Made by a program: the position numbers and the translations under genes
Source of the DNA: an uncultured Solirubrobacterales bacterium
GTDB lineage: Bacteria > Actinomycetota > Thermoleophilia > Solirubrobacterales > Solirubrobacteraceae
Assembly: GCA_963725525.1 (NCBI GenBank)
Contig: CAVRYP010000009.1
Location: forward strand, 417,111 to 481,110
Length of the DNA: 64,000 bases
Reading direction: 5' to 3'
Part shown: piece by piece, positions 1 to 64,000 of the stretch
Position numbering within the stretch: position 1 is the first letter of the stretch
Layout of the letters: each line of letters opens with the position of its first letter
Notes under the pieces: model-generated
What the model was told of the DNA's origin: nothing
What the model saw: the letters and a program-made list of their open reading frames with translations, nothing else
Databases searched by the model: none

Positions 1-162
1 AGCCCCGGCGAGGGCTATCCCGCCGCGCACGCCGCCGAACAGAGCCGCATCGTGAGCACCGCACTGGATCCCGACCGTGCCGATCTCTCAGTACCCCCGC
101 AAGGCACCGGGGCTGCGCTGATGGAGTGGATCTCGCCCACCGGCCCGCGCGGAGAGCGCTGA
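1..162 (+). CDS. Possible 3' end of a gene entering the window (hypothetical)
   Basis: Frame 1 is open from base 1 to TGA 160-162 (SPGEGYPAAHAAEQSRIVSTALDPD...GER); no recognisable motif. Confidence 0.35.
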   Translation, partial: SPGEGYPAAHAAEQSRIVSTALDPDRADLSVPPQGTGAALMEWISPTGPRGER

Positions 163-317
163 GCGATGCTCTGGCGACGCTTCAAGCGCGTCTTCAGCCA
201 GTGGCGGCGCAGGCGTCGCGCACGGCGAGGGTGACACGCCCTCCTGCGTGAGTCGCGCACGGGCATGCTTTACCGCTGCGCCCGAGCGCGCCGAGCTGCT
301 CCGGTAACCTCACGCGC

Positions 318-1240
318 GTGAAGAAGGGCAACCTGCACACGAGCCCGCTCCATCAGATGGAGATCGGGCACCTGAAGGCGGGGTGGCGCGATCTCGGCCG
401 CGAAGTCGGAACGCGCACCGTCGGCCTGCGCCGCATCGAGGTGGTCGCGCGAGCACTTCTCCACGCCGGCACACGACCATGGCGCCGACGAGGAGATCTT
501 CTTCGTGCTCGGCGGCGAGGGACTCCTGTGGCAGGACGGCAAGACCTACGCCGTCGCGGCCGGCGACTGCATCGTGCACCGCCCCAAGCGCGGCGCACAC
601 ACGCTGCGTGCGGGCCGGATGGGCTCGACGTGCTCGTCTTCGGCGAGCGTCGCGATCCCGCCCTCACCGCCCTCCCGCGTGCCGGGGTGGCGTGGTCGTT
701 CCCCCGCTGGGTGGAGCTCGGCGAGGGCGACTCGCCCGTTCGCGCGCGAGGCCGCCGCGGGCGCGCCCGAGTGTCCGCCGCCAGCAGCCGAGCGCCCGCG
801 CAACGTCGTCGCGCTCGTCCGACGTGCCCGCGATCCTCGGCGGACGCGCCCGACGCCTGGGCCAGGCCGCTGGCGCTTCGGCTACGGGCCTCAACCACGT
901 CGTGCTCGCCGCCGACGGACAGGGCGCCCCGGCGCACTGCCACTCGCTCGAGGAGGAGCTGTTCGTGGTGCTCGACGGCGGGGGCATCCTCGAGCTGTGG
1001 GAGCGCGGCGCCGAGAGCCCCGAGGAGCATCCGCTCAGCCGCGGGGATGTGATCTCGCGCCCGGCGGGCACGGGCGTCGCCCACGCGCTGCGGCCTGGCG
1101 CCGAGGGAATCACCTACCTCGCCTACGGCACCCGCGAGCCGGCCGACATGTGCTTCTACCCGCAGTCCGGGCGCGTCTCGCTGCGAGGGCTCGGCATCGC
1201 GCTGCGCTCGCCCGAGATCGAGCACCTGCCGAATCTCTGA
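318..1240 (+). CDS. Two-domain cupin (bicupin) protein, frameshifted in this sequence
   Basis: C-terminal frame has HCHSLEEELFVVLDGGG and GDVISRPAGTGVAHAL; N-terminal pieces in other frames give EEIFFVLGGEG and GDCIVH; several indels. Confidence 0.75.
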
Positions 1241-1289
1241 GCGTCCTGGGACGCTGGCGAAGGTGGCCATCTCTGTTCAGCTAAGTGTG

Positions 1290-1312
1290 GGTACACACTA
1301 ATAGGGTGTACC
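1290..1312. terminator. AT-rich palindrome followed by TATATTTTT between convergent genes (terminator or operator)
   Basis: GGTACACACTA-A-TAGGGTGTACC, 10 of 11 arm positions pair. Confidence 0.45.
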
Positions 1313-1389
1313 TATATTTTTGCGAACAGCCCTGTCGAGGGGCTACAGCGAAAGCCACCCAGGGACGCCCGGCTTCACCTCGGGGGCCC

Positions 1390-2205
1390 CTACCGCCCCC
1401 GCCACACCGGATCGCGCTTCTCCTTGAAGGCGCTGGCGCCCTCCTTGGCGTCCTCGGAGGCAAACACTGGCCCAGAGATGGCGCCCTGCTTTTCCCACAT
1501 CTCCGCGGCGGACCAGTCGTACTGCTCCTGGAGGATGCGCTTGGAGGCGATCAGCGCGAGCGGCCCGCTCTTGGCCAGGCGCGCCGCGAGCTCCAGCGCG
1601 CCCCGCACGGCCTCGCCGGGCTCGGCGAGGTGGTTGACGACGCCCCACTCGTGAAAGCGCTCTGCGGGCTGGAGATCGCCGGTGAGCGCGAGCTCCATCA
1701 CCATGTGGTAGGGCATCCTTCGCGGCAGGCGCAGCAGCGCGCCGCCCGCGGCCACGAGCGAGCGCTTGGCCTCGGGGATGCCCATCTTGGCGCCCCTTGC
1801 CGCGACGATGAGATCGCAGGCGAGCGCGATCTCCATGCCGCCCGCCACCGCGAAGCCCTCGATCGCCGCGATCAGCGGCTTGGCGGCGGAGCGCTGGGCG
1901 ATGCCCGCGAAGCCGCGATTGCCAAACCAGGGCGACTCGCCCTTCACGAAGGCCCCCAGATCCATGCCCGCGCAGAAGAAGCCTCCCGCGCCGCTGAGCA
2001 CGCCCACGGAGAGTGCATCGTCGCCATCGAGCTCCTCCAGCGCTCCCGCGATGCCGGCGGCCACGGCGGCGTTCACGGCGTTGCGCACCTCGGGGCGGTT
2101 GATCGTGATCAGCAGTACGTTCTCGCGGCGCTCGCTGAGCACGGCGGAGGGCTCGGCGTTCGCGGCGGCGGGTGCGGCAGTGGTGGAGGCGGTGTCGTTG
2201 GTCAT
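1390..2205 (-). CDS. Enoyl-CoA hydratase/isomerase (crotonase) family protein
   Basis: INRPEVRNA, FCAGMDL, KPLIAAIEGFAVAGGMEIALACD, EDAKEGASAFKEKR. Confidence 0.92.
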   Translation of the reverse strand: MTNDTASTTAAPAAANAEPSAVLSERRENVLLITINRPEVRNAVNAAVAAGIAGALEELDGDDALSVGVLSGAGGFFCAGMDLGAFVKGESPWFGNRGFAGIAQRSAAKPLIAAIEGFAVAGGMEIALACDLIVAARGAKMGIPEAKRSLVAAGGALLRLPRRMPYHMVMELALTGDLQPAERFHEWGVVNHLAEPGEAVRGALELAARLAKSGPLALIASKRILQEQYDWSAAEMWEKQGAISGPVFASEDAKEGASAFKEKRDPVWRGR

Positions 2206-2248
2206 GCGTTGCAGACTACCTCGCCACCCCTGTGGGCGAAACAGCGGC

Positions 2249-2941
2249 TCAGGCCGCAAACAGCGTCAACTCGGGCTCGCGCTCGCCGCGCAGCACTTCC
2301 AGGTCGACCTCCACGCACTCGATTCCACGCGCCTGCGCGAGCACGCGCGCCTGCGGCTTGATCCGCTGTGCAGCGAGCACCCCGCGGCATGAGCCCAGCG
2401 CGGGGTCCAGGCGGATGCGCTGCAGGTAGCGCGTGAGCTGCTCCACCGCATCGATCGTGCCCATGCGCTTGATCTCCACCGCGATCCACTCATCCTCGCC
2501 ATCGCGGCACATCAGATCCACGGGGCCGATGTCTGTGGGCCACTCGCGGCGCACGAGCCGAAAGCCCTCCCCGCACCACTGCGGCGCGGCGGCGAGGAGC
2601 TCCTGCAGCTCGCGCTCGAGGCCCTCCTTCTCCAACGACACGAGCACGTCGAGCTCGTGCTCGATATCCGAGAGCACCTCGTGCAGCACGATCTCCACGC
2701 GATCCTCCTGCTTGTGGCGACGCACCACCAGGCGCGCGGGCGCGCCCTCGGGAGCGGTCTCCTCTTCGAGCACCGTGGGCGGGGTCATCCAGTTGAGCGG
2801 CTTCACATTGGGGCCGCCGCCATCGGCCCATACCATGAAGGTGCCATCGGCCTTGAACATCAACAGCCGCACCGCCTCGGGCAGCACGGTGGTGACACGG
2901 CCGATGTAGGAGACCTCGCAGCGGGCGACGATCAGGCGCAC
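2249..2941 (-). CDS. nucS: Mismatch-specific endonuclease NucS/EndoMS
   Basis: MRLIVARCEVSY.GR, KPLNWM, RREWPTDIGPVDL, VEIKR, VEQLTRY. Confidence 0.93.
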   Translation of the reverse strand: MRLIVARCEVSYIGRVTTVLPEAVRLLMFKADGTFMVWADGGGPNVKPLNWMTPPTVLEEETAPEGAPARLVVRRHKQEDRVEIVLHEVLSDIEHELDVLVSLEKEGLERELQELLAAAPQWCGEGFRLVRREWPTDIGPVDLMCRDGEDEWIAVEIKRMGTIDAVEQLTRYLQRIRLDPALGSCRGVLAAQRIKPQARVLAQARGIECVEVDLEVLRGEREPELTLFAA

Positions 2942-2983
2942 GCCGAGAACCTATCCGCTGCGCCGGATCGCTCTCCGGCGGCG

Positions 2984-3160
2984 TCACTCGCTGTCGGGCG
3001 GCGGCGGCTTCTCCTCCTGCGCCTCGCCGCTCATCGCCTCGCGGAACTCGCGCATGCCCTTGCCGAGCGCGCGCGCCATTTCGGGGAGACGCTTCGGGCC
3101 GAGCACCACCAGCGCGACCGCCGCGATGAAGATGATATGGACGGGGTTCTCGATACCCAT
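2984..3160 (-). CDS. tatA: Twin-arginine translocase TatA/TatE subunit (58 aa, absent from ORF track)
   Basis: Translated by hand: MGIENPVHIIFIAAVALVVLGPKRLPEMARALGKGMREFREAMSG... Confidence 0.9.
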   Translation of the reverse strand: MGIENPVHIIFIAAVALVVLGPKRLPEMARALGKGMREFREAMSGEAQEEKPPPPDSE

Positions 3161-3193
3161 GCCTGCTTTCAGGCTAGCGTGCCAGGTGCGCCG

Positions 3194-3607
3194 TCAGCGG
3201 TCGTTGAAGGGGTTCTCGACTCGAACACCAGCGTAGTCTTGGCCATCGTTCAGATCCTCCGAGAGCACGATCTCGCAGCCGAGCGCACGGGCCGCCTCGA
3301 GAATCGCGGCGTCCCAGTAGGAGATGCCGAATCGCTCGCGGGTGTCCAGGGCGGCGAGCACGGTGCTCAACGTGGTCTCCTGGATGGGAAACCGCCGGAA
3401 GGAGTCGATCAGCGCAGCAGCCTGCTCGTGCGTCAGGCGATCTGCCCTGGACTCGCGGGTCGCCTGCACATAGAACTCCTGGAGCACCTGCACCGAAAGC
3501 CCCACCTCCCGCCGAGCCAGGAGCTCGTTGGCCCTTGCGGCCTTCTTGCGCTCACCGGGATCGCGTGAGATCGCATAGAGCAGGATGATGGTGTCAGCGA
3601 ACTGCAC
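3194..3607 (-). CDS. PIN-domain (VapC-like) toxin
   Basis: FADTIILLYA, VLQEF, ISYWDAAILEAA, LSEDL, RVENPF. Confidence 0.88.
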   Translation of the reverse strand: MQFADTIILLYAISRDPGERKKAARANELLARREVGLSVQVLQEFYVQATRESRADRLTHEQAAALIDSFRRFPIQETTLSTVLAALDTRERFGISYWDAAILEAARALGCEIVLSEDLNDGQDYAGVRVENPFNDR

Positions 3608-3831
3608 GCCCGTGCAGCTCCTCGCGGGCGAGGCGATCGCGGGCGCTGAAGCGACCGATCTGCTCCTGGATGCTCCGCTGCTGAGCCTCGAGACGCGCAA
3701 ACTCGGCGTCGCGCTCGGAGAGCGAGCGCAAGTACTCGGCGACAAGTCCGCTAACCGAACTCCCACGCTCGGCCGCGCGAATCCGCTGCGCGATAGACGT
3801 CGTCAGGGACGGAAACGGTGATGTTCGTCAC
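3594..3831 (-). CDS. Ribbon-helix-helix antitoxin, one frameshift near 3783
   Basis: VTNITVSVPDDVYRAA then in another frame IRAAERGSSVSGLVAEYLRSL...LAREELHGRAVR; overlaps toxin start. Confidence 0.75.
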
Positions 3832-3910
3832 TGTGCTTCACAGTATCACATTCTCACAGCAACCCGATAGAGACATCGATCCCTCCGAACCGCGACCTAG
3901 AGTCCCCCTC

Positions 3911-4600
3911 GTGGCCCCCGAACCCTCCGCGCAGCCCGCGCCCCCCGGCCGGCCCTACCCCCCGCCGGGCGCGTCCGAGCCGTTCTGGCCGGCGCAGGCG
4001 ACAATCCTTGGGGCGATCGCGCTGCAGTTGCTCTTGCCCGATCGGCTCACGGTGGGCCCCGCGTGGCTGATCCCGGGCCTGGAGGGAGCGCTGCTGGTGG
4101 GCATGTTCATGGCCACGCCCAACCAACTCGAGCACGAGCACCCGCGGCGTCGGCGCGTGGCGCTGGGCCTGACGGCGTTTGTGAGCGCCGCGAACATCTA
4201 CTCGCTGGCGGCGCTCACGCACTACCTGCTGCACAGCCATGTGAAGAACGGCCGCGAGCTTGTCGTCTCGGGGGTGCTGATCTGGCTCACCAACTTCCTC
4301 ATCTTCGCGCTGTGGTATTGGGAGACCGACCGCGGCGGCCCCGGGCGGCGCGCGGCAGGTCACGATCGCGCCGCCGACTTCCTCTTCCCGCAGATGCAGG
4401 ACGACCGCATCGAGCCGCTTGACTGGCGCCCGCAGTTCATCGACTACCTGTATGTGTCGCTCACGAATGCCACCGCCTTCTCCCCAACCGACACGATGCC
4501 GCTCACGCCGATGGCGAAGACCATCATGGGCATCCAATCGCTCGTCTCGCTCGTGACGATCGGATTGATCGTCTCGCGCGCGGTGAACATCCTCGGCTGA
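3911..4600 (+). CDS. DUF1345-like membrane protein
   Basis: Several TM segments; DFLFPQM, FIDYLYVSLTNATAFSPTDTMPLT. Confidence 0.8.
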   Translation: MAPEPSAQPAPPGRPYPPPGASEPFWPAQATILGAIALQLLLPDRLTVGPAWLIPGLEGALLVGMFMATPNQLEHEHPRRRRVALGLTAFVSAANIYSLAALTHYLLHSHVKNGRELVVSGVLIWLTNFLIFALWYWETDRGGPGRRAAGHDRAADFLFPQMQDDRIEPLDWRPQFIDYLYVSLTNATAFSPTDTMPLTPMAKTIMGIQSLVSLVTIGLIVSRAVNILG

Positions 4601-4602
4601 GC

Positions 4603-4632
4603 TCAGCAGTCGCTGAATGGGTTCTCGACCCG
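4603..4632 (-). pseudogene. 30-bp remnant of a second PIN-toxin 3' end (RVENPFSDC*)
   Basis: 26/30 identical to 3194-3223 (RVENPFNDR*), including the stop codon. Confidence 0.55.
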
Positions 4633-4705
4633 GGCAGGACGCCCAAGAACAAGGGTCCATTTGGGAATTGCCCGGTAAATCGACTGGAGTCGGCCCGAGA
4701 GCTCA

Positions 4706-7453
4706 TCATGGAGCGCCATCCGAAGCGGCACCCCCCGCCTCAGCACCTGGCGTACCGGTGACGCTTGGCATTTTGGACGCGCGATAGGAAAGCGCCCAAT
4801 GCACGAGCGCCTTCTTGACCTCGCGCTCCTTCTCGAGCCGACGACCGCGGAATCTCGGGTTGATCTCGGCAGCAGAGATTCTTATCGCCATCAATTCCTC
4901 GTCAGCCAGCCATTTTGCGAGCTGTTCCTTGTGCTCCTCCCCTTTGCCCTTCTCGAGCTCGGACGTCCACGCGATCACGGCCTCCTCGTTCCCTTCACGC
5001 GTGTCCGGGAACTCTTCACGCGTGTCCGAGACCTGGTCTTCCCGCATCTGCTTGGCGACGCTTGCAGAGAGCCCGATCCACACATCGGGCAGGACCGTCA
5101 ACGAGAGCTTATTGCCATTCGCCACCGCGGGGCCGATGCCAGCCAGATCCGTGGGTTTGCACTCGCGGCCGGCGAATACTCTCACGGCGCCGGTCTTCAT
5201 CCACTGGCTCTCGAATTGACCCCACATGGTCTCGAGATCGCGCTTGCTTGGCACACGCGCTGCGTTTGGGGTCTCACTCTTCGAGAAGAACGTCTGACGA
5301 TCTCCCCGCCTCTGGAACCAGACCTCTCCAAGTTCGGGAACCAGCAGGCTAACCCGCGGGCGATTGGTACGCAGCTGCCACGCGCGCGCCCTCAGCCAGC
5401 GGACGTACTGCGCGATCTGATCCTCGGAGTGATGGACCGCCTGCCCGTAGAAGCGATACGCGCGCGGACCGAGGAACACGGGCGGGATCTCGTTGCGCGA
5501 GACCAAGAGCCAGCCCCTTCCATCTTCGTCGGCCGGCTGGTCATCAGCACGCCGACGCTCGTTGACTTGCCGATCCTCGTCGGCTAGGTCGCCGTCGCCG
5601 GATCTCGTGAGCGCCACGTCCACCAGTTTGCGAAGCTCGTGGGTGAATGCGGCGCTCTCAAGAACGTTCGGGTCCTTGTCGGGCGACTGCGATCCGGTGT
5701 ACGTCGACTTGCCCTCCCCAGTCAGGTCGGCCGGAGCCAGGTCCCGGTCAGCAGTCACATCCCAACATTCAGTGAGCTGCTTGTGCAGCAGCCCGGCTGA
5801 TCGCTCCGAGAAGTTGGCGATGACCCGTCCCACCTCGGGAAGCCAGTACACGCGCTGCTCGTTCTCCACCTTGCCGCCGTCGGGAGCGCCGCGTCCGCGA
5901 CCGCCAGGGAAGTGGCTGACATCGGCGATCTGGATCAGGGTCATGCCCTCGGGCGGTCCGGCGTCGAGCACGTTCTTGGTACGCACGATCGGATCGTCGC
6001 CGCCCACCACGAACAGCAGCCGTCGGCTGAATTCCGAGACACGGCTGGCATAGCCGCCACGGTAGTACTGCAGGTACACCTCATAGAAGATTCGCGTGAA
6101 GTAGCTGAAATCGTCAGCATCGATCCCGGCGACCCGCTCGACCTTCGACCCGGACCCGTCGGTCGATTCCGTCTCGTGGCTCTTCAGATAACCTTCCCGA
6201 AAGGCGCGATCAAGCTCATAGCGGAGACCGTGGAGGACTGCCTGCCACTCCTCCGGGTGCGCGAACGCGGTCGGCGCGAGATCGCGCAACGCACCGCCGG
6301 CGAACAGGTTCGTGCAGCTCGATATCGCGAAAGGCCAAGCGAAGAATGCCGCCTGCGCCATGAACCCACCCATGCTGTAGCCGACTACATGTACGGAGGG
6401 CGGCTCGGGAGCGGCTTGCTTGGGCGCTGCACGGCGCTCCTCTGCGTCAGACTTCCCTTCCCAGCCGAGCAGCTTGCGAAGCTCCGCCACCATGTCGGTG
6501 ATCCTGCTCTTGGAGACGTCCTGCTTGGACTGGGTGGAAGGATGCTCATCAGGCTCACCCTGTGCTCGGGCGAGTTCTACGTACAGTTCTTCGGCCTTGA
6601 TGTTGGCCTTGACGACCTCTTGCCAATCCTCGGCGATGGCCCGAGCCAGGACCCCATGCGCGCCCCGGCCTTTGCCACGATCTGGCGGCTCAGCCTCGGC
6701 GAGCAGGCGAGTGCCGGCCGCCACGGCATAGTGCGGTCGAGGCGTGAGGGCGCTCAAGAGCCACTGCGTCTCCTGCATGTAGCGCAGGAACTGACGGAAC
6801 AGGTCGCCGGGATCGCGCAGGTAGCCGTCCAGCGGCTGCTCAGTGTAGGGACTTTGGAACGGGAATCGCGTGAGGTGTCCTGGTAGCGGACGCAGGATGC
6901 ACACGGCGTCGTTCTCCGCCCTGCTCCCGAGGATCCAAGCCGCGAGGCGATAGTGGAACAGCAGGTCGGTCGTCTCGTTGAGCCCGTTGTGCAGGAGGTA
7001 GACGTGCTTAATCTGCCCTCCAGGCTCGTTGCCCTTGCCGATCACCCGCATTGTGTGCAGGTTCGGCCAACCGTCCTCGCTCTCGAATTGAAAGGGACGC
7101 TTGCGTGGACGATGCGTTCCGATCAGCGGCGAGTTGGGGAATCTCAGCAGCGCCTCCCACAAGTTGTGTGGCTGCGGCGGCTCGTTGCGGTTCTCGTTCG
7201 CGTGCTCTTTGCTTTCGACATCCTGCTCGCCGTACACCACGATCTGTCTGAACAGGTGCCCCTTCTCGATCTTCCACTGATCCGTCAATGATCTCGAGGC
7301 ACGTCGCGGCCAGCCCTTGGCGAGCAGCCCTCGATCGCGCTCGCTGGCTGGGATCTCGTAGCTCTGCTTGCTAGAGCCGGGGCGAGGAATCTCAAACCGA
7401 CCGGTCTCCGATTGTGAGTTGTCCGGCAAGAACTCCTCCTCAAGGCTAGGCAC
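4706..7453 (-). CDS. Large 915-aa protein with central alpha/beta-hydrolase domain
   Basis: LLHNGLNE, GYSMGG nucleophile elbow, VGGDDPIV, DVSHF; uninterrupted ORF with visibly lower GC than neighbours. Confidence 0.7.
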   Translation of the reverse strand: MPSLEEEFLPDNSQSETGRFEIPRPGSSKQSYEIPASERDRGLLAKGWPRRASRSLTDQWKIEKGHLFRQIVVYGEQDVESKEHANENRNEPPQPHNLWEALLRFPNSPLIGTHRPRKRPFQFESEDGWPNLHTMRVIGKGNEPGGQIKHVYLLHNGLNETTDLLFHYRLAAWILGSRAENDAVCILRPLPGHLTRFPFQSPYTEQPLDGYLRDPGDLFRQFLRYMQETQWLLSALTPRPHYAVAAGTRLLAEAEPPDRGKGRGAHGVLARAIAEDWQEVVKANIKAEELYVELARAQGEPDEHPSTQSKQDVSKSRITDMVAELRKLLGWEGKSDAEERRAAPKQAAPEPPSVHVVGYSMGGFMAQAAFFAWPFAISSCTNLFAGGALRDLAPTAFAHPEEWQAVLHGLRYELDRAFREGYLKSHETESTDGSGSKVERVAGIDADDFSYFTRIFYEVYLQYYRGGYASRVSEFSRRLLFVVGGDDPIVRTKNVLDAGPPEGMTLIQIADVSHFPGGRGRGAPDGGKVENEQRVYWLPEVGRVIANFSERSAGLLHKQLTECWDVTADRDLAPADLTGEGKSTYTGSQSPDKDPNVLESAAFTHELRKLVDVALTRSGDGDLADEDRQVNERRRADDQPADEDGRGWLLVSRNEIPPVFLGPRAYRFYGQAVHHSEDQIAQYVRWLRARAWQLRTNRPRVSLLVPELGEVWFQRRGDRQTFFSKSETPNAARVPSKRDLETMWGQFESQWMKTGAVRVFAGRECKPTDLAGIGPAVANGNKLSLTVLPDVWIGLSASVAKQMREDQVSDTREEFPDTREGNEEAVIAWTSELEKGKGEEHKEQLAKWLADEELMAIRISAAEINPRFRGRRLEKEREVKKALVHWALSYRASKMPSVTGTPGAEAGGAASDGAP

Positions 7454-7715
7454 GACTGGGCCGCGGGAGACTACACAAGTTCCGGAGAGGCGGGCGGTTC
7501 GATTGTGTGCTCGCTGCGCCAGTTCCAGATCGGCCGTCAGCTACTGTCCTCGGCCGCTCTGATGTTGATGTTCCACGGTTCAGGGAGGTGAGCCCGAACT
7601 GCTCACGACACCGCCGACCGCGAGTAACCACACCGGGCGTCTACCCGTGAAGCCAGAGTTCTCGGATGCCAGCCGCTTCGAGCAGCCACCGAATCTCGGA
7701 CTGGTGGCGCCCCGA

Positions 7716-8816
7716 TCAGACCACCGGCACCGCGCGCGGCTCCAGCGCGAGCGCCCTCACGAGCAACTCCTTCACATCCCCGCCCGCGCCGAGGCTGAGC
7801 GCGCGCTCGAGCGCCTGCAGCGCCCCCTCGCGGTCCATGAGGCTCAGGCGCAGGCGGCCCAGGCGCTCCCACGCGCCCGCGTCTTCGGGGCCGCGCTCGG
7901 CGGCGCGCTGCGCGGCTTCCTCGGCGAGGTCGGTGGCGCCTATGTCTTCGTAGATGCGCGCCGCGAAGCGGTGCGGCGCAGGGCGCTCGCCGTCCACGCG
8001 CGCCCAGTCGCGCACCGAGCGCGCCGCCGCCTCGAGGTTGCCCGCCTGCCAGAAGGCGAGGGTCATCAGGCGCAGCACCCCCACGTTGCGCGGCTCGGCG
8101 TCGCGCGCGTAGACGAGCCGCTGCGCGGCGAGCTCGTACTCGCCTTCGGCCATGGCGCGCTGCGCGGCGGTCATGAAGCGCTCCACGCGCTCCTCCGCGG
8201 GGTCGGGCTTGGAGAAGTCCACGAAGCGCATGCTCCCCGCGGGCACCGTGCGCACGCCGTGGCTGAACTTCACCCTCGCCCACTGCTGATCGACTTCGAT
8301 GCGATCCTCTTCGCCGTTCTCAGCGCCGTTGTGTGCGCCGCTCGTCGAGGAGCCCCCGCCGGTGAAGTAGATCCCCGCGACGGTGCCCACGCCCCACTCG
8401 GGGTAGGAGATGCAGCGGGCATAGCGGTGCACCACCGAGTGATCGGGCACGCGGCTGCCGAAGGGGTCGTGCTGCGCGCGCTCGGTGGCCGCTTCGCGGG
8501 CGCGCTGCTCGGCTTCGTAGGCTCTGCGCCCCGCCTCCTCGCGCGCGCGGCGCGCCGCCGCGGCGCTCACGCGCACGGCGTTGGCGCTCACGCGCCCCCC
8601 GCGCGAGCCCTCCGCGAGGCGCTCGAGCTGATCGGCCGCCTCGTTGATCGCCTTGAGGTGGCGCTCGTGCTCGAACTGTCTCCCGCTCGGCGCCACATCG
8701 GGGTGCCAGCGCTTGGCCATGCGCCGCCGCGCGAGCTGCACCTCGCGCTTGTCGAAGGGCGCCTCCAGCTCCAGTAGGAGCAGCTGCTGCTCTATGTCCA
8801 AGATGCCTCCGGGCAT
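7716..8816 (-). CDS. J-domain (DnaJ-like) protein with Tudor/SH3-like middle domain and C-terminal TPR repeats
   Basis: RRMAKRWHPD...INEA; YPEWGVGTV...ARVKFSHG; TPR-like DAGAWERLGRLRLSLMDREGALQALERAL. Confidence 0.75.
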   Translation of the reverse strand: MPGGILDIEQQLLLLELEAPFDKREVQLARRRMAKRWHPDVAPSGRQFEHERHLKAINEAADQLERLAEGSRGGRVSANAVRVSAAAARRAREEAGRRAYEAEQRAREAATERAQHDPFGSRVPDHSVVHRYARCISYPEWGVGTVAGIYFTGGGSSTSGAHNGAENGEEDRIEVDQQWARVKFSHGVRTVPAGSMRFVDFSKPDPAEERVERFMTAAQRAMAEGEYELAAQRLVYARDAEPRNVGVLRLMTLAFWQAGNLEAAARSVRDWARVDGERPAPHRFAARIYEDIGATDLAEEAAQRAAERGPEDAGAWERLGRLRLSLMDREGALQALERALSLGAGGDVKELLVRALALEPRAVPVV

Positions 8817-8962
8817 TCCCCGTTTACGTTATCGCCCCGTCGCGCCTCCTTCCGCAGGCCTGCGGCCACTTCGGCCCGTTCCGCCACGCGAACGCTCGCT
8901 GGACGGCCTTGTGCCGTCCCTTAAAACTGCTGTTCGCGGGCCGAGCGCCTATCCTGGCCGCT

Positions 8963-10618
<1,656 letters not shown>

Positions 10619-10619
10619 A

Positions 10620-11475
10620 GTGGACACACGCTTCGATCTCGATACCGCGGTGCGCCGGATCGGCGAGTCGACCTCTTTCGACGCCGATATCGCTCCCGGC
10701 TGGCGTGCTGGACGCGGCCCTCACGGTGGCTACCTCGCGGCAATGCTGCTGCGCGCGCTCACAGCCGCAGTCGACGACCCCACGCGTTCGCCGCGCTCGC
10801 TCACGATTCACTACGCGAGCTCACCCGAACCAGGGCCGGCGAAGATCGAAGTGAGCATCGAGCGCGCGGGGCGTTCGCTCTCCACGCTCTCCGCGCGCCT
10901 CACCCAGGAGGGCGCCACGATGGCGCTTGCGCTCGCGGCCTTCTCGCTTCCCTGGGAGGCCCCCGAAGCCGACGCGCTGCCGATGCCCGAGGTGGCGCCG
11001 CCCGATCTCGAGCGCCGCGACACGCCGCGCATGTTCAAGGGCGCTCCCGAGTTCACCAAGCAACTCGTGATGCAGGCGCGCGTGGGCGCGATGCCCTTCG
11101 TGGGCGCGGACCACCCAATGGAAATCGGCGGCTGGATCGCGCTGCCGCAGGCGCGAGCGCTCGATCCGCTCTCGCTCGTGCTCTTCGCCGACGCCTGGTT
11201 CCCTCCGTCTTTCATCGCCCTCTCCGAGCCAGCCATCAGCCCCACCGTCGATCTCACGATCCACTTCCGCCAACCCCCTCCGCGCGTCGAGGGGCCGCTC
11301 GATGGGATGTGCCTCTCGATCTTCAACACCCGCCTGTTGCACGAAGGCTTCTTCGAGGAGGACGGCGTCATCTGGGCGCCCGATGGCTCGGTGCTGCTGC
11401 AGTCGCGCCAGCTCGGCATCATCATGCCCACCGAAAATCCGGTGCTCGTGATTCCCGAGGAAACGGATTCTCTGA
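10620..11475 (+). CDS. Acyl-CoA thioesterase (double hot-dog) family; 3' end approximate
   Basis: GPHGGYLAAMLLRAL, ADAWFPP, PTVDLTIHFR, GFFEEDGVIW, QSRQLG; in-frame stop missing, probable indel. Confidence 0.8.
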
Positions 11476-11538
11476 GTACTCCGCGGCAAATATCCTCCGC
11501 GAAGTTCCCTTCGGCGACTCACAGAGAGGATCACAGCA

Positions 11539-11916
11539 ATGCCCGACTACACCATCAAGCGCATCGACGAGATGGAGGGCGCCTTCGGCGGCGGCCTCAA
11601 GAAGGCCCGCGCCGAGCTGGGCGTCACCTCCTTCGGCATGCAGGTCGTGGACATGCCCCCGAACTACTCCGACTACCCCGAACACGATCACGCCGAGTCC
11701 GCCCAGGAGGAGGTCTTCGCGGTGCTTCGCGGCTCCGGCGAGGCCGACATCGAAGGCGAGCGCGTGGCGCTCAACCCCGACGTGCTCATCCGCATCGGCG
11801 CCGCCACCAAGCGCAAGATCTACGCCGGCCCCGAGGGTCTGCGCATGCTCGCCATCGGCGGCACGCCCGGAGCCGTCTACGAGATCGTGGAGTTCACCGA
11901 GCTCACCGTCGCGTAG
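11539..11916 (+). CDS. Cupin domain protein
   Basis: GAGGA RBS; ELGVTSFG, EHDHAESAQEEVFAVLRGSG. Confidence 0.8.
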   Translation: MPDYTIKRIDEMEGAFGGGLKKARAELGVTSFGMQVVDMPPNYSDYPEHDHAESAQEEVFAVLRGSGEADIEGERVALNPDVLIRIGAATKRKIYAGPEGLRMLAIGGTPGAVYEIVEFTELTVA

Positions 11917-11919
11917 CGT

Positions 11920-12970
11920 TCAGCGCGCCAGCGACGTCTCCCCGTCCAACGCCAGCGCCATCGCCGCAATCAGGCGGGCGCAGGCGTGGACGTCGCTCGA
12001 GCTGCACCATCTCCACCGGAGAGTGCATGTAGCGCAGCGGGATAGACACCAGCGCCGTGGGCACCCCGCCGCGGCTGAGGTGCACCGCGTCGGCGTCGGT
12101 TCCCGTGGCGCGCGCGGTGGCCTCCACGGTGAAGGGGATCTTCTCGCGCTCCGCGGTCTCATACAGCAGCTCGCACAACGCCGGATTTAGCGTCGAGCCG
12201 CGGCTCAGCACCGGCCCGGAGCCGAGCTCGTGCTTACCCGACTCCTTCACCTCGATCCCCGGCGCGTCGGTGGCGTGGGTCACGTCCACCACGATCGCCG
12301 CATCGGGCTCCAGCGAGAAGGCGCTCGTGCGCGAGCCGCCAAAGGTGATCTCCTCCTGCGCCGCCGCCACCGCCACCAGCTCCCACGGCGCGCCTCCCGC
12401 CTTCGCCACCAGACGGGCGGCCTCGAGCGCCACGAACGAGCCCAGGCGGTTATCGAGCGCGCGTGAGGCCACCCTGCCGCCCGGCAGCTCGATCGGCTCG
12501 CCCGCGATTACGGCGACATCGCCGATGCGCACGATTTCGCGCGCCTCTTTGCCGTTCTTCGCGCCCACGTCGATGTGCAGGTCGCGCACCTCCGCCACCT
12601 TCTTTCGCTCCTCCTCGCGCAGCAGGTGAATCGGCTTCTTGCCGATCACCCCATTTATCTCGCCTTTGCGCGTGGAGAGCACCACGCGCTGGCCCACCAG
12701 GATCTGCGCATCCCAGCCGCCCACCGGCGCGAACCACAGGTAGCCCTCGTCGTCGATGTGCGTCACGATCAAGCCAATCTCATCGATATGCCCCATCACC
12801 ATCAGCCGCCGCGCCGAGGACTGCTCGCCGTGGCGCGAGGCCACACGCGCGGTCGGGGTGCCCATCGTGTCGGTGCTCACCGCCGCGAACTTCTCCGCCG
12901 CCTTGCGCCACGCGGCCGCCGGGGCCGTCTCGTAGCCCGAGGGGCCGCGCGCGTTCAGCAGATCCCGCAA
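11920..12970 (-). CDS. M42 family metallo-aminopeptidase; frameshift near 3' end, start may be ~13005
   Basis: GPSGYE, GHIDEIG, ALDNRLG, QEEI, VDVTHATD, GTDAD, RYMHSPVE. Confidence 0.9.
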
Positions 12971-13019
12971 AATGACCGGGAGGCCAGCCTCCCTCCCCCG
13001 CCCACCCCCTGCCTGTACC

Positions 13020-15739
<2,720 letters not shown>

Positions 15740-15876
15740 GGGGCTCCTCGACTTGGTCTGGTCTTTAGGGACGTGTACCCCCAGTCTCTCAAAAGCAGTC
15801 GAGGAGGCGCAGGGACTCGGGGAAACGGGCAGGTCGGGTCTCCTGGGGGCCGATCCAGCTCCTCGGATTTGCTACA

Positions 15877-15924
15877 GGGGCCTTGTAGTACACAGGCTTT
15901 GTAGTACAAGGTCTTTGTAGTATT
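15877..15924 (+). repeat. Three direct repeats with 16-bp period (core TTGTAGTA) upstream of ATPase gene
   Basis: TTGTAGTA at 15883, 15899 and 15915; AT-rich in a GC-rich context. Confidence 0.7.
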
Positions 15925-15932
15925 CTGGGGCC

Positions 15933-17323
15933 GTGACGCTCCTGAAACTGATCGATCGCGAACGCGAGCAGGCGAGCCTCGCGCAGGCATGGGAACAAGC
16001 GAGAGCCGGGAACCCACAACTCGCGGTGGTGTGGGGCAGGCGCCGGGTGGGCAAGACCTTCCTGCTCTCCCACTTCGTCCAAGACCGCCAGGCGGTGTTC
16101 TTCGGCGCCACCCAGCAGGCCGAGAGCATCGAGCTCGCGCGCCTGACGGAGGCCGTGCGCAGGGACCTCGGCGAGCGGACGGCCGACCTCGCCGGAGGCC
16201 GCTTTTCCAGCTGGGAGGCCGCGCTGCGCTTCTTCGCGGCGCTCGCAGCCGACGAACCCCTGGCGGTGGTGCTCGACGAGGTGCCCTACCTCACCCGCTC
16301 CACTCCGGGACTGCCGAGCATCGTGCAGGCGGTGTGGGATCACATCGCCGCCCACACCAAGCTGATGCTGGTGCTGACCGGCTCGGCGATCGGCATGATG
16401 GAGGCGATGGTCGGCGCCGGTGGAGCGCTGCGGGGCCGCCCGACGCTCGCGACTCAGACTCGGCCCGCTCGATCCGCTCCAGGCCCGAACATTCCTCCCT
16501 CGTCTGGACCGAGACGGCGTTCCTCGAAGCGTACGCAGCGTGTGGCGGGTATCCGCTGCACCTGCGCGATTGGGATCAGGACGCCACAACCGAGGCCAAT
16601 CTCGTCCGCCTGGGGGGTACGCTGGGTGGGATCCTGCTCGAGGACGCCTCCGGGATGCTCGCCGAGGAGCTGCCCCACGACAGCGGATACCCTCGCGTCC
16701 TGGCGGCTATCGGACGGGGCAGGACGCGCTTTGGGGAGATTGCCGCGGAGAGCGACCAGCGCGTGGAGCGACCGCTGGAGATCCTCGCGCGCGCCGGCCT
16801 CATCGCCAAGGTGCTGCCCGTCGGCGCACCCAGGGGGGCGCGCGCGAGCTATGAGATCGCCGACTCCTATCTGGCCTTCTGGTTCGGCGTGCTCTACTCC
16901 GAAATCCCGCAGATCGAAGCCGGCCAGGGTCGATCGGTGATCCGCAGGAAGGCGCCTGAGTGGCAGCGTCATCTCGGCGCGGTCTTCGAGGAGGCGGCGC
17001 GGGCCCACGCGGGGCGACTCGTTCAGCGTGGGGAGCTGCCCCGAGACCTCGTGGTCGGACGCTGGTGGACGGTGCGCGGGGAGCCATGCGAGGTCGATGT
17101 GCTGGGGCTCGGCGAGGCCGGGACGGTTCTGCTTGGCGAGGCCCGCTGGCAGGCTCGGCCACTGGGCCGCCGCGAGCTGGCACGCCTGCGAGAAAAGGCG
17201 ATACGGGTTCCCCGCCCTGTCGCGGATCCCACCTTCGCCCTGTGGGGACGTGGGGGCGTGGAGGACAGCGTCACGCGCGAAGGCGCTCTCGGATTCTCTA
17301 TACGGGACGTGCTCGCGCCGTAA
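15933..17323 (+). CDS. Archaeal-type AAA ATPase with winged helix and DUF234 domain; frameshift near 16455
   Basis: IDRERE, WGRRRVGKT, VVLDEVPYL, LTGS, CGGYP, YEIADSYLAFWF, VGRWW...EVDV...GEARW. Confidence 0.85.
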
Positions 17324-17327
17324 TGGC

Positions 17328-18383
17328 TCAGGCCGCGCGCGTCACGCGGCCCTTGCCGTTGCGCTTGCCGTGCAGCAGCGCGGCGTCGCAGGCGTCGAGC
17401 AGCTCGTCGGTGCTCATCGGCTCACGCCACTGCGCCACGCCGATCGAGGCGCTCACGCCGGGGACGACATCGAAGGAGGCCACCCCCAGCATGCGCTCGC
17501 GCGCGCGCTCGGCGGCGATGCCCGCGCGCTCGAGGTCGGCGTCGGCGAGGATCACCACGAACTCATCGCCCCCATAGCGCGCCACGCGATCGAAGGCACG
17601 AAACTCGCCCATCAGCGCATGGGCCACCCCGCGCAGCACCGCATCGCCCGCGGAGTGGCCGTGGCGGTCATTCACCTGCTTGAAGTTGTCGAGGTCGATC
17701 AAAAGGCACGAGAGCCGCCCGCCGGTGCGCGTCGCGCGGGCGATCTCTTCATCCAGGCGCCTGCGCATCGCGCGGTGGTTCATGCAGTCGGTCACCGGGT
17801 CGGTGCCCGCCTCCGCGCGCGCGCGCAGGAGCGCCAGCGCCGTCGCCGCCTGATCGACGAGCGTCGCGGCGCGCTGCATCGCGCGTCCATCGAAGGGCTC
17901 GGGGCTTTTGCGCGTGAGGATGCACACCGCCTCCACCTCGCCGCGCACCGCTAGCCCCAGCAGGAGCGCGGCCCCAACGCCGCCGGAGACCGCCAGGCGG
18001 GGGACGCTCGCGGCCAGCTCGCGCGCGCCCGTCACGACGACGCTCTGGCCGGTGCCGGCCACCCAGCTGACGCCCGGCGGGCGCTCGGCGTGCGGGGCGC
18101 TGTAGCTCAGGCGCCCTTCGCCGCCGAACATGTAGACCTCCACCCGGTCCTCGCCCTCGCACAGGCGGTGCAGCTGCACCTCTTCGCAGGCCAGCTCCGC
18201 GAACAGCTCCGCCGCCAGCGCGCGGAAGATCTCCTGCGAATCGCTCGCGCTGTCGGCGAGGCGCGTGAGGCGCCGCACGCCCGCGAGCAGCGAGTCGGCG
18301 TCAGCGATGGGCCGTGCGCCCGCGCCGGCCACCGCCGTGCCCATGCCCATCCGCTCGTGGGTGTCCGTACCCGCGCCTGCCAT
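17328..18383 (-). CDS. GAF-domain diguanylate cyclase
   Basis: TDPVT..NHR, DLDNFKQVNDRHGHSAGD, RAFD I-site, RYGGDEF. Confidence 0.88.
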   Translation of the reverse strand: MAGAGTDTHERMGMGTAVAGAGARPIADADSLLAGVRRLTRLADSASDSQEIFRALAAELFAELACEEVQLHRLCEGEDRVEVYMFGGEGRLSYSAPHAERPPGVSWVAGTGQSVVVTGARELAASVPRLAVSGGVGAALLLGLAVRGEVEAVCILTRKSPEPFDGRAMQRAATLVDQAATALALLRARAEAGTDPVTDCMNHRAMRRRLDEEIARATRTGGRLSCLLIDLDNFKQVNDRHGHSAGDAVLRGVAHALMGEFRAFDRVARYGGDEFVVILADADLERAGIAAERARERMLGVASFDVVPGVSASIGVAQWREPMSTDELLDACDAALLHGKRNGKGRVTRAA

Positions 18384-18430
18384 ACCCCCAATCTAGGCGA
18401 TGGGGCGGCGCGAGTCCAATCGCAGGGCGC

Positions 18431-21400
18431 TCAGCCCCGGAAGGTCACCGTTACGTGCGTCACCGAGGAGGGGCTCTTGTTGGAGGGAATGAAGCCCACG
18501 CGCACCTTCACCTTGAGGTTGTGGTTGCTGCGCGCCAGCGCCTTCACGCCGCCGTTCGTGAGCGGCACCTTGAGCGTGATCTTCTGGGCCTTCGAGGTGT
18601 GGCGATAGGTCGTCTTGAGGTTCGCTCCGCTGCCGCTCACGCGCCCCGCGGAGGGCGTCTGCACGGTGAGGATCGCCATGTGGTTGGAGGTCTTGTGCGC
18701 GGTCACCTTCACCGAGCACCCCGCCACGACGATCGGCGTCTTCTGGCTGATCACGGCGCCGCTCTGCGCGGTGATCGTGGTTGGCATCGTGAGCGCCTTT
18801 GCGCACAGGCTGCCATTGGACGCAAGCGCCGAGTTGGGGCCGGTGGGGAGGTTCAGTTCGAACGCCGACACCGGCACGTCGGGCACCGCGGCGAAGGTGG
18901 AGGTCGTGACCCCGTTGGTGATGTTGGTGTTTCCGACCAGGATCGTCTCCACGCCATCGCTGCCATTGAGCACGAGATCGAGATCGGGGAACGCGGCGCC
19001 TCCGTGGGAGACGAAGAACGCGGGACCCGTGAGCTTCACCGGCAGCACCGGCGTGGTGACCGTCGCCCCGCCCACGCGCGAGTTGGAGGGGCAGGCAAAG
19101 GGGTTGGCGTTGAAGACCGCTTCCTTGCACGCGTGCTGCAGCGTGGAGAGGCGCGAGGGGAGCTGCTTTGGCAGCTGCACCTTCACCGAGCGGATGTTGG
19201 CCTGCGGACCCGTGGGGTAGCCGATCTTCACGCCCAGGGCGGCGCCGATCGACTTCGAGGTCTTCGCGTTGGAGGAGGCCGTGAACTTGGGCTTGAATGC
19301 CAGCGCGCTGCAGTTGGCCGCCTGGAAGGGACTCGAGAGGTTCTGCGTGGCCCCAAACGTCGAGGTGAGCGCGCTTTCGGTGGCGAGCACGCCGCAGTTG
19401 GTGGGGTTGATGAGGAAGCCCTGGCGGTTGATCGCCACGGCGAGCTTCTTCAGGCGCAGCGGCACGCCCTTCACGATCGTGGGCAGCTGGCTGGAGATCG
19501 TGACGCGCGCGGTGAAGGGGTTCACCGTGAGACCCGCGCGCACCACCACCAGGCCGAAGTTGAACGGTCCGCTGGCCGCCGCGACCTCAACGGTCATCCC
19601 GTAGGGCGCGCCGCCCACCGGGCCGGTGAGGAAGACCGGGCCCGTGAACTGCGTGGGCGTGGGGCCCGAGCCAACCTGTGTCACCGCCGTGCCGATCTGG
19701 CTCGCAAACGGACATTCGCCGTTGGTGGCCTGCGGCTCGGGGCACAACTGCGGCACCGACGGGATCAGGCCCACGAGCCCCGCGGGGAGCGTGGTGGCGA
19801 CCTTTGAGAGGTACTGCTGCCCATCGCCGCGTTCGAGGTTCAGCGTGAACGATGTCTGCGCGCCGGCCGTGGTGGGGTTGCTCTGCGTGTTCTGGCTCAG
19901 CGAGAAGGGCAGCGGCGAGGCGCAGCTGCCCCCGCTGCCGTTGCTGTCCACGGTGAAGGCGCTGATCGGCCCCACCGCGGGCGTGCCGGTGTAGGGAGCG
20001 AGGCTGGTGCTGGTCGTGGCGACGCCGCAGGAGAGCGGGTTGCCAAGCGGCGCGAGCGGCCCGCCGGTGAACTTCAGGATCAGGTTGCTGAAGGGCTGTT
20101 CGGGGTTTTCGTTGAACAGCGCCGTGAGGCGGCCCGTCGTTTCGTTGGGCACGATCTGACCCTGCAGGCGCACGGAGATCCCGTAGCGCGTGGACTCCAC
20201 GTCGAGGTACACCGTGAAGGGGGGTCCGGTGATCGGTGCGATCGCGCCGCCGCTTTCGGGACCGCCCAGATACATCGCTCCCGTGAGCGAGCCCGCGGGC
20301 AGCCCTGGCACGTCGAGCGTCGCGGTGCGCGACCTTCGAGCCGGCGGGACAGGTGACGCGGTTCCTTGGTGTGGATGCCGATCTGCTTGGGCGTGCATGC
20401 TTCAAGACCATGCGCCGCGGAGGGATTGAGCGTCATCCCTTCGGGCAGCAGGATGCTCGCGGTCTTCAGCTGCGCCGAGTCGAGGTTGGCGGGGTTGGGG
20501 TCGTGCGGGAGCACCAGTTCGGTGGTTGCGCCATCGGGCAGATCGGACTGCGTCGTTTCCGGCGCGAGCGAGAACGTCGGCGCGAAGGGGACCAGCGCGA
20601 AGGGGGGCAGGCCGTTGCAGCCTTCGGTGCCCACGGGCACGGTGTAGGAACTCGAGGCGTTTGCCCCTTCGTAGGATTCACCGCTCCAGCCGGTGGTGCT
20701 CGCGGGCCCGGCGCCCAGGCAGCTGCTGGGGTTGCTCACGAAGGCGCCGTTTTCGAGCGGACCGTTGTTGCCAAAGAAGGTGAGGCGCGATTCGAGCAGG
20801 CCGGGCGTGATGTTGTGAATTTCGAAGAGGTCGTGATAGTCGCTCGCCCATTCGACGTGCCCCTCGATGAAGGTGTGCACGAAGACTCCCGCGCCAACCT
20901 GCAGCGCCACGCCGAAGTACGAGGACATGCCGGTGGGCTGTTCGAGGTTGTAGACCTTCCCCGTGAGCGGCACATCCGCGAATACACCCGCAGCGACTTC
21001 GAGCACCGTCGTGACTTCGTTCTTGCCGATCACCGTGCTCCCAGCGCCGCTTTCGGCACATTCGGGCGCGGCAAAGAGATGCTTCACCGGTTCCACTTCG
21101 GTGGAGGTGAACTTTTCCACCGAGCACTTCGCCACGGCCTCGGGGTTCGTGCTCACCCCCGGCGCCACGTCGATGCGAAGGTTCTTGAGGTTGCCTTCGG
21201 GCGCGGACGCGGGAAAGGGCACCGTCTGGATCTGCCTGCGCTTGAGCTTGAAGTCGGTGACACCAAAGGGAGGATGCCCCGATGCCTGCGTGTAGGCCTG
21301 TGCTTCCGCGTTCGCCTTTTCTTCCGCAGGCGACGCGGCCTTGTTGCAGGTTTCGATCTTGCAGTTGGACGCGAAGAAGCTTTCCAGCCCGAATTCAGGC

Positions 21401-21483
21401 GCGGCCTGAGCGGCGGATGCGAAGATGGCCATCGTCGCACCAACCATCAGCGCGAGGAGCGAAACGCGAGCGGGGGACCTCAT
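18431..21483 (-). CDS. Large secreted Cys-paired repeat protein (paralog 1); frameshift near 20350
   Basis: Signal peptide MRSPARVSLLALMVGATMAIFASAAQA; shares NP.SC, LP.GM...PS.A.GL.AC, P..PFS.L.L.F, LPSRL.TL..AC, VSHGG.AFPDL and PDVPVS.FELNLP.GP.S with 53040 and 59386. Confidence 0.8.
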
Positions 21484-21553
21484 TACCAACCTCCCTATTG
21501 GACAGGTGGTCTCTACCCGCTTTTCGAGAGTTCTAACCGATGCAACCGTTCCG

Positions 21554-22674
21554 TCACCACTGCAGGAGCATCAGCCCAACGGTGATCCCGGGCCGATCGT
21601 CACCATCAGCCCCAGTTCGCCGGGCTCGGGCGCGCGCTCGTCGATCGTGCGCTTGAGTACATACAGAATCGATGGCGTACCGACGTTGCCGTGATTGGCC
21701 AACACGTCATAGGAGATCCCCACCTGCTCGTCGCAGAGTTCGAGGGCGCCCTGCACACTCTCGATGATGCGCCGCCCGCCGGGGTGCACGAGCCAGTGAT
21801 CGATCGCGGCAGGGGATAGATCCTGGGCGCCGAGGAAGTCCTCCACGAGCGCCCGCAGCCCGGCGCCTGCCCGATCCGGAAGGTCGCGGTCGAGGTGCAG
21901 GTAGCTGTCCTCGGCCGCCAGCTCCAGCTTGACGGCACCAAGGGAGCGCCCGATCTGGTGCACCTTGGAGGCCATGATCTGCGGGCCCTCGGCCTCGGGT
22001 GAGCCATCGAGCAGCGCCACGGCGCAGCCATCGCCGAAGATCGACGAGCCCACGACCTTGGCGCGGGTGTCGTCCGCGGAGGCGCGCATCAGGATCCCCG
22101 CCATGCTCTCGGCGGCCACCACGAGGCCCTTGCGATCGGGGTGCTCGCGCATCGACTGCGCCACGAGGCGCATCAGCGGCACGGCGCTCGCGCAGCCAAC
22201 ACCGAGCACGTGGTACTTGTCGGTGGAGGGGTCCATCTCGTAGTGATCCACCATGCGGTGCGCCAGCGTGGGGCCTCCGAGCGAGTAGAGCGTCGCGGTC
22301 ACCACCGTGCCGATCTCCAGCGGATCGACCTCGAGGCGGTCGAAGGCCTGCACGGCGTAGCCGAACAGCTCCTCCTCGATCTGCGCGGTGCGCCCCTGCA
22401 GCGTCGTCGCCAGCGACTCGCCGCTGAGGTTGAGGTGGCGGCGCTGCACCCCGCAGCGGCCGAAGATGCGCTCGGCGAACTCGTCGCCCTTCATCTCCAG
22501 CATCGTGAGAACCTCGTCTTGGGAGAAGGACATCTCCGCGTCGGCGAGCTCCAGACCGCTGATGCGCGGGCCCGCGGGCGGCGCCCCGCGCAGGGGCGTG
22601 GCCGTGGGCGTCGATTGGACGGAGGGCTGCGCCAAGTGGGGGACGATACCGGAGTAACCCGCAGACTCGCGCAA
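21554..22674 (-). CDS. Type III polyketide synthase (chalcone synthase-like); start uncertain
   Basis: Cys-His-Asn triad: GVGCASA, VHPGG, HGNVGTPSILYVL; also SIFGDG; 1-base correction gives end TIGPGITVGLMLLQW*. Confidence 0.85.
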
Positions 22675-22706
22675 CGGAGCGCCGCCAAGAGCCTGTGAAG
22701 GCGCGC

Positions 22707-24548
22707 TCAGCCGCTGATCGCGGGCGAGGTGCCGAGCACCGCGCCCGCGCCGTCGAGCGCCTGCACCGCGACGTAGGGGCGCCGTGGTGGGAGCGGCGAT
22801 CGTCGTCTCAAAGCCGCTCTTGGTGGCGCTCGCGACCGGGCGCCAGCGCGCTCGCCGAGGGGCCGGCGAGCACCCGCCAGGAGGCGACCGCGGTGGCGCC
22901 GTTCCAGCTCACCGACACCGATCAGCCGCCGCCCGAGCCGGCCTCTGCGCGGCGATCGAGGGCGCCGCCGTCGGCTGGCGCGCTCCAGGGCGCCAGGTAG
23001 GTCCTGAAGTTCTGGACGTTCTTGCCGAGCGTCGCGTCGAGCAGGACGTGGCCGCAGGCGTCGAACTCGGTGAAGTTGGGCAGCCCGCCGTAGCCGAGCA
23101 GCCAGTTCGCCGCCGGGCAGGCTGAGCGTGTTGCCCTGGCTTTCGGCCAGCAGCGTCGTGCGTGGGGTTGATGAATGCCTTCACGAGCGTGACCGTGTGG
23201 CGTGGCGGTGTCGGGGCGCAGCAGCAGCCCGCGCGACTGCTTCTCCTTCGGCGGGTCCGAGCCGTTGTCGAACACCGAGATGAGCCCGCCCGGCTGGAAC
23301 TCGGCGTCGTGCTGCCAGTAGAAGCGGCACGCCGGCCGAGCTGGAAGCTGGCTGTGATCGCCGCCGAGCCGCCAGCGGAAGCCGCCGCTGTGCAGGTCCA
23401 CGTCGTACAGCGTCCACGTGTTGCGCGCGGAGAGCAGCACATCGCCGGAGGAGCCGGGGTCGATCGAGTTGACGTGGATGTAGTCCCACGGGTAGGAGGA
23501 GTGCTGCGGCGGGGTTGTTCGATTCGCCGATCGGGATGTGCCCGAGCGCGTGCCACTCCCACATCACGAGGCCCGTCTTGACGTCGATCTCCTGCACGAC
23601 CGAGTCGGTCGAGGATGCCGTTCGGCGGAGCCGTGCGCGGCGGAGAGGTTCATGTGGATCGGGTCGAAGGCGTCGATCCACGCGGTCCCCTGCGGGGTGA
23701 GGCGGATCTCGTGCAGGTCGGCGTGATAGCCGTTGCCCGCCCGGATGCGTCGCGAGCGGCTGGTAGGAGCTGTCGTAGATCACGTCTTCGCCCTCGCCCG
23801 AAGCCCACCTGCAGGATGCGCCCCTGCCACCACGCGAGGACCGGCTGGCCCTGGTACTGCTGCGACCTGGAAGTTGGTCGCGACCTCGTGCGCGGGGAGC
23901 GGGTGAAACCACACGAGGTTGCCCGCGCTGGTCGACGATCATCGGTCCCGGCGCGCCCGCGCCCTGATAGGGGGCGAGGAACAGATCGCCGCTCGCCGCG
24001 CCCGGCTGAGCGGGCGACGTGATGCGCACCGTCGAGGGCGCGAGCGAGGGCGCCGAGCGGTAGTGCTGGACCGCGCGCGGGTCGCCGGGGTTGTTGGGGA
24101 ACTCGCTGCGGCTGACCGCCGCCTGGTGCGCGATCGTGAAGGTCGTCGCGGCAGCCAGCGCGGGGCCGCCCGCCCTGCTGCACACGCGCGCTGACCGTCA
24201 CGCGCTCCCCCGCGAGGAAGGGATGGCGCGGGCAGGAAGCTCTCGCCGGTGCCCGTCGAGTAGGCGCGCGAGGCGCCCGGAGTGGCTGCCCGAGCGCGAG
24301 CCACGAGCGCTCACCGAGAGCACGCGCAGGCCCGCTGCGCCGAGGAAGCAGATCTGCGTGGCAGGCGAGGCGTCGGGGGTGCCCGGAAGCGGCGAGACCG
24401 TCACCGGGTTGGCCGGCCGCGGCGGCGACGGAGGCTTTGTCATCCAGCGCGAGCGGCGCCGACCGCCTGCAGGAGCCCCCGCACGCGGAGAGGGCGATGC
24501 CCACCGCGGTGAGTCCCAGCACGCCGGCCGAGCTCTGCCTCGCCCCAT
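22707..24548 (-). CDS. Arylsulfate sulfotransferase (ASST-like) lipoprotein, heavily frameshifted
   Basis: Lipobox IALSAC; pieces WWQGRI, DLHEI, QEIDVKTGLVMWEWHALGH, YIHVNSID, LLSARNT, WQHDAE, FDNG, FTEFD, SWNGAT. Confidence 0.75.
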
Positions 24549-24599
24549 CAACCCCGCTCTCCCGCCTCGATGACGACGGGAATCGTAAAGCAGCCTCCC

Positions 24600-26330
24600 A
24601 GCGGCCAGCGCCGCTCGCCGGAGAGTCGAAAGCTGCACCACCGCGGGTGGGCGCCGAGGTGCCGCAGGAGCGGGCGGGGTGGGCTGGGGATTTTTTTTAG
24701 GAGGGGGGGTCGCGTCGTGGGGGGCCTGCGCGGCTGCCGAAACCGCAGCGGACTCGGAGCGGTGGCGGGGGGGCGGGGGCGACCGGAAGCGGATGGACCG
24801 TCGCGCCCGTCGGCGGCGGCACAGCGGGCGGGATCGACCGGGGCGTACGCGCGGGATGAAGCGAAATGCGATTGCCGCGCCGATCGCGGCGAAGCCCGCG
24901 GAGATCAGGAAGGCGAGGCGAAAGCCGTTGGTGAGCGCCATCAGCGGCGGCTGATAGTCGCTGGAGATCAGGTGCGCCGTGTACTGGGTGCCCAGCGAGG
25001 TGAGCAGCGCAAGGCCGAGCGCGCCGCCCATCTGGCGTGAGGTGTTGACGAGCCCGGAGGCGAGGCCGGCCTCGCTCGGGGCGCACGCCCGCGGTGGCGG
25101 CGATCGTGGCGGGAACGAACGCGAGGCCCACGCCGATCGAGGCGAGCAGGCCGGGGAGCAGCAGATCCTGGCCGTAGCCGCCGTCGACGGTGATGCGCGC
25201 GAACAGCGCGAGACCGGCGGCCATCAGCGTGAGGCCCGACGCCGAGCACGGGGCCGGCGCCGTAGCGCCCCACCAGGCGCCCCGCGCGCGTGGCGCAGAC
25301 CATGATCGTGAGCGCCATCGGCAGGAACGCGAGGCCGGCGCCGATCGGGGTCATGTGCAGCACGAGCTGGAGGTAGAGCGAGAGGAAGTACCACATCGGG
25401 AACAGCGCGGCGCTGAACGTGAGCACGATCAGGTTGGAGATGCGCAGCAGGCGGATCGAGAACGCGCGCAGCGGCACCAGCGGGTCGGTGGCGAAGCGCG
25501 CCTCGATCACGACGAACGCCACCAGCAGCACGAGCCCGAGCACGATCGGGCCGAGCGCTTGCAGCCGAACCCCAGCTGTCGGCGCCGGCGCTGACGATCC
25601 CGTACACCAGCGCGAGCAGCCCGCCGGTGATCGAGAGCGCGCCGGCGAGGTCGAACGAGCCGGCGCCCTCGCGGCGGCGTTCGGCGACGGCGGCGCTCGC
25701 CACCAGCGCCGCGCCGATTCCGATCGGGATGTTGATGAGCAGGATCCAGCGCCAGCCGAGCGTCTGCGTGATGACCCCGCCCGCGAGCACGCCCGCGGCG
25801 CCGCCGGCGCCGCTCATCGCCCCCCACAGGCCGATCGCGCGCAGCCGTTCGGGGCCGGGGGCGAAGGAGGAGTTGATGATCGCCAGCGAGGCCGGCGCCA
25901 TGATCGCCCCGCCGAGGCCCTGCAGCGCGCGCGCGCCGATCAGCATCCCCTGGCTCTGGGCCACGCCGCCCGCGAGCGAGGCGAAGGCGAACAGTAGGAA
26001 GCCGGTTATGAACACGCGCCGCTGGCCGAACAGATCGGCGGCGCGGCCGCCGAGCATCAGAAAGCCGGCGAAGGTGACCGCGTAGGCGTTGACGATCCAC
26101 TGCAGGTCGATCGCCGAGAAGCCGAGGGCCGCGCGGATCGAGGGCAGCGCGACGTTCACGATCGAGACGTCGAGGATGACCATGAACTGCGCCGTGCAGC
26201 ACACCGCCAGCATCAGCGCGTGGCGCGAGTGCGCGGCCCGGCTGCGCCTGCGCTGCGGCGGCGCCCGCTGGCGGGGCGATCTGAGCGTGGGCGGACTGCG
26301 GCCGCCAGGCCGATCGCCGTGGGCCTTCAC
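24600..26330 (-). CDS. DHA2 (EmrB/QacA) MFS transporter, frameshifted; 3' end approximate
   Basis: QFMVILDVSIVNVALPSI, GGRAADLFGQRR, WRWILLINIPIG, QMGGALGLA. Confidence 0.85.
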
Positions 26331-26395
26331 GGAGGTCAGGACGGGCGGCGGGATAGAGGGCGGCGGTGCTCAGCCGTGCTTGAGGGCAAGCCTCG

Positions 26396-28303
26396 TCAGC
26401 CGGCCGGCGGGGCGGCGGGCGGGGGCGTGCACGGCAACGGTGTTCGAGGTGCCGAGCAGCTCGCCCGCTCGCGTCGAGCGCCTGCACCGATACGTAGGCG
26501 TAGCTTCTCGGGCAGCGTCACCGAGCTCTCGAAGCCGCTGTCGGGCATCGTCTCCACGGGCTTCAGCGAATCCGCGCCTTCGCCCCGCGAGCACTCGCCA
26601 CGAGGCCACGTCGGTCGCGCCGTTCCAGCTGGCGAACACCGCCGTGGAGTCGCCCGTCGAGAGCACCCGCGCACTCACCGCGGGGGGCGTCAGCGGGTGC
26701 CCGCTCCAGGGGAAGCGGAAGGCTCGGTAGGAGGACATGCCGGGCGGCAGGTGCGCATCGAACAGCAGCGAGCCGCTGCTTGTCGAACTCGCTGATCTCG
26801 GGCACCGCGCCCCAGCCGATCACCGAGTCTTCGTCGGGCAGCGTCTGGTTGTTGCCCTGCGAGTCGGCCAGCAGCGCCGCAGGGGTGCGTATAGACGCTT
26901 CACGAGGCTCGCGCGGCGGTGGGCGAGGTCGAGCGCCACGCGCACGCCCGCGCGACTGGTAGTGGATGCGGGGGTTCGAGCCGTCGTCGAAGAACGTCAC
27001 GCTCCCGTCGGGGAGCATGCGCGCGTCGTGCTGCCAGGCCGTTTCGGTGCCCGCGACCCATCGCAAAGCTGCTCTGGGTCCCGCCCAGGCGCCAGAGGAT
27101 CATATCCGGTGCCCTGCTGCAGCTGGTAGGCCGCCCACGTGGAGCGCCCGGAGATCAGCAGGTTGCCGTCTCGGCTCGGGGTCGATCGAGTTGAGGTGGA
27201 ACCAGTCCCAGGGCACCGGCTTGTGCCTTGGCGGGCACCGTCGCGTGGGACTCGCTCACGCCGACGTGGTCGAGGCTGTGCCATTCCCAGCGCACGAGGC
27301 CGGTCTTGATGTCGAGCGCCTGCACGGCGGTGTCCACGATCGTGCCGTTGCGCGGACCGTCCACCGGCGTCAGGTCGCAGCGCATCGGGTTGTAGACGGT
27401 GATGTAGGCGACCTGATTGGGCGCCAGCTGGAAGTCGTGCAGGTCGGCCTGGAAGCCGTTGCCCCGCGCACGCGCGCGACGGTCTGGTAGTCGTCGTTCA
27501 TCACGATGTCTTCGCCCTCGCCGAAGCCGAGCGAGAGCACGCGCCCCTGCCACCAGGTGAGGTCGCGCTCGCCTTCGTAGCTCTGCATGCTGAGGTTCTC
27601 CGCGGCGCTGCCACCCGAGAGCGGCTGAAACCACACCAGCGCGCCCCTGCGGGGTGTAGATGAGCGGGCCGAACTGCCCCGGACCCGGCCCCACGGTGGT
27701 GAGCAGATCGCCCGATACGGGGTCGCGGTCGGGCCACGTGACGGCCATGATCGGCGGATGCACATTGGGCGCCGAGACGAAGCTCTGGTAGGAGGAGGGC
27801 GGCGCGGGCGGGTTGGGGAACTCGGGGATCGAGTCGGTGGGATAGGGCGTGGCGATGTGGAAGCTGAAGCTCACCTTCCTGCCCGCGCCCGCGCCCTGCA
27901 GCACGGCGTTCACCGCCACGCGCTCGCCTTCCTGGAAGGGTTCGTCGGGCACGAAGGAGCCGCCATCGCCCTGGAAGTAGCCATAGAGGTGGCCGTAGTG
28001 GTAGCCGCTCTGCGAGCCCACCACCGAGACATCCTGGATGTTGGTGACGGGCGTGCCCAGGAAGCTGATCTGGGTGTGGGGGTTGGCGGTGTCGGTCTCC
28101 GGCGCCGGCGAGACATCAACCGTGGTGCCGTCGAGCGCGGCGGAGTGATCGAGCGTGGCCGGCAGGCACACCGGAGAGGGCCCGCTGGGCCCCACCGCGG
28201 AGCGCGCGCCGGAGAAGGTGCCCGAACCGAGCACCACCGCAACGACCACCCACGCGAGGATCGCGAGGGGGACGATTATGAGGCCCAGCCGCAGGTGCTT
28301 CAC
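26396..28303 (-). CDS. Arylsulfate sulfotransferase (ASST-like) with N-terminal membrane anchor, frameshifted
   Basis: N-terminal TM; TWWQGRV, DLHDF, DIKTGLVRWEWHSLDH, WFHLNSID, WQHDAR, DSQGN, YRAFRFPWSG, ASWNGAT. Confidence 0.8.
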
Positions 28304-28312
28304 GTGGTGAAG

Positions 28313-29203
28313 CTACACCGCCACGGAGGCGCCGTGCAGCGGGCCGAGGTTTGGTTGGCGCCCATGCAACTCGAACGCCAGGAAGCGACTGAAGAGGCGG
28401 TGGTCGGGACCGTGGAAGTCGGCAGAGCCCGTGCTCAGCAGCCCCAGCTCCTCACAACGATCGGCCAGCAGCTGGGTCTGGGGCGCGTCGTGGGTGACAT
28501 AGAAGCACTCCACGCCATCCATCCCCGCCGCGCGGAAACGATCGATGCACGAGAGCACCTCCTCGGGGGAGTCGAGATCCCAGAAGGGATGCGCCCACAC
28601 CGCCACGCCGCCCGCATCGTGCACCCACTGGATCGCCTGCTCCACGGTCGGCTCGGTGCGCCCGGAGTACGCCGGAGCGCCGGGGATCAGGTAGGCGGGC
28701 AGAAACGAGGCCACATCGTCGTGACCTTCCTCGGCAAGACGCGTCGCGTTGGCCGGATGTGACAGCACCGCGGCAGATAAATGTGGGCGCCCCAGCGGCT
28801 TGCCCTCGCGCAGGCGCGCATCGAGCGGGGCCTGGTCGATCTCAAAGCCCAGCTCGATGAGCTTCCCCGCCATGCGCTCCGCGCGCCGCTCGCGATCTTC
28901 GCGCGCACCGGCGAGACGCTCGCGCAGCAGCGCATCGCGATGGTCGATGCCATAGCCGAGCACGTGCAGGTCTTCGTAGGCGCCATCCACCGAGGAGATC
29001 TCCGCGGCGGGGACCAGCTCGATGCCGTGGGCGCCGGCGGCGGCGAGCGCCTCCTCGATGCCATCAACGGTGTCGTGGTCGGTGAGCGCCAGCAGCTGCA
29101 CTCCGGCACGCGCGGCGTGCTCGATGACGCCGGCGACCGGCAGTTCACCGTCGGAGTGCAGCGAATGGCACTGCAGGTCGAATACCGGCCAGGGCGCAGA
29201 CAT
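28313..29203 (-). CDS. PHP-domain phosphoesterase (TrpH/YciV/RNase AM-like)
   Basis: DLQCHSLHSDG, LTDHDT, GRPH, WAHP, GSADFHG. Confidence 0.85.
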   Translation of the reverse strand: MSAPWPVFDLQCHSLHSDGELPVAGVIEHAARAGVQLLALTDHDTVDGIEEALAAAGAHGIELVPAAEISSVDGAYEDLHVLGYGIDHRDALLRERLAGAREDRERRAERMAGKLIELGFEIDQAPLDARLREGKPLGRPHLSAAVLSHPANATRLAEEGHDDVASFLPAYLIPGAPAYSGRTEPTVEQAIQWVHDAGGVAVWAHPFWDLDSPEEVLSCIDRFRAAGMDGVECFYVTHDAPQTQLLADRCEELGLLSTGSADFHGPDHRLFSRFLAFELHGRQPNLGPLHGASVAV

Positions 29204-29361
29204 GCGGATGAGGCGATCTTATAGGTCCGCCCCAGTGATGCCCCTCCGTCGTGCGAGGGCTCGCTAGGCTCGCCCTCGATCTGCGTAGGAGGTGTGTATG
29301 AGCCGCGCGACCCTCGCTCCTTAAAAATTTCTTCTTCCGCCCGGCGTGTGCGAGCCTTTGC

Positions 29362-30783
29362 TCAAGATGCGGGCGCCGGGGTCGCAAGCTCGAGCGGCGC
29401 GCCGAAGCTCACGCGCAGCAGCGCTCCGCCACCGGGAGCGTTCTCCGCGCGCGCGTAGCCACCGCCCCCTTCCGCGGCCTGGCGCACGATCGCGAGCCCA
29501 AGCCCCGATCCCGGCAGCGAGCGCGCGCCCTGCGCGCGGTAGAAACGATCGAACACAAACGCCACATCCTCGGGGCGAAAGCCCGGCCCGTGGTCGCGCA
29601 CCGTGAGCTCGCCACCCCGCAGCCCCACCTCCACGAGCCCCCCCGCGGGACTCCACTTGCAGGCGTTGTCGAGCAAATTCGACACCGCGCGGCCAATCGC
29701 GCCCGCGTGCCCGCTGAGCAGCGTGGGCTCCAAGCTCACATCCCAGCGCACATCGCTGCGCCGCCGCGCGCGCTCGAGGGCCTCCTGCACGACCTCATCG
29801 AGGCGCACTTCGTCGGGCGCCTCGCGCTGGGGCGAGCTGCCGCGTGCCAGCTCCACCACATCGCCCACCAGCGCCGTCAGCTCATCGAGCTCGGAGACGA
29901 TGTCCCTGCGCAGACTCTCCTGCTCGGACGCCGGCAGCCGCGCCGCTTCACCGAGCACCTCGATGTTCACGCGCAGGCTCGCAATCGGCGTGCGCAGCTC
30001 GTGGCTCGCATCGGCGATCAGGTGGCGCTGGGCCTCCACCGAGCGCTCGAGCGCGTCGAGCGTCGTGTTGAAGCTCTCCGCAAGGCGCGCGATCTCATCG
30101 CGGCCCTTCACCTCCAGGCGCTCGGACAGATCGAGGCTGCCCGTGAGCGTCTCCGTGCGCCGCGTGAAGCGCGCAATCGGCGCCAGCGCCGTACGCGCCA
30201 CCAGCGCTCCAAACAGCGCCGCCAGCGCGATCCCCGCGAGGCCGATCGCCACGAGCAGCAGCAGCAGATTGCTCAGCTCGTGTTCCACCTCGCTCAGCGG
30301 GCGCGCGATCATCACAGCGCCGCGTTCGCCCGTGCCGAGGGTCAGCACGCGCAGGTGCGTTCCGCGCACCATGCGATCGCTCAGCACGCTGCCGCTGCCC
30401 CGCCGCGCGATCCCCTCATCGAGCGCGGAGGGCGCGATCCGCGAGTTCGCGCTCTGGCCCCCGGGCACCTGCACTGCACCACTCGGCGTGAGGAACTGCA
30501 CGAAGCCCTCCGCCCCGCCAAACGGCGCCGGCGCCACCGTGCGCGGAAACGCGCCCCCATCGCCGTCCGGAGGCGGCGGCGGGCGGCCGTCGAGCGGCGC
30601 CCCCGGCGGCGGCCCTCCTCTTCCGCGCGGCCCCGCGAACGTCTGCGCCCGGTCGCGCAGCGAGCGATCGATTTCCCCGCGCAGATCCGAGCGCACCGCG
30701 AAGTACAGCCCCAGCGCGACCCCCAGCACCGCGAGCGCCACCGACACGCTCGCGAGCGCCGCGATGCGCACGCGCAACGTCAT
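29362..30783 (-). CDS. HAMP sensor histidine kinase (MprB-like)
   Basis: Two TMs, HAMP, DASHELRTP, NLLDNA, DHGPG, GSGLGLAIV. Confidence 0.92.
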   Translation of the reverse strand: MTLRVRIAALASVSVALAVLGVALGLYFAVRSDLRGEIDRSLRDRAQTFAGPRGRGGPPPGAPLDGRPPPPPDGDGGAFPRTVAPAPFGGAEGFVQFLTPSGAVQVPGGQSANSRIAPSALDEGIARRGSGSVLSDRMVRGTHLRVLTLGTGERGAVMIARPLSEVEHELSNLLLLLVAIGLAGIALAALFGALVARTALAPIARFTRRTETLTGSLDLSERLEVKGRDEIARLAESFNTTLDALERSVEAQRHLIADASHELRTPIASLRVNIEVLGEAARLPASEQESLRRDIVSELDELTALVGDVVELARGSSPQREAPDEVRLDEVVQEALERARRRSDVRWDVSLEPTLLSGHAGAIGRAVSNLLDNACKWSPAGGLVEVGLRGGELTVRDHGPGFRPEDVAFVFDRFYRAQGARSLPGSGLGLAIVRQAAEGGGGYARAENAPGGGALLRVSFGAPLELATPAPAS

Positions 30784-31487
30784 GGCTCACGCAGGACGTA
30801 CCCCACCCCGCGCACGGTGTGGATGATCTCCTCCGCCCCCGCCTCTTCGAGCTTGCGCCGCAGGTAGCCGATGTACACGCGCAGCGCGTTGGAGGTCGGC
30901 CCGAAGTCATATCCCCACACGCGCTCGTAGATCGCGCTGTGCGAAAGCACCCTGCGCGGATTGTCCAGCAGCAGCTCCAGCAGCTGATACTCGGTGCGCG
31001 TCAACTCCACCAACCGCTCTCCCACGAGCGCCCCATGGCGCGTCGGATCGAGGCTCACGCCGCCAAAGGAGAGCTTCTCCTCCTCCACGGGTCCCTCCCC
31101 ACGCGCCTCCCCCGCGGGAGCCGAGCGGCGCAACAGCGCCCGCAGGCGAGCCTTCAGCTCACCCACATCGAAGGGCTTCACCATGTAATCGTCAGCTCCC
31201 ATATCGAGCCCATCGATGCGATCAGCCACCGCGTCGCGCGCCGTGAGGATCAGGATCGGCACCCGGTTCTCGAGCTGCCGCAGGCGCCTGCACACCTCCA
31301 GCCCATCGACTCCCGGCATCCCCACATCCAGCACCACCGCATCCGGGACCTCCTGCGCGACCATATCCAGGCACTGCGTTCCATCCTCGGCAATCTGCAC
31401 CTCGTACCCGCCCAGCGTCAACGCGCGGCGCAGGGCCTCGCGCACCGCGCGGTCGTCATCCACTACAAGGATCCTCACAGACCTCAT
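30780..31487 (-). CDS. OmpR-family response regulator (MprA-like); start 31487 or 31478
   Basis: ILVVDDD, LDVGMPGVDG, GADDYMVKPF, VWGYDFGPTSNALRVYIGYLRRKLE; ATGA overlap with kinase. Confidence 0.92.
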   Translation of the reverse strand: MRSVRILVVDDDRAVREALRRALTLGGYEVQIAEDGTQCLDMVAQEVPDAVVLDVGMPGVDGLEVCRRLRQLENRVPILILTARDAVADRIDGLDMGADDYMVKPFDVGELKARLRALLRRSAPAGEARGEGPVEEEKLSFGGVSLDPTRHGALVGERLVELTRTEYQLLELLLDNPRRVLSHSAIYERVWGYDFGPTSNALRVYIGYLRRKLEEAGAEEIIHTVRGVGYVLREP

Positions 31488-31499
31488 ATTGTCGTATGC

Positions 31500-32558
31500 G
31501 TGAGACTGCGACGACGACTCACCCGCTTGCTGCCGGCGCTCCTCACAGCGTTCGCGATCTTCGCCGGGACCGCCGAGGGCAGCGTCTCCCCCGCCGAGCG
31601 CTCGCTGCTGAGTGGCGTGCAGGTGGGGCAGGCGAGCCTCTTTCGCCAGTTCGACACGGGCTTTGGGGAGGCATTTGGCAACCCTCCTGGAGCGGTGCGG
31701 TTCCGCACGGGGGAGCGATCGTTCGTTGCTGCCCTGCAGCGCGCGGGGACGCGCCTGCTGGAGCAGGGCAGCGCTGCGGCGCTCTCCCGAGAAGCCATCC
31801 GCGCCGAACGTGCCTGGCAGACGCACAGCCGGGGTCTATCCATGGGAGGCCGCACGGGCGTGTTCATCCATACCCTCGCCGCAGCCGAGATCGCGTTCTG
31901 GAAGGGCATCGCCGGCGCGGTGCACGCCCATGAGACATCCTCTGCTGCACCCTCCTTTCAGACAGCTGTGAACAGCGCCGGATCGGCCTTCGCGGGGCGC
32001 TTCCAGCGTGCGGTGTGGGCATTACTCAAGGGAGCCCACTCCAGCCGCGGCAGGCAGGCGGCGCTGCTCAGATTGGTCGGCCTGGGGGTGCGGCGCTTCA
32101 GCTCGAGCGTGAGTGCGGGGGCGAAGGGGTTCGGCACGGGTGAGAGCGCCCCCAACAACCCGGGCCCATCTCCATCGCCCGAACCGCCGAGCACAACCCC
32201 TGTCCCGGGCACTCCCGCGCCCCAGGCGACCCACCTCGCCCTGCACTGCCCCGCAAGCGAGCACGTCAACGAAGCTCTGAGGGTCTCCGGAACGCTTACG
32301 CCGGCGCCCGCGGGAGCGAGCATCGAACTCCTCTACTACCCCCCACCCTATGCGGGAGTCGAATCGGCCCCGATCCTCAAACAGCTCGCCGTCCCCGCCG
32401 GCGGCGAATTCAGCGATGCAAGCGTGACTCCGGAAGCCGAAGGGGGCGGCGCGAAGGGCTCGCTCGCGGGCACCTGGATCGTCGAAGCCCGCTATGGCGG
32501 CAGCGCGCTCTACAGCCCCCCGCTGCCGAACCAGTGCGACATTCAGGTCGAAGCCTGA
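31500..32558 (+). CDS. Secreted hypothetical protein (helical region, Pro-rich linker, Ig-like C-terminus)
   Basis: Signal peptide VRLRRRLTRLLPALLTAFAIFAGTAEG; PSPSPEPP linker; VSGTLTP...GTWIVEARYGG. Confidence 0.65.
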   Translation: MRLRRRLTRLLPALLTAFAIFAGTAEGSVSPAERSLLSGVQVGQASLFRQFDTGFGEAFGNPPGAVRFRTGERSFVAALQRAGTRLLEQGSAAALSREAIRAERAWQTHSRGLSMGGRTGVFIHTLAAAEIAFWKGIAGAVHAHETSSAAPSFQTAVNSAGSAFAGRFQRAVWALLKGAHSSRGRQAALLRLVGLGVRRFSSSVSAGAKGFGTGESAPNNPGPSPSPEPPSTTPVPGTPAPQATHLALHCPASEHVNEALRVSGTLTPAPAGASIELLYYPPPYAGVESAPILKQLAVPAGGEFSDASVTPEAEGGGAKGSLAGTWIVEARYGGSALYSPPLPNQCDIQVEA

Positions 32559-32701
32559 AGAGCACACATTCCGCGGATGTCCAGTGCGCGCGGGGCGAAC
32601 TTCCAACCGTCGTCCATACACCCGAAGAGCGCGCTCGCCGAAACTGCTGAATGTCTACTCCTGTGTTCTCCAGCAGAGCGGCCCAAGTGAGGTGAGAAGC
32701 C

Positions 32702-33493
32702 ATGCGACCCCGAACACGCCAGATCCTCGCCCTTGGAGGCGGAGGCTTCTCGATGGAGCGGGACGGTTCGCTGCTCGATGACTACGTACTGTCCCTGGCC
32801 CCGGCCAAACGACCGCGCGTCTGCTTCCTTCCCACGGCCTCCGGCGATGCGGATCACTACGTCGTGCGCTTCTACCGCCGCTTCTCCTCCGAATGCGAGG
32901 CCAGCCATGTGTCGCTGTTCCGCCGCGACCAGGGCACGGGCGGCGTCGAGGAGGACATCGCCGCTCATCTGCTGGCGCAGGACGTGATCTACGTCGGCGG
33001 CGGCAATGTAGTGAGCATGCTCGGCGTGTGGCGCGCGCACGGCCTCGACGATGTCCTGCAGCAGGCCTGGCGCGAGGGCGTCATCCTGTGCGGCCCCTCC
33101 GCGGGGTCGCTGTGCTGGTTCAGCGAGGCCCTCTCGGCGTTCCACGGAGCGCCGCGCCGGGTGTGCGGGCTGGGGCTCCTGCCCTACTCCAACTGCGTGC
33201 ACTATGACGCCGAGCCCGAGCGCCGCGCCGAGTACCACCGCTTCGTCGGCGATGGGATGCGCGCGGGCTTCGCCGCCGACGACGGCGCCGCGCTGCACTT
33301 CCGCGGACGCCAGCTCGAGCGGGTCGTCTCCTCGCGTCCCAATGCCCGCGCCTACCGCGTGGAGCCGATGCGCGACGGCGTGCTGGAGGCCCCTTTGGAG
33401 AGCGTCTACCTGGGCGCGTGCGCCAGCGTCCCCGAGTCCCTCGCCCGTGCATCCGCGTCCCGCGCCTCGGTCTCGGCGCCAGCCGCCGCGTGA
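32702..33493 (+). CDS. Peptidase E / S51 family protein, copy 1
   Basis: ALGGGGFS, FLPTASGD, YVGGGN, GPSAG, CVHYDAE. Confidence 0.85.
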   Translation: MRPRTRQILALGGGGFSMERDGSLLDDYVLSLAPAKRPRVCFLPTASGDADHYVVRFYRRFSSECEASHVSLFRRDQGTGGVEEDIAAHLLAQDVIYVGGGNVVSMLGVWRAHGLDDVLQQAWREGVILCGPSAGSLCWFSEALSAFHGAPRRVCGLGLLPYSNCVHYDAEPERRAEYHRFVGDGMRAGFAADDGAALHFRGRQLERVVSSRPNARAYRVEPMRDGVLEAPLESVYLGACASVPESLARASASRASVSAPAAA

Positions 33494-34306
33494 ATCGCTT
33501 GATCTTCGCAATGGGGGGCGGGGGCTTCACGATGGAGCCCTCCAACCCGCTGCTCGACGACTTCGTGCTCGAACTCGCGCGCGAGCGTGCGCGCGAGCCG
33601 CGCATCCTCTTCCTCCCCACCGCCTCCGGCGACACCAACGCGCAGATCAACGCCTTCCAGGCGCGCTTCGCGGGCCGCGCCTGCATCCCCGAACACCTTT
33701 CGCTGTTTCGCCTGCGCGACGCCGAGCGCGCGCTGGGAGAGACGATTCTCGCCCAGGATGTGATCTACGTGGGAGGCGGCTCGATGCGCAACCTCCTCGC
33801 GATCTGGCGCGCCCACGAGCTCGATCGGCTGCTGATCGAAGCTTGGCGCGGAGGCACGCTCCTCGCGGGGCTCTCAGGCCGGAGCGATGTGCTGGTTTCA
33901 GGGCGGCGTAACGCGCTCCAGCGGTCCACCCGAGCCGATGGCCGGCCTCGGGCTGCTGAGCGGCTCGCTCACCGTTCACGCCGACGGCGAGCCCGAGCGC
34001 CTGCCGGTATGGCTGGCAGCGGTGCGCGCGGGGATCCTTCCGGGCGGCTGGGCGCTCGACGACGGCGTGGGGCTGCTGTTCTGCGGCGAACGCCTCGAGC
34101 GCGTCGTCAGCTCACGCCCCGGCGCGGGCGCCGAGCGCGTCGATGCAATCGCCGGCGAGCTCGTGCGCCACCGGCTCGCGCCAGAGCTTCTTGGCGCCGG
34201 CGAGGAGGCGGCCGTGGCGCCCTCCTACGAGGACATCGAGGAGCTCCGCCAGGTGCAACGACTGCGCCGCGGCACCGGCTCCGGAGGTCCGCTCAGAGAT
34301 CCGTGA
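33490..34306 (+). CDS. Peptidase E / S51 family protein, copy 2; frameshift near 33878
   Basis: GTGA overlap; AMGGGGFT, FLPTASGD, YVGGGS, GLS(AG)AMCWF, TVHADGE. Confidence 0.8.
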
Positions 34307-34338
34307 GGCCCCCCGGCCCTCCAGATCCGCGAGATCCC

Positions 34339-34599
34339 TCAAAGTTCGGTGAGGCTTCCCGGAACCCGCGCGAGCGTCTCCTCGAGCGTCAGCTCCGGCG
34401 CTCCGCGTTCGCGCCGGTAGCGGTTCTGAGCGTCCAGCATCTGGGCGATATCGCTTCGCTCGAGCCTCGCTTCGGTCTCCGAGGAGCGCGTGGGCGTCCA
34501 ATCGAGCAGCTCCTCATCGCCACCCTGATAGAAGTGCGCTCCAAAGATCGCCAACGCGATCAGCAGGAGCGGCATTCCGAGGACGACCAGATAGAACAT
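34339..34599 (-). CDS. Small single-pass membrane protein
   Basis: GAGGAGGG RBS; MFYLVVLGMPLLLIALAIFG then charged tail. Confidence 0.6.
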   Translation of the reverse strand: MFYLVVLGMPLLLIALAIFGAHFYQGGDEELLDWTPTRSSETEARLERSDIAQMLDAQNRYRRERGAPELTLEETLARVPGSLTEL

Positions 34600-34609
34600 G
34601 CCCTCCTCC

Positions 34610-35347
34610 TCACGCTCCAGCGGGCGCAGGCCGCGTCTTGGGGCGCGCTCGCGGCGCGCGCTTGGCCGCTCCAGCGGAAATGGCCTTTGAGGGCTGGGTC
34701 TTTGGGGACTCGGCCTTCGGGGACTCGCCCTCCGCTGTCTCCTGTCCAAGCTTCTCCACAGCCGCGTGCAGCGCGGCGAGCTGCGCCACGAGCTGCGCCT
34801 TGATCTGCTCGAGTTCGGCGACCTCCAGCAGGCGCGGACTCGCCTTCGAGGTTGGCCTCGCGGGTTTGCGCGCGAGAGCCGGATGCCTGGAGGCCAGCTC
34901 GCCGAGCGTCAGCTCCAGCGCGGCGATCTGGGTGTGCAGCTGGCGGCGGCGGCTCGCCTCGTCGCTCGCTCGCGCAGCAGAGGACTGCGGTTCGACATAC
35001 AGCGCCGCAGCGACATCGCGCGGATCCACCCCCGTGTCGTGAGCTTCCTGCGCGGCGAGCGCCGCGATCGAACCCACCGCCGAGGAGATGGGCGGCAGGT
35101 CGGCCACGAACGTTCCCGAGCCCTGCTGGCTGTCGATGATCCCCTCCTGCTCCAGGCGCTGGTAGACCGCGCGAACGGTATTCGCGTTGATCCCCAGCGC
35201 CACCGCCAAATCGCGCAGCGCGGGCAGGCGCTGGCCCGCCGCGAAGCGACCATCGCGGATGCGCGTCCGCAACGCCCACGCCAGCTGCACCCCGATCGGC
35301 ACCTCCGCGTCGCGATCGAGCACGAGGTCATTCAGGCCATCGCTCAC
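34610..35347 (-). CDS. GntR-family (YtrA-like) transcriptional regulator
   Basis: PIGVQL, GQRLPALRDLAVALGINANTVRAVYQRLEQEG, GSGTFV. Confidence 0.88.
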   Translation of the reverse strand: MSDGLNDLVLDRDAEVPIGVQLAWALRTRIRDGRFAAGQRLPALRDLAVALGINANTVRAVYQRLEQEGIIDSQQGSGTFVADLPPISSAVGSIAALAAQEAHDTGVDPRDVAAALYVEPQSSAARASDEASRRRQLHTQIAALELTLGELASRHPALARKPARPTSKASPRLLEVAELEQIKAQLVAQLAALHAAVEKLGQETAEGESPKAESPKTQPSKAISAGAAKRAPRARPKTRPAPAGA

Positions 35348-35382
35348 ACCATCAGATTAGCTCGATTCCCGGCAAATGGCTA

Positions 35383-35404
35383 GTGTGCTAGTGAACTAGT
35401 AGAC
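35383..35404. promoter_or_regulatory. Palindromic operator upstream of GntR gene
   Basis: GTGTGCTAGT-GA-ACTAGTAGAC, 8 of 10 arm positions pair. Confidence 0.55.
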
Positions 35405-35451
35405 TGTGAACGATGAACGAGGCTCGCCGGTGCCGCATGGGGAAGGCAGAG

Positions 35452-36282
35452 TCAGTCGATCAGCCGCCGCCCGAGTTGACGGATCGCCAGGCGCCACATC
35501 AGCAGGGCGAACGCGAGGAGCACCGCCACGTGGCCCAGATCGGCCGGCCCGAGCACCTCGAAGACCGCATCGCGTACGAGCTGCACACAGTGGTAGAGCG
35601 GGTTGAACTCGGCGATCGTACGCAGGCCCGGTGGCAGCGTCGAGATTGGGAAGAAGGTGCCCGCCACGAGGAACATCGGCGTGAGGACCGCCGAGGTGAT
35701 GTAGTTGAAGTTGTCGATCGTCTTCGCGATCGCCGCCACGAGCACGCCGAAGCAGGCGAAGCCGAAGCCCGTGAGCAGGCCGATGAAGGGCACCAGCAGC
35801 ATGCCCCAGCTGGGCGAGAGCCCGAAGGGGATGCCCACGAGCAGCGGTGCCATGCCATACACGCCCGCGCGGATCGAGATCCACAGCACCTCCGCTGTGA
35901 TCAGCTCCTCGACGTCCAGCGGGGTCGCCAGCATCGCATCGTAGGTGCGCTGGAACTGCCAGCGCACGAAGGTGTTGAACATGCCGGGGAACGCGGAGGA
36001 GAAGAGCACCGCGGTGGCCACCACGCCGGTCGCCACATACTGCACGTAGTCGTAGTGCCCAACGCGCGAGACCAGCGAGCCGAAGCCGAGCCCGAAGGCG
36101 AGCAGATAGATCGTCGGCTGCATCACCGAGGAGAAGGTCGTGGAGCGCCAGTAGCGCCCGAAGATGACCACGTCGCGGCTCATCACCGCCACGAGCGCCG
36201 CCGGTTCCAGGCGGCGAACCGGACGCGCCGGCGGCGAGCCAGACGGACCCTGGAGGCCCACGCCCTGTTCGGCGGCGCTCAT
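35452..36282 (-). CDS. ABC-2 exporter permease (NodJ-like)
   Basis: Six TMs; QRTYDAMLATPL, PMFLVAGTFFP, FNPLYHCVQLVR. Confidence 0.88.
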   Translation of the reverse strand: MSAAEQGVGLQGPSGSPPARPVRRLEPAALVAVMSRDVVIFGRYWRSTTFSSVMQPTIYLLAFGLGFGSLVSRVGHYDYVQYVATGVVATAVLFSSAFPGMFNTFVRWQFQRTYDAMLATPLDVEELITAEVLWISIRAGVYGMAPLLVGIPFGLSPSWGMLLVPFIGLLTGFGFACFGVLVAAIAKTIDNFNYITSAVLTPMFLVAGTFFPISTLPPGLRTIAEFNPLYHCVQLVRDAVFEVLGPADLGHVAVLLAFALLMWRLAIRQLGRRLID

Positions 36283-37175
36283 TCGATCTGCTCCCCCGTG
36301 AGAGCCACGAACGCGTCCTCGAGGTTCGCCGGCCGGCGCACTCCGGTGGGAGCATCGCCGTTGAGCGACTCAGCGCGCATGATCGCAATGGCGGCTCCGC
36401 TGCGGCGGTGCGACCAGCCGTTGCGATCGGCGAGCCCCACCACGGTTGCGAGCTCCTCCGCAGGTCCATACACCTCGAGCACCTCTCTTCCGGCGTGCGC
36501 GAGCACCAGCTCGGCGGGCGAGCCCTGCGCGATCACACGCCCGTGGGACATCACCGCGACGATATCCGCGAGACGCTCGGCCTCCTCGATGTAGTGCGTT
36601 GACATCAACACCGTCACCCCTCCCGTGCGCAGCGAGTCGATCAGCGACCACAGCTCCTGGCGCACCTGCGGATCGAGCCCCACCGTGGGCTCGTCGAGCA
36701 GCACCAGCCGCGGCTGGTGGATGAGCCCTCTCGCCACGAGCAGCCGCCGGCGCATTCCGCCGGAGAGCTCGCGCACGATCGTATCCGCGCGCGGGGCGAG
36801 GTTGGCGATCTCCAGCGCTCGATCGACAGCTGCGTGCCGCTCGAGGGCCGGCACGCGGTAGAGGCGCGCGAAGACCGTGAGGATCTGCCTGCAGGTCAGC
36901 TCCACGTCGAGGTTGTCCAGCTGGGGCACCACGCCCATCGCCATGCGCGCCTGCTTGGATTCCAGCGGCAGCGTGTAGCCCAGCACATCGATGGCCCCCT
37001 CATCGGCGAGCGCCTGCGCGGTGAGCAGGCGCATCGTGGTGGACTTGCCCGCTCCGTTTGGCCCGAGCAGCCCGAAGCAGATGCCCTTGGGCACCTGGAG
37101 ATCCAATCCATCCACAGCCGTGATCGCGCCGAAGCGCTTCACCACGCCGCGCAGAGATATCGCCGGTGGACTCAT
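36279..37175 (-). CDS. ABC exporter ATP-binding protein (NodI-like)
   Basis: GPNGAGKST, VVPQLDNLD, LSGGMRRR, LDEPTVGLDPQ, STHYIEEAE. Confidence 0.92.
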   Translation of the reverse strand: MSPPAISLRGVVKRFGAITAVDGLDLQVPKGICFGLLGPNGAGKSTTMRLLTAQALADEGAIDVLGYTLPLESKQARMAMGVVPQLDNLDVELTCRQILTVFARLYRVPALERHAAVDRALEIANLAPRADTIVRELSGGMRRRLLVARGLIHQPRLVLLDEPTVGLDPQVRQELWSLIDSLRTGGVTVLMSTHYIEEAERLADIVAVMSHGRVIAQGSPAELVLAHAGREVLEVYGPAEELATVVGLADRNGWSHRRSGAAIAIMRAESLNGDAPTGVRRPANLEDAFVALTGEQIE

Positions 37176-37262
37176 CAGAGGGCATGCTCTCAGACTGGCG
37201 GCCGAACCCTCGCTTCCGACCGCGAGACACCGCGTGCGCCGGAACAGATAAGCTGCCCCGCC

Positions 37263-37965
37263 ATGAGATTGATCGGCGCCGGGCTGCCGCGAACGGCAAC
37301 GCTCACGCAGAAGACCGCGCTCGAAGATGCTGGGCGTGGGGCCCTGCTACCACATGGTCAACGTCCTCGCGGACCTCGACCAGGCGAATCTGTGGATGGC
37401 GGCCCTCGACGGGCAGCCCCAGTGGGATGAGATCTTCGCGGGTTTTCAGTCGACGGTGGACTGGCCCGGGGGCTACTTCTACAAGGAGCTGATGGAGGTC
37501 TACCCCGACGCGGTGGTGCTGCTGAGCGTGCGCGACCCGCAGGCGTGGGCCAAGAGCGCGCACAACACCGTCTGGAGCGTGCGCCACGGCGAGTCTCTGA
37601 TGCGCCTGCTCTCGAGCGCCTGGGGCGAGATCGACCCGAAGTGGCAGGGCTTCCTCACGATGGTGGACGGACTGCTGTGGAAGGACAGGGGCACCTTCGC
37701 CAACGCCCACGAAACCCTCGAGCAGCTCGCCGAGCGGATGGTCGCCTTCAATGAGGAGGTCAAGCGCACCGTTCCGGCGGAGCGTCTCGTGGTGTGGGAG
37801 CCCAAGGACGGCTGGGAGCCGCTGTGCACCGCACTCGACGTGCCCGTTCCCAGCGAACCTGTGCCGCACGTCAACGACAGCGAGGAGTTCGTCGCGCGCG
37901 TCGTCGACGGCGCGCTGGCCGGACTCCAGGCCTGGCAGGAGAGCCGCGCGGCAAGCGTTTCCTGA
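37263..37965 (+). CDS. P-loop sulfotransferase (Sulfotransfer_4-like); frameshift near 37325
   Basis: IGAGLPRTATLTQKTALE, PCYHM, VDWPG, YPDAVVLLSVRDPQAWAKS, GWEPLC, PVPHVN. Confidence 0.8.
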
Positions 37966-37971
37966 GGCCCC

Positions 37972-39504
37972 TTACGCGGCCTGAACCGCCAGGGACTCAC
38001 CGCTCGCCTCCGCAGCCAGATCGACCTCCTGCGGCCGCGTGGCCGGTGGGCGCAGCAGCACGAACGCCGCGAGGATTCCCAGCGCTACGCACACCGCGGC
38101 GACGGTGTAGGCCAGGTGGTATCCACCGGTGAGCGCGCTCGCAAGCGAGTGGCCGTCGGCGCTCAACGCCTTCGTGTGATCGGTGGCGATCGTCCCCAGC
38201 GTGGCGAGGCCGATCGCGCCGAACAGCTGCACCGATACGTTGATGATCCCCGACGCCAGGCCCGCATCGCGCGAGGGCACATCGGCCATCCCGATCGTGA
38301 GCAGCGGCAGGAAGGACGCGCCCGCGCCGAGGCCGAGCGCGAAGAAGGCGAAGAAGAGACCGGGGAAGTAGCTCGCGTGTACACCCTGAGTGGCCAGCAG
38401 CACCAGACCCACCACGATGCCCACGAGTCCCGCCGCGAGCGTCTGAACAGAGCCGAAGCGTTCCATCGCGCGCGCCGATATGCCCAGCGACATCGCGGCG
38501 ATGGCCACCGTGAGGGGCATGAACGCCAGTCCTGTTTCGATCGCGTCGTAGCCGAGCACGTGCTCCAGGTACAGCGCGCCGAGGAAGAACGCCGAGAACA
38601 TGCCCGTTACGAGCAGGCCGCGCACGAGGCTCGAGCCCATCAGCGTGCGCAGGCGCAGGATCCGCAACGGCATGATCGGGTTGGCCACGCGCGCCTCCAG
38701 CCCCAGGAAGGCCGCCAGCAGAGCCAGCGATGCGGCAGCCGCGCCGAGCGTGCGCGCCGAGAGCAGGCCGTATTCGCTCGACTTGACGATCGCGAACGCG
38801 CCGAACATCGTCGCGAGCGTGATCAGGATCGATCCAAGGACGTCCACTCCGCCCGCGAGGCCGATGCCCTCGTTCTCCTCGATCAGCATCGCGCCGAGCA
38901 GCAGCGCGACCACGCCGATGGGCACGTTCACGAAGAAGATCCAGTGCCAGCTCAGCGACTGCGTGAGCGCCCCGCCGGCGAGTAGCCCGATCGAGCCGCC
39001 CCCGGCAGACACGAACGCGTATACGCCCATCGCCTTGGCCTGCTCGACCCGCTCCGGGAACTCGGTGACGATGATCGCGAGGATCACGCTCGAGGCGATC
39101 GCACCGCCAACCCCCTGGATCAGGCGCGCGCCGATCAGCATCGCTTCGCTGCTTGCGAACCCGCACAGTATGGATGCCGCCACGAACACCACGAGCCCGC
39201 TGAGGAAGACCTTCTTGCGGCCCACCAGATCGCCGAACCTGCCCGCCAGCAGCAGGAAGCCGCCAAATGTGATCAGGTAGCCATCGATCACCCACGTGAG
39301 ATTCGCCTGCGTGAAGTGAAGTTCGCGCTGGATGGAGGGCAGCGCGACGTTGACGATGGTCGCATCGAGCACCATCATCAACTGCCCCAGGCAGAGCACC
39401 GCCAGCGCTATCCAGCGACGCCGCTCACGCTTGCGCGCGGTCTCCTCCTCGGTGCTCGCCTCCGGCTTCTCGTAGTGGGTGGGTGTGGTGGCGGTGGTGC
39501 TCAT
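37972..39504 (-). CDS. DHA2 MFS transporter
   Basis: LDATIVNVALPSI, GRFGDLVGRK, WHWIFFVNVPIG; many TMs. Confidence 0.92.
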   Translation of the reverse strand: MSTTATTPTHYEKPEASTEEETARKRERRRWIALAVLCLGQLMMVLDATIVNVALPSIQRELHFTQANLTWVIDGYLITFGGFLLLAGRFGDLVGRKKVFLSGLVVFVAASILCGFASSEAMLIGARLIQGVGGAIASSVILAIIVTEFPERVEQAKAMGVYAFVSAGGGSIGLLAGGALTQSLSWHWIFFVNVPIGVVALLLGAMLIEENEGIGLAGGVDVLGSILITLATMFGAFAIVKSSEYGLLSARTLGAAAASLALLAAFLGLEARVANPIMPLRILRLRTLMGSSLVRGLLVTGMFSAFFLGALYLEHVLGYDAIETGLAFMPLTVAIAAMSLGISARAMERFGSVQTLAAGLVGIVVGLVLLATQGVHASYFPGLFFAFFALGLGAGASFLPLLTIGMADVPSRDAGLASGIINVSVQLFGAIGLATLGTIATDHTKALSADGHSLASALTGGYHLAYTVAAVCVALGILAAFVLLRPPATRPQEVDLAAEASGESLAVQAA

Positions 39505-39558
39505 CGAATGCTCCTTCCAGGGTGCTTCCAGGGGTGCGATGAGAACACCATAGCATGG

Positions 39559-39618
39559 ATCATCACTGATACAGGTATCATCGCCTTAAATGTGATGATT
39601 GCTGTTGCGTGGTATAAT
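39559..39618. promoter_or_regulatory. Divergent promoter with putative MarR operators
   Basis: TGATAC-AG-GTATCA (39567-39580); ATCATCAC...GTGATGAT (39559-39599); TATAAT at 39613. Confidence 0.6.
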
Positions 39619-39627
39619 CCTTCCGTT

Positions 39628-40116
39628 ATGACCGATCAGGTTCGCCCCTGTGCCCCCAACTCGATGGTGCTTCTCACGCGCCTTGCCAAGCAGGTCTACA
39701 GGCGCAGCGACGAGGAGCTTCTGGGCATGCACCTGCGCCTGCTGATGGCGCTCAGCTACGTGCGCGACCACGACAATGCCCCCCAGCAGGAGCTCGCGGA
39801 GGCGCTTTGCATGGACGCCAACAACGTCGTGCTGCTGCTCAACGAGCTCGAGGATCTGAGGTTTGTCGCGCGCCGTCGCGACCCCCACGATCGCCGGCGT
39901 CACCTGGTCGAGCTGACCGAGGAGGGTGCGCGCGCGCTGACCAGCGCCGAGCGCGCGCAGGAAACGATCGAGGACGACGTTCTGCGGGCGCTCGACCCCA
40001 GCGAACGGGCGACCCTGTGGCAACTGCTCACCCGTGCCCTGCAGGGGGCCGAGCCCGCCGTGCCCGAGCCGGAGGCGGATCGAGAGGCCACCGCGAGCGC
40101 GACCGTCGCGACGTAG
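39628..40116 (+). CDS. MarR-family regulator
   Basis: QQELAEAL, LNELE, DPHDRRRHLVELTEEG; divergent from MFS. Confidence 0.9.
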   Translation: MTDQVRPCAPNSMVLLTRLAKQVYRRSDEELLGMHLRLLMALSYVRDHDNAPQQELAEALCMDANNVVLLLNELEDLRFVARRRDPHDRRRHLVELTEEGARALTSAERAQETIEDDVLRALDPSERATLWQLLTRALQGAEPAVPEPEADREATASATVAT

Positions 40117-40158
40117 GGCCGGGAGGCCACCGCGAGCGCGGCGGTCTCAACGTAGGGC
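40084..40158 (+). repeat. Tandem duplication (39-bp period) of the marR 3' end
   Basis: 40084-40119 vs 40123-40158, 32/36 identical, both contain TAG. Confidence 0.75.
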
Positions 40159-40721
40159 TACGCCAGGCTCTTCATCTTCTTCCACTCGGCCTTGTGCTCG
40201 CGCTTGGCCGCCTGGTAGTCGATCAGTGCCTGCGGCGAGTCGACATCTCCGAGCGTGGGGTGCGCCGGCGCGAGCTCCCTGGCCGCCTCGACGCCGTAGC
40301 GCTTCGCGAGCACAGCGCCCATCGACTTGACCTTCATCTCCCCGAAGCCCGGGAGCGCCTGCAGATTGGCGCGCAGCTCGCCCGGGTCGCCCGCCGAGGT
40401 CCACACGCGGGCCGCGTCGCCGCCATAGCAAGCCTCCACGTGGATCGCAAGGTCGTGCACGCGCTTGGCCATCGAGCCGGGATAGCGGTGGATCGCGGGC
40501 TTCTCTCTGAACACCTGCTCCAGATCCGCCCCCGCGAGCGTCGCCGCGTCGAACGCGCCGAGGCGCTGCCTCAGCGTGAGCGGTCCCAAGAAAGCCTGCT
40601 GCACCGTCACCTGCTGATCCAAGGCGAACCCCACCAGCAGAGCCAGCGGATCGGAGGCGATCAGGGCGTTCGCGTCGTCGGAGTCCGTGAAGTACAGGCG
40701 ATCCGGTGGGGCTTCTGGCAT
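40158..40721 (-). CDS. HhH-GPD base-excision repair family protein
   Basis: DPLALLVGFALDQQV, PAIHRYPGSMA, ALPGFGEMK, DVDSP. Confidence 0.85.
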   Translation of the reverse strand: MPEAPPDRLYFTDSDDANALIASDPLALLVGFALDQQVTVQQAFLGPLTLRQRLGAFDAATLAGADLEQVFREKPAIHRYPGSMAKRVHDLAIHVEACYGGDAARVWTSAGDPGELRANLQALPGFGEMKVKSMGAVLAKRYGVEAARELAPAHPTLGDVDSPQALIDYQAAKREHKAEWKKMKSLA

Positions 40722-40770
40722 GGCTTCGCAGTGTATTCGCCAGCCACATCCGAGAAAAGCGCCCCCCCCC

Positions 40771-40792
40771 GATGCCCTACCTGATGCCCTAC
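40771..40792 (+). promoter_or_regulatory. Direct repeat GATGCCCTAC x2, likely antitoxin operator
   Basis: Copies at 40771 and 40783, immediately before the RHH antitoxin start. Confidence 0.5.
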
Positions 40793-40802
40793 ACTTGTGT
40801 GC

Positions 40803-41039
40803 GTGCGCAAGACCAGTGTCTATCTCGACGACGAGCAGGCTCGGCGCCTCGCCCGCTTGGCGCGCGAGGAGGGTCGATCCCAGGCAGAGGTGCTGCGTGA
40901 GGCGGTCGCCACCTACCGGCCCAAGCCATCCTCGGATCGAGACTTCGCTTTGGCGGCAGGCTTCAACCGGATCGACAACGACCCCCGTCCTATCTCCCAA
41001 CTACCAGAGGAAGATCTGCTCAAGGGCTTCGGTCGGTGA
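40803..41039 (+). CDS. CopG/RHH antitoxin (VapB-like)
   Basis: RKTSVYLD...EGRSQAEVLREAV...LLKGFGR; GTGA overlap with toxin. Confidence 0.85.
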   Translation: MRKTSVYLDDEQARRLARLAREEGRSQAEVLREAVATYRPKPSSDRDFALAAGFNRIDNDPRPISQLPEEDLLKGFGR

Positions 41040-41458
41040 CCTTCATCATCGATGCAGCACCCCTTGTAGCGCTCTCACAGACAGACGAGCCGCGAAGGAC
41101 CGCGATCCTGGATGCGTTGCGCGCCGAGCCCGGCGCGCTTGTCATCCCAGCTCCCGTCACCGCTGAGATCGACTACATGCTGGGTGAGCGCTTCGGTCGC
41201 TCCGCGAGGGTGGCTTTTCTGGGAGACCTGGCTGCCGGGCGATTCGCCGTAGCCTGCCTGGAGCATGAGGACTACGCGACGATCGGCGAACTCGATGCAC
41301 GCTATGCGGACTTCGAACTGGGGCTGGCCGACTGTGCCGTGATCGTACTGGCACGGCGCTACGAGACCAGTCGCATCGTCAGCTTCGACGAGCGTCATTT
41401 CCGTGCGGTCACACCGCTTCAAGGGGGAGCTTTCACCATCCTGCCCTACGACGCCTGA
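41036..41458 (+). CDS. PIN-domain toxin (VapC-like)
   Basis: IIDAAPL, AEIDY, LGLADC, SFDERHF. Confidence 0.88.
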   Translation: MTFIIDAAPLVALSQTDEPRRTAILDALRAEPGALVIPAPVTAEIDYMLGERFGRSARVAFLGDLAAGRFAVACLEHEDYATIGELDARYADFELGLADCAVIVLARRYETSRIVSFDERHFRAVTPLQGGAFTILPYDA

Positions 41459-41706
41459 CGACAGACCCCTATCTGGCGGGGACGGAGAGATCGGGACGGT
41501 TTGCAAATCATAAAGCCCAGGTTGAGGGTTTGGTGCGGCTTCTGATGGAGCCGGTTGGGCGGCAGGCACGACGACGCGCAGCCGAGGCCATCTGTCGAGC
41601 AGACCGCGGATGACCAGCCTGGATCTCAATGACCAGGCATCTGCCCCCAGTGCGCTTCGAGAGTGCTCCGAATCAAAACGACCGGGGCTCTGAGGATGCT
41701 TTGCAG

Positions 41707-41982
41707 ATGGACGACGTCGATCTGCTCATCGGGCTGGCTCGCGGCTTGGCTGACGAGATCGTGGGTTCAGCGGCCCGGCTACTGTCGGCCGGGGTAGACA
41801 TCGAGCATGTTCATGGCCGGTACGTGGTCGTCGCGGTTGAGCTTCTCGCCGACGCTGAGGCACAGGGTGTGCTCGCCGTCGGTGGGGAGCAGTCTGCGCT
41901 TGAAGAGCTTGCGCGGGTCGTCAGGGTACTGGCCGATCTTCGGGACGAGGCACGGGCCGAAGCCGATCCGTTACGAGGATGA
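41707..41982 (+). CDS. Small hypothetical protein
   Basis: Helical-looking ORF between the repeats; no motif. Confidence 0.35.
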   Translation: MDDVDLLIGLARGLADEIVGSAARLLSAGVDIEHVHGRYVVVAVELLADAEAQGVLAVGGEQSALEELARVVRVLADLRDEARAEADPLRG

Positions 41983-42180
41983 CGGCCGCGACTGAGCGGC
42001 TGCGCGCTCATCGAACCGATGAGCCATCTCCTCGGCGACGCTGCGTTGCTGATCGGTAGCGAGACGCGGCTTGACGTCCCGCAGCAGAGCAGCAGCGCGA
42101 ATGCTGGACTCAGGCGTCATCGAGGCCAGCCTCCGGGCGCTCTCCCTGGCAACCTGCCGCAGATCCTCGCTCACAGCCAT
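41971..42180 (-). CDS. Small hypothetical protein
   Basis: MAVSEDLRQVARESARRL...; no motif. Confidence 0.35.
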   Translation of the reverse strand: MAVSEDLRQVARESARRLASMTPESSIRAAALLRDVKPRLATDQQRSVAEEMAHRFDERAAAQSRPSSS

Positions 42181-42282
42181 AGGCTTAGGGTACTCCACGA
42201 GCGGTTATCTGGCCCCATCTGGCGAAAACGGGGAGATCGGGACGACGTGCGAATCCCAGGCAGGGTCCGAACGTCGAGCAAA

Positions 42283-42374
42283 TGGCGGAGAGGGCGGGAT
42301 TCGAACCCGCGATGGAGTTTAACCCCCATACTCGCTTAGCAGGCGAGTGCCTTCAGCCACTCGGCCACCTCTCC
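42283..42374 (-). tRNA. tRNA-Ser(GCT), CCA encoded
   Basis: GGAGAGG acceptor; CTCGC-CT-GCT-AA-GCGAG anticodon arm; long variable arm; GGTTCGAATCC; ends GCCA. Confidence 0.95.
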
Positions 42375-42480
42375 CCGAGAGCGGAACGCAAGTGTAGAGG
42401 CTTCGGGACCTTCGATGTCAGTTGCGGTTCCAACCGGCCACCGCGTAGCATCTTGTGGGGTGCCACAGCGGTGAGCTCCT

Positions 42481-42569
42481 GGAAGGGTGGCAGAGCGGTT
42501 GAATGCACCGGTCTTGAAAACCGGCAGGCGGGTACCCCCGTCTCGGGAGTTCGAATCTCCCCCCTTCCG
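42481..42569 (+). tRNA. tRNA-Ser(TGA), CCA not encoded
   Basis: GGAAGGG/CCCTTCC acceptor; CCGGT-CT-TGA-AA-ACCGG; long variable arm; AGTTCGAATCT. Confidence 0.93.
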
Positions 42570-42719
42570 CTTTTTCGGAGTCAGTCCGGTCTCCGTGGAG
42601 CACCAGAGACTTCGTGGGGCCGCCGGAGGTAGACCGCGTGGGCCGCACGCTTCATCGGTAACCTCTCCCAGCGGCGACTGCCGCGTCGGCTCCACATCTG
42701 GCATGCCAAACTGTCGCCC

Positions 42720-43142
42720 ATGAGCAAGCCCTCGCTGACCGGCGGCTGCCTCTGCGGCAGCGTGCGCTTCGAACTGACCGAGCCGCCACCCGCCGCGGGG
42801 TACTGTCACTGCACCCGCTGCCAGCGTCGCACCGGCACCGCGTCCTCGGTACAGGCGCGGATCGACGGCGCCACCCTGCGACTGCTTCAAGGCGAGGATC
42901 TCGTGAAGGCGTGGCGCCACCCGGAGGGAGGCTTCGAGAAGATGTTCTGTCGCGAATGCGGCGGGCATCTCTTCAGCCGCAACCCCGAGGACCACCGACA
43001 GATGAGCGTGCGGCTGGGCGCCTTCGATGGCAACCCCGGTGTGCGGCCGAGCTGGCGGGCGTTCGTCGCCTACGCCGTCGACTGGGAGCCGATTCCGGAC
43101 GACGGACTCGAGCGCTTTGCCGAGGCGAAGTCACGGCGCTGA
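42720..43142 (+). CDS. GFA/CENP-V family zinc-binding protein
   Basis: GGCLCGSVRF, CHCTRCQR, FCRECG. Confidence 0.88.
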   Translation: MSKPSLTGGCLCGSVRFELTEPPPAAGYCHCTRCQRRTGTASSVQARIDGATLRLLQGEDLVKAWRHPEGGFEKMFCRECGGHLFSRNPEDHRQMSVRLGAFDGNPGVRPSWRAFVAYAVDWEPIPDDGLERFAEAKSRR

Positions 43143-43237
43143 CCGTCCCCGACGACGAGCGCCTATCGTAGAACAGGCCGACAGTCAGTCGGCCCCGTTT
43201 TGCAACCATCGAACCCCACGAGAGACCGGAGGAGATC

Positions 43238-43534
43238 ATGGATACATACGTCATATTGAGGCGCGGCGCCTGGGCATCGGCCGAGGATCTGGGCGCGGCA
43301 GCCGGCCGTTCGAGCAAGGTCGGCGACAAGGAGATGTCCGAGGACATCCGTTGGATTCGCAGCTATGTCCTCAGCGAGCCCGACGGGCGCGTGGGCACTG
43401 TCTGCATCTACCAGGCAAGCAGCCCCGAGGCGATCCGCGAGCACGCCTCGCGCGCAGAGCTCGCAGTCGACGAGATCATCCCCGTCGCCGACACGGTGAT
43501 CGTTCGAGCGGACCCGGAGGCAGCCGCCGCCTGA
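43238..43534 (+). CDS. DUF4242 family protein
   Basis: GGAGA RBS; WIRSYV...CIYQASSPEAIREHA...VDEI. Confidence 0.75.
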   Translation: MDTYVILRRGAWASAEDLGAAAGRSSKVGDKEMSEDIRWIRSYVLSEPDGRVGTVCIYQASSPEAIREHASRAELAVDEIIPVADTVIVRADPEAAAA

Positions 43535-43553
43535 CGCTGGGAGGCAGATGAGA

Positions 43554-44198
43554 TCATCGGCGCTCGGCGCAAAGCAGTTCCAGCGTCCCCCAAGCGGTCC
43601 GTAGCCTGTCCCGGCGGCGAACCTCCGCGAAGCCTGCCTGCTCGATCAGGGTTGGAAGTTCCCCGCGCGCGTGCGCACCGGTGATCTCGAAGCCATCGAG
43701 CATCCTCAACGCAAAGAAAGCAACCCCCATCAGGGCATCCTGAGGCGCTCCCCAATCGGCGACGTGCAGGCGTCCGCCGGGCCGCAGTACCCGGTGTGCC
43801 TCAGCCAGCGCCGTGATCTTCTCCGCCGTGTCCAGGTGGTGCAGCACCAGCGAGGCGACGACGCGATCGTAGACCTGCTCTGGCAAAGGCAGCTCGAGAG
43901 CGGTGCCCTCGAGCCAGTCGATCCCGCTCCCTCGGTCCTTCGCACGAGCCCGCGCAAGCGCATCGGGATCGGGGTCGAGCGCGGTTATCGAGCACACGGG
44001 GAGCGCGCGCGCGAGGCGCACCGTGAGGCTGCCGGTGCCGCAGCCGATCTCCAGCACCGCGCTGGGCTCGCCGGCCGTGACCTGTGCCACCAGGCGCGAG
44101 CGGAAGGTCCGCTCGCGCATCGTGAGCGCGACGACGGGGTCATAGAGCGCCGTCAGGCCGTGGCGCCCGGCAGCTGGGAGAAAGGTTGCCTCGGACAC
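43554..44198 (-). CDS. Class I SAM-dependent methyltransferase
   Basis: VLEIGCGTG, LVLHHL, RVLRPGG. Confidence 0.88.
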   Translation of the reverse strand: MSEATFLPAAGRHGLTALYDPVVALTMRERTFRSRLVAQVTAGEPSAVLEIGCGTGSLTVRLARALPVCSITALDPDPDALARARAKDRGSGIDWLEGTALELPLPEQVYDRVVASLVLHHLDTAEKITALAEAHRVLRPGGRLHVADWGAPQDALMGVAFFALRMLDGFEITGAHARGELPTLIEQAGFAEVRRRDRLRTAWGTLELLCAERR

Positions 44199-44294
44199 CA
44201 CCTGGATGATGATCGAATGCACAAGGCTGCGCAAAGGGCCTAGTTGAGCATCTGACTATCAAGACTTCTCCGGCTCGGTCCGATGATTCGGGGG

Positions 44295-45597
44295 ATGTCA
44301 TCGACCCTGCTCCCAACCACCGAGCGCACCGGCGGACGCTGGATCGATCACTGGCTCGATGGGGTCCGCGATCTGGAGAACCTGCGCGCGGGCCATCCGA
44401 TGATGGATGCGGTGATCGATGAGGTCGACGGGCGCATGATCCGCGTCGGCGAGCAGTGGCTGGCGGACTTCGCCTCCTGCAACTACCTCGGCTTCGACCT
44501 CGATCGCGAGATCATCGAGTCGGTGCCCGCCTACCTGGAGGCCTGGGGAACGCATCCGAGCTGGTCGCGGCTGCTCGGCAGCCCGGTGCTGTACGAGCAG
44601 ATCGAGACTCGACTGAGCGAGCTGCTGGGCTGCGAGGACTCGCTCGTGCTGCCCACGATCACGCACATCCACGCCTCGGTGATCCCGGTGCTGGCGGCCT
44701 CGGGGACGATCTTCCTCGACGCGCGCGCGCACAAGACGATCTACGACGGCTGCCAGGTGGCGCGCTCGCGCGGCGCCGCAGTGCGCCGCTTTCGCTTCGA
44801 GGACCCCGCTCACCTCGACGAGCTGCTCGCGGCCGATCGCGACCGCATGCGCCTGGTGTGCATGGACGGGGTCAACAGCATGACCGGCAACCCGCCCGAC
44901 CTGCGCGCATTCGCAGAGGTGACGCGCCGTCACGGAGCGCTGCTGTATGTCGACGACGCCCACGGCTTTGGCCTGGTTGGGCGAGCGAAGGACCGGGCCT
45001 GCGGCGCTCCGTGCCCATACGGGAGTCGCGGCAACAGCATCGTGCGCCACTTCGGCGAGAGCTATGAGGATCTGGTGCTGGTGGGCGGTTTCTCCAAGGC
45101 CTACTCCTCGCTGCTCGCGTTCATCGCCTGCCCCACCGAGGTCAAGAACCTGCTGAAGGTCGCAGCGCCGCCCTACCTGTACTCGGGCCCCTCCCCCGTC
45201 GCCTCGCTCGCGACGGTGCTGAGCGGCCTCGAGGTCAACGACAAGCGCGGCGATGAGCTGCGCGCGACCGTGCACCGCCACACCGTGCGCGTGCTGGAGG
45301 CGCTGAGGGAACTCGACGTGCACACGCCCAACCGCTCGGAGCTGCCGATCATCGAGATCCCGCTGCGCGATCACGACGCGCATCGACGCCGTGGGCGAGC
45401 TGCTGTTCGAACGGGGTGTGTACGTCACGCTGGCCGCCTACCCGCTGGTGCCCAAGGCGGAGGTGGGCTTTCGCGTGCAGCTGACCGCCGCCAACACCGA
45501 CGCAGAGGTCGACACACTGATCGCCGTTCTACGCGAGCTTGCCGAGCAGGACGAGCTCCAGTCCGTCATCGCGCCAAGGACGGCGGAGGTGAAGTGA
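44295..45597 (+). CDS. PLP-dependent alpha-oxoamine synthase family protein (divergent); frameshift near 45380
   Basis: FASCNYLG, LDARAHKTIYDG, DGVNSMTG, VDDAHGFG, GGFSKAY, YPLVP...FRVQLTAAN. Confidence 0.85.
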
Positions 45598-48500
45598 TGG
45601 ACCGCGGCGCGCGGGTGCAGCCGGCCAGTGTGGGCAGTCGCCGCGGCGGGTTGCAGCTGTGGCAGGGGTACCTCGCGTTCGCGGCGGTGGGAGCTTTCCT
45701 GTACCTGCTGGTGCCGCCGCTGAAGGGCAATGCGGCGTTCTTCAACGTGCTCGGCCTCACCAGCTGGATCGCGGTGATCGTCGGGATCCGTCGCAACCGT
45801 CCCGGCTACTCGCTGCCGTGGTGGCTGTTCGCCGTTGGTCTCTTCCTGTACTGGCTGGGCGACGTCTACACCTACAGCTACCCGAAGTACATCCTGCACG
45901 CCGAAGTCCCGTTCCCCTCGATCGGCGACGCGATCTACCTCACGGTGTACCTCGCGCTGATGCTGGGGCTGCTGCTGCTGGTGCGCAGGCGCAACCCGCA
46001 GCGCAGCCGCAACACGCTGATCGACGCGGCGATCCTGACGCTTGGCCTGTCGCTGCTCTCGTGGGTGCTGCTGATTGCCCCCTACCTGCACGACCCCACC
46101 CTGGGCCTGTTGCCCAAGCTCGTCTCGGTCGCCTATCCGGTCGGGAGACATCATCCTGCTGGCCGCCGCGATTCGCCTGGTGCTCGACTGCCGGCCTGCG
46201 CCGGCCCTCCTTCTACCTGCTGAGCGCGAGCATCGTCTCGCTGCTGGTCGACCGACTTCGTGTATGGGGTGATGACCCTCGACAACGCCTTCCACCATCA
46301 GCTGCTGCTCGACCTCGGCTGGTTCTCCTATCAGGTGCTGTGGGCCGCGGCCGCGCTTCACCCCTCGATGGTGGAGCTGCAGGAGCCGGCCGGGCCCGCC
46401 GGAGGCCAAGCTGACGCCGCTGCGCCTGAGCTTGCTCACGGGCGCGTCGCTGATCGCGCCCGTGTGCATCCTGCTGAAGGAGCTGCGCCGCGGCGACCTC
46501 GATCTGATCGTGATCATCTGCGCTTCGGTCGTGCTGTTCGGCTTCGTGGTGATGCGCATGGTGGGCCTTGTGCGCCAGCAGGAGCGCTCGGTGGCGCGCG
46601 AGCGGCTGCTGAGCTCCTGCGGAGCCGCGCTCGTCGTCGTGCGCGACGCGCGAGGATATGCAGAAGGCGGCGATGAAGGTGGTCGCGCCGCTGTTGGAGA
46701 GCTGCGGGGCCGGCGTGCTGTGCCTCGTGCAGCCGCCTTCGCAATCGGCCTTCGCCGATGAGACGCTCACAGCGGTGGCGCGCAGCGACGACCCCCGCTG
46801 GCCGGCGCGCGATCTGCCCGAGCACACGGGCGAGCGGCTGCTGCGGCTCGCCGGCGAAGACAGCTACCGCGACATGCGCCTGGACACGGCCCTGCTCGGC
46901 GCGCTGGAGCTGCCGCGTGAGTGGATCTGCGGGCTCGTGCTGCCGCTGCCGGTGCGCGACGGCGTGATGGGCTTGCTGCTGATCGCGCGACCCACCGCCA
47001 CCCCGCGCGAGGCCCGCGGCGCACTCGTGGCGCTGGCCACCCAGCTGGCGCTCGCGCTGGAGGGCGCGCGGCTCACCGAGTCCGTGCACGTGCAGCGCAG
47101 CGAGGCGCGCTTTGCCTCGCTGGTGCAGAACTCCAGCGACCTGATCACGGTGGTGGGCTCGGATGCGACGATCACCTACCAGAGCCCCTCCTCAGAGCAC
47201 GTGCTCGGGTATCCCGCCGAACGAGCTTCTGGGCACCCGCTTCGATCGTCTCGTGGCGCCCGACGACGCCGGGCACCTGCTGCGACTGCTGGCGGACGGC
47301 GTCGGCCTACGCGCGGCGCGACGGCGAGGTGATCGAGTGCACGCTGCGCCACCGCGACGGCGGGATGCGCCAGTTCGAGGTGCTGCACACCAACCTGCTC
47401 GGCGACGAGCACGTGCAGGGGATCGTGCTGAACGCGCGCGACATCTCCGAGCGCAAGGCCTTCGAGGAGCAGCTCGCCCACCAGGCCTTCCACGACCCCG
47501 TCACCAACCTGCCCAACCGCGCGCTGTTCGTCGAGCGCGTGCGCCACGCGATCAGTCGCGCGCGCCGTGAGAGCGGGGAGCTGGGGGTGATCTTCCTCGA
47601 TATCGACGACTTCAAGACGATCAACGACAGCCTCGGCCATGGCGCCGGCGACGCGGCGCTGATCGATGTGGCCAAGCGCCTGTCGCTGAGCATCCGCTCG
47701 AGCGACACCGCGGCGCGCTTCGGCGGCGACGAGTTCGTGGTGCTCTTCGAGGACCTCGATGGCACCGAGACGGCGGTGGAAGTCGCCGAGCGGATCCTCG
47801 AGGATCTGCGCCAGCCGCTGATGGTGGCCGGCAAGGAGCTGGTGGTGCGCGGCTCGATCGGCATCTCGATCCTCGAGGGCGATTCGAGCGCGAGCGCGGA
47901 TGAGCTGATCCGCGACGCCGACGCCGCGATGTACATCGCCAAGCGCGACGGCAAGGGCGGCTACCGGCTGTTCGAGCCCGAGATGCACGCGGGCGTGCTG
48001 GCGCGCCTGGAGTTGCGCGCCGATCTGCAGCGGGCGCTGGACGATGGCCAGTTCGATCTGCACTACCAGCCGATCGTGCGCCTCGCCAACGGCCAGGTCG
48101 CCGGCATGGAGGCGCTCCTGCGCTGGCACCACCCCGAGCGCGGGCTGGTGGTGCCCGACGACTTCATCCCCTTCGCGGAGGAGACCGGGCTGATCGTGCC
48201 GATCGGCCGCTGGGTGCTGCGCGAGGCCTGCCGTCAGGCGGTGGCGATCCAGCGCCAGTGGGACGAGGACCCGCCGCTGTACATGTGCGTGAACCTGTCG
48301 GTGAAGCAGCTGCAGCACAGCGACGTGATCTCCGACGTGAGCGACGCGCTCGCGGACTCGGGCCTGGATCCCGCGACTGCTCACGCTGGAGATCACCGAG
48401 TCGATGCTGATCGACGATCCGGAGATCGCCGTGGTGAAGCTCTCCGAGCTGCGCTCGCTGGGCGTGCGGATCGCGATGGACGACTTCGGCACGGGCTACT

Positions 48501-48829
48501 CCTCGCTGAGCTATCTCAGCCGCTTCCCGGTGGATGTGATCAAGATGGACCGCTCGTTCCTGCGCCCGGAGACGACACCGGAGGCGGTGGACCTCTCGAG
48601 CGCCGTCGTCGCGCTCGGCAGCTCGCTGGCCCTGGAGGTGGTGGCGGAGGGCATCGAGCTCGACGAGCAGTTCAAGCGCCTGCGCGACCTCGGCTGCGAG
48701 CTCGGGCAGGGCTTTCACTTCGCACACCCGATGGAGTCCGAGCGGATGCTCAACTACCTCGCGGGAGCATCGTTGAACGGCGGTGAGCCGACGAGCGAGC
48801 CGGCGCCCGCCGCGCCCGATGCCGCCTAG
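45597..48829 (+). CDS. Multi-TM sensor + GAF + PAS + GGDEF + EAL protein, several frameshifts
   Basis: TGATG coupling; TMs with FPSIGDAIYL; FASLVQNSSDLI; HDPVTNLPNR, RFGGDEF, MEALLRW, DDFGTGYSSL, VAEGIE, GQGF. Confidence 0.85.
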
Positions 48830-50303
48830 CGACCCTCACCCGCTCGCACGCCCGGCGAGTCACCCGCGCGTGCTCCCGCCCCCGCGTCCCTACCGCGGTG
48901 CGCCGGGGCGCCCGGGCCCGAGGGCGCTGCTCGCGCACAGGGACTTCAGGCTGCTGTTTGCGGGGCGCTGCGTATCGCTGCTGGGGGATGGCGCGTTCCT
49001 GGTGGCGCTCGCGTGGCAGGCCTACACGCTCTCCAACGCCCCCACCGCGCTCTCGCTGCTGGGGATCGCGATGACGGTGCCGCTGATCACGCTGCTCTTG
49101 CTCGGCGGCGTGGTGAGCGACCGCCACGACCGCCGCCGGGTGATGCTGCTCGCCGACCTGGTGCGCGCGGCGCTGCTGGGCGTAATGGGAGCGCTCGCGC
49201 TGAGCGGCAACCTGCGCCTGTGGCAGATGATGGTGATCGTCGCGATCTACGGCGCCGCGCAGGCGTTCTTCGATCCGGCGAGCGACGCGATCGTGCCCGA
49301 GCTGCTCCCCGACGAGCAGCTCGGCGAGGCCAATGCGCTGGAGCAGTTCGTGCGCCCGCTCGCGCTGCGCCTGGCGGGACCCGCGCTGGGCGGGGTGCTG
49401 GTGGGCGGATTCGGCCCGGGCGCGGCGTTCCTCGCCGACGGCGCGACCTTCGTGGCCTCGGCGGCGGCGCTGTGGGCGATGTCCGCGCGCGTGCTCTCCA
49501 GAAGGAACGTCGAGACCTCTCGCGCCGAGAGCCCCCTCGAGCGTGCGCTCGCCGCGCGGTTCCCCGATCGCGCGCGGGGCGAGAGCGGCTCGCTGCCGGT
49601 ACTCACGGAGACCCCCTCTCCAGCGATCGCGGGGGCCACGCGTGAGCTGCGCGAAGGCTGGAGCTATGTGCGCCGGCACGTGTGGCTATGGGGGACGTTC
49701 GCGAGCGCGGGCATCGCGTATCTGCTGTTCATGGGGCCCTCGGAGGTGCTGCTGCCGTTCATGGTGAAGCACGAGCTGGGGGGCAACGGCGTGCAGCTCG
49801 GTCTCGTGCTTGGGGCGGGCGGTCTCGGCTCGGTGGCGTGCGCGGTGGCGATGAGCCGCAGCGGGCTGCCGCAGCGCAGCATGAGCTTCATCTACGTGGT
49901 GTGGGCGCTCGCGACGGTCTCCGTTGCGGGTTATGGGCTCGCGACGGCGATGTGGCAGCTGATGCTCGCGAGCCTCGCCTTCAACCTGCTCGAGACGGCG
50001 GGGACGATCGTGTGGGCGACGATGAAGCAGCGCCACGTTCCGGGGCATCTGCTGGGACGGGTCTCGAGCCTCGATTGGCTGATCTCGATCGGGCTGCTGC
50101 CCGTGTCGCTCGCGCTCACGGGGCCATTGAGCGCCGCACTGGGGGTGCGCACGACGCTGATCGCCGCGGGGCTGCTGGGGGCGATGGCGACGCTCGGCGG
50201 CCTGGCGCTGCCGGGGATGCGGGCGGTGGACTACTCCTGGGGAGGACCAAGAGGGGGCTCGGCGAGAAGCGGCTCGGCGGCGCTCACCGCGAACACGATG
50301 TGA
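48819..50303 (+). CDS. MFS transporter (macrolide/enterobactin efflux-like)
   Basis: RDFRLLF, GVVSDRHDRRRVMLLADLVRA, LLGRVSS; overlaps previous stop by 11 nt. Confidence 0.88.
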   Translation: MPPSDPHPLARPASHPRVLPPPRPYRGAPGRPGPRALLAHRDFRLLFAGRCVSLLGDGAFLVALAWQAYTLSNAPTALSLLGIAMTVPLITLLLLGGVVSDRHDRRRVMLLADLVRAALLGVMGALALSGNLRLWQMMVIVAIYGAAQAFFDPASDAIVPELLPDEQLGEANALEQFVRPLALRLAGPALGGVLVGGFGPGAAFLADGATFVASAAALWAMSARVLSRRNVETSRAESPLERALAARFPDRARGESGSLPVLTETPSPAIAGATRELREGWSYVRRHVWLWGTFASAGIAYLLFMGPSEVLLPFMVKHELGGNGVQLGLVLGAGGLGSVACAVAMSRSGLPQRSMSFIYVVWALATVSVAGYGLATAMWQLMLASLAFNLLETAGTIVWATMKQRHVPGHLLGRVSSLDWLISIGLLPVSLALTGPLSAALGVRTTLIAAGLLGAMATLGGLALPGMRAVDYSWGGPRGGSARSGSAALTANTM

Positions 50304-50584
50304 GCACGCGCGACGGCGAGGAAGGAGTGGCTCTCCACCGGGCCTCCATCGAGCGGCTGCAGCGTGACATCGGTGAGCGTGAGGAAGTCCCGCTCGGAGG
50401 CGCTGAGTACGTCCGATACGCGGCTGCGGTAGCCATCGCGCGCGAGCGTGATGAGGCCTTCGATGCGGTGCCGTGGGGTCTCCACGCGGATGCGCTCCTG
50501 GCGGAAGTCCAGGTGCTCGTCGGGACTCTCGGGCGCCCGGCGCCCCCCAGGAGGGTCGCCCTCGATGGCTTCGGTGGGGCTCAC
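50231..50584 (-). CDS. Small hypothetical protein
   Basis: ETPRHRIEG...RVSDVL...DFLTLTDV...FLAVARAHI; beta-rich pattern. Confidence 0.55.
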   Translation of the reverse strand: MSPTEAIEGDPPGGRRAPESPDEHLDFRQERIRVETPRHRIEGLITLARDGYRSRVSDVLSASERDFLTLTDVTLQPLDGGPVESHSFLAVARAHIVFAVSAAEPLLAEPPLGPPQE

Positions 50585-50685
50585 GCGGTCATTATCGCCC
50601 GACCGCGCGAGCCCGTGCCGTCACACCCCCAACGGCAGTCCACCGGCGCCCGAAGCACACGCAACTTCGGGCGCCCCCAGATGAG

Positions 50686-51369
50686 CTAGGGAACCACGAT
50701 CGTGAAGGCGTAGCCCGTCGCGAGAGTTGTGGTGCCGGGCGTGTAGGTGTCGACCTCAAAGGCGCTCGCGGGACAGTTGGGGTGGTTTGCGTTGACGACG
50801 ATCGTGCCGGGTGCCCCGCCTGTGCTGTAGGAGACCTCGGGTGAGACCGTCACCGAGGTTGCGGCTGCGTTGACGGGAGCCGCCGGCGTGACGCAGTAGG
50901 CCCCTGCGGCGGGCTCTGTGAGGCCGGCGATCCCAGCGCTCTGCGCGGCGATCAGGTTGGCCTGGGTGGGCGAGGCGGTGGGCTGCACGAGCCCGTAGCC
51001 CGCGGTGCCCGAGGGCCCAGCGGGACCCTGGATGCCCTGTGGGCCGGTGGCGCCCGTGGCGCCCTTCGCGCCGGTGGCGCCCTTCGCGCCCTTGGCGCCC
51101 GTGGCGCCCTTCAGCCCACGCGGACCGGGCACGCCGGTGAAGCCGCGCGGCCCACGAGGACCGCGCAGGAGGCACTCGCGCACACGATGGTGGCCGGAGA
51201 GGACGGTTACGCATCTGGAGCGCGCCTCATGCGCGGTGGTCCCCAGCAGGCTCGTGCCGGCGAGGGCGGGGACGGCGACGGTCATCGCGCCCACCACGGC
51301 GGGGGTCGCGAGGAGGGTGAGCGTGCGGGGGTGCAGACGACGGCGCGGAGCGCGCGAGGAGCGATGCAT
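50686..51369 (-). CDS. Secreted collagen triple-helix repeat protein
   Basis: Signal-like N-terminus; about 18 consecutive Gly-X-Y triplets; Cys-containing C-terminal domain. Confidence 0.8.
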
Positions 51370-51466
51370 TTGGAGGTCCCTTTCCGTTGGTTGCTTTCTA
51401 GAGAACACTCGGGCGAGCTCAGCGGAGCGGTGGAACGGCCGCGGGCGGCGCGCACCGACTCCAGTC

Positions 51467-52486
51467 TCAGCCCACGTTTTGGGGGAGGCGTGCGGGCAGC
51501 CCGGCGCGCACCGCGGGGCCGGGGGCGCCGGCGAGCGAGTCGACGGGGGCGTTGCGCTCCTCGCGCACGATGTAGAGGGGGCGGTGCTTGACCTCGTCGT
51601 AGATGCGCCCCACGTACTCGCCGATCACGCCGAGGGCGATCAGCTGGATCCCCCCGAGCAGGAGGATCGCGATCGTGATCGAGCCGAAGCCGGGCAGGTA
51701 GGAGTCCACCAGGCGCAGCCCGATGACGACGGGGATCGCGATGAAGGCAACGCCGGCGGAGAGCAGCCCCACGTAGGTGGCGAGCTGGAGGGGAAGGTGC
51801 GAGAAGGAGGTGATGGCGTCGAGCGAGAAGCGGAGCATGCGTCGCAGCGTGTACTTGGTCTCCCCGGCGTGGCGAGCGTCGCGCTCGTAGGGGACGGCGG
51901 TCTGCGTGAAGCCCACCCATACGGTCATGCCGCGCAGGAAGCGCGAGCGCTCGGTCATCGCAAGCAGGGCGTCGAGCGCGCGGCGGTCGAGCAGGCGGAA
52001 GTCCCCGGAGTTGGGCTCGAGGTTGACCTGGGCGAGCTTGTCGAAGAGCTTGTAGAACCAGGAGGCGGTGGCGAGCTTGAAGGCGGTCTCGCCCTCGCGC
52101 TGCCTGCGCACGGCATAGACCACGTCGGCGCCCTGCTGCCACTGCTCGAGCATCGTGGGGATCAGCTCGGGGGGGTCCTGGAGGTCGGCGTCGATCATCG
52201 CCACGACGTCCCCCACGGCGTGCTCGAGGCCGGCGGTGAGGGCCGCCTGGTGGCCGAAGTTGCGGGAGAGGTGGACGACGCGCACGCGCGGATCGGCGTC
52301 GGCGAGGCGATCGAGCAGCGCTCCGGTGCCGTCGGAGGAGCCGTCGTTGACGAGCACCAGCTCGATGGCGTAGTCGGCGACGGCCGCGAGGGTGCGGCTC
52401 ACGAACAGCTCGACGAGGGCCTCCTCGTTGTAGACGGGGGCCACGACGCTGAGCAACTTGGGAGAGCGGTGGGAGGAAGTGGGCAT
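51467..52486 (-). CDS. GT2 polyprenol-phosphate glycosyltransferase (GtrB-like)
   Basis: [53 protein letters not shown]. Confidence 0.92.
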
Positions 52487-52563
52487 GGTGCTTGGGGAAG
52501 CTGCTTTAAGGTGTGTACGTGAGAAGACTAGAGAACCCTTCCTCGCTGGCGCGGCACCCGAGC

Positions 52564-52965
52564 ATGCCGGTGGTGGTGCAGTTCGTGAAGTTTGGCATCG
52601 TTGGCGTGAGCAACACGCTGCTCTTCTTCGCCGTCTTCACGCTGCTGCTGAAGGGCTTCGGCGTGTGGTACCTGGCGGCCTCGGGCATCGGCTTCACGGT
52701 GGGCGCGGTGAACGGCTTCCTGCTCAATCGCCGCTGGACCTTCGCGGGCCACGTGGGCGACGCGCTCACGCCGGTGCGCTGGACGATCGTGCAGGGCAGC
52801 GGCCTGCTGCTGAACCTCGCGCTGGTGGCGACCTGCGTGGAGGTCATCGGCATGGACGAGCTCGTGGGCCAGGCGATCGCGATCGCGGTCGTGGTGGTGG
52901 TGACGTTCATGGCCAACCGCGCCTGGACATTCCGCACGCGTCCGGGGGAGGCGAGCTCGGGTTGA
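52564..52965 (+). CDS. GtrA-family flippase
   Basis: QFVKFGIVG, FLLNRRWTF, FMANRAWTF. Confidence 0.88.
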   Translation: MPVVVQFVKFGIVGVSNTLLFFAVFTLLLKGFGVWYLAASGIGFTVGAVNGFLLNRRWTFAGHVGDALTPVRWTIVQGSGLLLNLALVATCVEVIGMDELVGQAIAIAVVVVVTFMANRAWTFRTRPGEASSG

Positions 52966-53039
52966 AAGGATTTAATTAAGGAGAGCGGGTCGGTGAGTGC
53001 GAACCAAGGCACCTACCCGAACCCCACGCGGGGGGCGGT

Positions 53040-55772
53040 TCAGCGCTTGGCTTTCTTTGCTTTCTTCGCCTTCTTCGCGGGCTTGACCTTGGGGCAGCCG
53101 GTGACGGAGATCTTCGTGCTCTGCACCACCTGCGCGCCGTTCTGCGCCGTCATCGTGGTGGGCATCACGAGCTTGGTGGAGCAGAAGCTGCCGCTGGCCT
53201 TGGCGGGAAGATTGGGGCCGAGCACGGAGTGGGGGCCCTCGGGGAGATTCAATTCGAAGGTGCTCACGGGCACATCGGGCACCGAGGCGAAGGTGCTCGA
53301 GGTGATGCCATGCGCAATCGAGGTGTTCCCCACCAGATCGAGACGCACCCCATCGCCCTGCAGGACGAGAACGAGATCGGGGAACGCCTCCCCACCGTGC
53401 GACACGAGATAGGCAGGCCCGGAGACCGGTACAGGGAGCACCGGCGTGAACCCCTTGGCGGTCCCCACGATCGACCCCGCGGGACAGTTGGCGGGGTTGG
53501 CTTCGAACACGGCCGCAACACACGCAAGGCGCAAGGTAGTCAACCGCGAGGGAAGCTGCACGGGCAACTTCACCGCGACCTTTGCGACATTGGCCTGTCC
53601 ACTCGTGAACGCGATCTTCACGTGGAGGCTGGCGCCCTTCGTGTGCGAAGCATGAGCCTGCGTGGAAACCGTGAACTTCGGCTTGAAGGCAAGCGAAGCG
53701 CAATCCGCCGCCTGAAAACGACTCGACAGCGAAGCACTCGCGCCCTCGCTACTCGCGATCATCGCGCTCGAGGAGAGCGGCGCACAACTCGTGGGGTTGA
53801 ACATGAAGCCCGAACGGTCGATCGTGACGTTCACGGCCCGCACATCGAGCGGGATGCCCTGCAAGATCGTAGGCAGCGGATCGCTCGTGATCATGATCTG
53901 CGCCGTATGCGGATCCGCATTGATCGTCGCCCTCACCGCGACATTGCCAAGGTTGAAGGGGCCGGCAACCGCCGGCACGACGATCAGAAGACCAAACGGC
54001 GCGCCCTTGTAGGGGCCCGTGAGAAAGACCTGGCCGCCGCCGACGGTAACTGGATCGGGGCCCGGCCCCGCCACCGCGGTGACGTGCCCAATCAGGCTCG
54101 CCGCCGGACACGCTGTCTGCGCAGCCTGCGCTTCGGTACAGAGCGGCACCTGCGAAAGCATCCCAAGGAGACCGAGAGGAGGCTTCACCGAGATCGCACC
54201 CAACGGCTGATCCCCATCAGGACGGGTGATCGTCGTGATGAACGGGGAAAAGCTCCCCGCCGGATTATTGGCCGTGCCGGCAACGAACGACGGCGAGAAC
54301 CCAGGCGCATCGCACCCAGAGACGATCGGGAAAGGCGTGACCGAAGGCAATACGGTGGCGCCGTTCCAGCCCGTGAGCTTCACGTTGGGGACATGGTTGC
54401 CGCACGTAGGTGGCGTTATGAGAGCGGCACGAGATCCTTCATAGAACCGTAGCTTGAGATCGCTGAATGGCAGCTGCGGGTTTTCATCGAATGTCGTGGT
54501 CAGCTGTCCCGTCGCCGGATCGGTCTGGACGTGCCCAGCAAGCTTGAGCACCACCCCATCGCCCGCAGCCGTCACATAGATCGCGAGCAGCGACCCAAAC
54601 GGATTGTCGCCCTGCGCCGCAACATATACCGACCCCTCCAATGGATGTTCGAGCAGCGGTGTCGTGACTTCCACGTCGCCGATCTTCGACGCAGGAGGAC
54701 ACGCCGGTTCATCGCCATTCGTAAGCCCAATCTCGGTCGACGAGCACGCTTCCAACCCATTGGCAACCGAGGGGGAAACGACCATCCCCGCAGGCAATGT
54801 CACGACCGCGTCCTTGAGGTCGGCCTCAGCGAGTTCTTCGGGCTTTTCATTCTGGGGAAGCTTGACATCGACATCGAGGCCGCTCGGCGTGTTCGCAGCC
54901 AACGTGGTTGGCTGGACCGTGATTTCGGGGCTGAAGTCGAGCTTATTACACCCAGTCATCTCAAGCTGATGGCCACGACCATCCGTCATCGGATACGACT
55001 GCGTCACGGGATAATCAAAAGGACGCGGCTCTTCAAAAGGTTCCTCCCACGAATCCATGCTAGCGACGCTTTCCAACGGTACGTCACACGACGTCGGATT
55101 CCGCAACAACGACCGCCCCGGCGGCGCACCCGTACCATGTTCAGACGGGATGCCCCACAATATCAATGAACTACGTAAAAGCTTGAGCTGAACAATGTTA
55201 CTGACCACAGCCTTCAAGGCATAACCTTCTCCAGTTCGAACGCCGAAATCAACAAATCCGACCCTATACTGGAGAGCAAAGCCAAACTGCGCCGGCATAT
55301 CTGGCGGCGGCACAAGATTGTAAACGGGGATTTCAAATCGAGCATTGCCTTCGATGACGAGAATCTCCCAGCCAACCTGCGTATCAGCTGGACATTCAGG
55401 TACGAAATTGCGCCTCGTGGTGTCAAATAACGCCCTGGGGCACTTGGGAGTCGCACTAGGATTACCAACGAATCCAGCAGGCAAGCCAATTTCCAGATCC
55501 TTCACTTCTCCGCCTGCTGGATATAGGTCTCCAACACTATTCATCGTAAAGCTAGTGAGCAACTCATACGGGTGCGAGCCCGCCGTGGTTTCAGGCGAAC
55601 CGTCTGCCCCGATAGGCATCTGTTCGAATTGTTCGAAACCAAAGGGTGCTGCGACCGCTGAGGCGGTCCATATTCCGACCGTTACGACTACAGCCGTTGC
55701 TAACGTAGCCATAATTCCGAAGATTCCCCACAGAGCCTTCGACTCTTGACCATTCCATCTCCGGCCTCTCAT
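53040..55772 (-). CDS. Large secreted Cys-paired repeat protein (paralog 2), Lys-rich tail
   Basis: Signal peptide; AGSHPY, NP.SC, DLKDAVVTLPAG, ENPQLPFSDL; ends KPAKKAKKAKKAKR. Confidence 0.85.
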   Translation of the reverse strand: MRGRRWNGQESKALWGIFGIMATLATAVVVTVGIWTASAVAAPFGFEQFEQMPIGADGSPETTAGSHPYELLTSFTMNSVGDLYPAGGEVKDLEIGLPAGFVGNPSATPKCPRALFDTTRRNFVPECPADTQVGWEILVIEGNARFEIPVYNLVPPPDMPAQFGFALQYRVGFVDFGVRTGEGYALKAVVSNIVQLKLLRSSLILWGIPSEHGTGAPPGRSLLRNPTSCDVPLESVASMDSWEEPFEEPRPFDYPVTQSYPMTDGRGHQLEMTGCNKLDFSPEITVQPTTLAANTPSGLDVDVKLPQNEKPEELAEADLKDAVVTLPAGMVVSPSVANGLEACSSTEIGLTNGDEPACPPASKIGDVEVTTPLLEHPLEGSVYVAAQGDNPFGSLLAIYVTAAGDGVVLKLAGHVQTDPATGQLTTTFDENPQLPFSDLKLRFYEGSRAALITPPTCGNHVPNVKLTGWNGATVLPSVTPFPIVSGCDAPGFSPSFVAGTANNPAGSFSPFITTITRPDGDQPLGAISVKPPLGLLGMLSQVPLCTEAQAAQTACPAASLIGHVTAVAGPGPDPVTVGGGQVFLTGPYKGAPFGLLIVVPAVAGPFNLGNVAVRATINADPHTAQIMITSDPLPTILQGIPLDVRAVNVTIDRSGFMFNPTSCAPLSSSAMIASSEGASASLSSRFQAADCASLAFKPKFTVSTQAHASHTKGASLHVKIAFTSGQANVAKVAVKLPVQLPSRLTTLRLACVAAVFEANPANCPAGSIVGTAKGFTPVLPVPVSGPAYLVSHGGEAFPDLVLVLQGDGVRLDLVGNTSIAHGITSSTFASVPDVPVSTFELNLPEGPHSVLGPNLPAKASGSFCSTKLVMPTTMTAQNGAQVVQSTKISVTGCPKVKPAKKAKKAKKAKR

Positions 55773-57865
55773 TTCTTCTTGCCTCCGGACAGGCCATACT
55801 TACCCCGGGCTTTTCTGATGCATGCAGCGCGCCTCGGCTTGGATCGTCGGTTACACGCCCTTAGCGCGAGCGCTAGCTTCTGCTTTCGTGCGAGCGGTGC
55901 AGATCTTACCGTCTTCGCGCTGGGCGATGTTGTAGAGATGGGGTTTCCGGCCCCTGTAAATACAGCGCTAGACGGAGGCACGAATGACTGGGGGGTTGAC
56001 GGACCGGAATGGCATGCTTCACTCGAACACTGCAGAGGCTGGTAGGGCTTTTCTTCATATCCGCCCACACGGGCATCGTATAGGGCTGTCATTTCACCCT
56101 GCCCATCGGGCAAAAGTGACTGCTCGGTCGTGAAGTACACATCGTTCCCATTTTCGCTGGCGTCAGCAAATACAGCTTCTGCTTCGGGAGCTTCGGCGGG
56201 CGAAAGCAAGTAGATATGTCCGCCCTCATACTCATATACATCCGAGTTTCCGTTTACATCCTGGGGCAAGACAGCGTCCTTTGTACTAAAGAACAACTGT
56301 CCACCGTTATTCAGATATCGCTGCTCATAGACCCCGTTGGTGGCCGACGGGAGTAGGGTGTCCCTCGTAGGGGAGGTGCCGTTGGTATTGCATGACACAC
56401 ACACAAGCTGCTTTGCCGCGAGGCTATATAGGTAGACCTCGTAATCACGTCCAATTCCACTTGCATCCTTATTTTCATACGCCGTTAGCTTCGCCTTTGA
56501 CATGAACGCGACGTATTCGCCATTAGGCGAAACCTCCGCCGTACGACCAGCAAATGTCCGAAACCAATCCCCATATGGTTCGCTAGTTCCATACAGATTC
56601 GGTGTCCTGTTATCGGCGCGTGACAATGTCACGATATATGTCAGCTTTCCTCCATGGGAAAGATATAGGTTTGGCTGTTCAGCTACCGGTCCTTCGATTT
56701 CACCTAGAGCATCCATATCGACGAAGTACACGTAACTCGCGTCAGCGCTGGTACCGAGTATTCCCTGGACCCCCCCAGCAGCAAGTTCAGCGGTTGACTC
56801 GGTAACAGTATTGTACTCGTATAGACGTTCTTCCTTCGTAAAGACAACAATGGAACCGTCTACACTGGCAGTCTGAAACTCGGCACCTGCTGCGATTAGC
56901 ACAGTTCTTTTACCGTCTTCTCGTACATATAGATTCCCAGTGTTCTCATCAGTCCAAAAAATCCGGGAACCGTCGGCCGATATGACATTAGCCAAGCTTG
57001 GCATAGAGCCAAGCCCGATATTATAGGTATCTCCATTGTCGATGCCAAACGCTGCATTAGGCTCTGTTTCACCGTTTGGTAAGACGTTTACGAGTCGTAA
57101 ACTTCCGTCGAACCACTCGTACAGATTGTTCTCAAGTTCTCCTCCATCGATGGCCGCTGATGCAAATATATTCGCCGGAGTCAATGCGTCGTTTGCCTCG
57201 AATAATATATGGCTGAAGGCGGGAGCGACATTAGTGCCGTTATTACCGCCCGCGAACAGCAGCTCAGCTATATCTTCACTTTGCCCATACCGTGCGTGGC
57301 CAAAAGTTGTAGGACTGCGATGCAGCGGCGCACCCGTAATCAACGGACGAACATTCCCGCCTTGGAAGAGATAGAGATTCGCAAAACCGGTAGGCGCTTC
57401 TTCAGTCAGCGAGATTCTACTGCTTATGACCGCCCTGGAAAGGTCCGGAGAGAAACCAACGAAACGATTGGCCGCAAGTGCCTGTTCAGCCGAAGACGGC
57501 ACACCGGGTGTCAGGTTTTGAGTCAGCCAGCCGACAGGGCCCAGTGAAGAAGCATACTGATCGAGACTGCCAAGCCGTGGCAGGTAGAAATCTTCGCCCA
57601 CATAGGTAACTGTGCTTCCAGTCGCGGCGCTTTGCATTGGACGACCGAACTGTTCCAGTGAATGCGTTAGACCACTTAGTGGAAATACCCCCCCGCCGCC
57701 AGGCGATCTCGGAGATACAAGTTCGTAGCCTCTACTGTCCGGCAATACTAGAGCACTTGAGATGCCGGGAGCAAAGAGTACGCAACAAATGCAAACCAGC
57801 ATCGACAACGGAGCACATGTGCACTTGTATATTGTACGCCTATTCCCTTTCACGCTGCTCATCAT
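55769..57865 (-). CDS. Secreted beta-propeller-like (TolB/PD40-like repeats) protein
   Basis: Signal peptide; YELVSP, ISADGSRIFW, ASVDGSIVVF, VSPNGEYVAF, ASENGNDVYF; ATGA coupling to next gene. Confidence 0.8.
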   Translation of the reverse strand: MMSSVKGNRRTIYKCTCAPLSMLVCICCVLFAPGISSALVLPDSRGYELVSPRSPGGGGVFPLSGLTHSLEQFGRPMQSAATGSTVTYVGEDFYLPRLGSLDQYASSLGPVGWLTQNLTPGVPSSAEQALAANRFVGFSPDLSRAVISSRISLTEEAPTGFANLYLFQGGNVRPLITGAPLHRSPTTFGHARYGQSEDIAELLFAGGNNGTNVAPAFSHILFEANDALTPANIFASAAIDGGELENNLYEWFDGSLRLVNVLPNGETEPNAAFGIDNGDTYNIGLGSMPSLANVISADGSRIFWTDENTGNLYVREDGKRTVLIAAGAEFQTASVDGSIVVFTKEERLYEYNTVTESTAELAAGGVQGILGTSADASYVYFVDMDALGEIEGPVAEQPNLYLSHGGKLTYIVTLSRADNRTPNLYGTSEPYGDWFRTFAGRTAEVSPNGEYVAFMSKAKLTAYENKDASGIGRDYEVYLYSLAAKQLVCVSCNTNGTSPTRDTLLPSATNGVYEQRYLNNGGQLFFSTKDAVLPQDVNGNSDVYEYEGGHIYLLSPAEAPEAEAVFADASENGNDVYFTTEQSLLPDGQGEMTALYDARVGGYEEKPYQPLQCSSEACHSGPSTPQSFVPPSSAVFTGAGNPISTTSPSAKTVRSAPLARKQKLALALRACNRRSKPRRAACIRKARGKYGLSGGKKK

Positions 57866-57910
57866 GACACGTCGATCATCGCTGCACAGTTTATGTCTCT
57901 AACTAGTCTC

Positions 57911-57947
57911 GAAACCATGTGGGACCGCAGTGGTCCCACATGGTTTC
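57911..57947. terminator. Perfect 16-bp stem-loop inside the operon (stabiliser/attenuator)
   Basis: GAAACCATGTGGGACC-GCAGT-GGTCCCACATGGTTTC. Confidence 0.75.
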
Positions 57948-57975
57948 TTCGACTTTGGTTTAGTGGTGAGACCTA

Positions 57976-58803
57976 CTATTCATTGAATGCACCGAATTCT
58001 CCGCCAGCAGTTAATTCTACCTTTATCTTGCCTTGCAATTCGGCCGGATTGGTCCCGAGGAAGAGCCTCGGCTTGATTACGGTTGCTTGATGATGCAGTT
58101 CCTTTATATTGGGATCAAGCCATGTAAGATGGCCTGCGGTTGCGTCGGCATTCTGGGGTTCGACTAAGGCAGCCGTACCCCAAACTATAGCATGTTCTTC
58201 ATTATTTTGATCGATAAACGTCGTCCTAGGACCTCTGGCGAACACTGTCAGATTGCCGACGCAGACGGTACCAGCAGGAATACGAATCGTTGTGAATGGT
58301 GCCTGGAATTCGCCTTTACCGACGGTCCCTATTTCTTCAGGTGTGGACGTCGGTGCAAAGGCATCATAGATTTTTTGCTGTCCTACTTTTGTGAGTTCTT
58401 CCGCTTCGCCACGATATTTCCACATCAGTTCTGTGAAGGCTTTTGTTTCGTCGACTGTCACTGTGTTGGCGACTTTACACGGTTCCAGCAGAGAACATTC
58501 TTCCCACTTAACTTCTGTATTATCCTCTCCTTGATGAAGGCCGTTCCAAATATTGCCTTTATCTTTTACTTTATTACACTGGACAGTCGCTGGTGCTCCT
58601 GCAATAATACTTTTTAGTTGGAAGCCTCCTTCGTTTATGCTTTTGACCTGATGCTCTTCATTTAGTTTCCATTTTACTTGTTTGCCGCCTTCCGGATGTC
58701 TCCACCACGGTCCTTCCAATGCGGCCGACGCCGCAGTAGACGCAACCGAGCCCACTGCCATAACAGCCAGCAAGCTCAGTAGCAGAACTTTAAATCGAAA
58801 CAT
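57976..58803 (-). CDS. Small secreted beta-rich protein, low GC
   Basis: GGGAG RBS; signal MFRFKVLLLSLLAVMAVGSVASTAASA; 4 Cys; AT-rich codons. Confidence 0.75.
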   Translation of the reverse strand: MFRFKVLLLSLLAVMAVGSVASTAASAALEGPWWRHPEGGKQVKWKLNEEHQVKSINEGGFQLKSIIAGAPATVQCNKVKDKGNIWNGLHQGEDNTEVKWEECSLLEPCKVANTVTVDETKAFTELMWKYRGEAEELTKVGQQKIYDAFAPTSTPEEIGTVGKGEFQAPFTTIRIPAGTVCVGNLTVFARGPRTTFIDQNNEEHAIVWGTAALVEPQNADATAGHLTWLDPNIKELHHQATVIKPRLFLGTNPAELQGKIKVELTAGGEFGAFNE

Positions 58804-58826
58804 ACTCAGACAACTCCCTTCGGTTC

Positions 58827-58856
58827 TGCTAGAAGACGTCGAAGCGTCTTCTAGCA
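58827..58856. promoter_or_regulatory. Perfect 12-bp stem-loop in the 5' leader
   Basis: TGCTAGAAGACG-TCGAAG-CGTCTTCTAGCA. Confidence 0.65.
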
Positions 58857-59385
58857 ATCTATAGAGCCGATCCCGCGGATCGACCTTCGGTATGTTCTGA
58901 ATGCCGTCGCGATGAACGCGATGACCTCTAGGAGAGTACCGACGGTCCAAACGTCGTCAAGAAATCTTCTTGGCTAGGACTGATTATTCGGGCCATCCAG
59001 AACTACGGGGCAATAGCATTCCAGCGCTGCCCGAATATCCGCATGTACAAGCGGTTTTAGCCGAGACCCGGCAGACTCAGAAGTCGGGAACGAAAAATCC
59101 AGACTCTATCCGATAACTAGAATTATAAGAACAAACAGCAGACTAGCTGCACGCAACGTCCCCTCCAGAGACCCGCCGCGTCCCCTCCCTCAGCGCAATC
59201 GCTACCGGCAGCAGCAGCAGCAGCAGCAGCCTGGGGCCCGCCTGGAGCCCCCTGGCAGGCCGGCACCATCAGCGTCGACGTGGTCGAGCGGCCCGAAGAC
59301 GACCCTACATCTCTGCGGGAGCTGCGCCGCGTGCCAGCGCGGCTGAGACATCGGGTGCACTGGACGGGGTGCCGCGGCGGGCGGT

Positions 59386-62300
59386 TCAGTGCTTGGTCTT
59401 CTTCGCTTTCTTGGCCTTCTTCGCGGGCTTGACCTTGGGGCAGCCGGTGACGGCGATCTTCGTGCTCTGCACCATCTGCGCGCCGTTCTGCGCCGTCATC
59501 GTAGTGGGCATCACGAGCTTCGTAGAGCAGAAGCTGCCGCTGGCCTTCGCCGGGAGGTTGGGGCCAAGCACCGAGTGGGGACCCTCGGGGAGATTCAGTT
59601 CAAAGGAGCTGACGGGCGCGTCGGGCACCGAGGCGAAGGTGCTCGAGGTGATGCCATGCGCGATCGAGGTGTTCCCCACGAGATCGAGACGCACCCCATC
59701 CCCCTGCAGGACCACCACGAGATCGGGGAACGCCTCGCCACCGTGCGACACGAGATAGGCAGGCCCGGACACGAGAACGGGAAGCACCGGCGTGAGAGCC
59801 TTGGCGGTCCCCACGATCGACCCCGCGGGGCAGTTGGCCGGGTTCGCTTCGAACACGGCCGCAACACACGCGAGGCGCAGGGTGGTGAGCCGCGAGGGGA
59901 GCTGCACCGGCAGCTTCACCGCAACCTTCGCGATGTTGGCCTGCCCGCTCGCGAGCGCAACCTTCACGTGGAGGCTCGCGCCCTTCGTGTGCGAAGCGTG
60001 AGCCTGCGTGGAAACCGTGAACCTGGGCTTGAAGGCAAGCGCGGCGCAATCCGCCGCCTGGAAGCGACTCGACACGGTGGCACTGGCGCCTTCGCTGCTC
60101 GCGATCGTCGCGCTCGAGGAGAGCGGCGCACAACTCGTGGGGTTGAACGTGAAGTTGGAGCGGTCGATCACGACATTGACGGCCCGCACATCGAGCGGAA
60201 TGCCCTGCAGGATCGTGGGCAGCGGATCGCTCGTGATCGTGATCTGCGCGGTGTGCGGATCCGCATTGATCGTCGCCCTCACCGCAACATTCCCGAGGTT
60301 GAACGGCCCAGCAACCGCGGGAACGACGATCAGAAGACCAAACGGCGCGCCCTTGTAGGGGCCAGTGAGAAAGACCTGGCCCCCATTGACGGTAACCGGG
60401 TCCGGGCCCGGCCCCGCCATCGCAGTGACGTGCCCGATCAGGCTCGCCGCCGGACACGCCGCCTGCGCAGCCTGCGCTTCGGTACAGAGCGGCACCTGCG
60501 AGAGCATCCCCAAGAGACCCGGGGGAGGCTTCACCGAGATCCCGCCCAACGGCTGATCCCCATCGGGACGGGTGATCGTGGTGATGAACGGGGAAAAGCT
60601 CCCCGCCGGATTGTTGGCGGTACCCGCGACGAACGAGGGAGAGAACCCTGGCGCATCGCACCCAGACTTGATCTGGAAAGGCTGGATCTGAGGCGTCACG
60701 ACGGCGCCATTCCAGCCGGTGAACTGCGCCACCGGCGTGTAGCTCCCGCATGCGCGGGGGGTCACGAGCGCCGCGCGTGGCCCCCCGAAGAAGTTCAACG
60801 TGAGATCGCTGAAGGGCAGCTGCGGGTTTTCATCGAACGTCGCCGTCAGCTGACCCGTCGCCGGATCCGCCTGCACATGACCGGCGAGCTTGATCAGCGC
60901 GCCATCGGCCTTCGCAGTCACATAGATCGCGAGCAGCGAGCCAAACGGGTTTTCGCCCTGCCGGGCTACATACACAGAGCCCGTGAGCGGCGTATCGAGC
61001 AGCGGCGTGTGCCCTGTCACCGCGCCGATCTTCGAGGCATCCGGGCAGGTCGGCTCATTGCCGTTGCTGATCCCGATCTCCGTCGGTGTGCATGCGGCCA
61101 GTCCGTTGGCGACAGACGGCGAAACGGTCATCCCCGCGGGCAGCGTCACCACCGCGCCCTTGAGATGAGCTGTCGCGAGCCCTTCCGGATTCGGGTTCTG
61201 CGGCACGCTCAGCTTGACTTCGAGACCCGTGGGGGTGTTCGTCGCCGAGGTTTCCGGCCTGACTTCGAGCGCGGGATTGAATTCGAGCTTCCCACAGCCC
61301 TGCATCGCGAGCTGGTTGCCCTTGTTGTCCGTCACCGGATAGGGGGCCGTCACGGGATAGGAGAAGGGAGGGATGGGGATACTAGGGCCGAGAGGGATCG
61401 CCGGCTGCACCCAGGAGTCCATGCTGAAGAGGTCGCTCAACGGGGTGCCGCACGAGGTGGGCATCGTCATCAGCGGCACCGACGAAGGCGCTACCGATGC
61501 TCCCCGTTCCGCGTCGTGGGAGGGATCCGAGGGCTGGCCCCACAATACCAGCGAACTGCGCAGGACGCGTACCTGCAGCAGATTTCGAAGGACGGCCTTC
61601 ACCGCGTAGCCTTCACCGGTACGCACACCGAAATCGATGAATCCAAGCAGGTTCTGGAGGGCGAACGCGAACTGGGCGACCACGCCGGGGGGCGGTTCGA
61701 GATTGTACACCGGAAACGCCGTAACGAAGTTGGCCCGACCCCCCTCAGCCTCGCTGGCAAGCAGCGTGCCGACCTGGGTATCCGCCGGACATGGGTGGAG
61801 CGATACTTGTTCCCTGTTGGCATCGAAGGTCGCCTTCGGACACATCGGTGTCGCAGTCGGATTGCCCACAAGACCAGGCGGCAGACTGACTTCCAGATCC
61901 TTTATTTCCCCTGGCAGCGCGCGCGCTTCGCCGACCTGACCGTGACTGTTTACCACGAAGTTCACGATCGCCTCGTAGGGATGCGAGCCGGCCTGCGTGT
62001 CTGGAGACCCATCGCGATTCAGCACAAGCTGTTCGAAGCTCGCCAGCCCGAACTTCGCCGACGACGAACCGATCTCGGTCTGCGTGGTGTTCTTGGCTTC
62101 GCTCGCGCCGCCCCCGGTGACGCTCACCACGTTTTCAGCCGCTCGTTCAGCGGCGTGGCTATCGATCCCGACGTGGATGACTATGTTCGGAGCAGTCTGC
62201 GTTTCGGGGACACTCTCCGGCGCTACCGTGATCACAGGAAGACCAACCGGATTGCTGGTGCACGTCACGACCGAGGTCCCTGTGCACCGCCAGTATTCTT

Positions 62301-62604
62301 CGCCTGTAGGTTCGGTTTCGATGAATTCACCATCGGCCGACGTCGCTTCCACACCCGGCGGGAGCCGATCCACCACCGTGACAGTCGATCCATTGGTCGC
62401 TGCCGTGCCGACATTCCTTACGTGCAACACATACGACCCTGTGCCGCCGGGGGCAAAATTCGTCGGAAAGCTTTCCGAAGTGACCTCGAGCACCGGACCT
62501 TCGGCAGCCATACCGGGGGCCGCGAGCGCCATGGCCGCCGCGAGCGCCACGACGAGCCCGACCGCTGCCGCAAGCGGCGACTTGACGAAACACGAACGCA
62601 TCAC
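59386..62604 (-). CDS. Large secreted Cys-paired repeat protein (paralog 3) with N-terminal DUF11-like Ig domain
   Basis: Signal peptide; YVLHVRNVG...VTVVDRLPPG; same core motifs as paralog 2; Lys-rich tail. Confidence 0.85.
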   Translation of the reverse strand: MMRSCFVKSPLAAAVGLVVALAAAMALAAPGMAAEGPVLEVTSESFPTNFAPGGTGSYVLHVRNVGTAATNGSTVTVVDRLPPGVEATSADGEFIETEPTGEEYWRCTGTSVVTCTSNPVGLPVITVAPESVPETQTAPNIVIHVGIDSHAAERAAENVVSVTGGGASEAKNTTQTEIGSSSAKFGLASFEQLVLNRDGSPDTQAGSHPYEAIVNFVVNSHGQVGEARALPGEIKDLEVSLPPGLVGNPTATPMCPKATFDANREQVSLHPCPADTQVGTLLASEAEGGRANFVTAFPVYNLEPPPGVVAQFAFALQNLLGFIDFGVRTGEGYAVKAVLRNLLQVRVLRSSLVLWGQPSDPSHDAERGASVAPSSVPLMTMPTSCGTPLSDLFSMDSWVQPAIPLGPSIPIPPFSYPVTAPYPVTDNKGNQLAMQGCGKLEFNPALEVRPETSATNTPTGLEVKLSVPQNPNPEGLATAHLKGAVVTLPAGMTVSPSVANGLAACTPTEIGISNGNEPTCPDASKIGAVTGHTPLLDTPLTGSVYVARQGENPFGSLLAIYVTAKADGALIKLAGHVQADPATGQLTATFDENPQLPFSDLTLNFFGGPRAALVTPRACGSYTPVAQFTGWNGAVVTPQIQPFQIKSGCDAPGFSPSFVAGTANNPAGSFSPFITTITRPDGDQPLGGISVKPPPGLLGMLSQVPLCTEAQAAQAACPAASLIGHVTAMAGPGPDPVTVNGGQVFLTGPYKGAPFGLLIVVPAVAGPFNLGNVAVRATINADPHTAQITITSDPLPTILQGIPLDVRAVNVVIDRSNFTFNPTSCAPLSSSATIASSEGASATVSSRFQAADCAALAFKPRFTVSTQAHASHTKGASLHVKVALASGQANIAKVAVKLPVQLPSRLTTLRLACVAAVFEANPANCPAGSIVGTAKALTPVLPVLVSGPAYLVSHGGEAFPDLVVVLQGDGVRLDLVGNTSIAHGITSSTFASVPDAPVSSFELNLPEGPHSVLGPNLPAKASGSFCSTKLVMPTTMTAQNGAQMVQSTKIAVTGCPKVKPAKKAKKAKKTKH

Positions 62605-64000
62605 TGGCCCCTCCTCCGATTGCTCGAGCCATATCGCCTGCGCGCCTGCACTTCACACGCGGTCCGCCTGTGCCTGTTGCGCTTGGCGCGGCAAGCCTTC
62701 AGTGCCCTGGCAAGCCTCTGTGCATGGGTCAATGGCTTGGGCTTCATCGGCCCGTGTGGTATGGCGTTGCCCTGCCCGCCGAAGGCAGCGCTGACAGGCG
62801 CCTGGAAGGAGGAGGCCGAAACAGCCGAATCATGGCACGCTTCGCCCGAGCACGGCGCAAGCGAGCCTTCTTCGGCGCGTCCACTCACACGCGCGTCATA
62901 TAGATCGACATTCTGGTCCCGATCGGCCGGTACGAGCTGCTCCCGCGTCGTGAAGAACACGTCGCTCCCGCTTTCGCTGGCATCCGCGAACACCGCATCG
63001 TCTCCCGCCGTCCCGGGTGAGATCAGATAGACATGGCCTTCCCGGTATTCGTACACGTCCGAGGCCCCATTGATGTCCTGAGGCAACACGGGATCGCGCG
63101 TGCTGAAGAACAGGCGCCCACCGTCGTTGAGGTATCGCTGCTGGTAGGTGGCGTTCTGAGGCGCCGGCACCCCCGTTTCGCCGGTGGGCCGCGTCCCGTC
63201 GGTGTTGCACGAGGCGCACGCAAGCGTCGCCGTTGCAGAGTCATACAGGAAGAGCTCGAGGTCGGCGCGGCCGCTGACGGTAGCGTCTGTGTTGTCGTAT
63301 CCGGTGAGGGGCCTATGCGACACGAACGCTACGTAGCGCCCATTGGGCGAGACCTCCGCGGTGCGCCCCGCGAAGGTGCGGTACCAGTCGCCTTCCACGA
63401 CGTTGCTCCCTTCTCCCTTCACTTCGTTGTCTGCCGGCGAAAGCGTCGCGATGAATCGCGTTTCGCCTTCATGGGAAAGATAGAGGTTCGGCTGCCCGGC
63501 TTCCCCATGTCCGTTCAAGACGCTTGTGGAGATGAAATAGACGTAGGCGCCGCTGTCGCTCGCGCCGAGCATGCCCTGCACCCCGCCACTCGCGAGATCG
63601 CTCGTCATTTCGCTGGCCGTGCTGTATTCGTAAAGGTGTTCTTCCTTTGTGAAGAACACCTTCGTTCCGTCGACGCTCGCCGTCTGGAACTGAGCGCCCG
63701 TTGCGATCAGCGTGGTCCGTTCACCGCTTTCGCGGACATAGAGGCTGCCGCTGTTCTCGTCAGTCCAGAAGACCTTCGAGCCGTCGGCTGAGATCACATG
63801 ACTCAGGTTTGGAAATACCAGAGAGCCCGGGTATACATCGCTATATTCGATGCCAAATGAAGCCCCGGGCTCGGTCTGCCCATCCGGAAGGATATTCACT
63901 AAATGCAAACTGCCATTCGTCCACTCGTAGAGGTTGTTCTTCAGTGCGCCTCCGTCCACAGCCGCGGGGGCGGTCGCCGTAGCTGGAGTCAACGCGTCGT
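62601..64000 (-). CDS. Second secreted beta-propeller-like protein (5' part outside window)
   Basis: Colinear with 55769: NNLYEW, ISADGS, GDWYRTFAGRTAEVSPNG, DVYEY, LYDARV; overlaps start of paralog 3. Confidence 0.82.
   Translation of the reverse strand, partial: DALTPATATAPAAVDGGALKNNLYEWTNGSLHLVNILPDGQTEPGASFGIEYSDVYPGSLVFPNLSHVISADGSKVFWTDENSGSLYVRESGERTTLIATGAQFQTASVDGTKVFFTKEEHLYEYSTASEMTSDLASGGVQGMLGASDSGAYVYFISTSVLNGHGEAGQPNLYLSHEGETRFIATLSPADNEVKGEGSNVVEGDWYRTFAGRTAEVSPNGRYVAFVSHRPLTGYDNTDATVSGRADLELFLYDSATATLACASCNTDGTRPTGETGVPAPQNATYQQRYLNDGGRLFFSTRDPVLPQDINGASDVYEYREGHVYLISPGTAGDDAVFADASESGSDVFFTTREQLVPADRDQNVDLYDARVSGRAEEGSLAPCSGEACHDSAVSASSFQAPVSAAFGGQGNAIPHGPMKPKPLTHAQRLARALKACRAKRNRHRRTACEVQARRRYGSSNRRRGQ

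Follow-up and report, generated by a model that had tools for sequence, protein, structure and literature searches.

The question raised by this locus is why a soil actinobacterium (Solirubrobacterales) should keep a type III PKS in one run with two arylsulfate sulfotransferases (ASSTs) and an MFS transporter. An earlier note on this DNA had described five co-oriented genes with short gaps, and it had proposed that a PKS-made phenol or pyrone serves as a sulfate shuttle for surface-located ASSTs. All five genes (PHP, ASST1, MFS, ASST2, and PKS) were indeed present on the minus strand of the window, i.e. the whole 64-kb stretch of DNA that was analyzed. They are listed here with the sulfotransferase paralogue discussed below and three neighbors given for context only.

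18431..21489, minus strand: secreted protein of ~1040 aa with a signal-peptide-like N-terminus, directly downstream of the PKS (context only)
21554..22674, minus strand: type III PKS (Pfam PF08392/PF02797/PF08541; Cys/His/Asn motifs)
22707..24554, minus strand: ASST2, lipoprotein-type Cpz4-like ASST (PF14269, lipobox; boundaries mapped from related locus L003)
24695..26390 (start approximate), minus strand: putative DHA2-like efflux MFS (MFS_1 9e-35, at 25224-26330)
26396..28303, minus strand: ASST1, Cpz4-like ASST with an N-terminal membrane helix (PF14269 on two pieces)
28313..29203, minus strand: PHP-family phosphoesterase that heads the run (PF02811)
29362-30783, minus strand: histidine kinase upstream of the run (HisKA/HAMP/HATPase_c in the L001 orthologue; context only)
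30780-31826, minus strand: response regulator upstream of the run (Response_reg and Trans_reg_C; context only)
37263..37965, plus strand: Sulfotransfer_4 (PAPS-type sulfotransferase) paralogue (PF17784 4.8e-50)

Gene identities within the run

The PHP stop and the ASST1 start are 9 nt apart, the MFS and ASST2 genes overlap or abut, and ~33 nt separate the ASST2 stop (22707) from the PKS start (22674); the run forms a real, probably intact operon. The module is located among housekeeping genes in soil Solirubrobacterales, and the absence of antibiotic scaffold genes reported in the earlier note held true for the entire window.

Pfam searches of the window pieces identified the PKS with PF08392 (5e-14) and PF02797 (5e-13), and its GVGC, HPGG, and GNVG (Cys/His/Asn) motifs are all present together with FGDG. 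Its top PDB relatives are Pks11 (E 1e-31) and Pks18 of M. tuberculosis. Among NCBIfam models, DpgA scores highest (139-150 bits) and falls well below the 425 cut-off. As assembled, the gene spans 21571-22674, but one base is missing at 21592, which shifts the last ~15 codons and places the true stop at ~21554.

For the ASSTs, the pieces at 22922-23440 and 27155-28303 matched PF14269 at 3e-10 and 3e-8, and the piece at 26563-27066 scored 24.1 bits, below the 27-bit cut-off. The ASST1 orthologue of L006 matched PDB entries 9KF4/9KF6, both titled Cpz4 in Foldseek, at E 1e-92, and a profile of 18 ASSTs matched Cpz4 at E 2e-145. Likewise, the AF2 model of the L011 ASST1 orthologue (pLDDT 91) matched 9KF6 at E 3.5e-42 with a target TM of 0.93 and an rmsd of 1.9 A, with an additional N-terminal beta-sandwich on ASST1. 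Five residues (H308, H365, H386, R408, and H446) are invariant in 18/18 ASSTs, and H386, R408, and H446 align by profile with the catalytic H356, R374, and H436 of E. coli AssT (3ELQ). In an indel-guided reading of the window genes, ASST2 keeps the motifs ADLH, LGH, DYIHVNS, SAR, and WQHD with 0 stops in 652 codons, and ASST1 keeps ADLH, LDH, SGR, and WQHD with 0 stops in 637 codons. Both are close Cpz4 homologues retaining the catalytic residues, in keeping with the caprazamycin parallel drawn in the earlier note. It had also considered both to be exported, which agrees with the signals predicted on each: a hydrophobic anchor at the ASST1 N-terminus (ORF starting at 28303), matched by a TM helix in its orthologues, and a lipobox (LSAC) at the ASST2 N-terminus (ORF starting at 24522), likewise kept in its orthologues. 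In ASST3 of related loci, the TM is preceded by RR.

The MFS encoded here is ~590 aa long with a Pro/Ala-rich C-terminal tail of ~100 residues. Against TIGR00711 (DHA2), its orthologues in L006 and L012 reach 222-225 bits, 5-8 bits short of the 230.2 cut-off, and scores across the MFS set range from 199 to 225 bits. Every other match was an efflux MFS, and we infer from family membership that this transporter would likewise operate in the efflux direction.

Frameshifts in the window assembly

In this assembly, ASST1, MFS, and ASST2 are each split over several frames by ~41 frameshifts, including ~20 in ASST2 and ~13 in ASST1. Intact orthologues are found in L003, L005, L006, L009, L012, and L048. 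One reading is that the three genes are decaying pseudogenes with real indels, perhaps following the loss of an adjacent sulfotransferase (see below), which would leave the PKS as the only working member. Frameshifting indels are ~10x denser in the 22.7-28.3 kb region than in its flanks (41 per 5.6 kb vs 3 per 4.3 kb; 13-21 vs 0-8 per 2 kb), this dense patch roughly coincides with the three genes, and this lineage has lost the sulfotransferase next to the PKS. We nevertheless regard decay as highly improbable. Insertions account for 38/44 private events, mostly of G or C outside homopolymers, while the mismatch rate relative to the nearest relative stays flat across the patch (8.8-9.0%). When the private indels are dropped, dN/dS is 0.09-0.28 (0.20 for the MFS, with 0 stops in 534 codons), and 594, 534, and 608 codons could be read with 0 in-frame stops at dN/dS 0.15-0.28. 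Window-private N/S counts of 12/28, 16/29, and 38/48 give ratios of 0.43-0.79, compared to a neutral expectation of ~2.5-3. At 9/11 insertion sites within 26239-27054, the extra base is missing from independent metagenome contigs, most of which are 90-99% alike. Other genes of the assembly are split as well, namely aconitase (13020-15739) and, on other contigs, MFS genes, and the genome is just 80% complete. In L002, an Illumina MAG that is also without the sulfotransferase, ASST2 is in one piece over the 1.3 kb held by a short contig. Since the frameshifts are private to this assembly, are nearly all single-base insertions outside homopolymers, are absent from independent metagenome contigs, and reveal purifying selection once dropped, they are very probably consensus errors. 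The concern in the earlier note that the indels might be real is therefore most likely unfounded.

Conservation of the module in related loci

We surveyed 80 related Solirubrobacterales loci, with linkage defined as ASST/MFS genes within 10 kb of the PKS. The PKS was linked in 52/80 loci in three arrangements (A-, B-, and C-type), which match three PKS clades and differ in their flanking genes, and the gene order of the window, an A-type locus, was found again in 10 related loci. We conclude from the recurrence of this order and from the linkage in three arrangements that the genes are not together by mere chance; the PKS-ASST adjacency upon which the earlier note depended is conserved. The module carries two to four ASSTs that are either membrane-anchored or lipoproteins. 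Other neighbors are more restricted. The histidine kinase precedes the run in 7 A-type loci but in 0 B- or C-type loci, while the ~1040-aa secreted protein, split here by two private 1-nt insertions (20359 and 20328), is downstream of the PKS in A-type loci only, and its orthologues had no match in Pfam and NCBIfam searches. The PHP gene (Pfam PHP match 1.4e-7), single-copy in this genome, shows linkage in A-type loci and otherwise just near 3 C-type loci; its membership in the sulfation system is uncertain. Its top NCBIfam model is NF041577, a 3',5'-nucleoside bisphosphate phosphatase (170 bits vs a 400 cut-off), followed by RNase RNM; it is possibly a pAp (3',5'-bisphosphate nucleotide) phosphatase.

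The scheme in the earlier note fell short in one respect, as it omitted the PAPS-dependent sulfotransferase that it requires, and none is encoded in the five-gene run. In the related loci, a Sulfotransfer_4 (PAPS-type) gene is back-to-back with the PKS in 65/80 cases, and in 33/33 B-type loci it opens the ASST operon. The top PDB match of these PKS-adjacent enzymes is 9KF1/9KF2 (E 2e-44), which we take from the deposit series to be Cpz8. The PKS lacks a linked Sulfotransfer_4 gene in the window, in L001, in L002, and in 9/9 C-type loci, and the PKS-adjacent copy is deleted in the window lineage. The sole close relative of that copy in this genome is the paralogue at 37263..37965, which is 15 kb from the PKS and has one frameshift near its start. 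It is 58% identical to the L006 copy by tblastn, 55-59% identical to PKS-adjacent copies, and 95% identical to its counterpart at the syntenic position in the nearest relative; relatives with a PKS-adjacent copy also carry this type. An APS kinase in the genome (207 bits) could provide PAPS.

The lack of a linked PAPS sulfotransferase in the window and in C-type loci would suit a reading in which the PKS product (a phenolic lipid or pyrone, exported or membrane-inserted) is the acceptor that ASSTs sulfate outside the cell using environmental aryl sulfates, or in which ASSTs detoxify exogenous phenolics likewise. ASSTs do transfer sulfate between phenols in vitro, as stated in a review (PMC13426309), and genomes with ASSTs but without this PKS or sulfotransferase exist: in a phylum sample, both were absent from 4 other ASST-bearing genomes of the same family and 1 of the same order. 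We still consider this reading quite unlikely, as it leaves unexplained the sulfotransferase that heads the ASST operon or adjoins the PKS in so many loci, and because the PKS product is the donor in Cpz, the closest characterized system.

A further feature of the related loci is a protein fusion. In 34/52 linked loci, the MFS is fused at its C-terminus to a third ASST domain, which follows an additional (15th) transmembrane helix. The combination of PF07690 and PF14269 in one protein of 862-1097 aa was found in all of at least 120 database relatives listed, and public records label this architecture only as 'MFS transporter' or 'EmrB/QacA'. As the AF2 model of the fusion is poor (pLDDT 45, with 14 long helices visible), its ASST domain is placed outside the cell by helix count and the positive-inside rule.

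The fusion also bears upon whether the pathway ends at a sulfated polyketide, i.e. a secreted amphiphile or antimicrobial akin to sulfated alkylresorcinols that is made by the PKS and the PAPS sulfotransferase and exported by the MFS, with ASSTs stripping or transferring its sulfate outside (pro-drug activation) or serving an unrelated purpose. Conservation is highest for the PKS-Sulfotransfer_4 pair, which persists where ASSTs are unlinked: the sulfotransferase is beside the PKS in 24/28 such loci, and in the 26 that could be judged, ASST/MFS clusters are located elsewhere in the genome. The ASST family is also much expanded (6-11 matches per related genome), such that some adjacency could be incidental, and sulfated adipostatins made by a type III PKS and a PAPS sulfotransferase are described as final products in PMC12135136. 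However, linkage was kept through three rearrangements, the sulfotransferase heads the ASST/MFS operon in every B-type locus, the pump-ASST fusion ties the exported substrate to an ASST, and simple sulfate removal would call for a sulfatase rather than several diverged transferases. Accordingly, this reading seems unlikely.

A possible extracellular sulfation route and its known counterparts

From the observed gene identities, Cpz4 homology, conserved catalytic residues, export signals, conserved linkage, and fusion, we infer each chemical step of a scheme to which we assign about an even chance, namely sulfation in two steps after the Cpz6/Cpz8/Cpz4 pattern but relocated to the cell exterior. 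The cytoplasmic PKS would produce a small pyrone or phenol, which the Sulfotransfer_4 enzyme would sulfate using PAPS, as suggested by the caprazamycin precedent; in the window, the 55-59% identical paralogue would have to replace the PKS-adjacent enzyme. The resulting aryl sulfate may then be exported by the MFS, as its family and the fusion suggest. ASSTs characteristically take the sulfuryl group onto a catalytic histidine, and those anchored on the external side of the membrane would do the same and then hand it on to extracellular acceptors, where there is no PAPS to draw on. Given the preference of Cpz4 for sugar hydroxyls, our guess for these acceptors is envelope glycans or glycolipids. 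If true, the operon may be a route for delivering activated sulfate outside the cell. Weighing against this scheme, the linked sulfotransferase is missing from the loci named above, 26 judgeable loci have ASSTs unlinked from the PKS, and the phylum-sample genomes, which are of other genera, carry ASSTs with neither enzyme. Moreover, the PKS, Sulfotransfer_4, or this MFS was found within 10 kb of 0/20 other ASST loci; these ASSTs can clearly work with other donors.

Several known systems share parts of this module. AssT of uropathogenic E. coli CFT073 (DsbL/DsbI; PDB 3ELQ, 3ETS, 3ETT, 4P04-4P07) is similarly an extracytoplasmic, PAPS-independent beta-propeller sulfotransferase with the aligned catalytic residues given above, but it is only remotely related, with a profile E of 0.054, Foldseek E values between 1e-10 and 4e-12, 13-14% identity, and a target TM of 0.45-0.49. 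Its Pfam family centers upon PF05935 instead of PF14269, the protein is soluble in the periplasm with no membrane anchor, and its partner is a disulfide oxidase pair rather than a PKS, sulfotransferase, and pump; its natural donor and acceptor are described as unknown (review PMC13426309). In Streptomyces davaonensis, a type III PKS shares its cluster with AdpST, a PAPS-dependent sulfotransferase acting upon polyketide phenolic hydroxyls that stands apart from most bacterial sulfotransferases (PMC12135136). The clustering resembles that seen in the related loci, with AdpST and Sulfotransfer_4 likened by description, whereas the adipostatin cluster, as far as that source describes it, has a dedicated PAPS cassette, no ASST, and sulfated polyketides (alkylresorcinols) as its end product. 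The MFS resembles the 14-helix DHA2 (EmrB/QacA/LmrA-type) drug:H+ antiporters, TIGR00711 being its top family match, except for its Pro/Ala-rich tail in A-type loci and, in 34 relatives, the 15th helix and complete ASST domain.

The closest counterpart is caprazamycin biosynthesis, in which Cpz8 and Cpz4 carry out a sulfation in two steps with triketide pyrones, as described in PMC4257720; Cpz6, Cpz8, and Cpz4 are from Streptomyces sp. MK730-62F2 (Tang et al. 2013, Nat Chem Biol, as referenced in PMC12297285). Both systems combine a type III PKS (Cpz6 being compared by enzyme type only), a PAPS-type sulfotransferase, and a Cpz4-type ASST, the latter sharing 37% identity, the overall fold, and the catalytic His/Arg. 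The module here differs in having no antibiotic or other scaffold pathway nearby, a dedicated efflux MFS as part of the unit, and two to four ASST paralogues, each with an export signal (TM anchor, lipobox, or pump fusion) and, at the N-terminus, an additional beta-sandwich of ~90 residues that is absent from the Cpz4 chains (453-472 aa), while in this window the sulfotransferase is outside of the cluster. Relative to Cpz, the system could thus be a variant of a known two-step sulfation set outside the cell, a view we hold with evenly balanced confidence.

The gene run in the window and its frameshifts

The PHP, ASST, MFS, and PKS genes described in the earlier note do form a co-oriented run with short gaps, all on the minus strand of a window with a G+C content of ~70%:

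28313-29203, minus, PHP phosphoesterase, the first gene of the run
26396-28303, minus, ASST1, an arylsulfate sulfotransferase (ASST) with a hydrophobic N-terminal helix
24695-~26390, minus, DHA2-like efflux MFS
22707-~24554, minus, ASST2, with the lipobox LSAC
21554-22674, minus, type III PKS, in which one missing base shifts the C-terminus

The PHP and ASST1 genes are separated by 9 nt and the ASST2 and PKS genes by ~33 nt, while the MFS and ASST2 genes abut or overlap. The claimed absence of antibiotic scaffold genes was confirmed as well, as neither NRPS, modular PKS, nor nucleoside-antibiotic genes were found in the 64-kb window or in the flanks of three related loci (L011, L047, and L056). 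For comparison, we kept 80 loci out of 146 relatives found. All 80 come from metagenome-assembled genomes titled Solirubrobacterales or Solirubrobacteraceae, the closest having 89-93% nucleotide identity, and only a small share of the window stretch occurs in public sequencing runs (≤0.13 of its words in every run).

In the assembly, the ASST1, MFS, and ASST2 genes are each split across several frames. If this reflected real decay, all three would be pseudogenes in this genome, which we regard as very improbable and have largely rejected. Alignment with seven syntenic relatives revealed 44 indels private to the window, compared with 2, 4, and 8 in the related loci L003, L012, and L001, respectively. 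Most of the window's private indels shift the frame (41/44) and 38 are insertions, 35 of them of a single base, mostly G or C and outside homopolymers. They are limited to 22.8-27.6 kb (22780-27639), corresponding to ASST1-MFS-ASST2, with only three private indels in the adjacent 4.3 kb containing the PKS and its downstream gene. Within this patch, single-base insertions are about ten times more common than in the flanks, while the substitution rate is flat. Likewise, counts of frame-shifting extra bases relative to the nearest relative's contig, taken per 2 kb, are 21, 13, and 20 within 22-28 kb versus 0-8 elsewhere, at a constant mismatch rate of 8.8-9.0%. Once the private indels are dropped, the genes read through without a stop and appear to be constrained:

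Reading frames with private indels dropped (dN/dS versus L003)
PHP: 301 codons without a stop, dN/dS 0.09
ASST1: 594 codons without a stop, dN/dS 0.15
MFS: 534 codons without a stop, dN/dS 0.20
ASST2: 608 codons without a stop, dN/dS 0.28

Nonsynonymous/synonymous counts private to the window (12/28, 16/29, and 38/48) are far from neutral, as are those on the L001 branch (15/54, 9/30, and 17/41). Furthermore, among the matches listed, soil or rhizosphere contigs of four independent metagenomes lack the extra bases at 9 of 11 private insertion sites (26239-27054); the contigs compared were mostly 90-99% alike to the window and represent the best 12 of 107 table rows. The stop-free reading, the dN/dS values of 0.15-0.28 in ASST1, MFS, and ASST2, and the absence of the extra bases from independent contigs all argue against real indels, and we are highly confident that the frameshifts in the window arose as errors in the consensus, for which the collapse of strain variation in a variable block may be the source. 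The aconitase gene (13020-15739, minus) is also broken, lying across two ORFs that overlap (13020-15125 and 15095-15739), which is likely another assembly frameshift, in this case in a housekeeping gene. MFS genes on other contigs of the same assembly were similarly matched in several frames, and genome completeness is 80%.

Two further features of the window deserve mention. Directly downstream of the PKS gene (18431-21489, minus) is a gene encoding a protein of ~1040 aa with a signal-peptide-like start, which matched no Pfam or NCBIfam family. It is kept in this position in every locus sharing the window's arrangement (type A, see below) for which there is enough flank, and weaker paralogues are found in L003, L047, and L056. 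We considered this secreted protein and the upstream HK/RR pair as parts of the module and excluded both, since they are conserved in A-type loci only. The second feature is a low-G+C stretch at 53000-64000 (51-58% versus ~70%), whose large ORFs of 910, 698, 324, and 1072 aa have no Pfam match. Its 53.0-55.6 kb and 59.4-61.9 kb segments match one and the same pair of sites in the contig of the nearest relative and are therefore paralogous; the stretch is possibly an acquired island.

Properties of the encoded proteins

In the arylsulfotransferase profile search proposed in the earlier note, pieces of the window ASSTs matched PF14269 (Arylsulfotran_2) at 3e-10 and 3e-8, with intact orthologues reaching 1e-33 to 1e-50. 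The intact ASST1 orthologue from L006 matched PDB entries 9KF4/9KF6 with an E-value of 1e-92, and a profile of 18 ASSTs from related loci matched 9KF4 with an E-value of 2e-145; Foldseek gives the title of both entries as 'Streptomyces sp. sulfotransferase Cpz4 involved in caprazamycins synthesis'. The AF2 model of the L011 ASST1 orthologue (pLDDT 91.3, pTM 0.89) was placed by Foldseek upon 9KF6 (E 3.5e-42, target TM 0.93, rmsd 1.9 A, 37% identity) and matched E. coli AssT with E-values of ~1e-10 to 4e-12. Thus, the predicted fold of this orthologue is a beta-propeller superposable on a solved ASST. Five residues (H308, H365, H386, R408, and H446) are invariant across 18 ASST1-4 sequences, and profile alignment places H386, R408, and H446 at residues 356, 374, and 436 of E. 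coli AssT (3ELQ). This numbering agrees with the catalytic histidine of E. coli AssT, His436, and the accompanying His356 and Arg374. In the indel-guided reading, both window ASSTs contain WQHD, SxR, ADLH, and L(D/G)H, so the catalytic histidines are not missing; the DY(F/I)H pattern was matched in ASST2 only. The ASSTs of these loci exceed Cpz4 by ~190 N-terminal residues, made up of a linker and a beta-sandwich in addition to a membrane helix or lipobox. There is also a third ASST gene in the same genome, ~8 kb past the end of the window (contig C9, 489177-491225). It is a 682-aa ORF that is 44-46% identical to the L006 cluster ASSTs and has no MFS, PKS, or sulfotransferase gene beside it.

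The PKS passes the cut-offs of PF08392, PF02797, PF08541, and PF08545, has Pks11 and Pks18 as its PDB relatives (E 1e-30 to 1e-31), and scored 150 bits against the DpgA model (cut-off 425). Its Cys-His-Asn triad motifs (GVGC, HPGG, and GNVG) align with those of Pks11 and are present in 74 of 79 relatives under a strict pattern, the remaining five missing only the pattern of residues flanking the Asn. An atlas look-up of the PKS returned only generic type III PKS clusters. For the MFS, the best model was TIGR00711 (DHA2, cut-off 230.2 bits), against which the L006, L012, L011 fusion (described below), and window fragment sequences scored 224.8, 222.4, 198.7, and 141 bits, respectively. The remaining matches were efflux pumps only, and the match to Pfam MFS_1 is clear. 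The top model for the PHP protein was NF041577 (3',5'-nucleoside bisphosphate phosphatase) at 170.4 bits, followed by RNase RNM at 118.9 bits. Since pAp is a product of PAPS sulfotransferases, a role for this protein as the pAp phosphatase of the pathway is an attractive idea. We regard it as a hint only, since the score is under the 400-bit equivalog cut-off and the gene is single-copy and linked in A-type loci only. The gene is assigned only as a PHP-family phosphoesterase.

Arrangements of the module among related loci

The 80 related loci were classed by tblastn into four arrangements, with the window belonging to type A:

PKS and ASST arrangements (n = 80 related loci)
Type A: 10 loci plus the window; ASST1-MFS-ASST2 upstream of the PKS, co-oriented
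Type B: 33 loci; operon Sulfotransfer_4-ASST1-MFS~ASST3-ASST2, divergent from the PKS
Type C: 9 loci; PKS, then ASST1-MFS(~ASST3)-ASST2(-ASST4)
Type D: 28 loci; no ASST in the fetched flank, which is too short to judge in L017 and L028

These types match the clades of a quick PKS tree of 79 rows, from which L070 and L051 were left out as tblastn hits with a stop or split (support 98 for A, 99 for B, 90 for C, and 99 for the main D clade of 24 loci). Each type has its own flanking genes (a two-component system and PHP in A, succinyl-CoA ligase in B, CopCD in C, and F420 genes in D), indicating that the set moves as a unit.

A PAPS-type sulfotransferase gene (PF17784, Sulfotransfer_4) lies back-to-back with the PKS gene in 65 of 80 loci (A 8/10, B 33/33, C 0/9, and D 24/28), and PKS, PAPS sulfotransferase, and ASST genes all occur together in 41 related loci (8 A-type and 33 B-type). 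For the PKS-adjacent copies, scores range over 209-219 bits, and the N-terminal loop that binds the PAPS 5'-phosphosulfate reads PRTGT. The L006 copy matched PF17784 with an E-value of 1e-61 and PDB 9KF1/9KF2 with 2e-44, as well as the PAPS-dependent schistosome oxamniquine sulfotransferase. This gene is absent beside the PKS in the window, L001, and L002, with ~780 bp of L003 being replaced by ~36 bp. In the PKS tree, L002 groups with L003 (support 87), yet L002 lacks and L003 has the adjacent sulfotransferase; the window and L001 instead pair with each other, likewise without it. This suggests two losses of the PKS-adjacent sulfotransferase within the A clade, or recombination. The nearest PAPS-type sulfotransferase in the window is a paralogue at 37263-37965, which is 55-59% identical to the PKS-adjacent type. 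Its 37327-37965 portion scores 170.8 bits against PF17784 (cut-off 22.8), with the loop region lying before a frameshift; the syntenic paralogue of the nearest relative has PRTAT, not PRTGT, as its phosphosulfate-binding loop. The paralogue is 15-22 kb upstream in all A-type genomes tested and syntenic in all five A-type relatives tested. Together with a convergent DHA2-like MFS gene (37972-39504), which shares 37% identity with the MFS of the cluster, and a gene for a MarR regulator, it forms a second small unit at 37263-40116. APS kinase is also encoded in the genome.

In many related loci, the MFS and a third ASST domain share one open frame of ~1000 aa (B 28/33, C 6/9, and A 0/10), a fusion absent from the window's own cluster. 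Five B loci do not show it; three of these are truncated at the end of a record, and frame changes interrupt the other two. In the fusion, which is present in L011 (3664-6708, minus) and 33 further loci, a DHA2-like pump is followed by an additional transmembrane helix and an entire arylsulfotransferase domain. The 1014-aa L011 protein has MFS_1 at 33-425 and Arylsulfotran_2 at 648-907, separated by an Arg-rich stretch and a strongly hydrophobic helix. Among the matches listed, independent gene calls place both domains in all of at least 120 database relatives (862-1097 aa), which are named only 'MFS transporter' or 'EmrB/QacA', and we found no description of such MFS~ASST fusions in the literature searched. 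Because the C-terminus of a 14-helix DHA2 pump is cytoplasmic, a 15th helix would place the fused ASST domain outside the cell. The AF2 model of the fusion (23 sequences, mean pLDDT 45, pTM 0.32) is too poor for 3-D claims, and its helix count (14 long helices, one more, and then a beta-rich domain) is accordingly a weak basis for topology. A simple hydropathy count was rejected as topology proof because it under-counts, with 13 segments for the fusion and 11 for the unfused MFS.

The genomes with D-type loci have 6-11 ASST matches, including fusion-sized frames, far from the PKS-sulfotransferase pair. In five Solirubrobacteraceae genomes of 3.3-3.7 Mb (G011-G015, with loci L056, L064, L069, L074, and L065), the 6-11 PF14269 matches are partly arranged in tandem clusters, and exported ASSTs are markedly expanded in this lineage. 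Across an even sample of the phylum, PF14269 was found in 23 of 301 genomes; no PKS, sulfotransferase, or MFS relatives were present within 10 kb of 20 ASST genes from 18 of these 23. Neither a Sulfotransfer_4 nor a PKS relative was found in four ASST-positive genomes from other genera of the same family and one from the same order. The ASST family as a whole is large, with 8210 representatives when the limit is set at E≤1e-3 and 1448 when it is set at E≤1e-30. Its members form two classes, one long and one short, the short class being Cpz4-like. A crude test gave a hydrophobic start for 53 of 80 proteins of the long class versus 9 of 30 of the short class.

A putative sulfate relay and its relation to caprazamycin biosynthesis

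PAPS stays in the cytoplasm. The most economical interpretation of the module is a relay carrying activated sulfate across the membrane, the steps of which we infer as follows. The type III PKS and PAPS sulfotransferase would make a dedicated small aryl-sulfate carrier, the MFS, often physically fused to an ASST, would export it, and surface-anchored ASST paralogues would then sulfate envelope glycans, glycolipids, or environmental compounds. We tentatively propose that the Solirubrobacterales may possess an extracellular sulfation economy of this kind, in which the aryl-sulfate carrier pumped out by the MFS serves as an 'outside PAPS' for the surface-anchored ASSTs. The genes for the putative donor (PKS and PAPS sulfotransferase), the exporter, and the outside transferases travel together, and the pump and transferase are one protein in many genomes. 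From the same set of enzymes, the sulfated polyketide itself could instead be the end product, which we consider unlikely, or the polyketide could be the sulfate acceptor, which seems quite unlikely. The sulfate shuttle suggested in the earlier note is thus partly supported, and for the window the missing linked sulfotransferase is a real gap.

A 2026 review states that the natural substrates, acceptors, and physiological role of most bacterial arylsulfate sulfotransferases are not known, and also describes a preference of Cpz4 for sugar hydroxyls (PMC13426309). Envelope glycans as ASST acceptors are therefore only a guess. The module, of which we found no description in the literature searched, offers a concrete and testable answer on the role of ASSTs for one abundant group of soil bacteria. 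If the proposed relay is true, it would represent the first case of a natural route supplying donor to extracytoplasmic arylsulfate sulfotransferases, and it would include the first transporter-sulfotransferase fusion described. It would also make new ASSTs, together with their natural donor, available for biocatalytic sulfation without PAPS.

Among known systems, the two-step sulfation of caprazamycin is the closest; in it, the PAPS-dependent Cpz8 sulfates triketide pyrones and the resulting aryl sulfates are the donors of Cpz4 (PMC4257720). Unlike that system, the run in the window lacks a PAPS-type sulfotransferase beside its PKS and ASSTs. In the 41 related loci noted above, the module has all three enzyme types of the caprazamycin system (type III PKS, PAPS-type sulfotransferase, and ASST). 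The module differs in adding an exporter, in having exported ASSTs, and in that no acceptor pathway is encoded nearby. If the relay is true, the two-step sulfation of caprazamycin would thus extend from cytoplasmic tailoring to general sulfation outside the cell.

Follow-up and report, generated by a model that had tools for sequence, protein, structure and literature searches.

Three overlapping genes of an uncultured soil actinobacterium, which encode an alpha-oxoamine synthase (AOS), a polytopic membrane sensor with GGDEF and EAL domains and an MFS transporter, probably constitute an undescribed signalling circuit. They lie in the window, the whole stretch of 64,000 nucleotides analysed here, which belongs to a Solirubrobacteraceae MAG of 9 contigs that is 80%-complete; the locus is one copy of a three-gene module conserved in actinobacteria. 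The best overall explanation, which we hold tentatively and at somewhat less than an even chance, is that the AOS product is exported by the MFS_3 transporter, is read by the ten-helix (10TM) module of the sensor and sets the balance of c-di-GMP. The features of the locus are as follows.

43554 to 44234, minus strand: class I SAM methyltransferase gene, divergent; a neighbour only, outside the conserved cassette
44283 to 45377, plus strand: first part of the AOS gene (codons start where the coordinate modulo 3 is 0; start candidates ATG 44283 or ATG 44295), with the RAHKT histidine, DDAHG and the catalytic lysine of GGFSK
45378 to 45597, plus strand: C-terminal part of the AOS gene, shifted in frame by one extra base near 45377, with the conserved YPLVPKAEVGFRVQLTAANTD segment and the stop codon TGA at 45595-45597
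45597 to 46570, plus strand: sensor start (ATG 45597) and ten-helix membrane module; extra bases at 46143, 46189, 46248 and 46398
46640 to 47100, plus strand: sensor GAF-like domain; extra base at 46636 directly before it
47110 to 47455, plus strand: sensor PAS domain; extra bases at 47218 and 47302
47485 to 47955, plus strand: sensor GGDEF domain, with an RSSD I-site and the GGDEF motif
48019 to 48829, plus strand: sensor EAL domain and C terminus, with EALLR, DDFGTGYSS, EGIE and QGFHF; extra base at 48374; stop codon TAG at 48827-48829
48819 to 50303, plus strand: MFS_3 (DHA3-like) transporter gene, a single open frame; alternative start GTG 48783

On the plus strand, the three genes are present with the motifs and the overlaps described in a first-pass annotation of this DNA. 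The AOS stop codon (TGA, 45595-45597) overlaps the sensor start codon (ATG, 45597-45599) in the TGATG at 45595-45599, and the sensor and MFS genes share 11 nt (48819-48829), from the MFS ATG at 48819 to the end of the sensor TAG at 48827-48829. The continuous AOS and sensor reading frames assumed in that annotation are, however, absent from the sequence as assembled, which contains about ten single-base errors in these two genes. The frame switches were seen by GC3 phase, by Viterbi frame segmentation and by tblastn with an intact orthologue. There is one uncompensated extra base in the AOS gene (~45377) and there are eight in the sensor gene, at the positions listed above; in addition, a compensated +1/-1 pair in the AOS gene, at 44982 and ~44995, garbles four codons and the invariant GER motif. 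The GGDEF, EAL and DDFGTGYSS motifs, previously called intact, are readable but, because of the frame shifts, lie in three different frames. The MFS gene is one uninterrupted open frame, and rpoB is likewise unbroken. A search of Rfam found no riboswitch, two upstream tRNAs being the sole matches, and a search for promoters and terminators found no sigma-70-like promoter and no convincing terminator.

The frame breaks are most likely artefacts of assembly rather than biology, because the extra bases are absent from the contigs of four independent studies and because the assembly is error-prone throughout the genome. Contigs from four independent soil runs, which held 5-26% of the sampled words, have one base fewer at each of the ten sites; these contigs come from relatives that are ~95% identical and not from the same strain. 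The rpoC gene is also broken in the same assembly, and the coding sequence of the whole genome has 3.7 frameshift-like switches per 10 kb as compared with about 1.1 in the loci of relatives. The AOS and sensor genes could instead be genuine pseudogenes in this strain, inactivated by many small insertions and intact in relatives, but we consider this quite improbable. The region has at least 13 breaks per 10 kb, which is 3 to 4 times the genome average, the neighbouring MFS gene and rpoB are uninterrupted and the comparison contigs represent other strains, all of which would fit gene decay. Yet all ten differences are single-base gains, with no losses and no stop-creating substitutions, and the sites are enriched at GTCG/CGAC, which 7 of the 10 adjoin. 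Every segment keeps its codon-position GC bias and ~80% amino-acid identity, the broken rpoC is an essential gene, and the excess of frameshift-like sites extends throughout this 9-contig, 80%-complete assembly. Locus L046 (90.6% identical) was set aside as a candidate for an intact near-copy, because its sensor carries both an in-frame stop and a stretch of garbled sequence. Alignments were made without P0160 and P0224, which contain frameshifted text. Indels in long-read MAGs may hide or mimic gene decay, as in this window.

The AOS belongs to the AOS superfamily (PLP fold type I), matching Aminotran_1_2 (PF00155) with an E value of 2.7e-27. The window contains the motifs LDARAHKT, DDAHG and GGFSK, and the catalytic residues, which are present in the window, align with those of Thermus ThAOS (PDB 7POA), the best match among solved structures (E 1e-38); H153, D228, H230, K272 and R397 are invariant across 22 orthologues. 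The first-pass annotation had argued that the enzyme is not BioF, and this holds. It scores 193.3 bits on the bioF model TIGR00858 (cut-off 426.45), whereas the true BioF of this genome scores 453.7 bits and is encoded beside bioB on another contig (C3). There are no biotin genes near the cassette, and no bio or tdh genes adjoin the AOS gene. The same annotation had also pointed to CqsA and LqsA, but a specific kinship with these is not supported: the CqsA model NF005526 gives 84.7 bits (cut-off 428), fewer than the 206 bits that the genome's own BioF reaches on this model, and a PDB search with the AOS returned no CqsA chain within E 1e-10. The NCBIfam SPT equivalog models gave at best 175.6 bits (cut-off 500), and the AOS is below the cut-off of every curated model, including that of KBL.

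At 35-45% identity, the AOS is closest in sequence to AOS domains that are linked to carrier proteins in FAAL-ACP, PKS and SxtA-like enzymes. A quick IQ-TREE phylogeny, built without SPT, ALAS and CqsA reference sequences, places these assembly-line domains as sister clades of the cassette AOS and puts E. coli BioF, Kbl and the genome's own BioF on the other side of a long, fully supported branch. The catalytic residues are the same as in FAAL-ACP-AOS, PKS-AOS and SxtA-like (AprA-MT-ACP-AOS) proteins. Unlike those domains, the cassette AOS occurs either by itself or in fusion with a signalling protein, has no adjoining adenylation or carrier domain and is distinguished by a loop after DDAHG that is specific to its family. 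The cassette itself includes no gene for acyl activation or for a carrier. By homology, the enzyme is expected to share its fold and chemistry with BioF, KBL and ThAOS, although it stands apart from BioF and KBL in model scores, tree position and gene neighbourhood.

The sensor has the architecture 10TM-GAF-PAS-GGDEF-EAL and is a composite GGDEF-EAL protein, with matches to PF00990 (E 4e-47) and PF00563 (E 4.5e-69). Of 26 sensors, 25 retain the GGDEF motif with its RxxD I-site and the EAL motifs EALxR, DDFGTGYSS, EGxE and QG(F/Y). An AF2 model of 480 residues comprises ten helices and a GAF domain (pLDDT 85; GAF Z 16.9), which, together with the PAS domain located downstream, agrees with the earlier description of a sensor with many membrane helices, GAF and PAS. 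When this model was compared with the PDB by Foldseek and VIA-align, the GAF part alone was matched. Pfam has no family for the membrane module, and the MASE models are below their gathering scores (MASE5, 14.2 bits versus 25.2; MASE3, 12.4 versus 31). In the ESM Atlas, the same module is found at the head of GGDEF, histidine-kinase, HD-GYP and guanylate-cyclase proteins. A physical complex of the cassette proteins may exist; a complex prediction for the AOS with the GGDEF-EAL region gave a score of 0.00, which speaks neither for nor against it. The third protein is of the MFS_3/DHA3 type, scoring 111.8 bits on PF05977 (gathering score 27). An orthologue scores 106 bits on the same model; among named models it matches Tet(V) and EntS best, in both cases below the cut-off; relatives of MFS_3 include, weakly, the lysophospholipid transporter LplT.

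Functional coupling of the AOS, the sensor and the MFS transporter is strongly supported by their linkage. A sample of 80 species genomes provided 75 loci with enough flanking sequence; the AOS and the 10TM-GAF-PAS-GGDEF-EAL sensor are adjacent in all 75, among unrelated neighbours, and the MFS gene is present in 74. The cassette is kept amid unrelated flanks in three loci (L017, L018 and L019). This conserved linkage, for which the first-pass annotation had called, is reinforced by gene fusions and by 10TM histidine kinases beside the AOS in another family. One fusion, 10TM-GGDEF-EAL-AOS (1213 aa), comes from the same genus; a second, of about 1500 aa, is 10TM-PAS-GGDEF-EAL-AOS; and at one locus a single ORF of 1148 aa is an apparent 10TM-MFS_3 fusion. 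The partners are linked in other classes of Actinomycetota too. AOS orthologues were found in 35 genomes of a 400-genome Actinomycetota sample, representing five or six further families, and the 10TM module is present in 34 of these 35 as compared with 41 of the 365 AOS-negative genomes. All 18 loci fetched from this sample have the 10TM module near the AOS gene on the same strand, with the gene order shuffled. In one family (f17), the AOS gene is flanked by 10TM-HisKA_3-HATPase kinases, with no c-di-GMP domain; hence, it is the membrane module and not the c-di-GMP domains that is the constant partner of the AOS. A tailoring role for the divergent methyltransferase, as once proposed, was rejected: a homologue lies upstream of the cassette only in the closest relative, L046, which is 1 of about 120 loci.

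It is conceivable, but improbable in our view, that the cassette serves membrane-lipid homeostasis with no communication involved. The AOS would then supply the envelope of its own cell with a sphingoid-like long-chain base or an aminolipid, the MFS protein would flip the lipid and the 10TM module would monitor membrane composition. This is consistent with the presence of SPT and KBL among the best solved-structure matches (E about 1e-34), with the weak relationship to LplT and with the high conservation of AOS orthologues (74-88% identity in many species). On the other hand, all SPT models are far below their cut-off (176 versus 500), and no gene for a reductase, an ACP or an N-acyltransferase accompanies the cassette in the loci examined. 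The distribution is also patchy: 8 other genera of the family, sampled at 97-100% completeness, yielded no AOS cassette, which argues against an essential envelope lipid.

We favour instead a circuit of synthase, exporter and sensor, in which the stand-alone AOS, from a clade of assembly-line off-loading enzymes, would condense an acyl thioester with an amino acid to an alpha-aminoketone that is probably amphipathic. The MFS_3 transporter would carry this compound into or across the membrane, and the ten-helix module may read either the compound or the flux of its export. The signal would then pass via the GAF and PAS domains to the balance between diguanylate cyclase (GGDEF, with its RxxD I-site) and phosphodiesterase (EAL). 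The direction of this information flow, from product to sensor, is what we infer, and a part of the evidence can be read the other way: a signal that diffuses would not usually have its synthase fused to its receptor, an arrangement that suits a sensor-regulated enzyme just as well. Under that somewhat less likely alternative, the 10TM, GAF and PAS domains sense another cue and control c-di-GMP turnover and, in the AOS that is bound or fused to them, enzyme activity, perhaps by way of c-di-GMP binding at the I-site or EAL domain, and the exported aminoketone or lipid is an output (a surface, antibiotic or membrane compound) and not the input. Such regulation would suit the domain order of both fusion types, where the AOS follows GGDEF-EAL as the C-terminal output, as well as the conserved RxxD I-site, the predicted exporter and the sister position of natural-product assembly-line AOS domains. 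The 10TM histidine-kinase neighbours, however, have no c-di-GMP domain, so control of the AOS by c-di-GMP is not a general rule, and the constant partner is the membrane module.

The reading of the cassette as signal synthase, receptor and exporter is plausible on the sequence evidence, and there are precedents for part of it. CqsA/CqsS of Vibrio and LqsA/LqsS of Legionella are alpha-hydroxyketone systems in which, as here, a PLP enzyme of the AOS superfamily is encoded beside a polytopic membrane sensor. The variable output in f17, where the neighbour is a membrane histidine kinase, mirrors these pairs of synthase and sensor kinase, and a similar synthase-plus-receptor logic is plausible by analogy. 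The differences are considerable: the cassette AOS is outside the CqsA clade (85 bits versus a cut-off of 428), the output is GGDEF-EAL rather than a phosphorelay, there is a dedicated, predicted MFS exporter and some lineages have synthase and sensor as one fused protein. The ten helices of the unnamed receptor family also differ from the six-TM design of CqsS (PMC4821796). The closest parallel in architecture, the only basis on which we compared the two, is the actinobacterial protein CdgF of Streptomyces venezuelae, a 10TM-PAS-PAC-GGDEF-EAL protein (PMC6205966) in which both catalytic motif sets are likewise intact; the cassette sensor has an additional GAF domain. The signal of CdgF is unknown, deletion of cdgF gave no developmental phenotype and no linked AOS or MFS gene is named for it (PMC6205966). 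Our literature search found no paper describing an AOS joined to GGDEF, c-di-GMP or a fatty acyl-AMP ligase, or this cassette, and nothing relevant on CqsA or LqsA in Actinobacteria.

In summary, these observations make it possible, though we would not yet count on it, that soil Actinomycetota have an undescribed form of signalling in which an AOS-derived autoinducer, MFS export and a ten-helix receptor act on c-di-GMP or on histidine kinases. This joint reading would comprise a new clade of AOS derived from natural-product-type enzymes and a new, unnamed receptor family, and the system as a whole would be a functional analogue of Cqs and Lqs that arose from such an AOS. To our knowledge, the signals of most membrane-bound GGDEF-EAL proteins, CdgF among them, are unknown. 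Here, a sensor family arrives with a candidate ligand synthase and exporter; the genes are locked to one another in hundreds of species and in some cases fused, and the question of its input is thereby directly testable. If the reading is true, AOS-based signalling would extend beyond Proteobacteria and would be tied to c-di-GMP.

The invariant partner of the alpha-oxoamine synthase (AOS) is a ten-helix membrane (10TM) module, whatever output domain that module carries, and an exporter travels along with the pair. The sources named for close homologues assign the organism to Solirubrobacteraceae (class Thermoleophilia). The relevant features of the window, which comes from a 3.51-Mb assembly in 9 contigs rated 80% complete, are as follows.

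Cassette and neighboring features in the window
42286-42374, - strand: long-arm tRNA gene (63 bits)
42481-42569, + strand: long-arm tRNA gene (58 bits), divergent from the first
44283-50303, + strand: cassette of three genes, for an Aminotran_1_2 PLP enzyme (the AOS), a large membrane PAS-GGDEF-EAL protein (the sensor) and an MFS_3 transporter
50686-51408, - strand: collagen-triple-helix-repeat protein
51467-52486, - strand: GT2 glycosyltransferase

The tRNA pair lies within ~1.8 kb called non-coding by the frame model, just upstream of a divergent methyltransferase gene and the cassette. The collagen-repeat and GT2 genes also occur together downstream of the cassette in another fetched locus, L019. 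Searches for regulatory elements gave no riboswitch and no clear promoter. The first-pass annotation had suggested that the methyltransferase could tailor the product, but this gene recurs in the closest relative only.

The same annotation described three overlapping genes. Their order and both junctions are exactly as claimed, with the AOS stop (TGA, 45595-45597) overlapping the sensor start (ATG, 45597-45599) and an 11-nt overlap between the MFS start (ATG, 48819) and the sensor stop (TAG, 48827-48829); however, in the assembly neither the AOS nor the sensor gene is a continuous open frame. GC3 phase, a seven-state Viterbi segmentation and tblastn with an intact orthologue agree on a frame change in the AOS gene near 45377 and on others in the sensor gene at ~46143, 46189, 46248, 46398, 46636, 47218, 47302 and 48374. 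The AOS gene also has a compensated +1/-1 pair (44982 and ~44995), which scrambles the invariant GER after DDAHG. Comparison contigs from four runs in four studies, representing relatives ~95% identical to the window, have exactly one base fewer at all 10 break sites, such that every difference is a single-base gain in the window; no further frame-changing differences were found among the matches listed. Every segment between breaks retains codon bias and ~80% protein identity. Elsewhere on the contig, rpoC (245256-249076) has an internal TGA and its N-terminus in another frame, while rpoB is intact. The genome as a whole has ~880 frameshift-like frame switches; those on the same strand number 3.7 for every 10 kb of coding sequence, as against ~1.1 in the relatives' loci with the same script. 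Seven of the 10 break sites are at most 4 nt from GTCG/CGAC, compared with a 12% background, a post hoc test because the motif was picked after the sites were known. This enrichment points to base-calling errors tied to a motif, possibly through methylation, in this metagenome-assembled genome (MAG), and many sister genomes are long-read MAGs. The breaks are thus very probably assembly indels. Real decay of this copy is retained as a minority alternative because local breaks exceed the genome's mean density 3- to 4-fold. In the closest relative, L046 (90.6% identical; a short-read assembly at ~10x coverage), the early part of the sensor gene (2914-3300) contains an in-frame stop as well as 30 garbled residues in one stretch.

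The catalytic set of the AOS is complete (the His of RAHKT, DDAH, the Lys of GGFSK and the Arg of GFRVQ), and these residues are invariant in 22 orthologues. None of the curated subfamily cut-offs is reached: the enzyme scores 193 bits with the bioF model (cut-off 426), 176 with SPT (500), 145 with KBL (460), 103 with ALAS (339) and 85 with CqsA (428), the last leaving a specific kinship with CqsA unsupported. The same genome has a canonical BioF (454 bits) directly after bioB on contig C3, as well as a further, generic AOS, the third paralogue. An open frame of 835 codons (L010:106-2613, + strand; contig C3 ~119825-122332) encodes this third AOS in its C-terminal 400 residues; its best models, SPT (381 bits) and KBL (347 bits), are both below cut-off, and the 430 N-terminal codons of the frame have no explanation so far, perhaps being spurious. 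Among 1.84 billion cluster representatives, searched exhaustively, the nearest relatives of the cassette clade are C-terminal AOS domains with 35-45% identity, in AMP-binding-ACP-AOS proteins of ~1090 aa, KS-AT-DH-ACP-AOS polyketide synthases (PKSs), one SxtA-like AprA-MT-ACP-AOS protein and ACP-AOS proteins. In a quick maximum-likelihood tree, the cassette and fused AOSs form one clade with some stand-alone relatives (SH-aLRT 96), beside the fatty acyl-AMP ligase and PKS groups. Escherichia coli BioF and Kbl and both other paralogues from this genome fall across a branch of length 1.5 with 100% support, and hence the enzyme does not group with BioF, in line with the first-pass annotation. A stand-alone AOS from another lineage (L025:7001-8362; 47% identical) lies between two response-regulator genes, with dCache-HAMP and HisKA kinases alongside and type IV pilin-like genes nearby, a signalling context without GGDEF.

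Sensor orthologues have 1040-1096 aa. AF2 folds residues 1-480 (pLDDT 85) into ten membrane helices, one long connecting helix and a GAF domain that matches a PtsP GAF with Z 16.9, after which come PAS, GGDEF and EAL domains. The GGDEF, RSSD I-site, EALxR, DDFGTGYSS, EGIE and QG(F/Y) motifs are kept in 25 of 26 sensors, and both activities are therefore predicted. No Pfam family covers the 10TM module. ESM Atlas proteins of the GGDEF, GGDEF-EAL, HisKA, HisKA_3, GGDEF-HD and guanylate-cyclase types, the majority of them from Actinomycetota and Chloroflexota, begin with the same fold; this spread over many output domains is what a signal-input module would show. CdgF of Streptomyces venezuelae, whose signal is not known (PMC6205966), shares the 10TM-PAS-GGDEF-EAL architecture, on which alone the two were compared. 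Full-text literature searches gave no publication that connects an oxoamine synthase to GGDEF or c-di-GMP.

Linkage to the sensor is conserved: three orthologues on megabase contigs have AOS, sensor and MFS genes with completely different flanks. When each species was represented by one genome, at least 576 genomes had a relative; the record titles cover Solirubrobacteraceae, Thermoleophilaceae, Baekduia and Gaiellales. Among the best 80, the sensor follows the AOS in 74 (with MFS in 73 of these), one has a sensor-AOS fusion plus MFS and the remaining five loci end <1.1 kb after the AOS. In several species of the window's own genus, a 1213-aa fusion (10TM-GGDEF-EAL-AOS, followed by MFS) replaces the split form, and the membrane modules of the two forms are homologous (E 5e-15).

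Across the phylum, 35 of 400 evenly drawn genomes have AOS orthologues (E at most 1e-148, except one weak FAAL-type match) in several other families, some in other classes; the search found none in the 8 further genera sampled from the window's own family. These tallies, like the 10TM counts below, include one unpublished genome, G149, from which no sequence was used. The 10TM module adjoins the AOS in all 18 loci fetched from this sample, and is present in 34 of the 35 AOS-positive genomes versus 41 of the other 365, a comparison that is descriptive only because the genomes are related. Gene order varies among the 18 loci.

Gene orders by family
f10, f12: AOS, sensor, MFS
f25: AOS, MFS, sensor
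f25: AOS, sensor
f25, one locus (L116): AOS, an apparent single 10TM-MFS_3 ORF of 1148 aa (3299-6745, - strand) directly after it, then sensor; the ~430-residue 10TM part has no Pfam match, and two further f25 loci, L114 and L126, have the same order of matches
f30 (genomes of 7.5-9.9 Mb): single 10TM-GAF/PAS-GGDEF-EAL-AOS fusion, 1473-1637 aa
f17: AOS flanked by 10TM-HisKA_3-HATPase kinases; in L119, at 7949-9604 (-) and 2666-6379 (-), with HisKA_3, HATPase_c and the same 10TM module; at least 5 such kinases in genomes of this family

Physical coupling in which the sensor controls the enzyme fits the fusions no less well than product sensing does, and we rate this sensor-regulated synthase somewhat below the circuit favored here; a role in membrane-lipid homeostasis is unlikely. 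Feedback between sensor and enzyme in both directions is possible. The most economical reading, which we favor tentatively and in which the chemistry is predicted, is a product-sensing circuit of AOS, MFS and 10TM module. In such a circuit, the AOS would make an aminoketone that the MFS protein would export or flip, and the 10TM module would read this product or its transport and alter c-di-GMP turnover or, in f17, may pass the information to a two-component pathway.

Follow-up and report, generated by a model that had tools for sequence, protein, structure and literature searches.

The PE/PPE proteins of mycobacteria are an actinobacterial, lineage-specific and hugely expanded set that occupies several percent of the genome. 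Their genes often lie side by side in co-transcribed pairs, with products that work jointly at the cell surface, and the set diversifies by duplication and recombination. In Lactobacillus, Enterococcus and Listeria, csc/WxL clusters occur several per genome and encode Sec-secreted proteins only (Siezen et al. 2006, PMC1534035; PMC5817068). Their genes are co-transcribed and their products have been proposed to form non-covalent, wall-bound surface complexes, the function of which is largely obscure (PMC1534035; PMC5817068). Here, we analyzed a 64,000-nucleotide stretch of DNA from an uncultured Solirubrobacterales bacterium (hereafter the window) and its relatives, and we observed, as for csc/WxL, multiple paralogous clusters in a monoderm that encode secreted proteins only.

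The window carries two tandem modules on the minus strand, each composed of a small secreted gene, a propeller gene and a large gene, in this order (Table 1). A previous sequence-only reading of the window had described tandem propeller-then-large pairs with stop/start overlaps. This was confirmed by a 4-bp overlap at both junctions (55769-55772 and 62601-62604), with large proteins that are 75% identical (E = 0) and propellers that are 56% identical (E 4e-170). The same reading placed a small secreted gene at the head of one copy only. In fact both copies possess one, the second lying just outside the window (C9:481896-482840). Both modules of the window are devoid of a TetR/MarR regulator. 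At the position of the hairpin that separates the small gene from the propeller gene, a hairpin of other sequence is present in four of the five other barrel-headed modules. All the barrel-headed modules, and the array of the closest relative as well, show the same GC3 gradient (about 0.45 to 0.81); we therefore rejected a one-off horizontal transfer as the source of the low GC at 55000-59000. A downstream GT2 glycosyltransferase was considered as an operon member and excluded, because a convergent GtrA-like gene on the opposite strand intervenes. An AT-rich promoter-like stretch (~59100-59150) adjoins the (CTG)7 run. The split of the orphan large-gene copy may reflect a pseudogene or an assembly indel.

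Table 1. Features of the propeller/large locus, in window coordinates unless a contig is given.
Feature	Position	Strand	Description
Propeller gene, module A (3' 465 codons)	62601..64000, continuing beyond window end	-	Full gene G000:C9:479711-481810, 699 aa
Large protein A, 1072 aa	59386..62604	-	Signal peptide, DUF11-like N-terminal extension, four ~205-aa beta-sandwich domains, VTGC and polybasic tail
Gene-conversion tract, module A (3' ~1.25 kb of large A)	59400..60640	-	From DNA identity
(CTG)7 trinucleotide run, gap between large A and small gene	59209..59229	-	Read from sequence
13-bp hairpin, just upstream of the ribosome-binding site of the small gene	58826..58857	-	Fold energy -26.8 kcal/mol, z -3.1
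Small secreted protein B, 275 aa (from ATG at 58803)	57976..58803	-	Signal peptide, mature N-terminus GPWW, closed beta-barrel, GC 0.48
16-bp perfect hairpin between small gene and propeller gene	57911..57947	-	-40.3 kcal/mol, z -8.0
Propeller protein B, 698 aa	55769..57865	-	Signal peptide, PD40-type repeated blades, Cys-x-Cys basic C-terminal hairpin
Large protein B, 910 aa	53040..55772	-	Signal peptide aa 1-40, D1-D4, polybasic tail
Large B, D1	54942-55652	-	
Large B, D2	54315-54941	-	
Large B, D3	53703-54314	-	
Large B, D4	53088-53702	-	
Large B, tail	53043-87	-	
Gene-conversion tract, module B (3' ~1.25 kb of large B)	53060..54300	-	From DNA identity
Orphan third large-gene copy, two overlapping frames (655 + 469 aa)	18431..21489	-	No propeller gene upstream

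We then compared these proteins with described families. None of the five proteins reached a Pfam or NCBIfam cut-off, PDB profile searches with all three alignments returned no significant match, and ESM Atlas queries with D1 and the small protein retrieved only unnamed actinobacterial clusters. In the literature on Solirubrobacterales propeller, surface, paralog or secreted proteins, we found no description of a propeller/large family. No known enzyme was matched in any search run. The propeller/large module is new, nameless in Pfam, NCBIfam, PDB, ESM Atlas and the literature, in agreement with the initial impression that it resembled no recognised monoderm system.

The module is not limited to two tandem copies, as first thought. 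We counted 27 paralogous copies of the large gene, including the split orphan, in the 3.5 Mb assembly (genome ~80% complete); 25 of them have a propeller gene directly upstream and the family represents 4.7% of the assembly bases. About 37 pairs are found in a complete genome from this genus, in arrays spaced about 10.7 kb apart, for an estimated family share of 7%. The gene-order survey suggested by the sequence-only reading was performed on 75 related loci, which all come from MAGs of uncultured Solirubrobacterales: the propeller gene lies upstream of the large gene in 73, and this order is common to three families of the order. Homologues number >6000 for the large protein, 12469 representative relatives for the propeller and 49 for the small protein. 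Natural single-chain fusions, in the order propeller then large, make up 51/100 long relatives; the fused relatives still end in a Cys and polybasic tail, and one fusion places a propeller-type Cys-hairpin tail after VTGC. Given this frequency of fusion, the propeller and large proteins probably act as one unit. A complex prediction between the mature propeller (residues 38-698) and large D1 (41-279) scored 0.28 versus a mark of 0.32, and we drew no verdict on contact from this value. In the tree, paralogues group by genome, and recent in-genome amplification has produced near-identical copies. The two gene-conversion tracts share about 90% DNA identity, versus 55-65% everywhere upstream. The variability of the large protein falls from the N-terminus to the C-terminus, with mean pairwise identities among paralogues of 0.37 for D1, 0.50 for D2, 0.61 for D3 and 0.71 for D4.

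Such a repertoire might serve substrate capture, like polysaccharide utilisation loci or Lactobacillus csc clusters: a regulator would sense a soil compound and a cognate propeller/stalk pair would then bind the polymer or nutrient. The dedicated TetR/MarR regulator (TetR_N+MarR) of 51 of the 75 related modules and the many paralogues with variable head domains are consistent with this explanation, as is the soluble barrel fold of the window subfamily, typical of small-ligand carriers, and the csc clusters provide a conceptual precedent (PMC1534035). By contrast, neither the family scans nor the flanks nor the related loci revealed a transporter, enzyme, hydrolase or carbohydrate-binding module in the modules, the arrays hold only the two or three family genes, and recent near-identical copies within one genome would be odd for distinct substrate specificities. 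We consider substrate capture of this type unlikely.

The AlphaFold (AF2) model of large B (pLDDT 80, pTM 0.69) consists of four beta-sandwich domains of ~205 aa, D1-D4, homologous to one another. This stalk domain has no Pfam model, and the large protein had no naming match in Pfam, NCBIfam or PDB sequence searches. The fold is similar to that of stalk domains in Gram-positive pilins and adhesins (Foldseek E as low as 2.6e-8; VIA Z about 7-8), at low TM-scores (about 0.14) and with 7-16% sequence identity. The best single-domain matches of D2 were YcnI (Z 10.7, rmsd 2.8 over 119 residues), 3esm (Z 9.1) and YweA (Z 8.2), and the integrin alpha-V legs were among the top Foldseek matches of the large protein (E about 1e-6). 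The proposal of a Cys-paired secreted protein held, with two Cys pairs in each of the four domains. All 16 cysteines pair within domains, leaving no free Cys for disulfide polymerisation. The presence of a VKOR gene fits exported disulfides, and Omp85 was not found in the 80%-complete genome, which fits a monoderm. The N-terminal extension of large A matched DUF11 below the cut-off (14.3 bits, cut-off 24.6) and large B lacks this extension; some large homologues carry PF01345 or the JGI label TIGR01451.

Concerning the putative propeller fold, PD40 gave no match for propeller B and a weak one for propeller A' (15.5 bits versus a cut-off of 20.9). A homologous long paralogue exceeded the cut-off (28.8 bits), and the long forms add NHL and FN3 domains. 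Internal repeats were detected with hhalign probabilities of 90-97%, and PDB profile matches to TolB, DPP4 and an S-layer propeller all remained sub-threshold. A secreted enzyme system, in which a catalytic propeller (e.g. lactonase- or lyase-like; PD40, NHL/SGL-like in the long forms) would be borne by the large protein as a carrier or scaffold, seems very improbable. No family match reaches the cut-off for any enzyme, there is no PDB sequence relative, the short propellers of the window lack the NHL part altogether, and a hypervariable head is atypical of enzymes. In favour of a catalytic role are the NHL repeats and weak SGL/gluconolactonase-like match of the long paralogues (E 0.009, below cut-off), the PF08450 found in some fused relatives, and the invariant His and Cys residues of D1, including an AGSHP motif.

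The AF2 model of the small protein (pLDDT 91.8) is a closed up-and-down beta-barrel, and neither the incomplete Ig fold that the structure check had been meant to look for nor a pilin fold. No significant Foldseek match was obtained; the best VIA matches were OmpW and the OprF N-terminal domain (both Z 9.0), with the soluble YceI/avidin/TbpB barrels lower. PWW opens both the small barrel and the N-terminal extension of the long large proteins; hhalign aligned the two with a probability of 57.6%, partly over the signal peptide, and profile comparison found the barrel unrelated to D1-D4. Since it has 49 homologues and is present in 5/27 loci of this genome and 1/75 related loci, the small gene is an accessory of one narrow subclade and not a pilin-like major subunit.

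We next considered export and anchoring, signal peptides being judged by eye and with simple heuristics. The absence of LPXTG and of a C-terminal membrane segment, announced by the sequence-only reading, was extended to a larger set: neither LPx[TSA]G within the final 80 aa nor a C-terminal hydrophobic segment occurs in the paralogues inspected (21 large, 21 propeller, 5 small). As to the lipobox, also described as absent, lipobox-like VAAC/VVGC lies inside the hydrophobic core of a few propellers, including propeller A. For these, cleavage by signal peptidase I appears more likely, because more hydrophobic residues and an AxA site come after VAAC/VVGC. WxL (PF13731), SLH and CWB2 had no Pfam matches in the five proteins (scan at E <= 0.1), and the Pfam scan of these proteins detected no usher or chaperone. 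As stated earlier, the window shows neither a sortase nor a pilus ATPase; the sole sortase match of the genome, at C2:222520, is far from any module, and the flanks of the two window modules contain none. Propeller A ends in a Cys-x-Cys basic hairpin tail, and the large chain ends in a polybasic tail of ~15-25 residues with a net charge of around +9 to +12, which would retain the protein at the surface. A review of surface display in monoderms (PMC5817068) does not list short polybasic tails as anchors. Teichoic acid was set aside as the target of this tail, no TagF-type teichoic-acid polymerase being found in the 80%-complete genome.

These results bear on the idea of a fibre, with a fimbrial operon and a major subunit, put forward at first. 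In a structural polymer (fibre, sheath or S-layer-like coat), the small protein would be the abundant subunit, and the propeller and large proteins would serve in assembly or at the tip. The resemblance of the large domains to pilin/adhesin stalks and to the biofilm coat protein YweA/BslA, the lack of an enzymatic signature and the weak, sub-threshold profile match between the propeller and an S-layer propeller protein of Methanosarcina would suit such a structure, and the hairpin that follows the small gene could favour expression of this gene over those downstream. However, the putative subunit is a closed barrel whose gene is missing from 74/75 related loci and from 22/27 loci of this genome, the cysteines are all engaged within domains, and there is no LPXTG, SLH, WxL, usher, chaperone, pilus ATPase or adjacent sortase. 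Moreover, single-chain propeller-large fusions exist, and one would not expect a single polymer to be encoded by dozens of diverged paralogues, many of which possess a regulator of their own. We regard a polymer as quite unlikely. Because of the closed barrel, the narrow distribution of the small gene, the paired cysteines, the missing assembly genes, the fusions and the individual regulators, a set of receptor- or adhesin-like units, each under its own control, fits better than one structural polymer.

Overall, our preferred explanation, to which we give a probability of about one half, is that the modules encode lineage-specific, massively expanded, Sec-exported and disulfide-stabilised propeller-on-beta-sandwich-stalk units, most likely forming an envelope-bound variable binding repertoire and probably not a polymerised fibre. 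From the data above, we infer surface retention by the tail, head/stalk polarity, physical contact of the split proteins, individual regulation and ligand binding. Nothing within the modules, be it a transporter, an enzyme or another element, hints at the ligand. The ATGA overlap would couple the translation of the propeller and large genes, so that both proteins would be made together. Both would be exported via Sec and oxidised outside the membrane, forming two Cys pairs per stalk domain. The polybasic C-terminal tail would hold each protein on a putative anionic envelope component; the conserved D4 end would thus be proximal, and the variable D1 and propeller would form the distal, ligand-facing head, as in the single-chain fusions. 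Within-genome duplication and gene conversion of the conserved 3' end would generate and reshuffle the paralogues. A TetR/MarR-type regulator accompanies each module in the canonical form, so that individual switching of the modules is probable; the two modules of the window, which lack it, speak against this idea. They represent a variant subfamily with a short propeller, no regulator and an extra, putatively highly expressed soluble beta-barrel gene set off by the hairpin.

On a wider scale, we tentatively propose, as a possibility we find rather doubtful, an order-wide unrecognised surface system in soil Solirubrobacterales. Each cell would have dozens of individually regulated, rapidly duplicating and recombining propeller-on-stalk receptors. 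A short cationic tail, sometimes joined by a disulfide-stapled hairpin, would be a new anchor to the wall, and the receptors would together constitute a programmable repertoire for recognition. If true, this repertoire would serve to recognise substrates, mineral or plant surfaces or kin, or to evade phages and predators. Solirubrobacterales are abundant in soil and almost entirely uncultured, and one uncharacterised pair of protein families accounting for ~5% of a genome implies that much of how the host meets its surroundings is not understood. The polybasic and Cys-hairpin C-terminal tails fall outside the recognised monoderm wall-anchoring modules, and the fused TetR-MarR regulators carried by most modules are themselves unusual. 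With the family defined, three new domain models can be built for annotation, and localisation, tail binding, regulator ligands and head specificity become targets for study.

Compared with csc/WxL clusters, the modules lack WxL, DUF916 and LPXTG components (Pfam scan negative) and any sequence relationship, their folds are a propeller and four beta-sandwich domains with a short polybasic C-terminal tail, and there are 27-37 copies versus about 9. Chaperone-usher fimbriae differ by their chaperone and usher genes and by the incomplete Ig fold, absent from the small protein. With the stalks of pilins, MSCRAMM, AgI-II and PrgB (CnaA/CnaB, DEv-IgG), the units share a tandem Ig-like beta-sandwich stalk that has a variable head at its N-terminus and attaches by its C-terminus; here, no LPXTG, pilin motif or neighbouring sortase is found, Cys pairs are present and the domain measures ~205 aa, the match to pilins being at fold level (Z about 7). 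YcnI/DUF1775 and YweA/BslA likewise match D2 at fold level only (13-16% identity) through their Ig-like fold, but they are single-domain proteins without a propeller partner. By an analogy of layout and not homology, the fusions run like integrin alpha, in which a propeller head sits on Ig-like thigh and calf legs that end in a C-terminal anchor, from propeller to beta-sandwich domains to a C-terminal attachment element; unlike in integrin alpha, the tail does not form a transmembrane helix, the head is usually encoded apart from the stalk as a polypeptide of its own and the system is bacterial. PE/PPE and propeller/large proteins are unrelated in sequence, the former helical and exported by type VII secretion, the latter all-beta with Sec signal peptides. 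If our order-wide proposal is true, the genomic weight of the propeller/large repertoire would be comparable to that of PE/PPE proteins or polysaccharide utilisation loci, with different parts.

As presented in the table, five consecutive genes occupy positions 53040-64000 on the minus strand. In both modules, the stop of the propeller gene overlaps the start of the next large gene by 4 bp, and the two copies share 75% identity between their large proteins and 56% between their propellers. The sequence-only reading had described two tandem propeller/large copies with such overlaps, which was borne out, and a small secreted gene on one copy only, which was not: reading on past the window end, we found that a small gene at C9:481896-482840, on the same host contig, also heads the first module. 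Both copies are therefore three-gene modules. The GtrA-like and GT2 genes next to module B likely form a separate unit glycosylating a surface polymer. An ORF at 50686-51408 (minus strand) matched the Collagen triple-helix repeat (PF01391, E 2e-9), which may mark a genuine collagen-like protein or else a Gly-rich shadow frame in DNA of high GC. The upstream flank, beyond the window, encodes a methyltransferase, an Nramp transporter and a YkuD transpeptidase, and no assembly machinery was found in the flanks of the window modules. A third, orphan large-gene copy lacks an upstream propeller gene and is split into two overlapping frames; since the assembly carries known single-base errors, split large-gene copies may be artefacts. 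A GGDEF diguanylate cyclase gene (17328-18383) comes after the orphan copy.

Features of the two modules and their surroundings (positions in the window, except those prefixed L, which are in related loci)
Feature	Position	Strand	Remarks
Propeller gene, module A	62601 to beyond 64000	-	cut by window end
Large A	59386-62604	-	1072 aa; overlaps propeller stop by 4 bp
(CTG)7 run	59209-59229	-	in the large A/small gene gap, followed closely by AT-rich promoter-like stretch
13-bp hairpin	58826-58857	-	before ribosome-binding site of small gene; -26.8 kcal/mol, z -3.1
Small secreted gene	57976-58803	-	580-bp gap separates it from large A
16-bp perfect hairpin	57911-57947	-	after stop codon of small gene; -40.3 kcal/mol, z -8.0
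Recurring hairpins	L023:805-900, L026:2415-2560, L026:11990-12130, L029:8735-8870
Propeller B gene	55769-57865	-	698 aa
Large B	53040-55772	-	910 aa; start overlapped by propeller B stop
Shared high-identity tract	53060-54300 and 59400-60640	-	~90% DNA identity
GtrA-like membrane protein	52513-52965	+	PF04138, E 2e-25; converges on module B
GT2 glycosyltransferase	51467-52486	-	adjoins GtrA-like gene, downstream of module B
Orphan third large-gene copy	18431-21489	-	split

A survey of gene order, which the sequence-only reading had proposed as a check, revealed a conserved arrangement. In 73 of 75 related loci a propeller gene immediately precedes the large gene; in the remaining two, the upstream DNA is too short to tell. 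A regulator gene (~330-360 aa) was present in the flanks of 51/75 loci, mostly on the same strand and just after the large gene; its product carries a TetR N-terminal domain (E about 1e-10) and a MarR-like C-terminal winged helix that narrowly misses the cut-off. Such a fusion of a TetR HTH and a MarR winged helix is an unusual dual DNA-binding architecture (for example at the related loci L024:7958-8944 and L025:998-2080). A long propeller form of ~1300 aa was found in 47/75 loci; its PD40 propeller is preceded by NHL repeats and FN3 domains. The small secreted gene was detected in 1/75 related loci and 5/27 loci of the host genome, with only 49 homologues in a large database. From these counts, the canonical unit consists of propeller, large protein and regulator, and the window modules are a variant subfamily with a short propeller, an extra small gene and no regulator.

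The large protein did not match any Pfam, NCBIfam or PDB sequence profile. Its AlphaFold model (41-sequence alignment; mean pLDDT 80, pTM 0.69) was almost all beta, and profile comparison resolved four homologous repeats, D1 to D4 (residues 41-277, 278-486, 487-690 and 691-895), with hhalign probabilities of 85-99% for most pairs. The 16 cysteines are arranged as two pairs per repeat and (T/S)GC closes each repeat, the C-terminal 'VTGC' being the end of the fourth. In Foldseek, the hits of the model were Ig-like domains in series (PrgB, antigen I/II C123, Bap and integrin-alpha legs; lowest E 2.6e-8, but TM about 0.14). An independent fold search ranked YcnI first (Z 10.7, rmsd 2.8, 119 residues aligned), followed by a Nocardia DUF1775 protein (Z 9.1) and YweA (Z 8.2), with many Gram-positive pilins and adhesins beneath them at Z about 7. 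The predicted structure resembles Ig-like and pilin proteins at the fold level only. Among 21 intact paralogues, mean pairwise identity climbed from D1 (0.37) through D2 (0.50) and D3 (0.61) to D4 (0.71), so that the large protein is variable at its N-terminal end and constant at its C-terminal end.

All intact large proteins have a Lys/Arg-rich stretch of 15-25 residues beyond the last Cys (median net charge of the last 25 residues, +12). Propeller C-termini have a similar tail or a basic helix-Cys-x-Cys hairpin (median charge +9), and small proteins are without a basic tail (median charge -2). No LPXTG-like motif or C-terminal hydrophobic segment was present in any of 47 proteins, and the one sortase of the host genome is encoded far from all modules. 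The basic tails would hold the propeller and large proteins on an anionic envelope component; no TagF-type enzyme was found in the host genome (80% complete). The host also encodes a VKOR homologue, consistent with exported proteins acquiring disulfides.

The window propellers fall short of the PD40 cut-off; their homologous long paralogues reach it. The two halves of the window propellers can be aligned with one another in several registers, and their PDB profile matches, all sub-threshold, were to propeller proteins only. Among 100 longer relatives (1594-3548 aa), 51 are single chains with a PD40 region homologous to propeller B followed, toward the C-terminus, by the four-domain region, a domain order identical to the gene order of the split pair. 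About 30 of these fusions form a mutually diverged ~2000-aa class from several sources and are therefore not assembly errors. Nearly all fusions still end with the Cys and polybasic tail; the fusion P0336 has VTGC and then a propeller-type Cys hairpin at its C-terminus, so the tail is a portable C-terminal module. In the fusions, the propeller adjoins the variable D1, at the opposite end from the tail. Applied to these fusions, Rosetta-stone reasoning indicates that the separately encoded propeller and large proteins function together, as one unit.

The sequence-only reading had likened the layout to fimbrial operons and had named incomplete Ig folds as a feature to look for. The predicted structure of the small protein (pLDDT 91.8) is instead a closed up-and-down beta-barrel. 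Foldseek returned nothing significant for this model, and a wide fold search placed OmpW and the OprF N-terminal domain on top (both at Z 9.0) and ranked soluble barrels, among them YceI, avidins, TbpB and lipocalin-like proteins, lower. Given the many Lys and Glu residues and the lack of an Omp85 match in the 80% complete host genome, we read the protein as a soluble barrel, a fold that often carries small ligands. A role as core subunit of the system was ruled out by the narrow distribution. Two hairpins flank the small gene, and a long hairpin of unrelated sequence recurs at the post-stop position in 4/5 other barrel-headed modules. The post-stop hairpin is probably functional, either as an attenuator or as a stabiliser raising the barrel message over the downstream genes. 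In addition, the (CTG)7 run could allow slipped-strand variation of expression.

The host assembly (3.5 Mb, 80% complete) contains 27 copies of the large gene, 25 with a propeller gene directly upstream and mostly with the same 4-bp overlap. Together, propeller and large genes span 165.6 kb, or 4.7% of the assembly. A complete genome of the same genus (4.1 Mb) has ~37 full-length large genes, nearly all with a propeller gene 500-600 bp upstream and many arrayed at a spacing of ~10.7 kb; the family's share is ~7%, an upper estimate from open-frame lengths. Across the order, matches were observed in 147/301 genomes (a tally including three unpublished genomes, G346, G325 and G464, none of them the basis of any specific claim), among them 15/15 of the same genus, and several genera of the same family gave no match in this sample. 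Elsewhere in the phylum, only one sampled genome matched. Protein databases hold >6000 large-protein homologues and 12469 representative propeller relatives; named homologues are 'hypothetical' or 'TIGR01451 repeat protein', named organisms are Solirubrobacteraceae, and all 75 related loci are titled as uncultured Solirubrobacterales or Solirubrobacteraceae MAGs. Overall, this is a very large family, beyond local duplication. For two ~2000-aa propeller-large fusions, P0388 and P0404, the NCBI labels name Methanosarcina sp. and Nitrososphaerota archaeon MAGs as the sources, the result of either mis-binning or transfer outside the order. Genomes G306 (C8:9473-24307) and G309 (C7), from another family of the order, have giant open frames of 5628 and 7223 aa that contain many copies of the ~205-aa stalk domain; no propeller match was found in G306 at E <= 1e-20.

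DNA identity between modules A and B reaches ~90% only in the final ~1.25 kb of the large gene and is 55-65% elsewhere; the shared stretch is a tract of gene conversion or recombination. From the barrel gene (GC3 about 0.45) through the propeller (0.5-0.6) to the large-gene 3' end (about 0.8), GC3 increases along the module (C9:470150-482840, C8:233015-249127 and C3:1-4957 on host contigs; related locus L029). The array of the closest relative, with three or more such modules, has the same gradient, so the low GC at 55000-59000 is a maintained subfamily property; this recurrence led us to reject a single recent transfer. The gradient parallels sequence conservation and the conversion tract. 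One possible cause is GC-biased gene conversion acting on the recombining 3' end. In a tree of 94 large proteins, paralogues clustered strongly by genome, with one clade of eight host-genome copies and another of nine copies from another MAG, overlying several deeper subfamilies common to more than one genome. Such a pattern points to amplification that is still going on within genomes, to concerted evolution, or to both.

Taken together, the closed barrel of the small protein, its narrow distribution and flanks free of assembly machinery do not support the fibre or fimbrial interpretation. Sequences and models fit a repertoire of propeller-on-stalk units that are secreted, probably retained at the surface and variable in their heads; these would usually be individually regulated and diversify through duplication and recombination. 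No description covering the system was found in the literature searched or in curated families; it is real, new and larger than first described. Such a polybasic tail is absent from the anchors for surface display in monoderms that are catalogued in the review PMC5817068.
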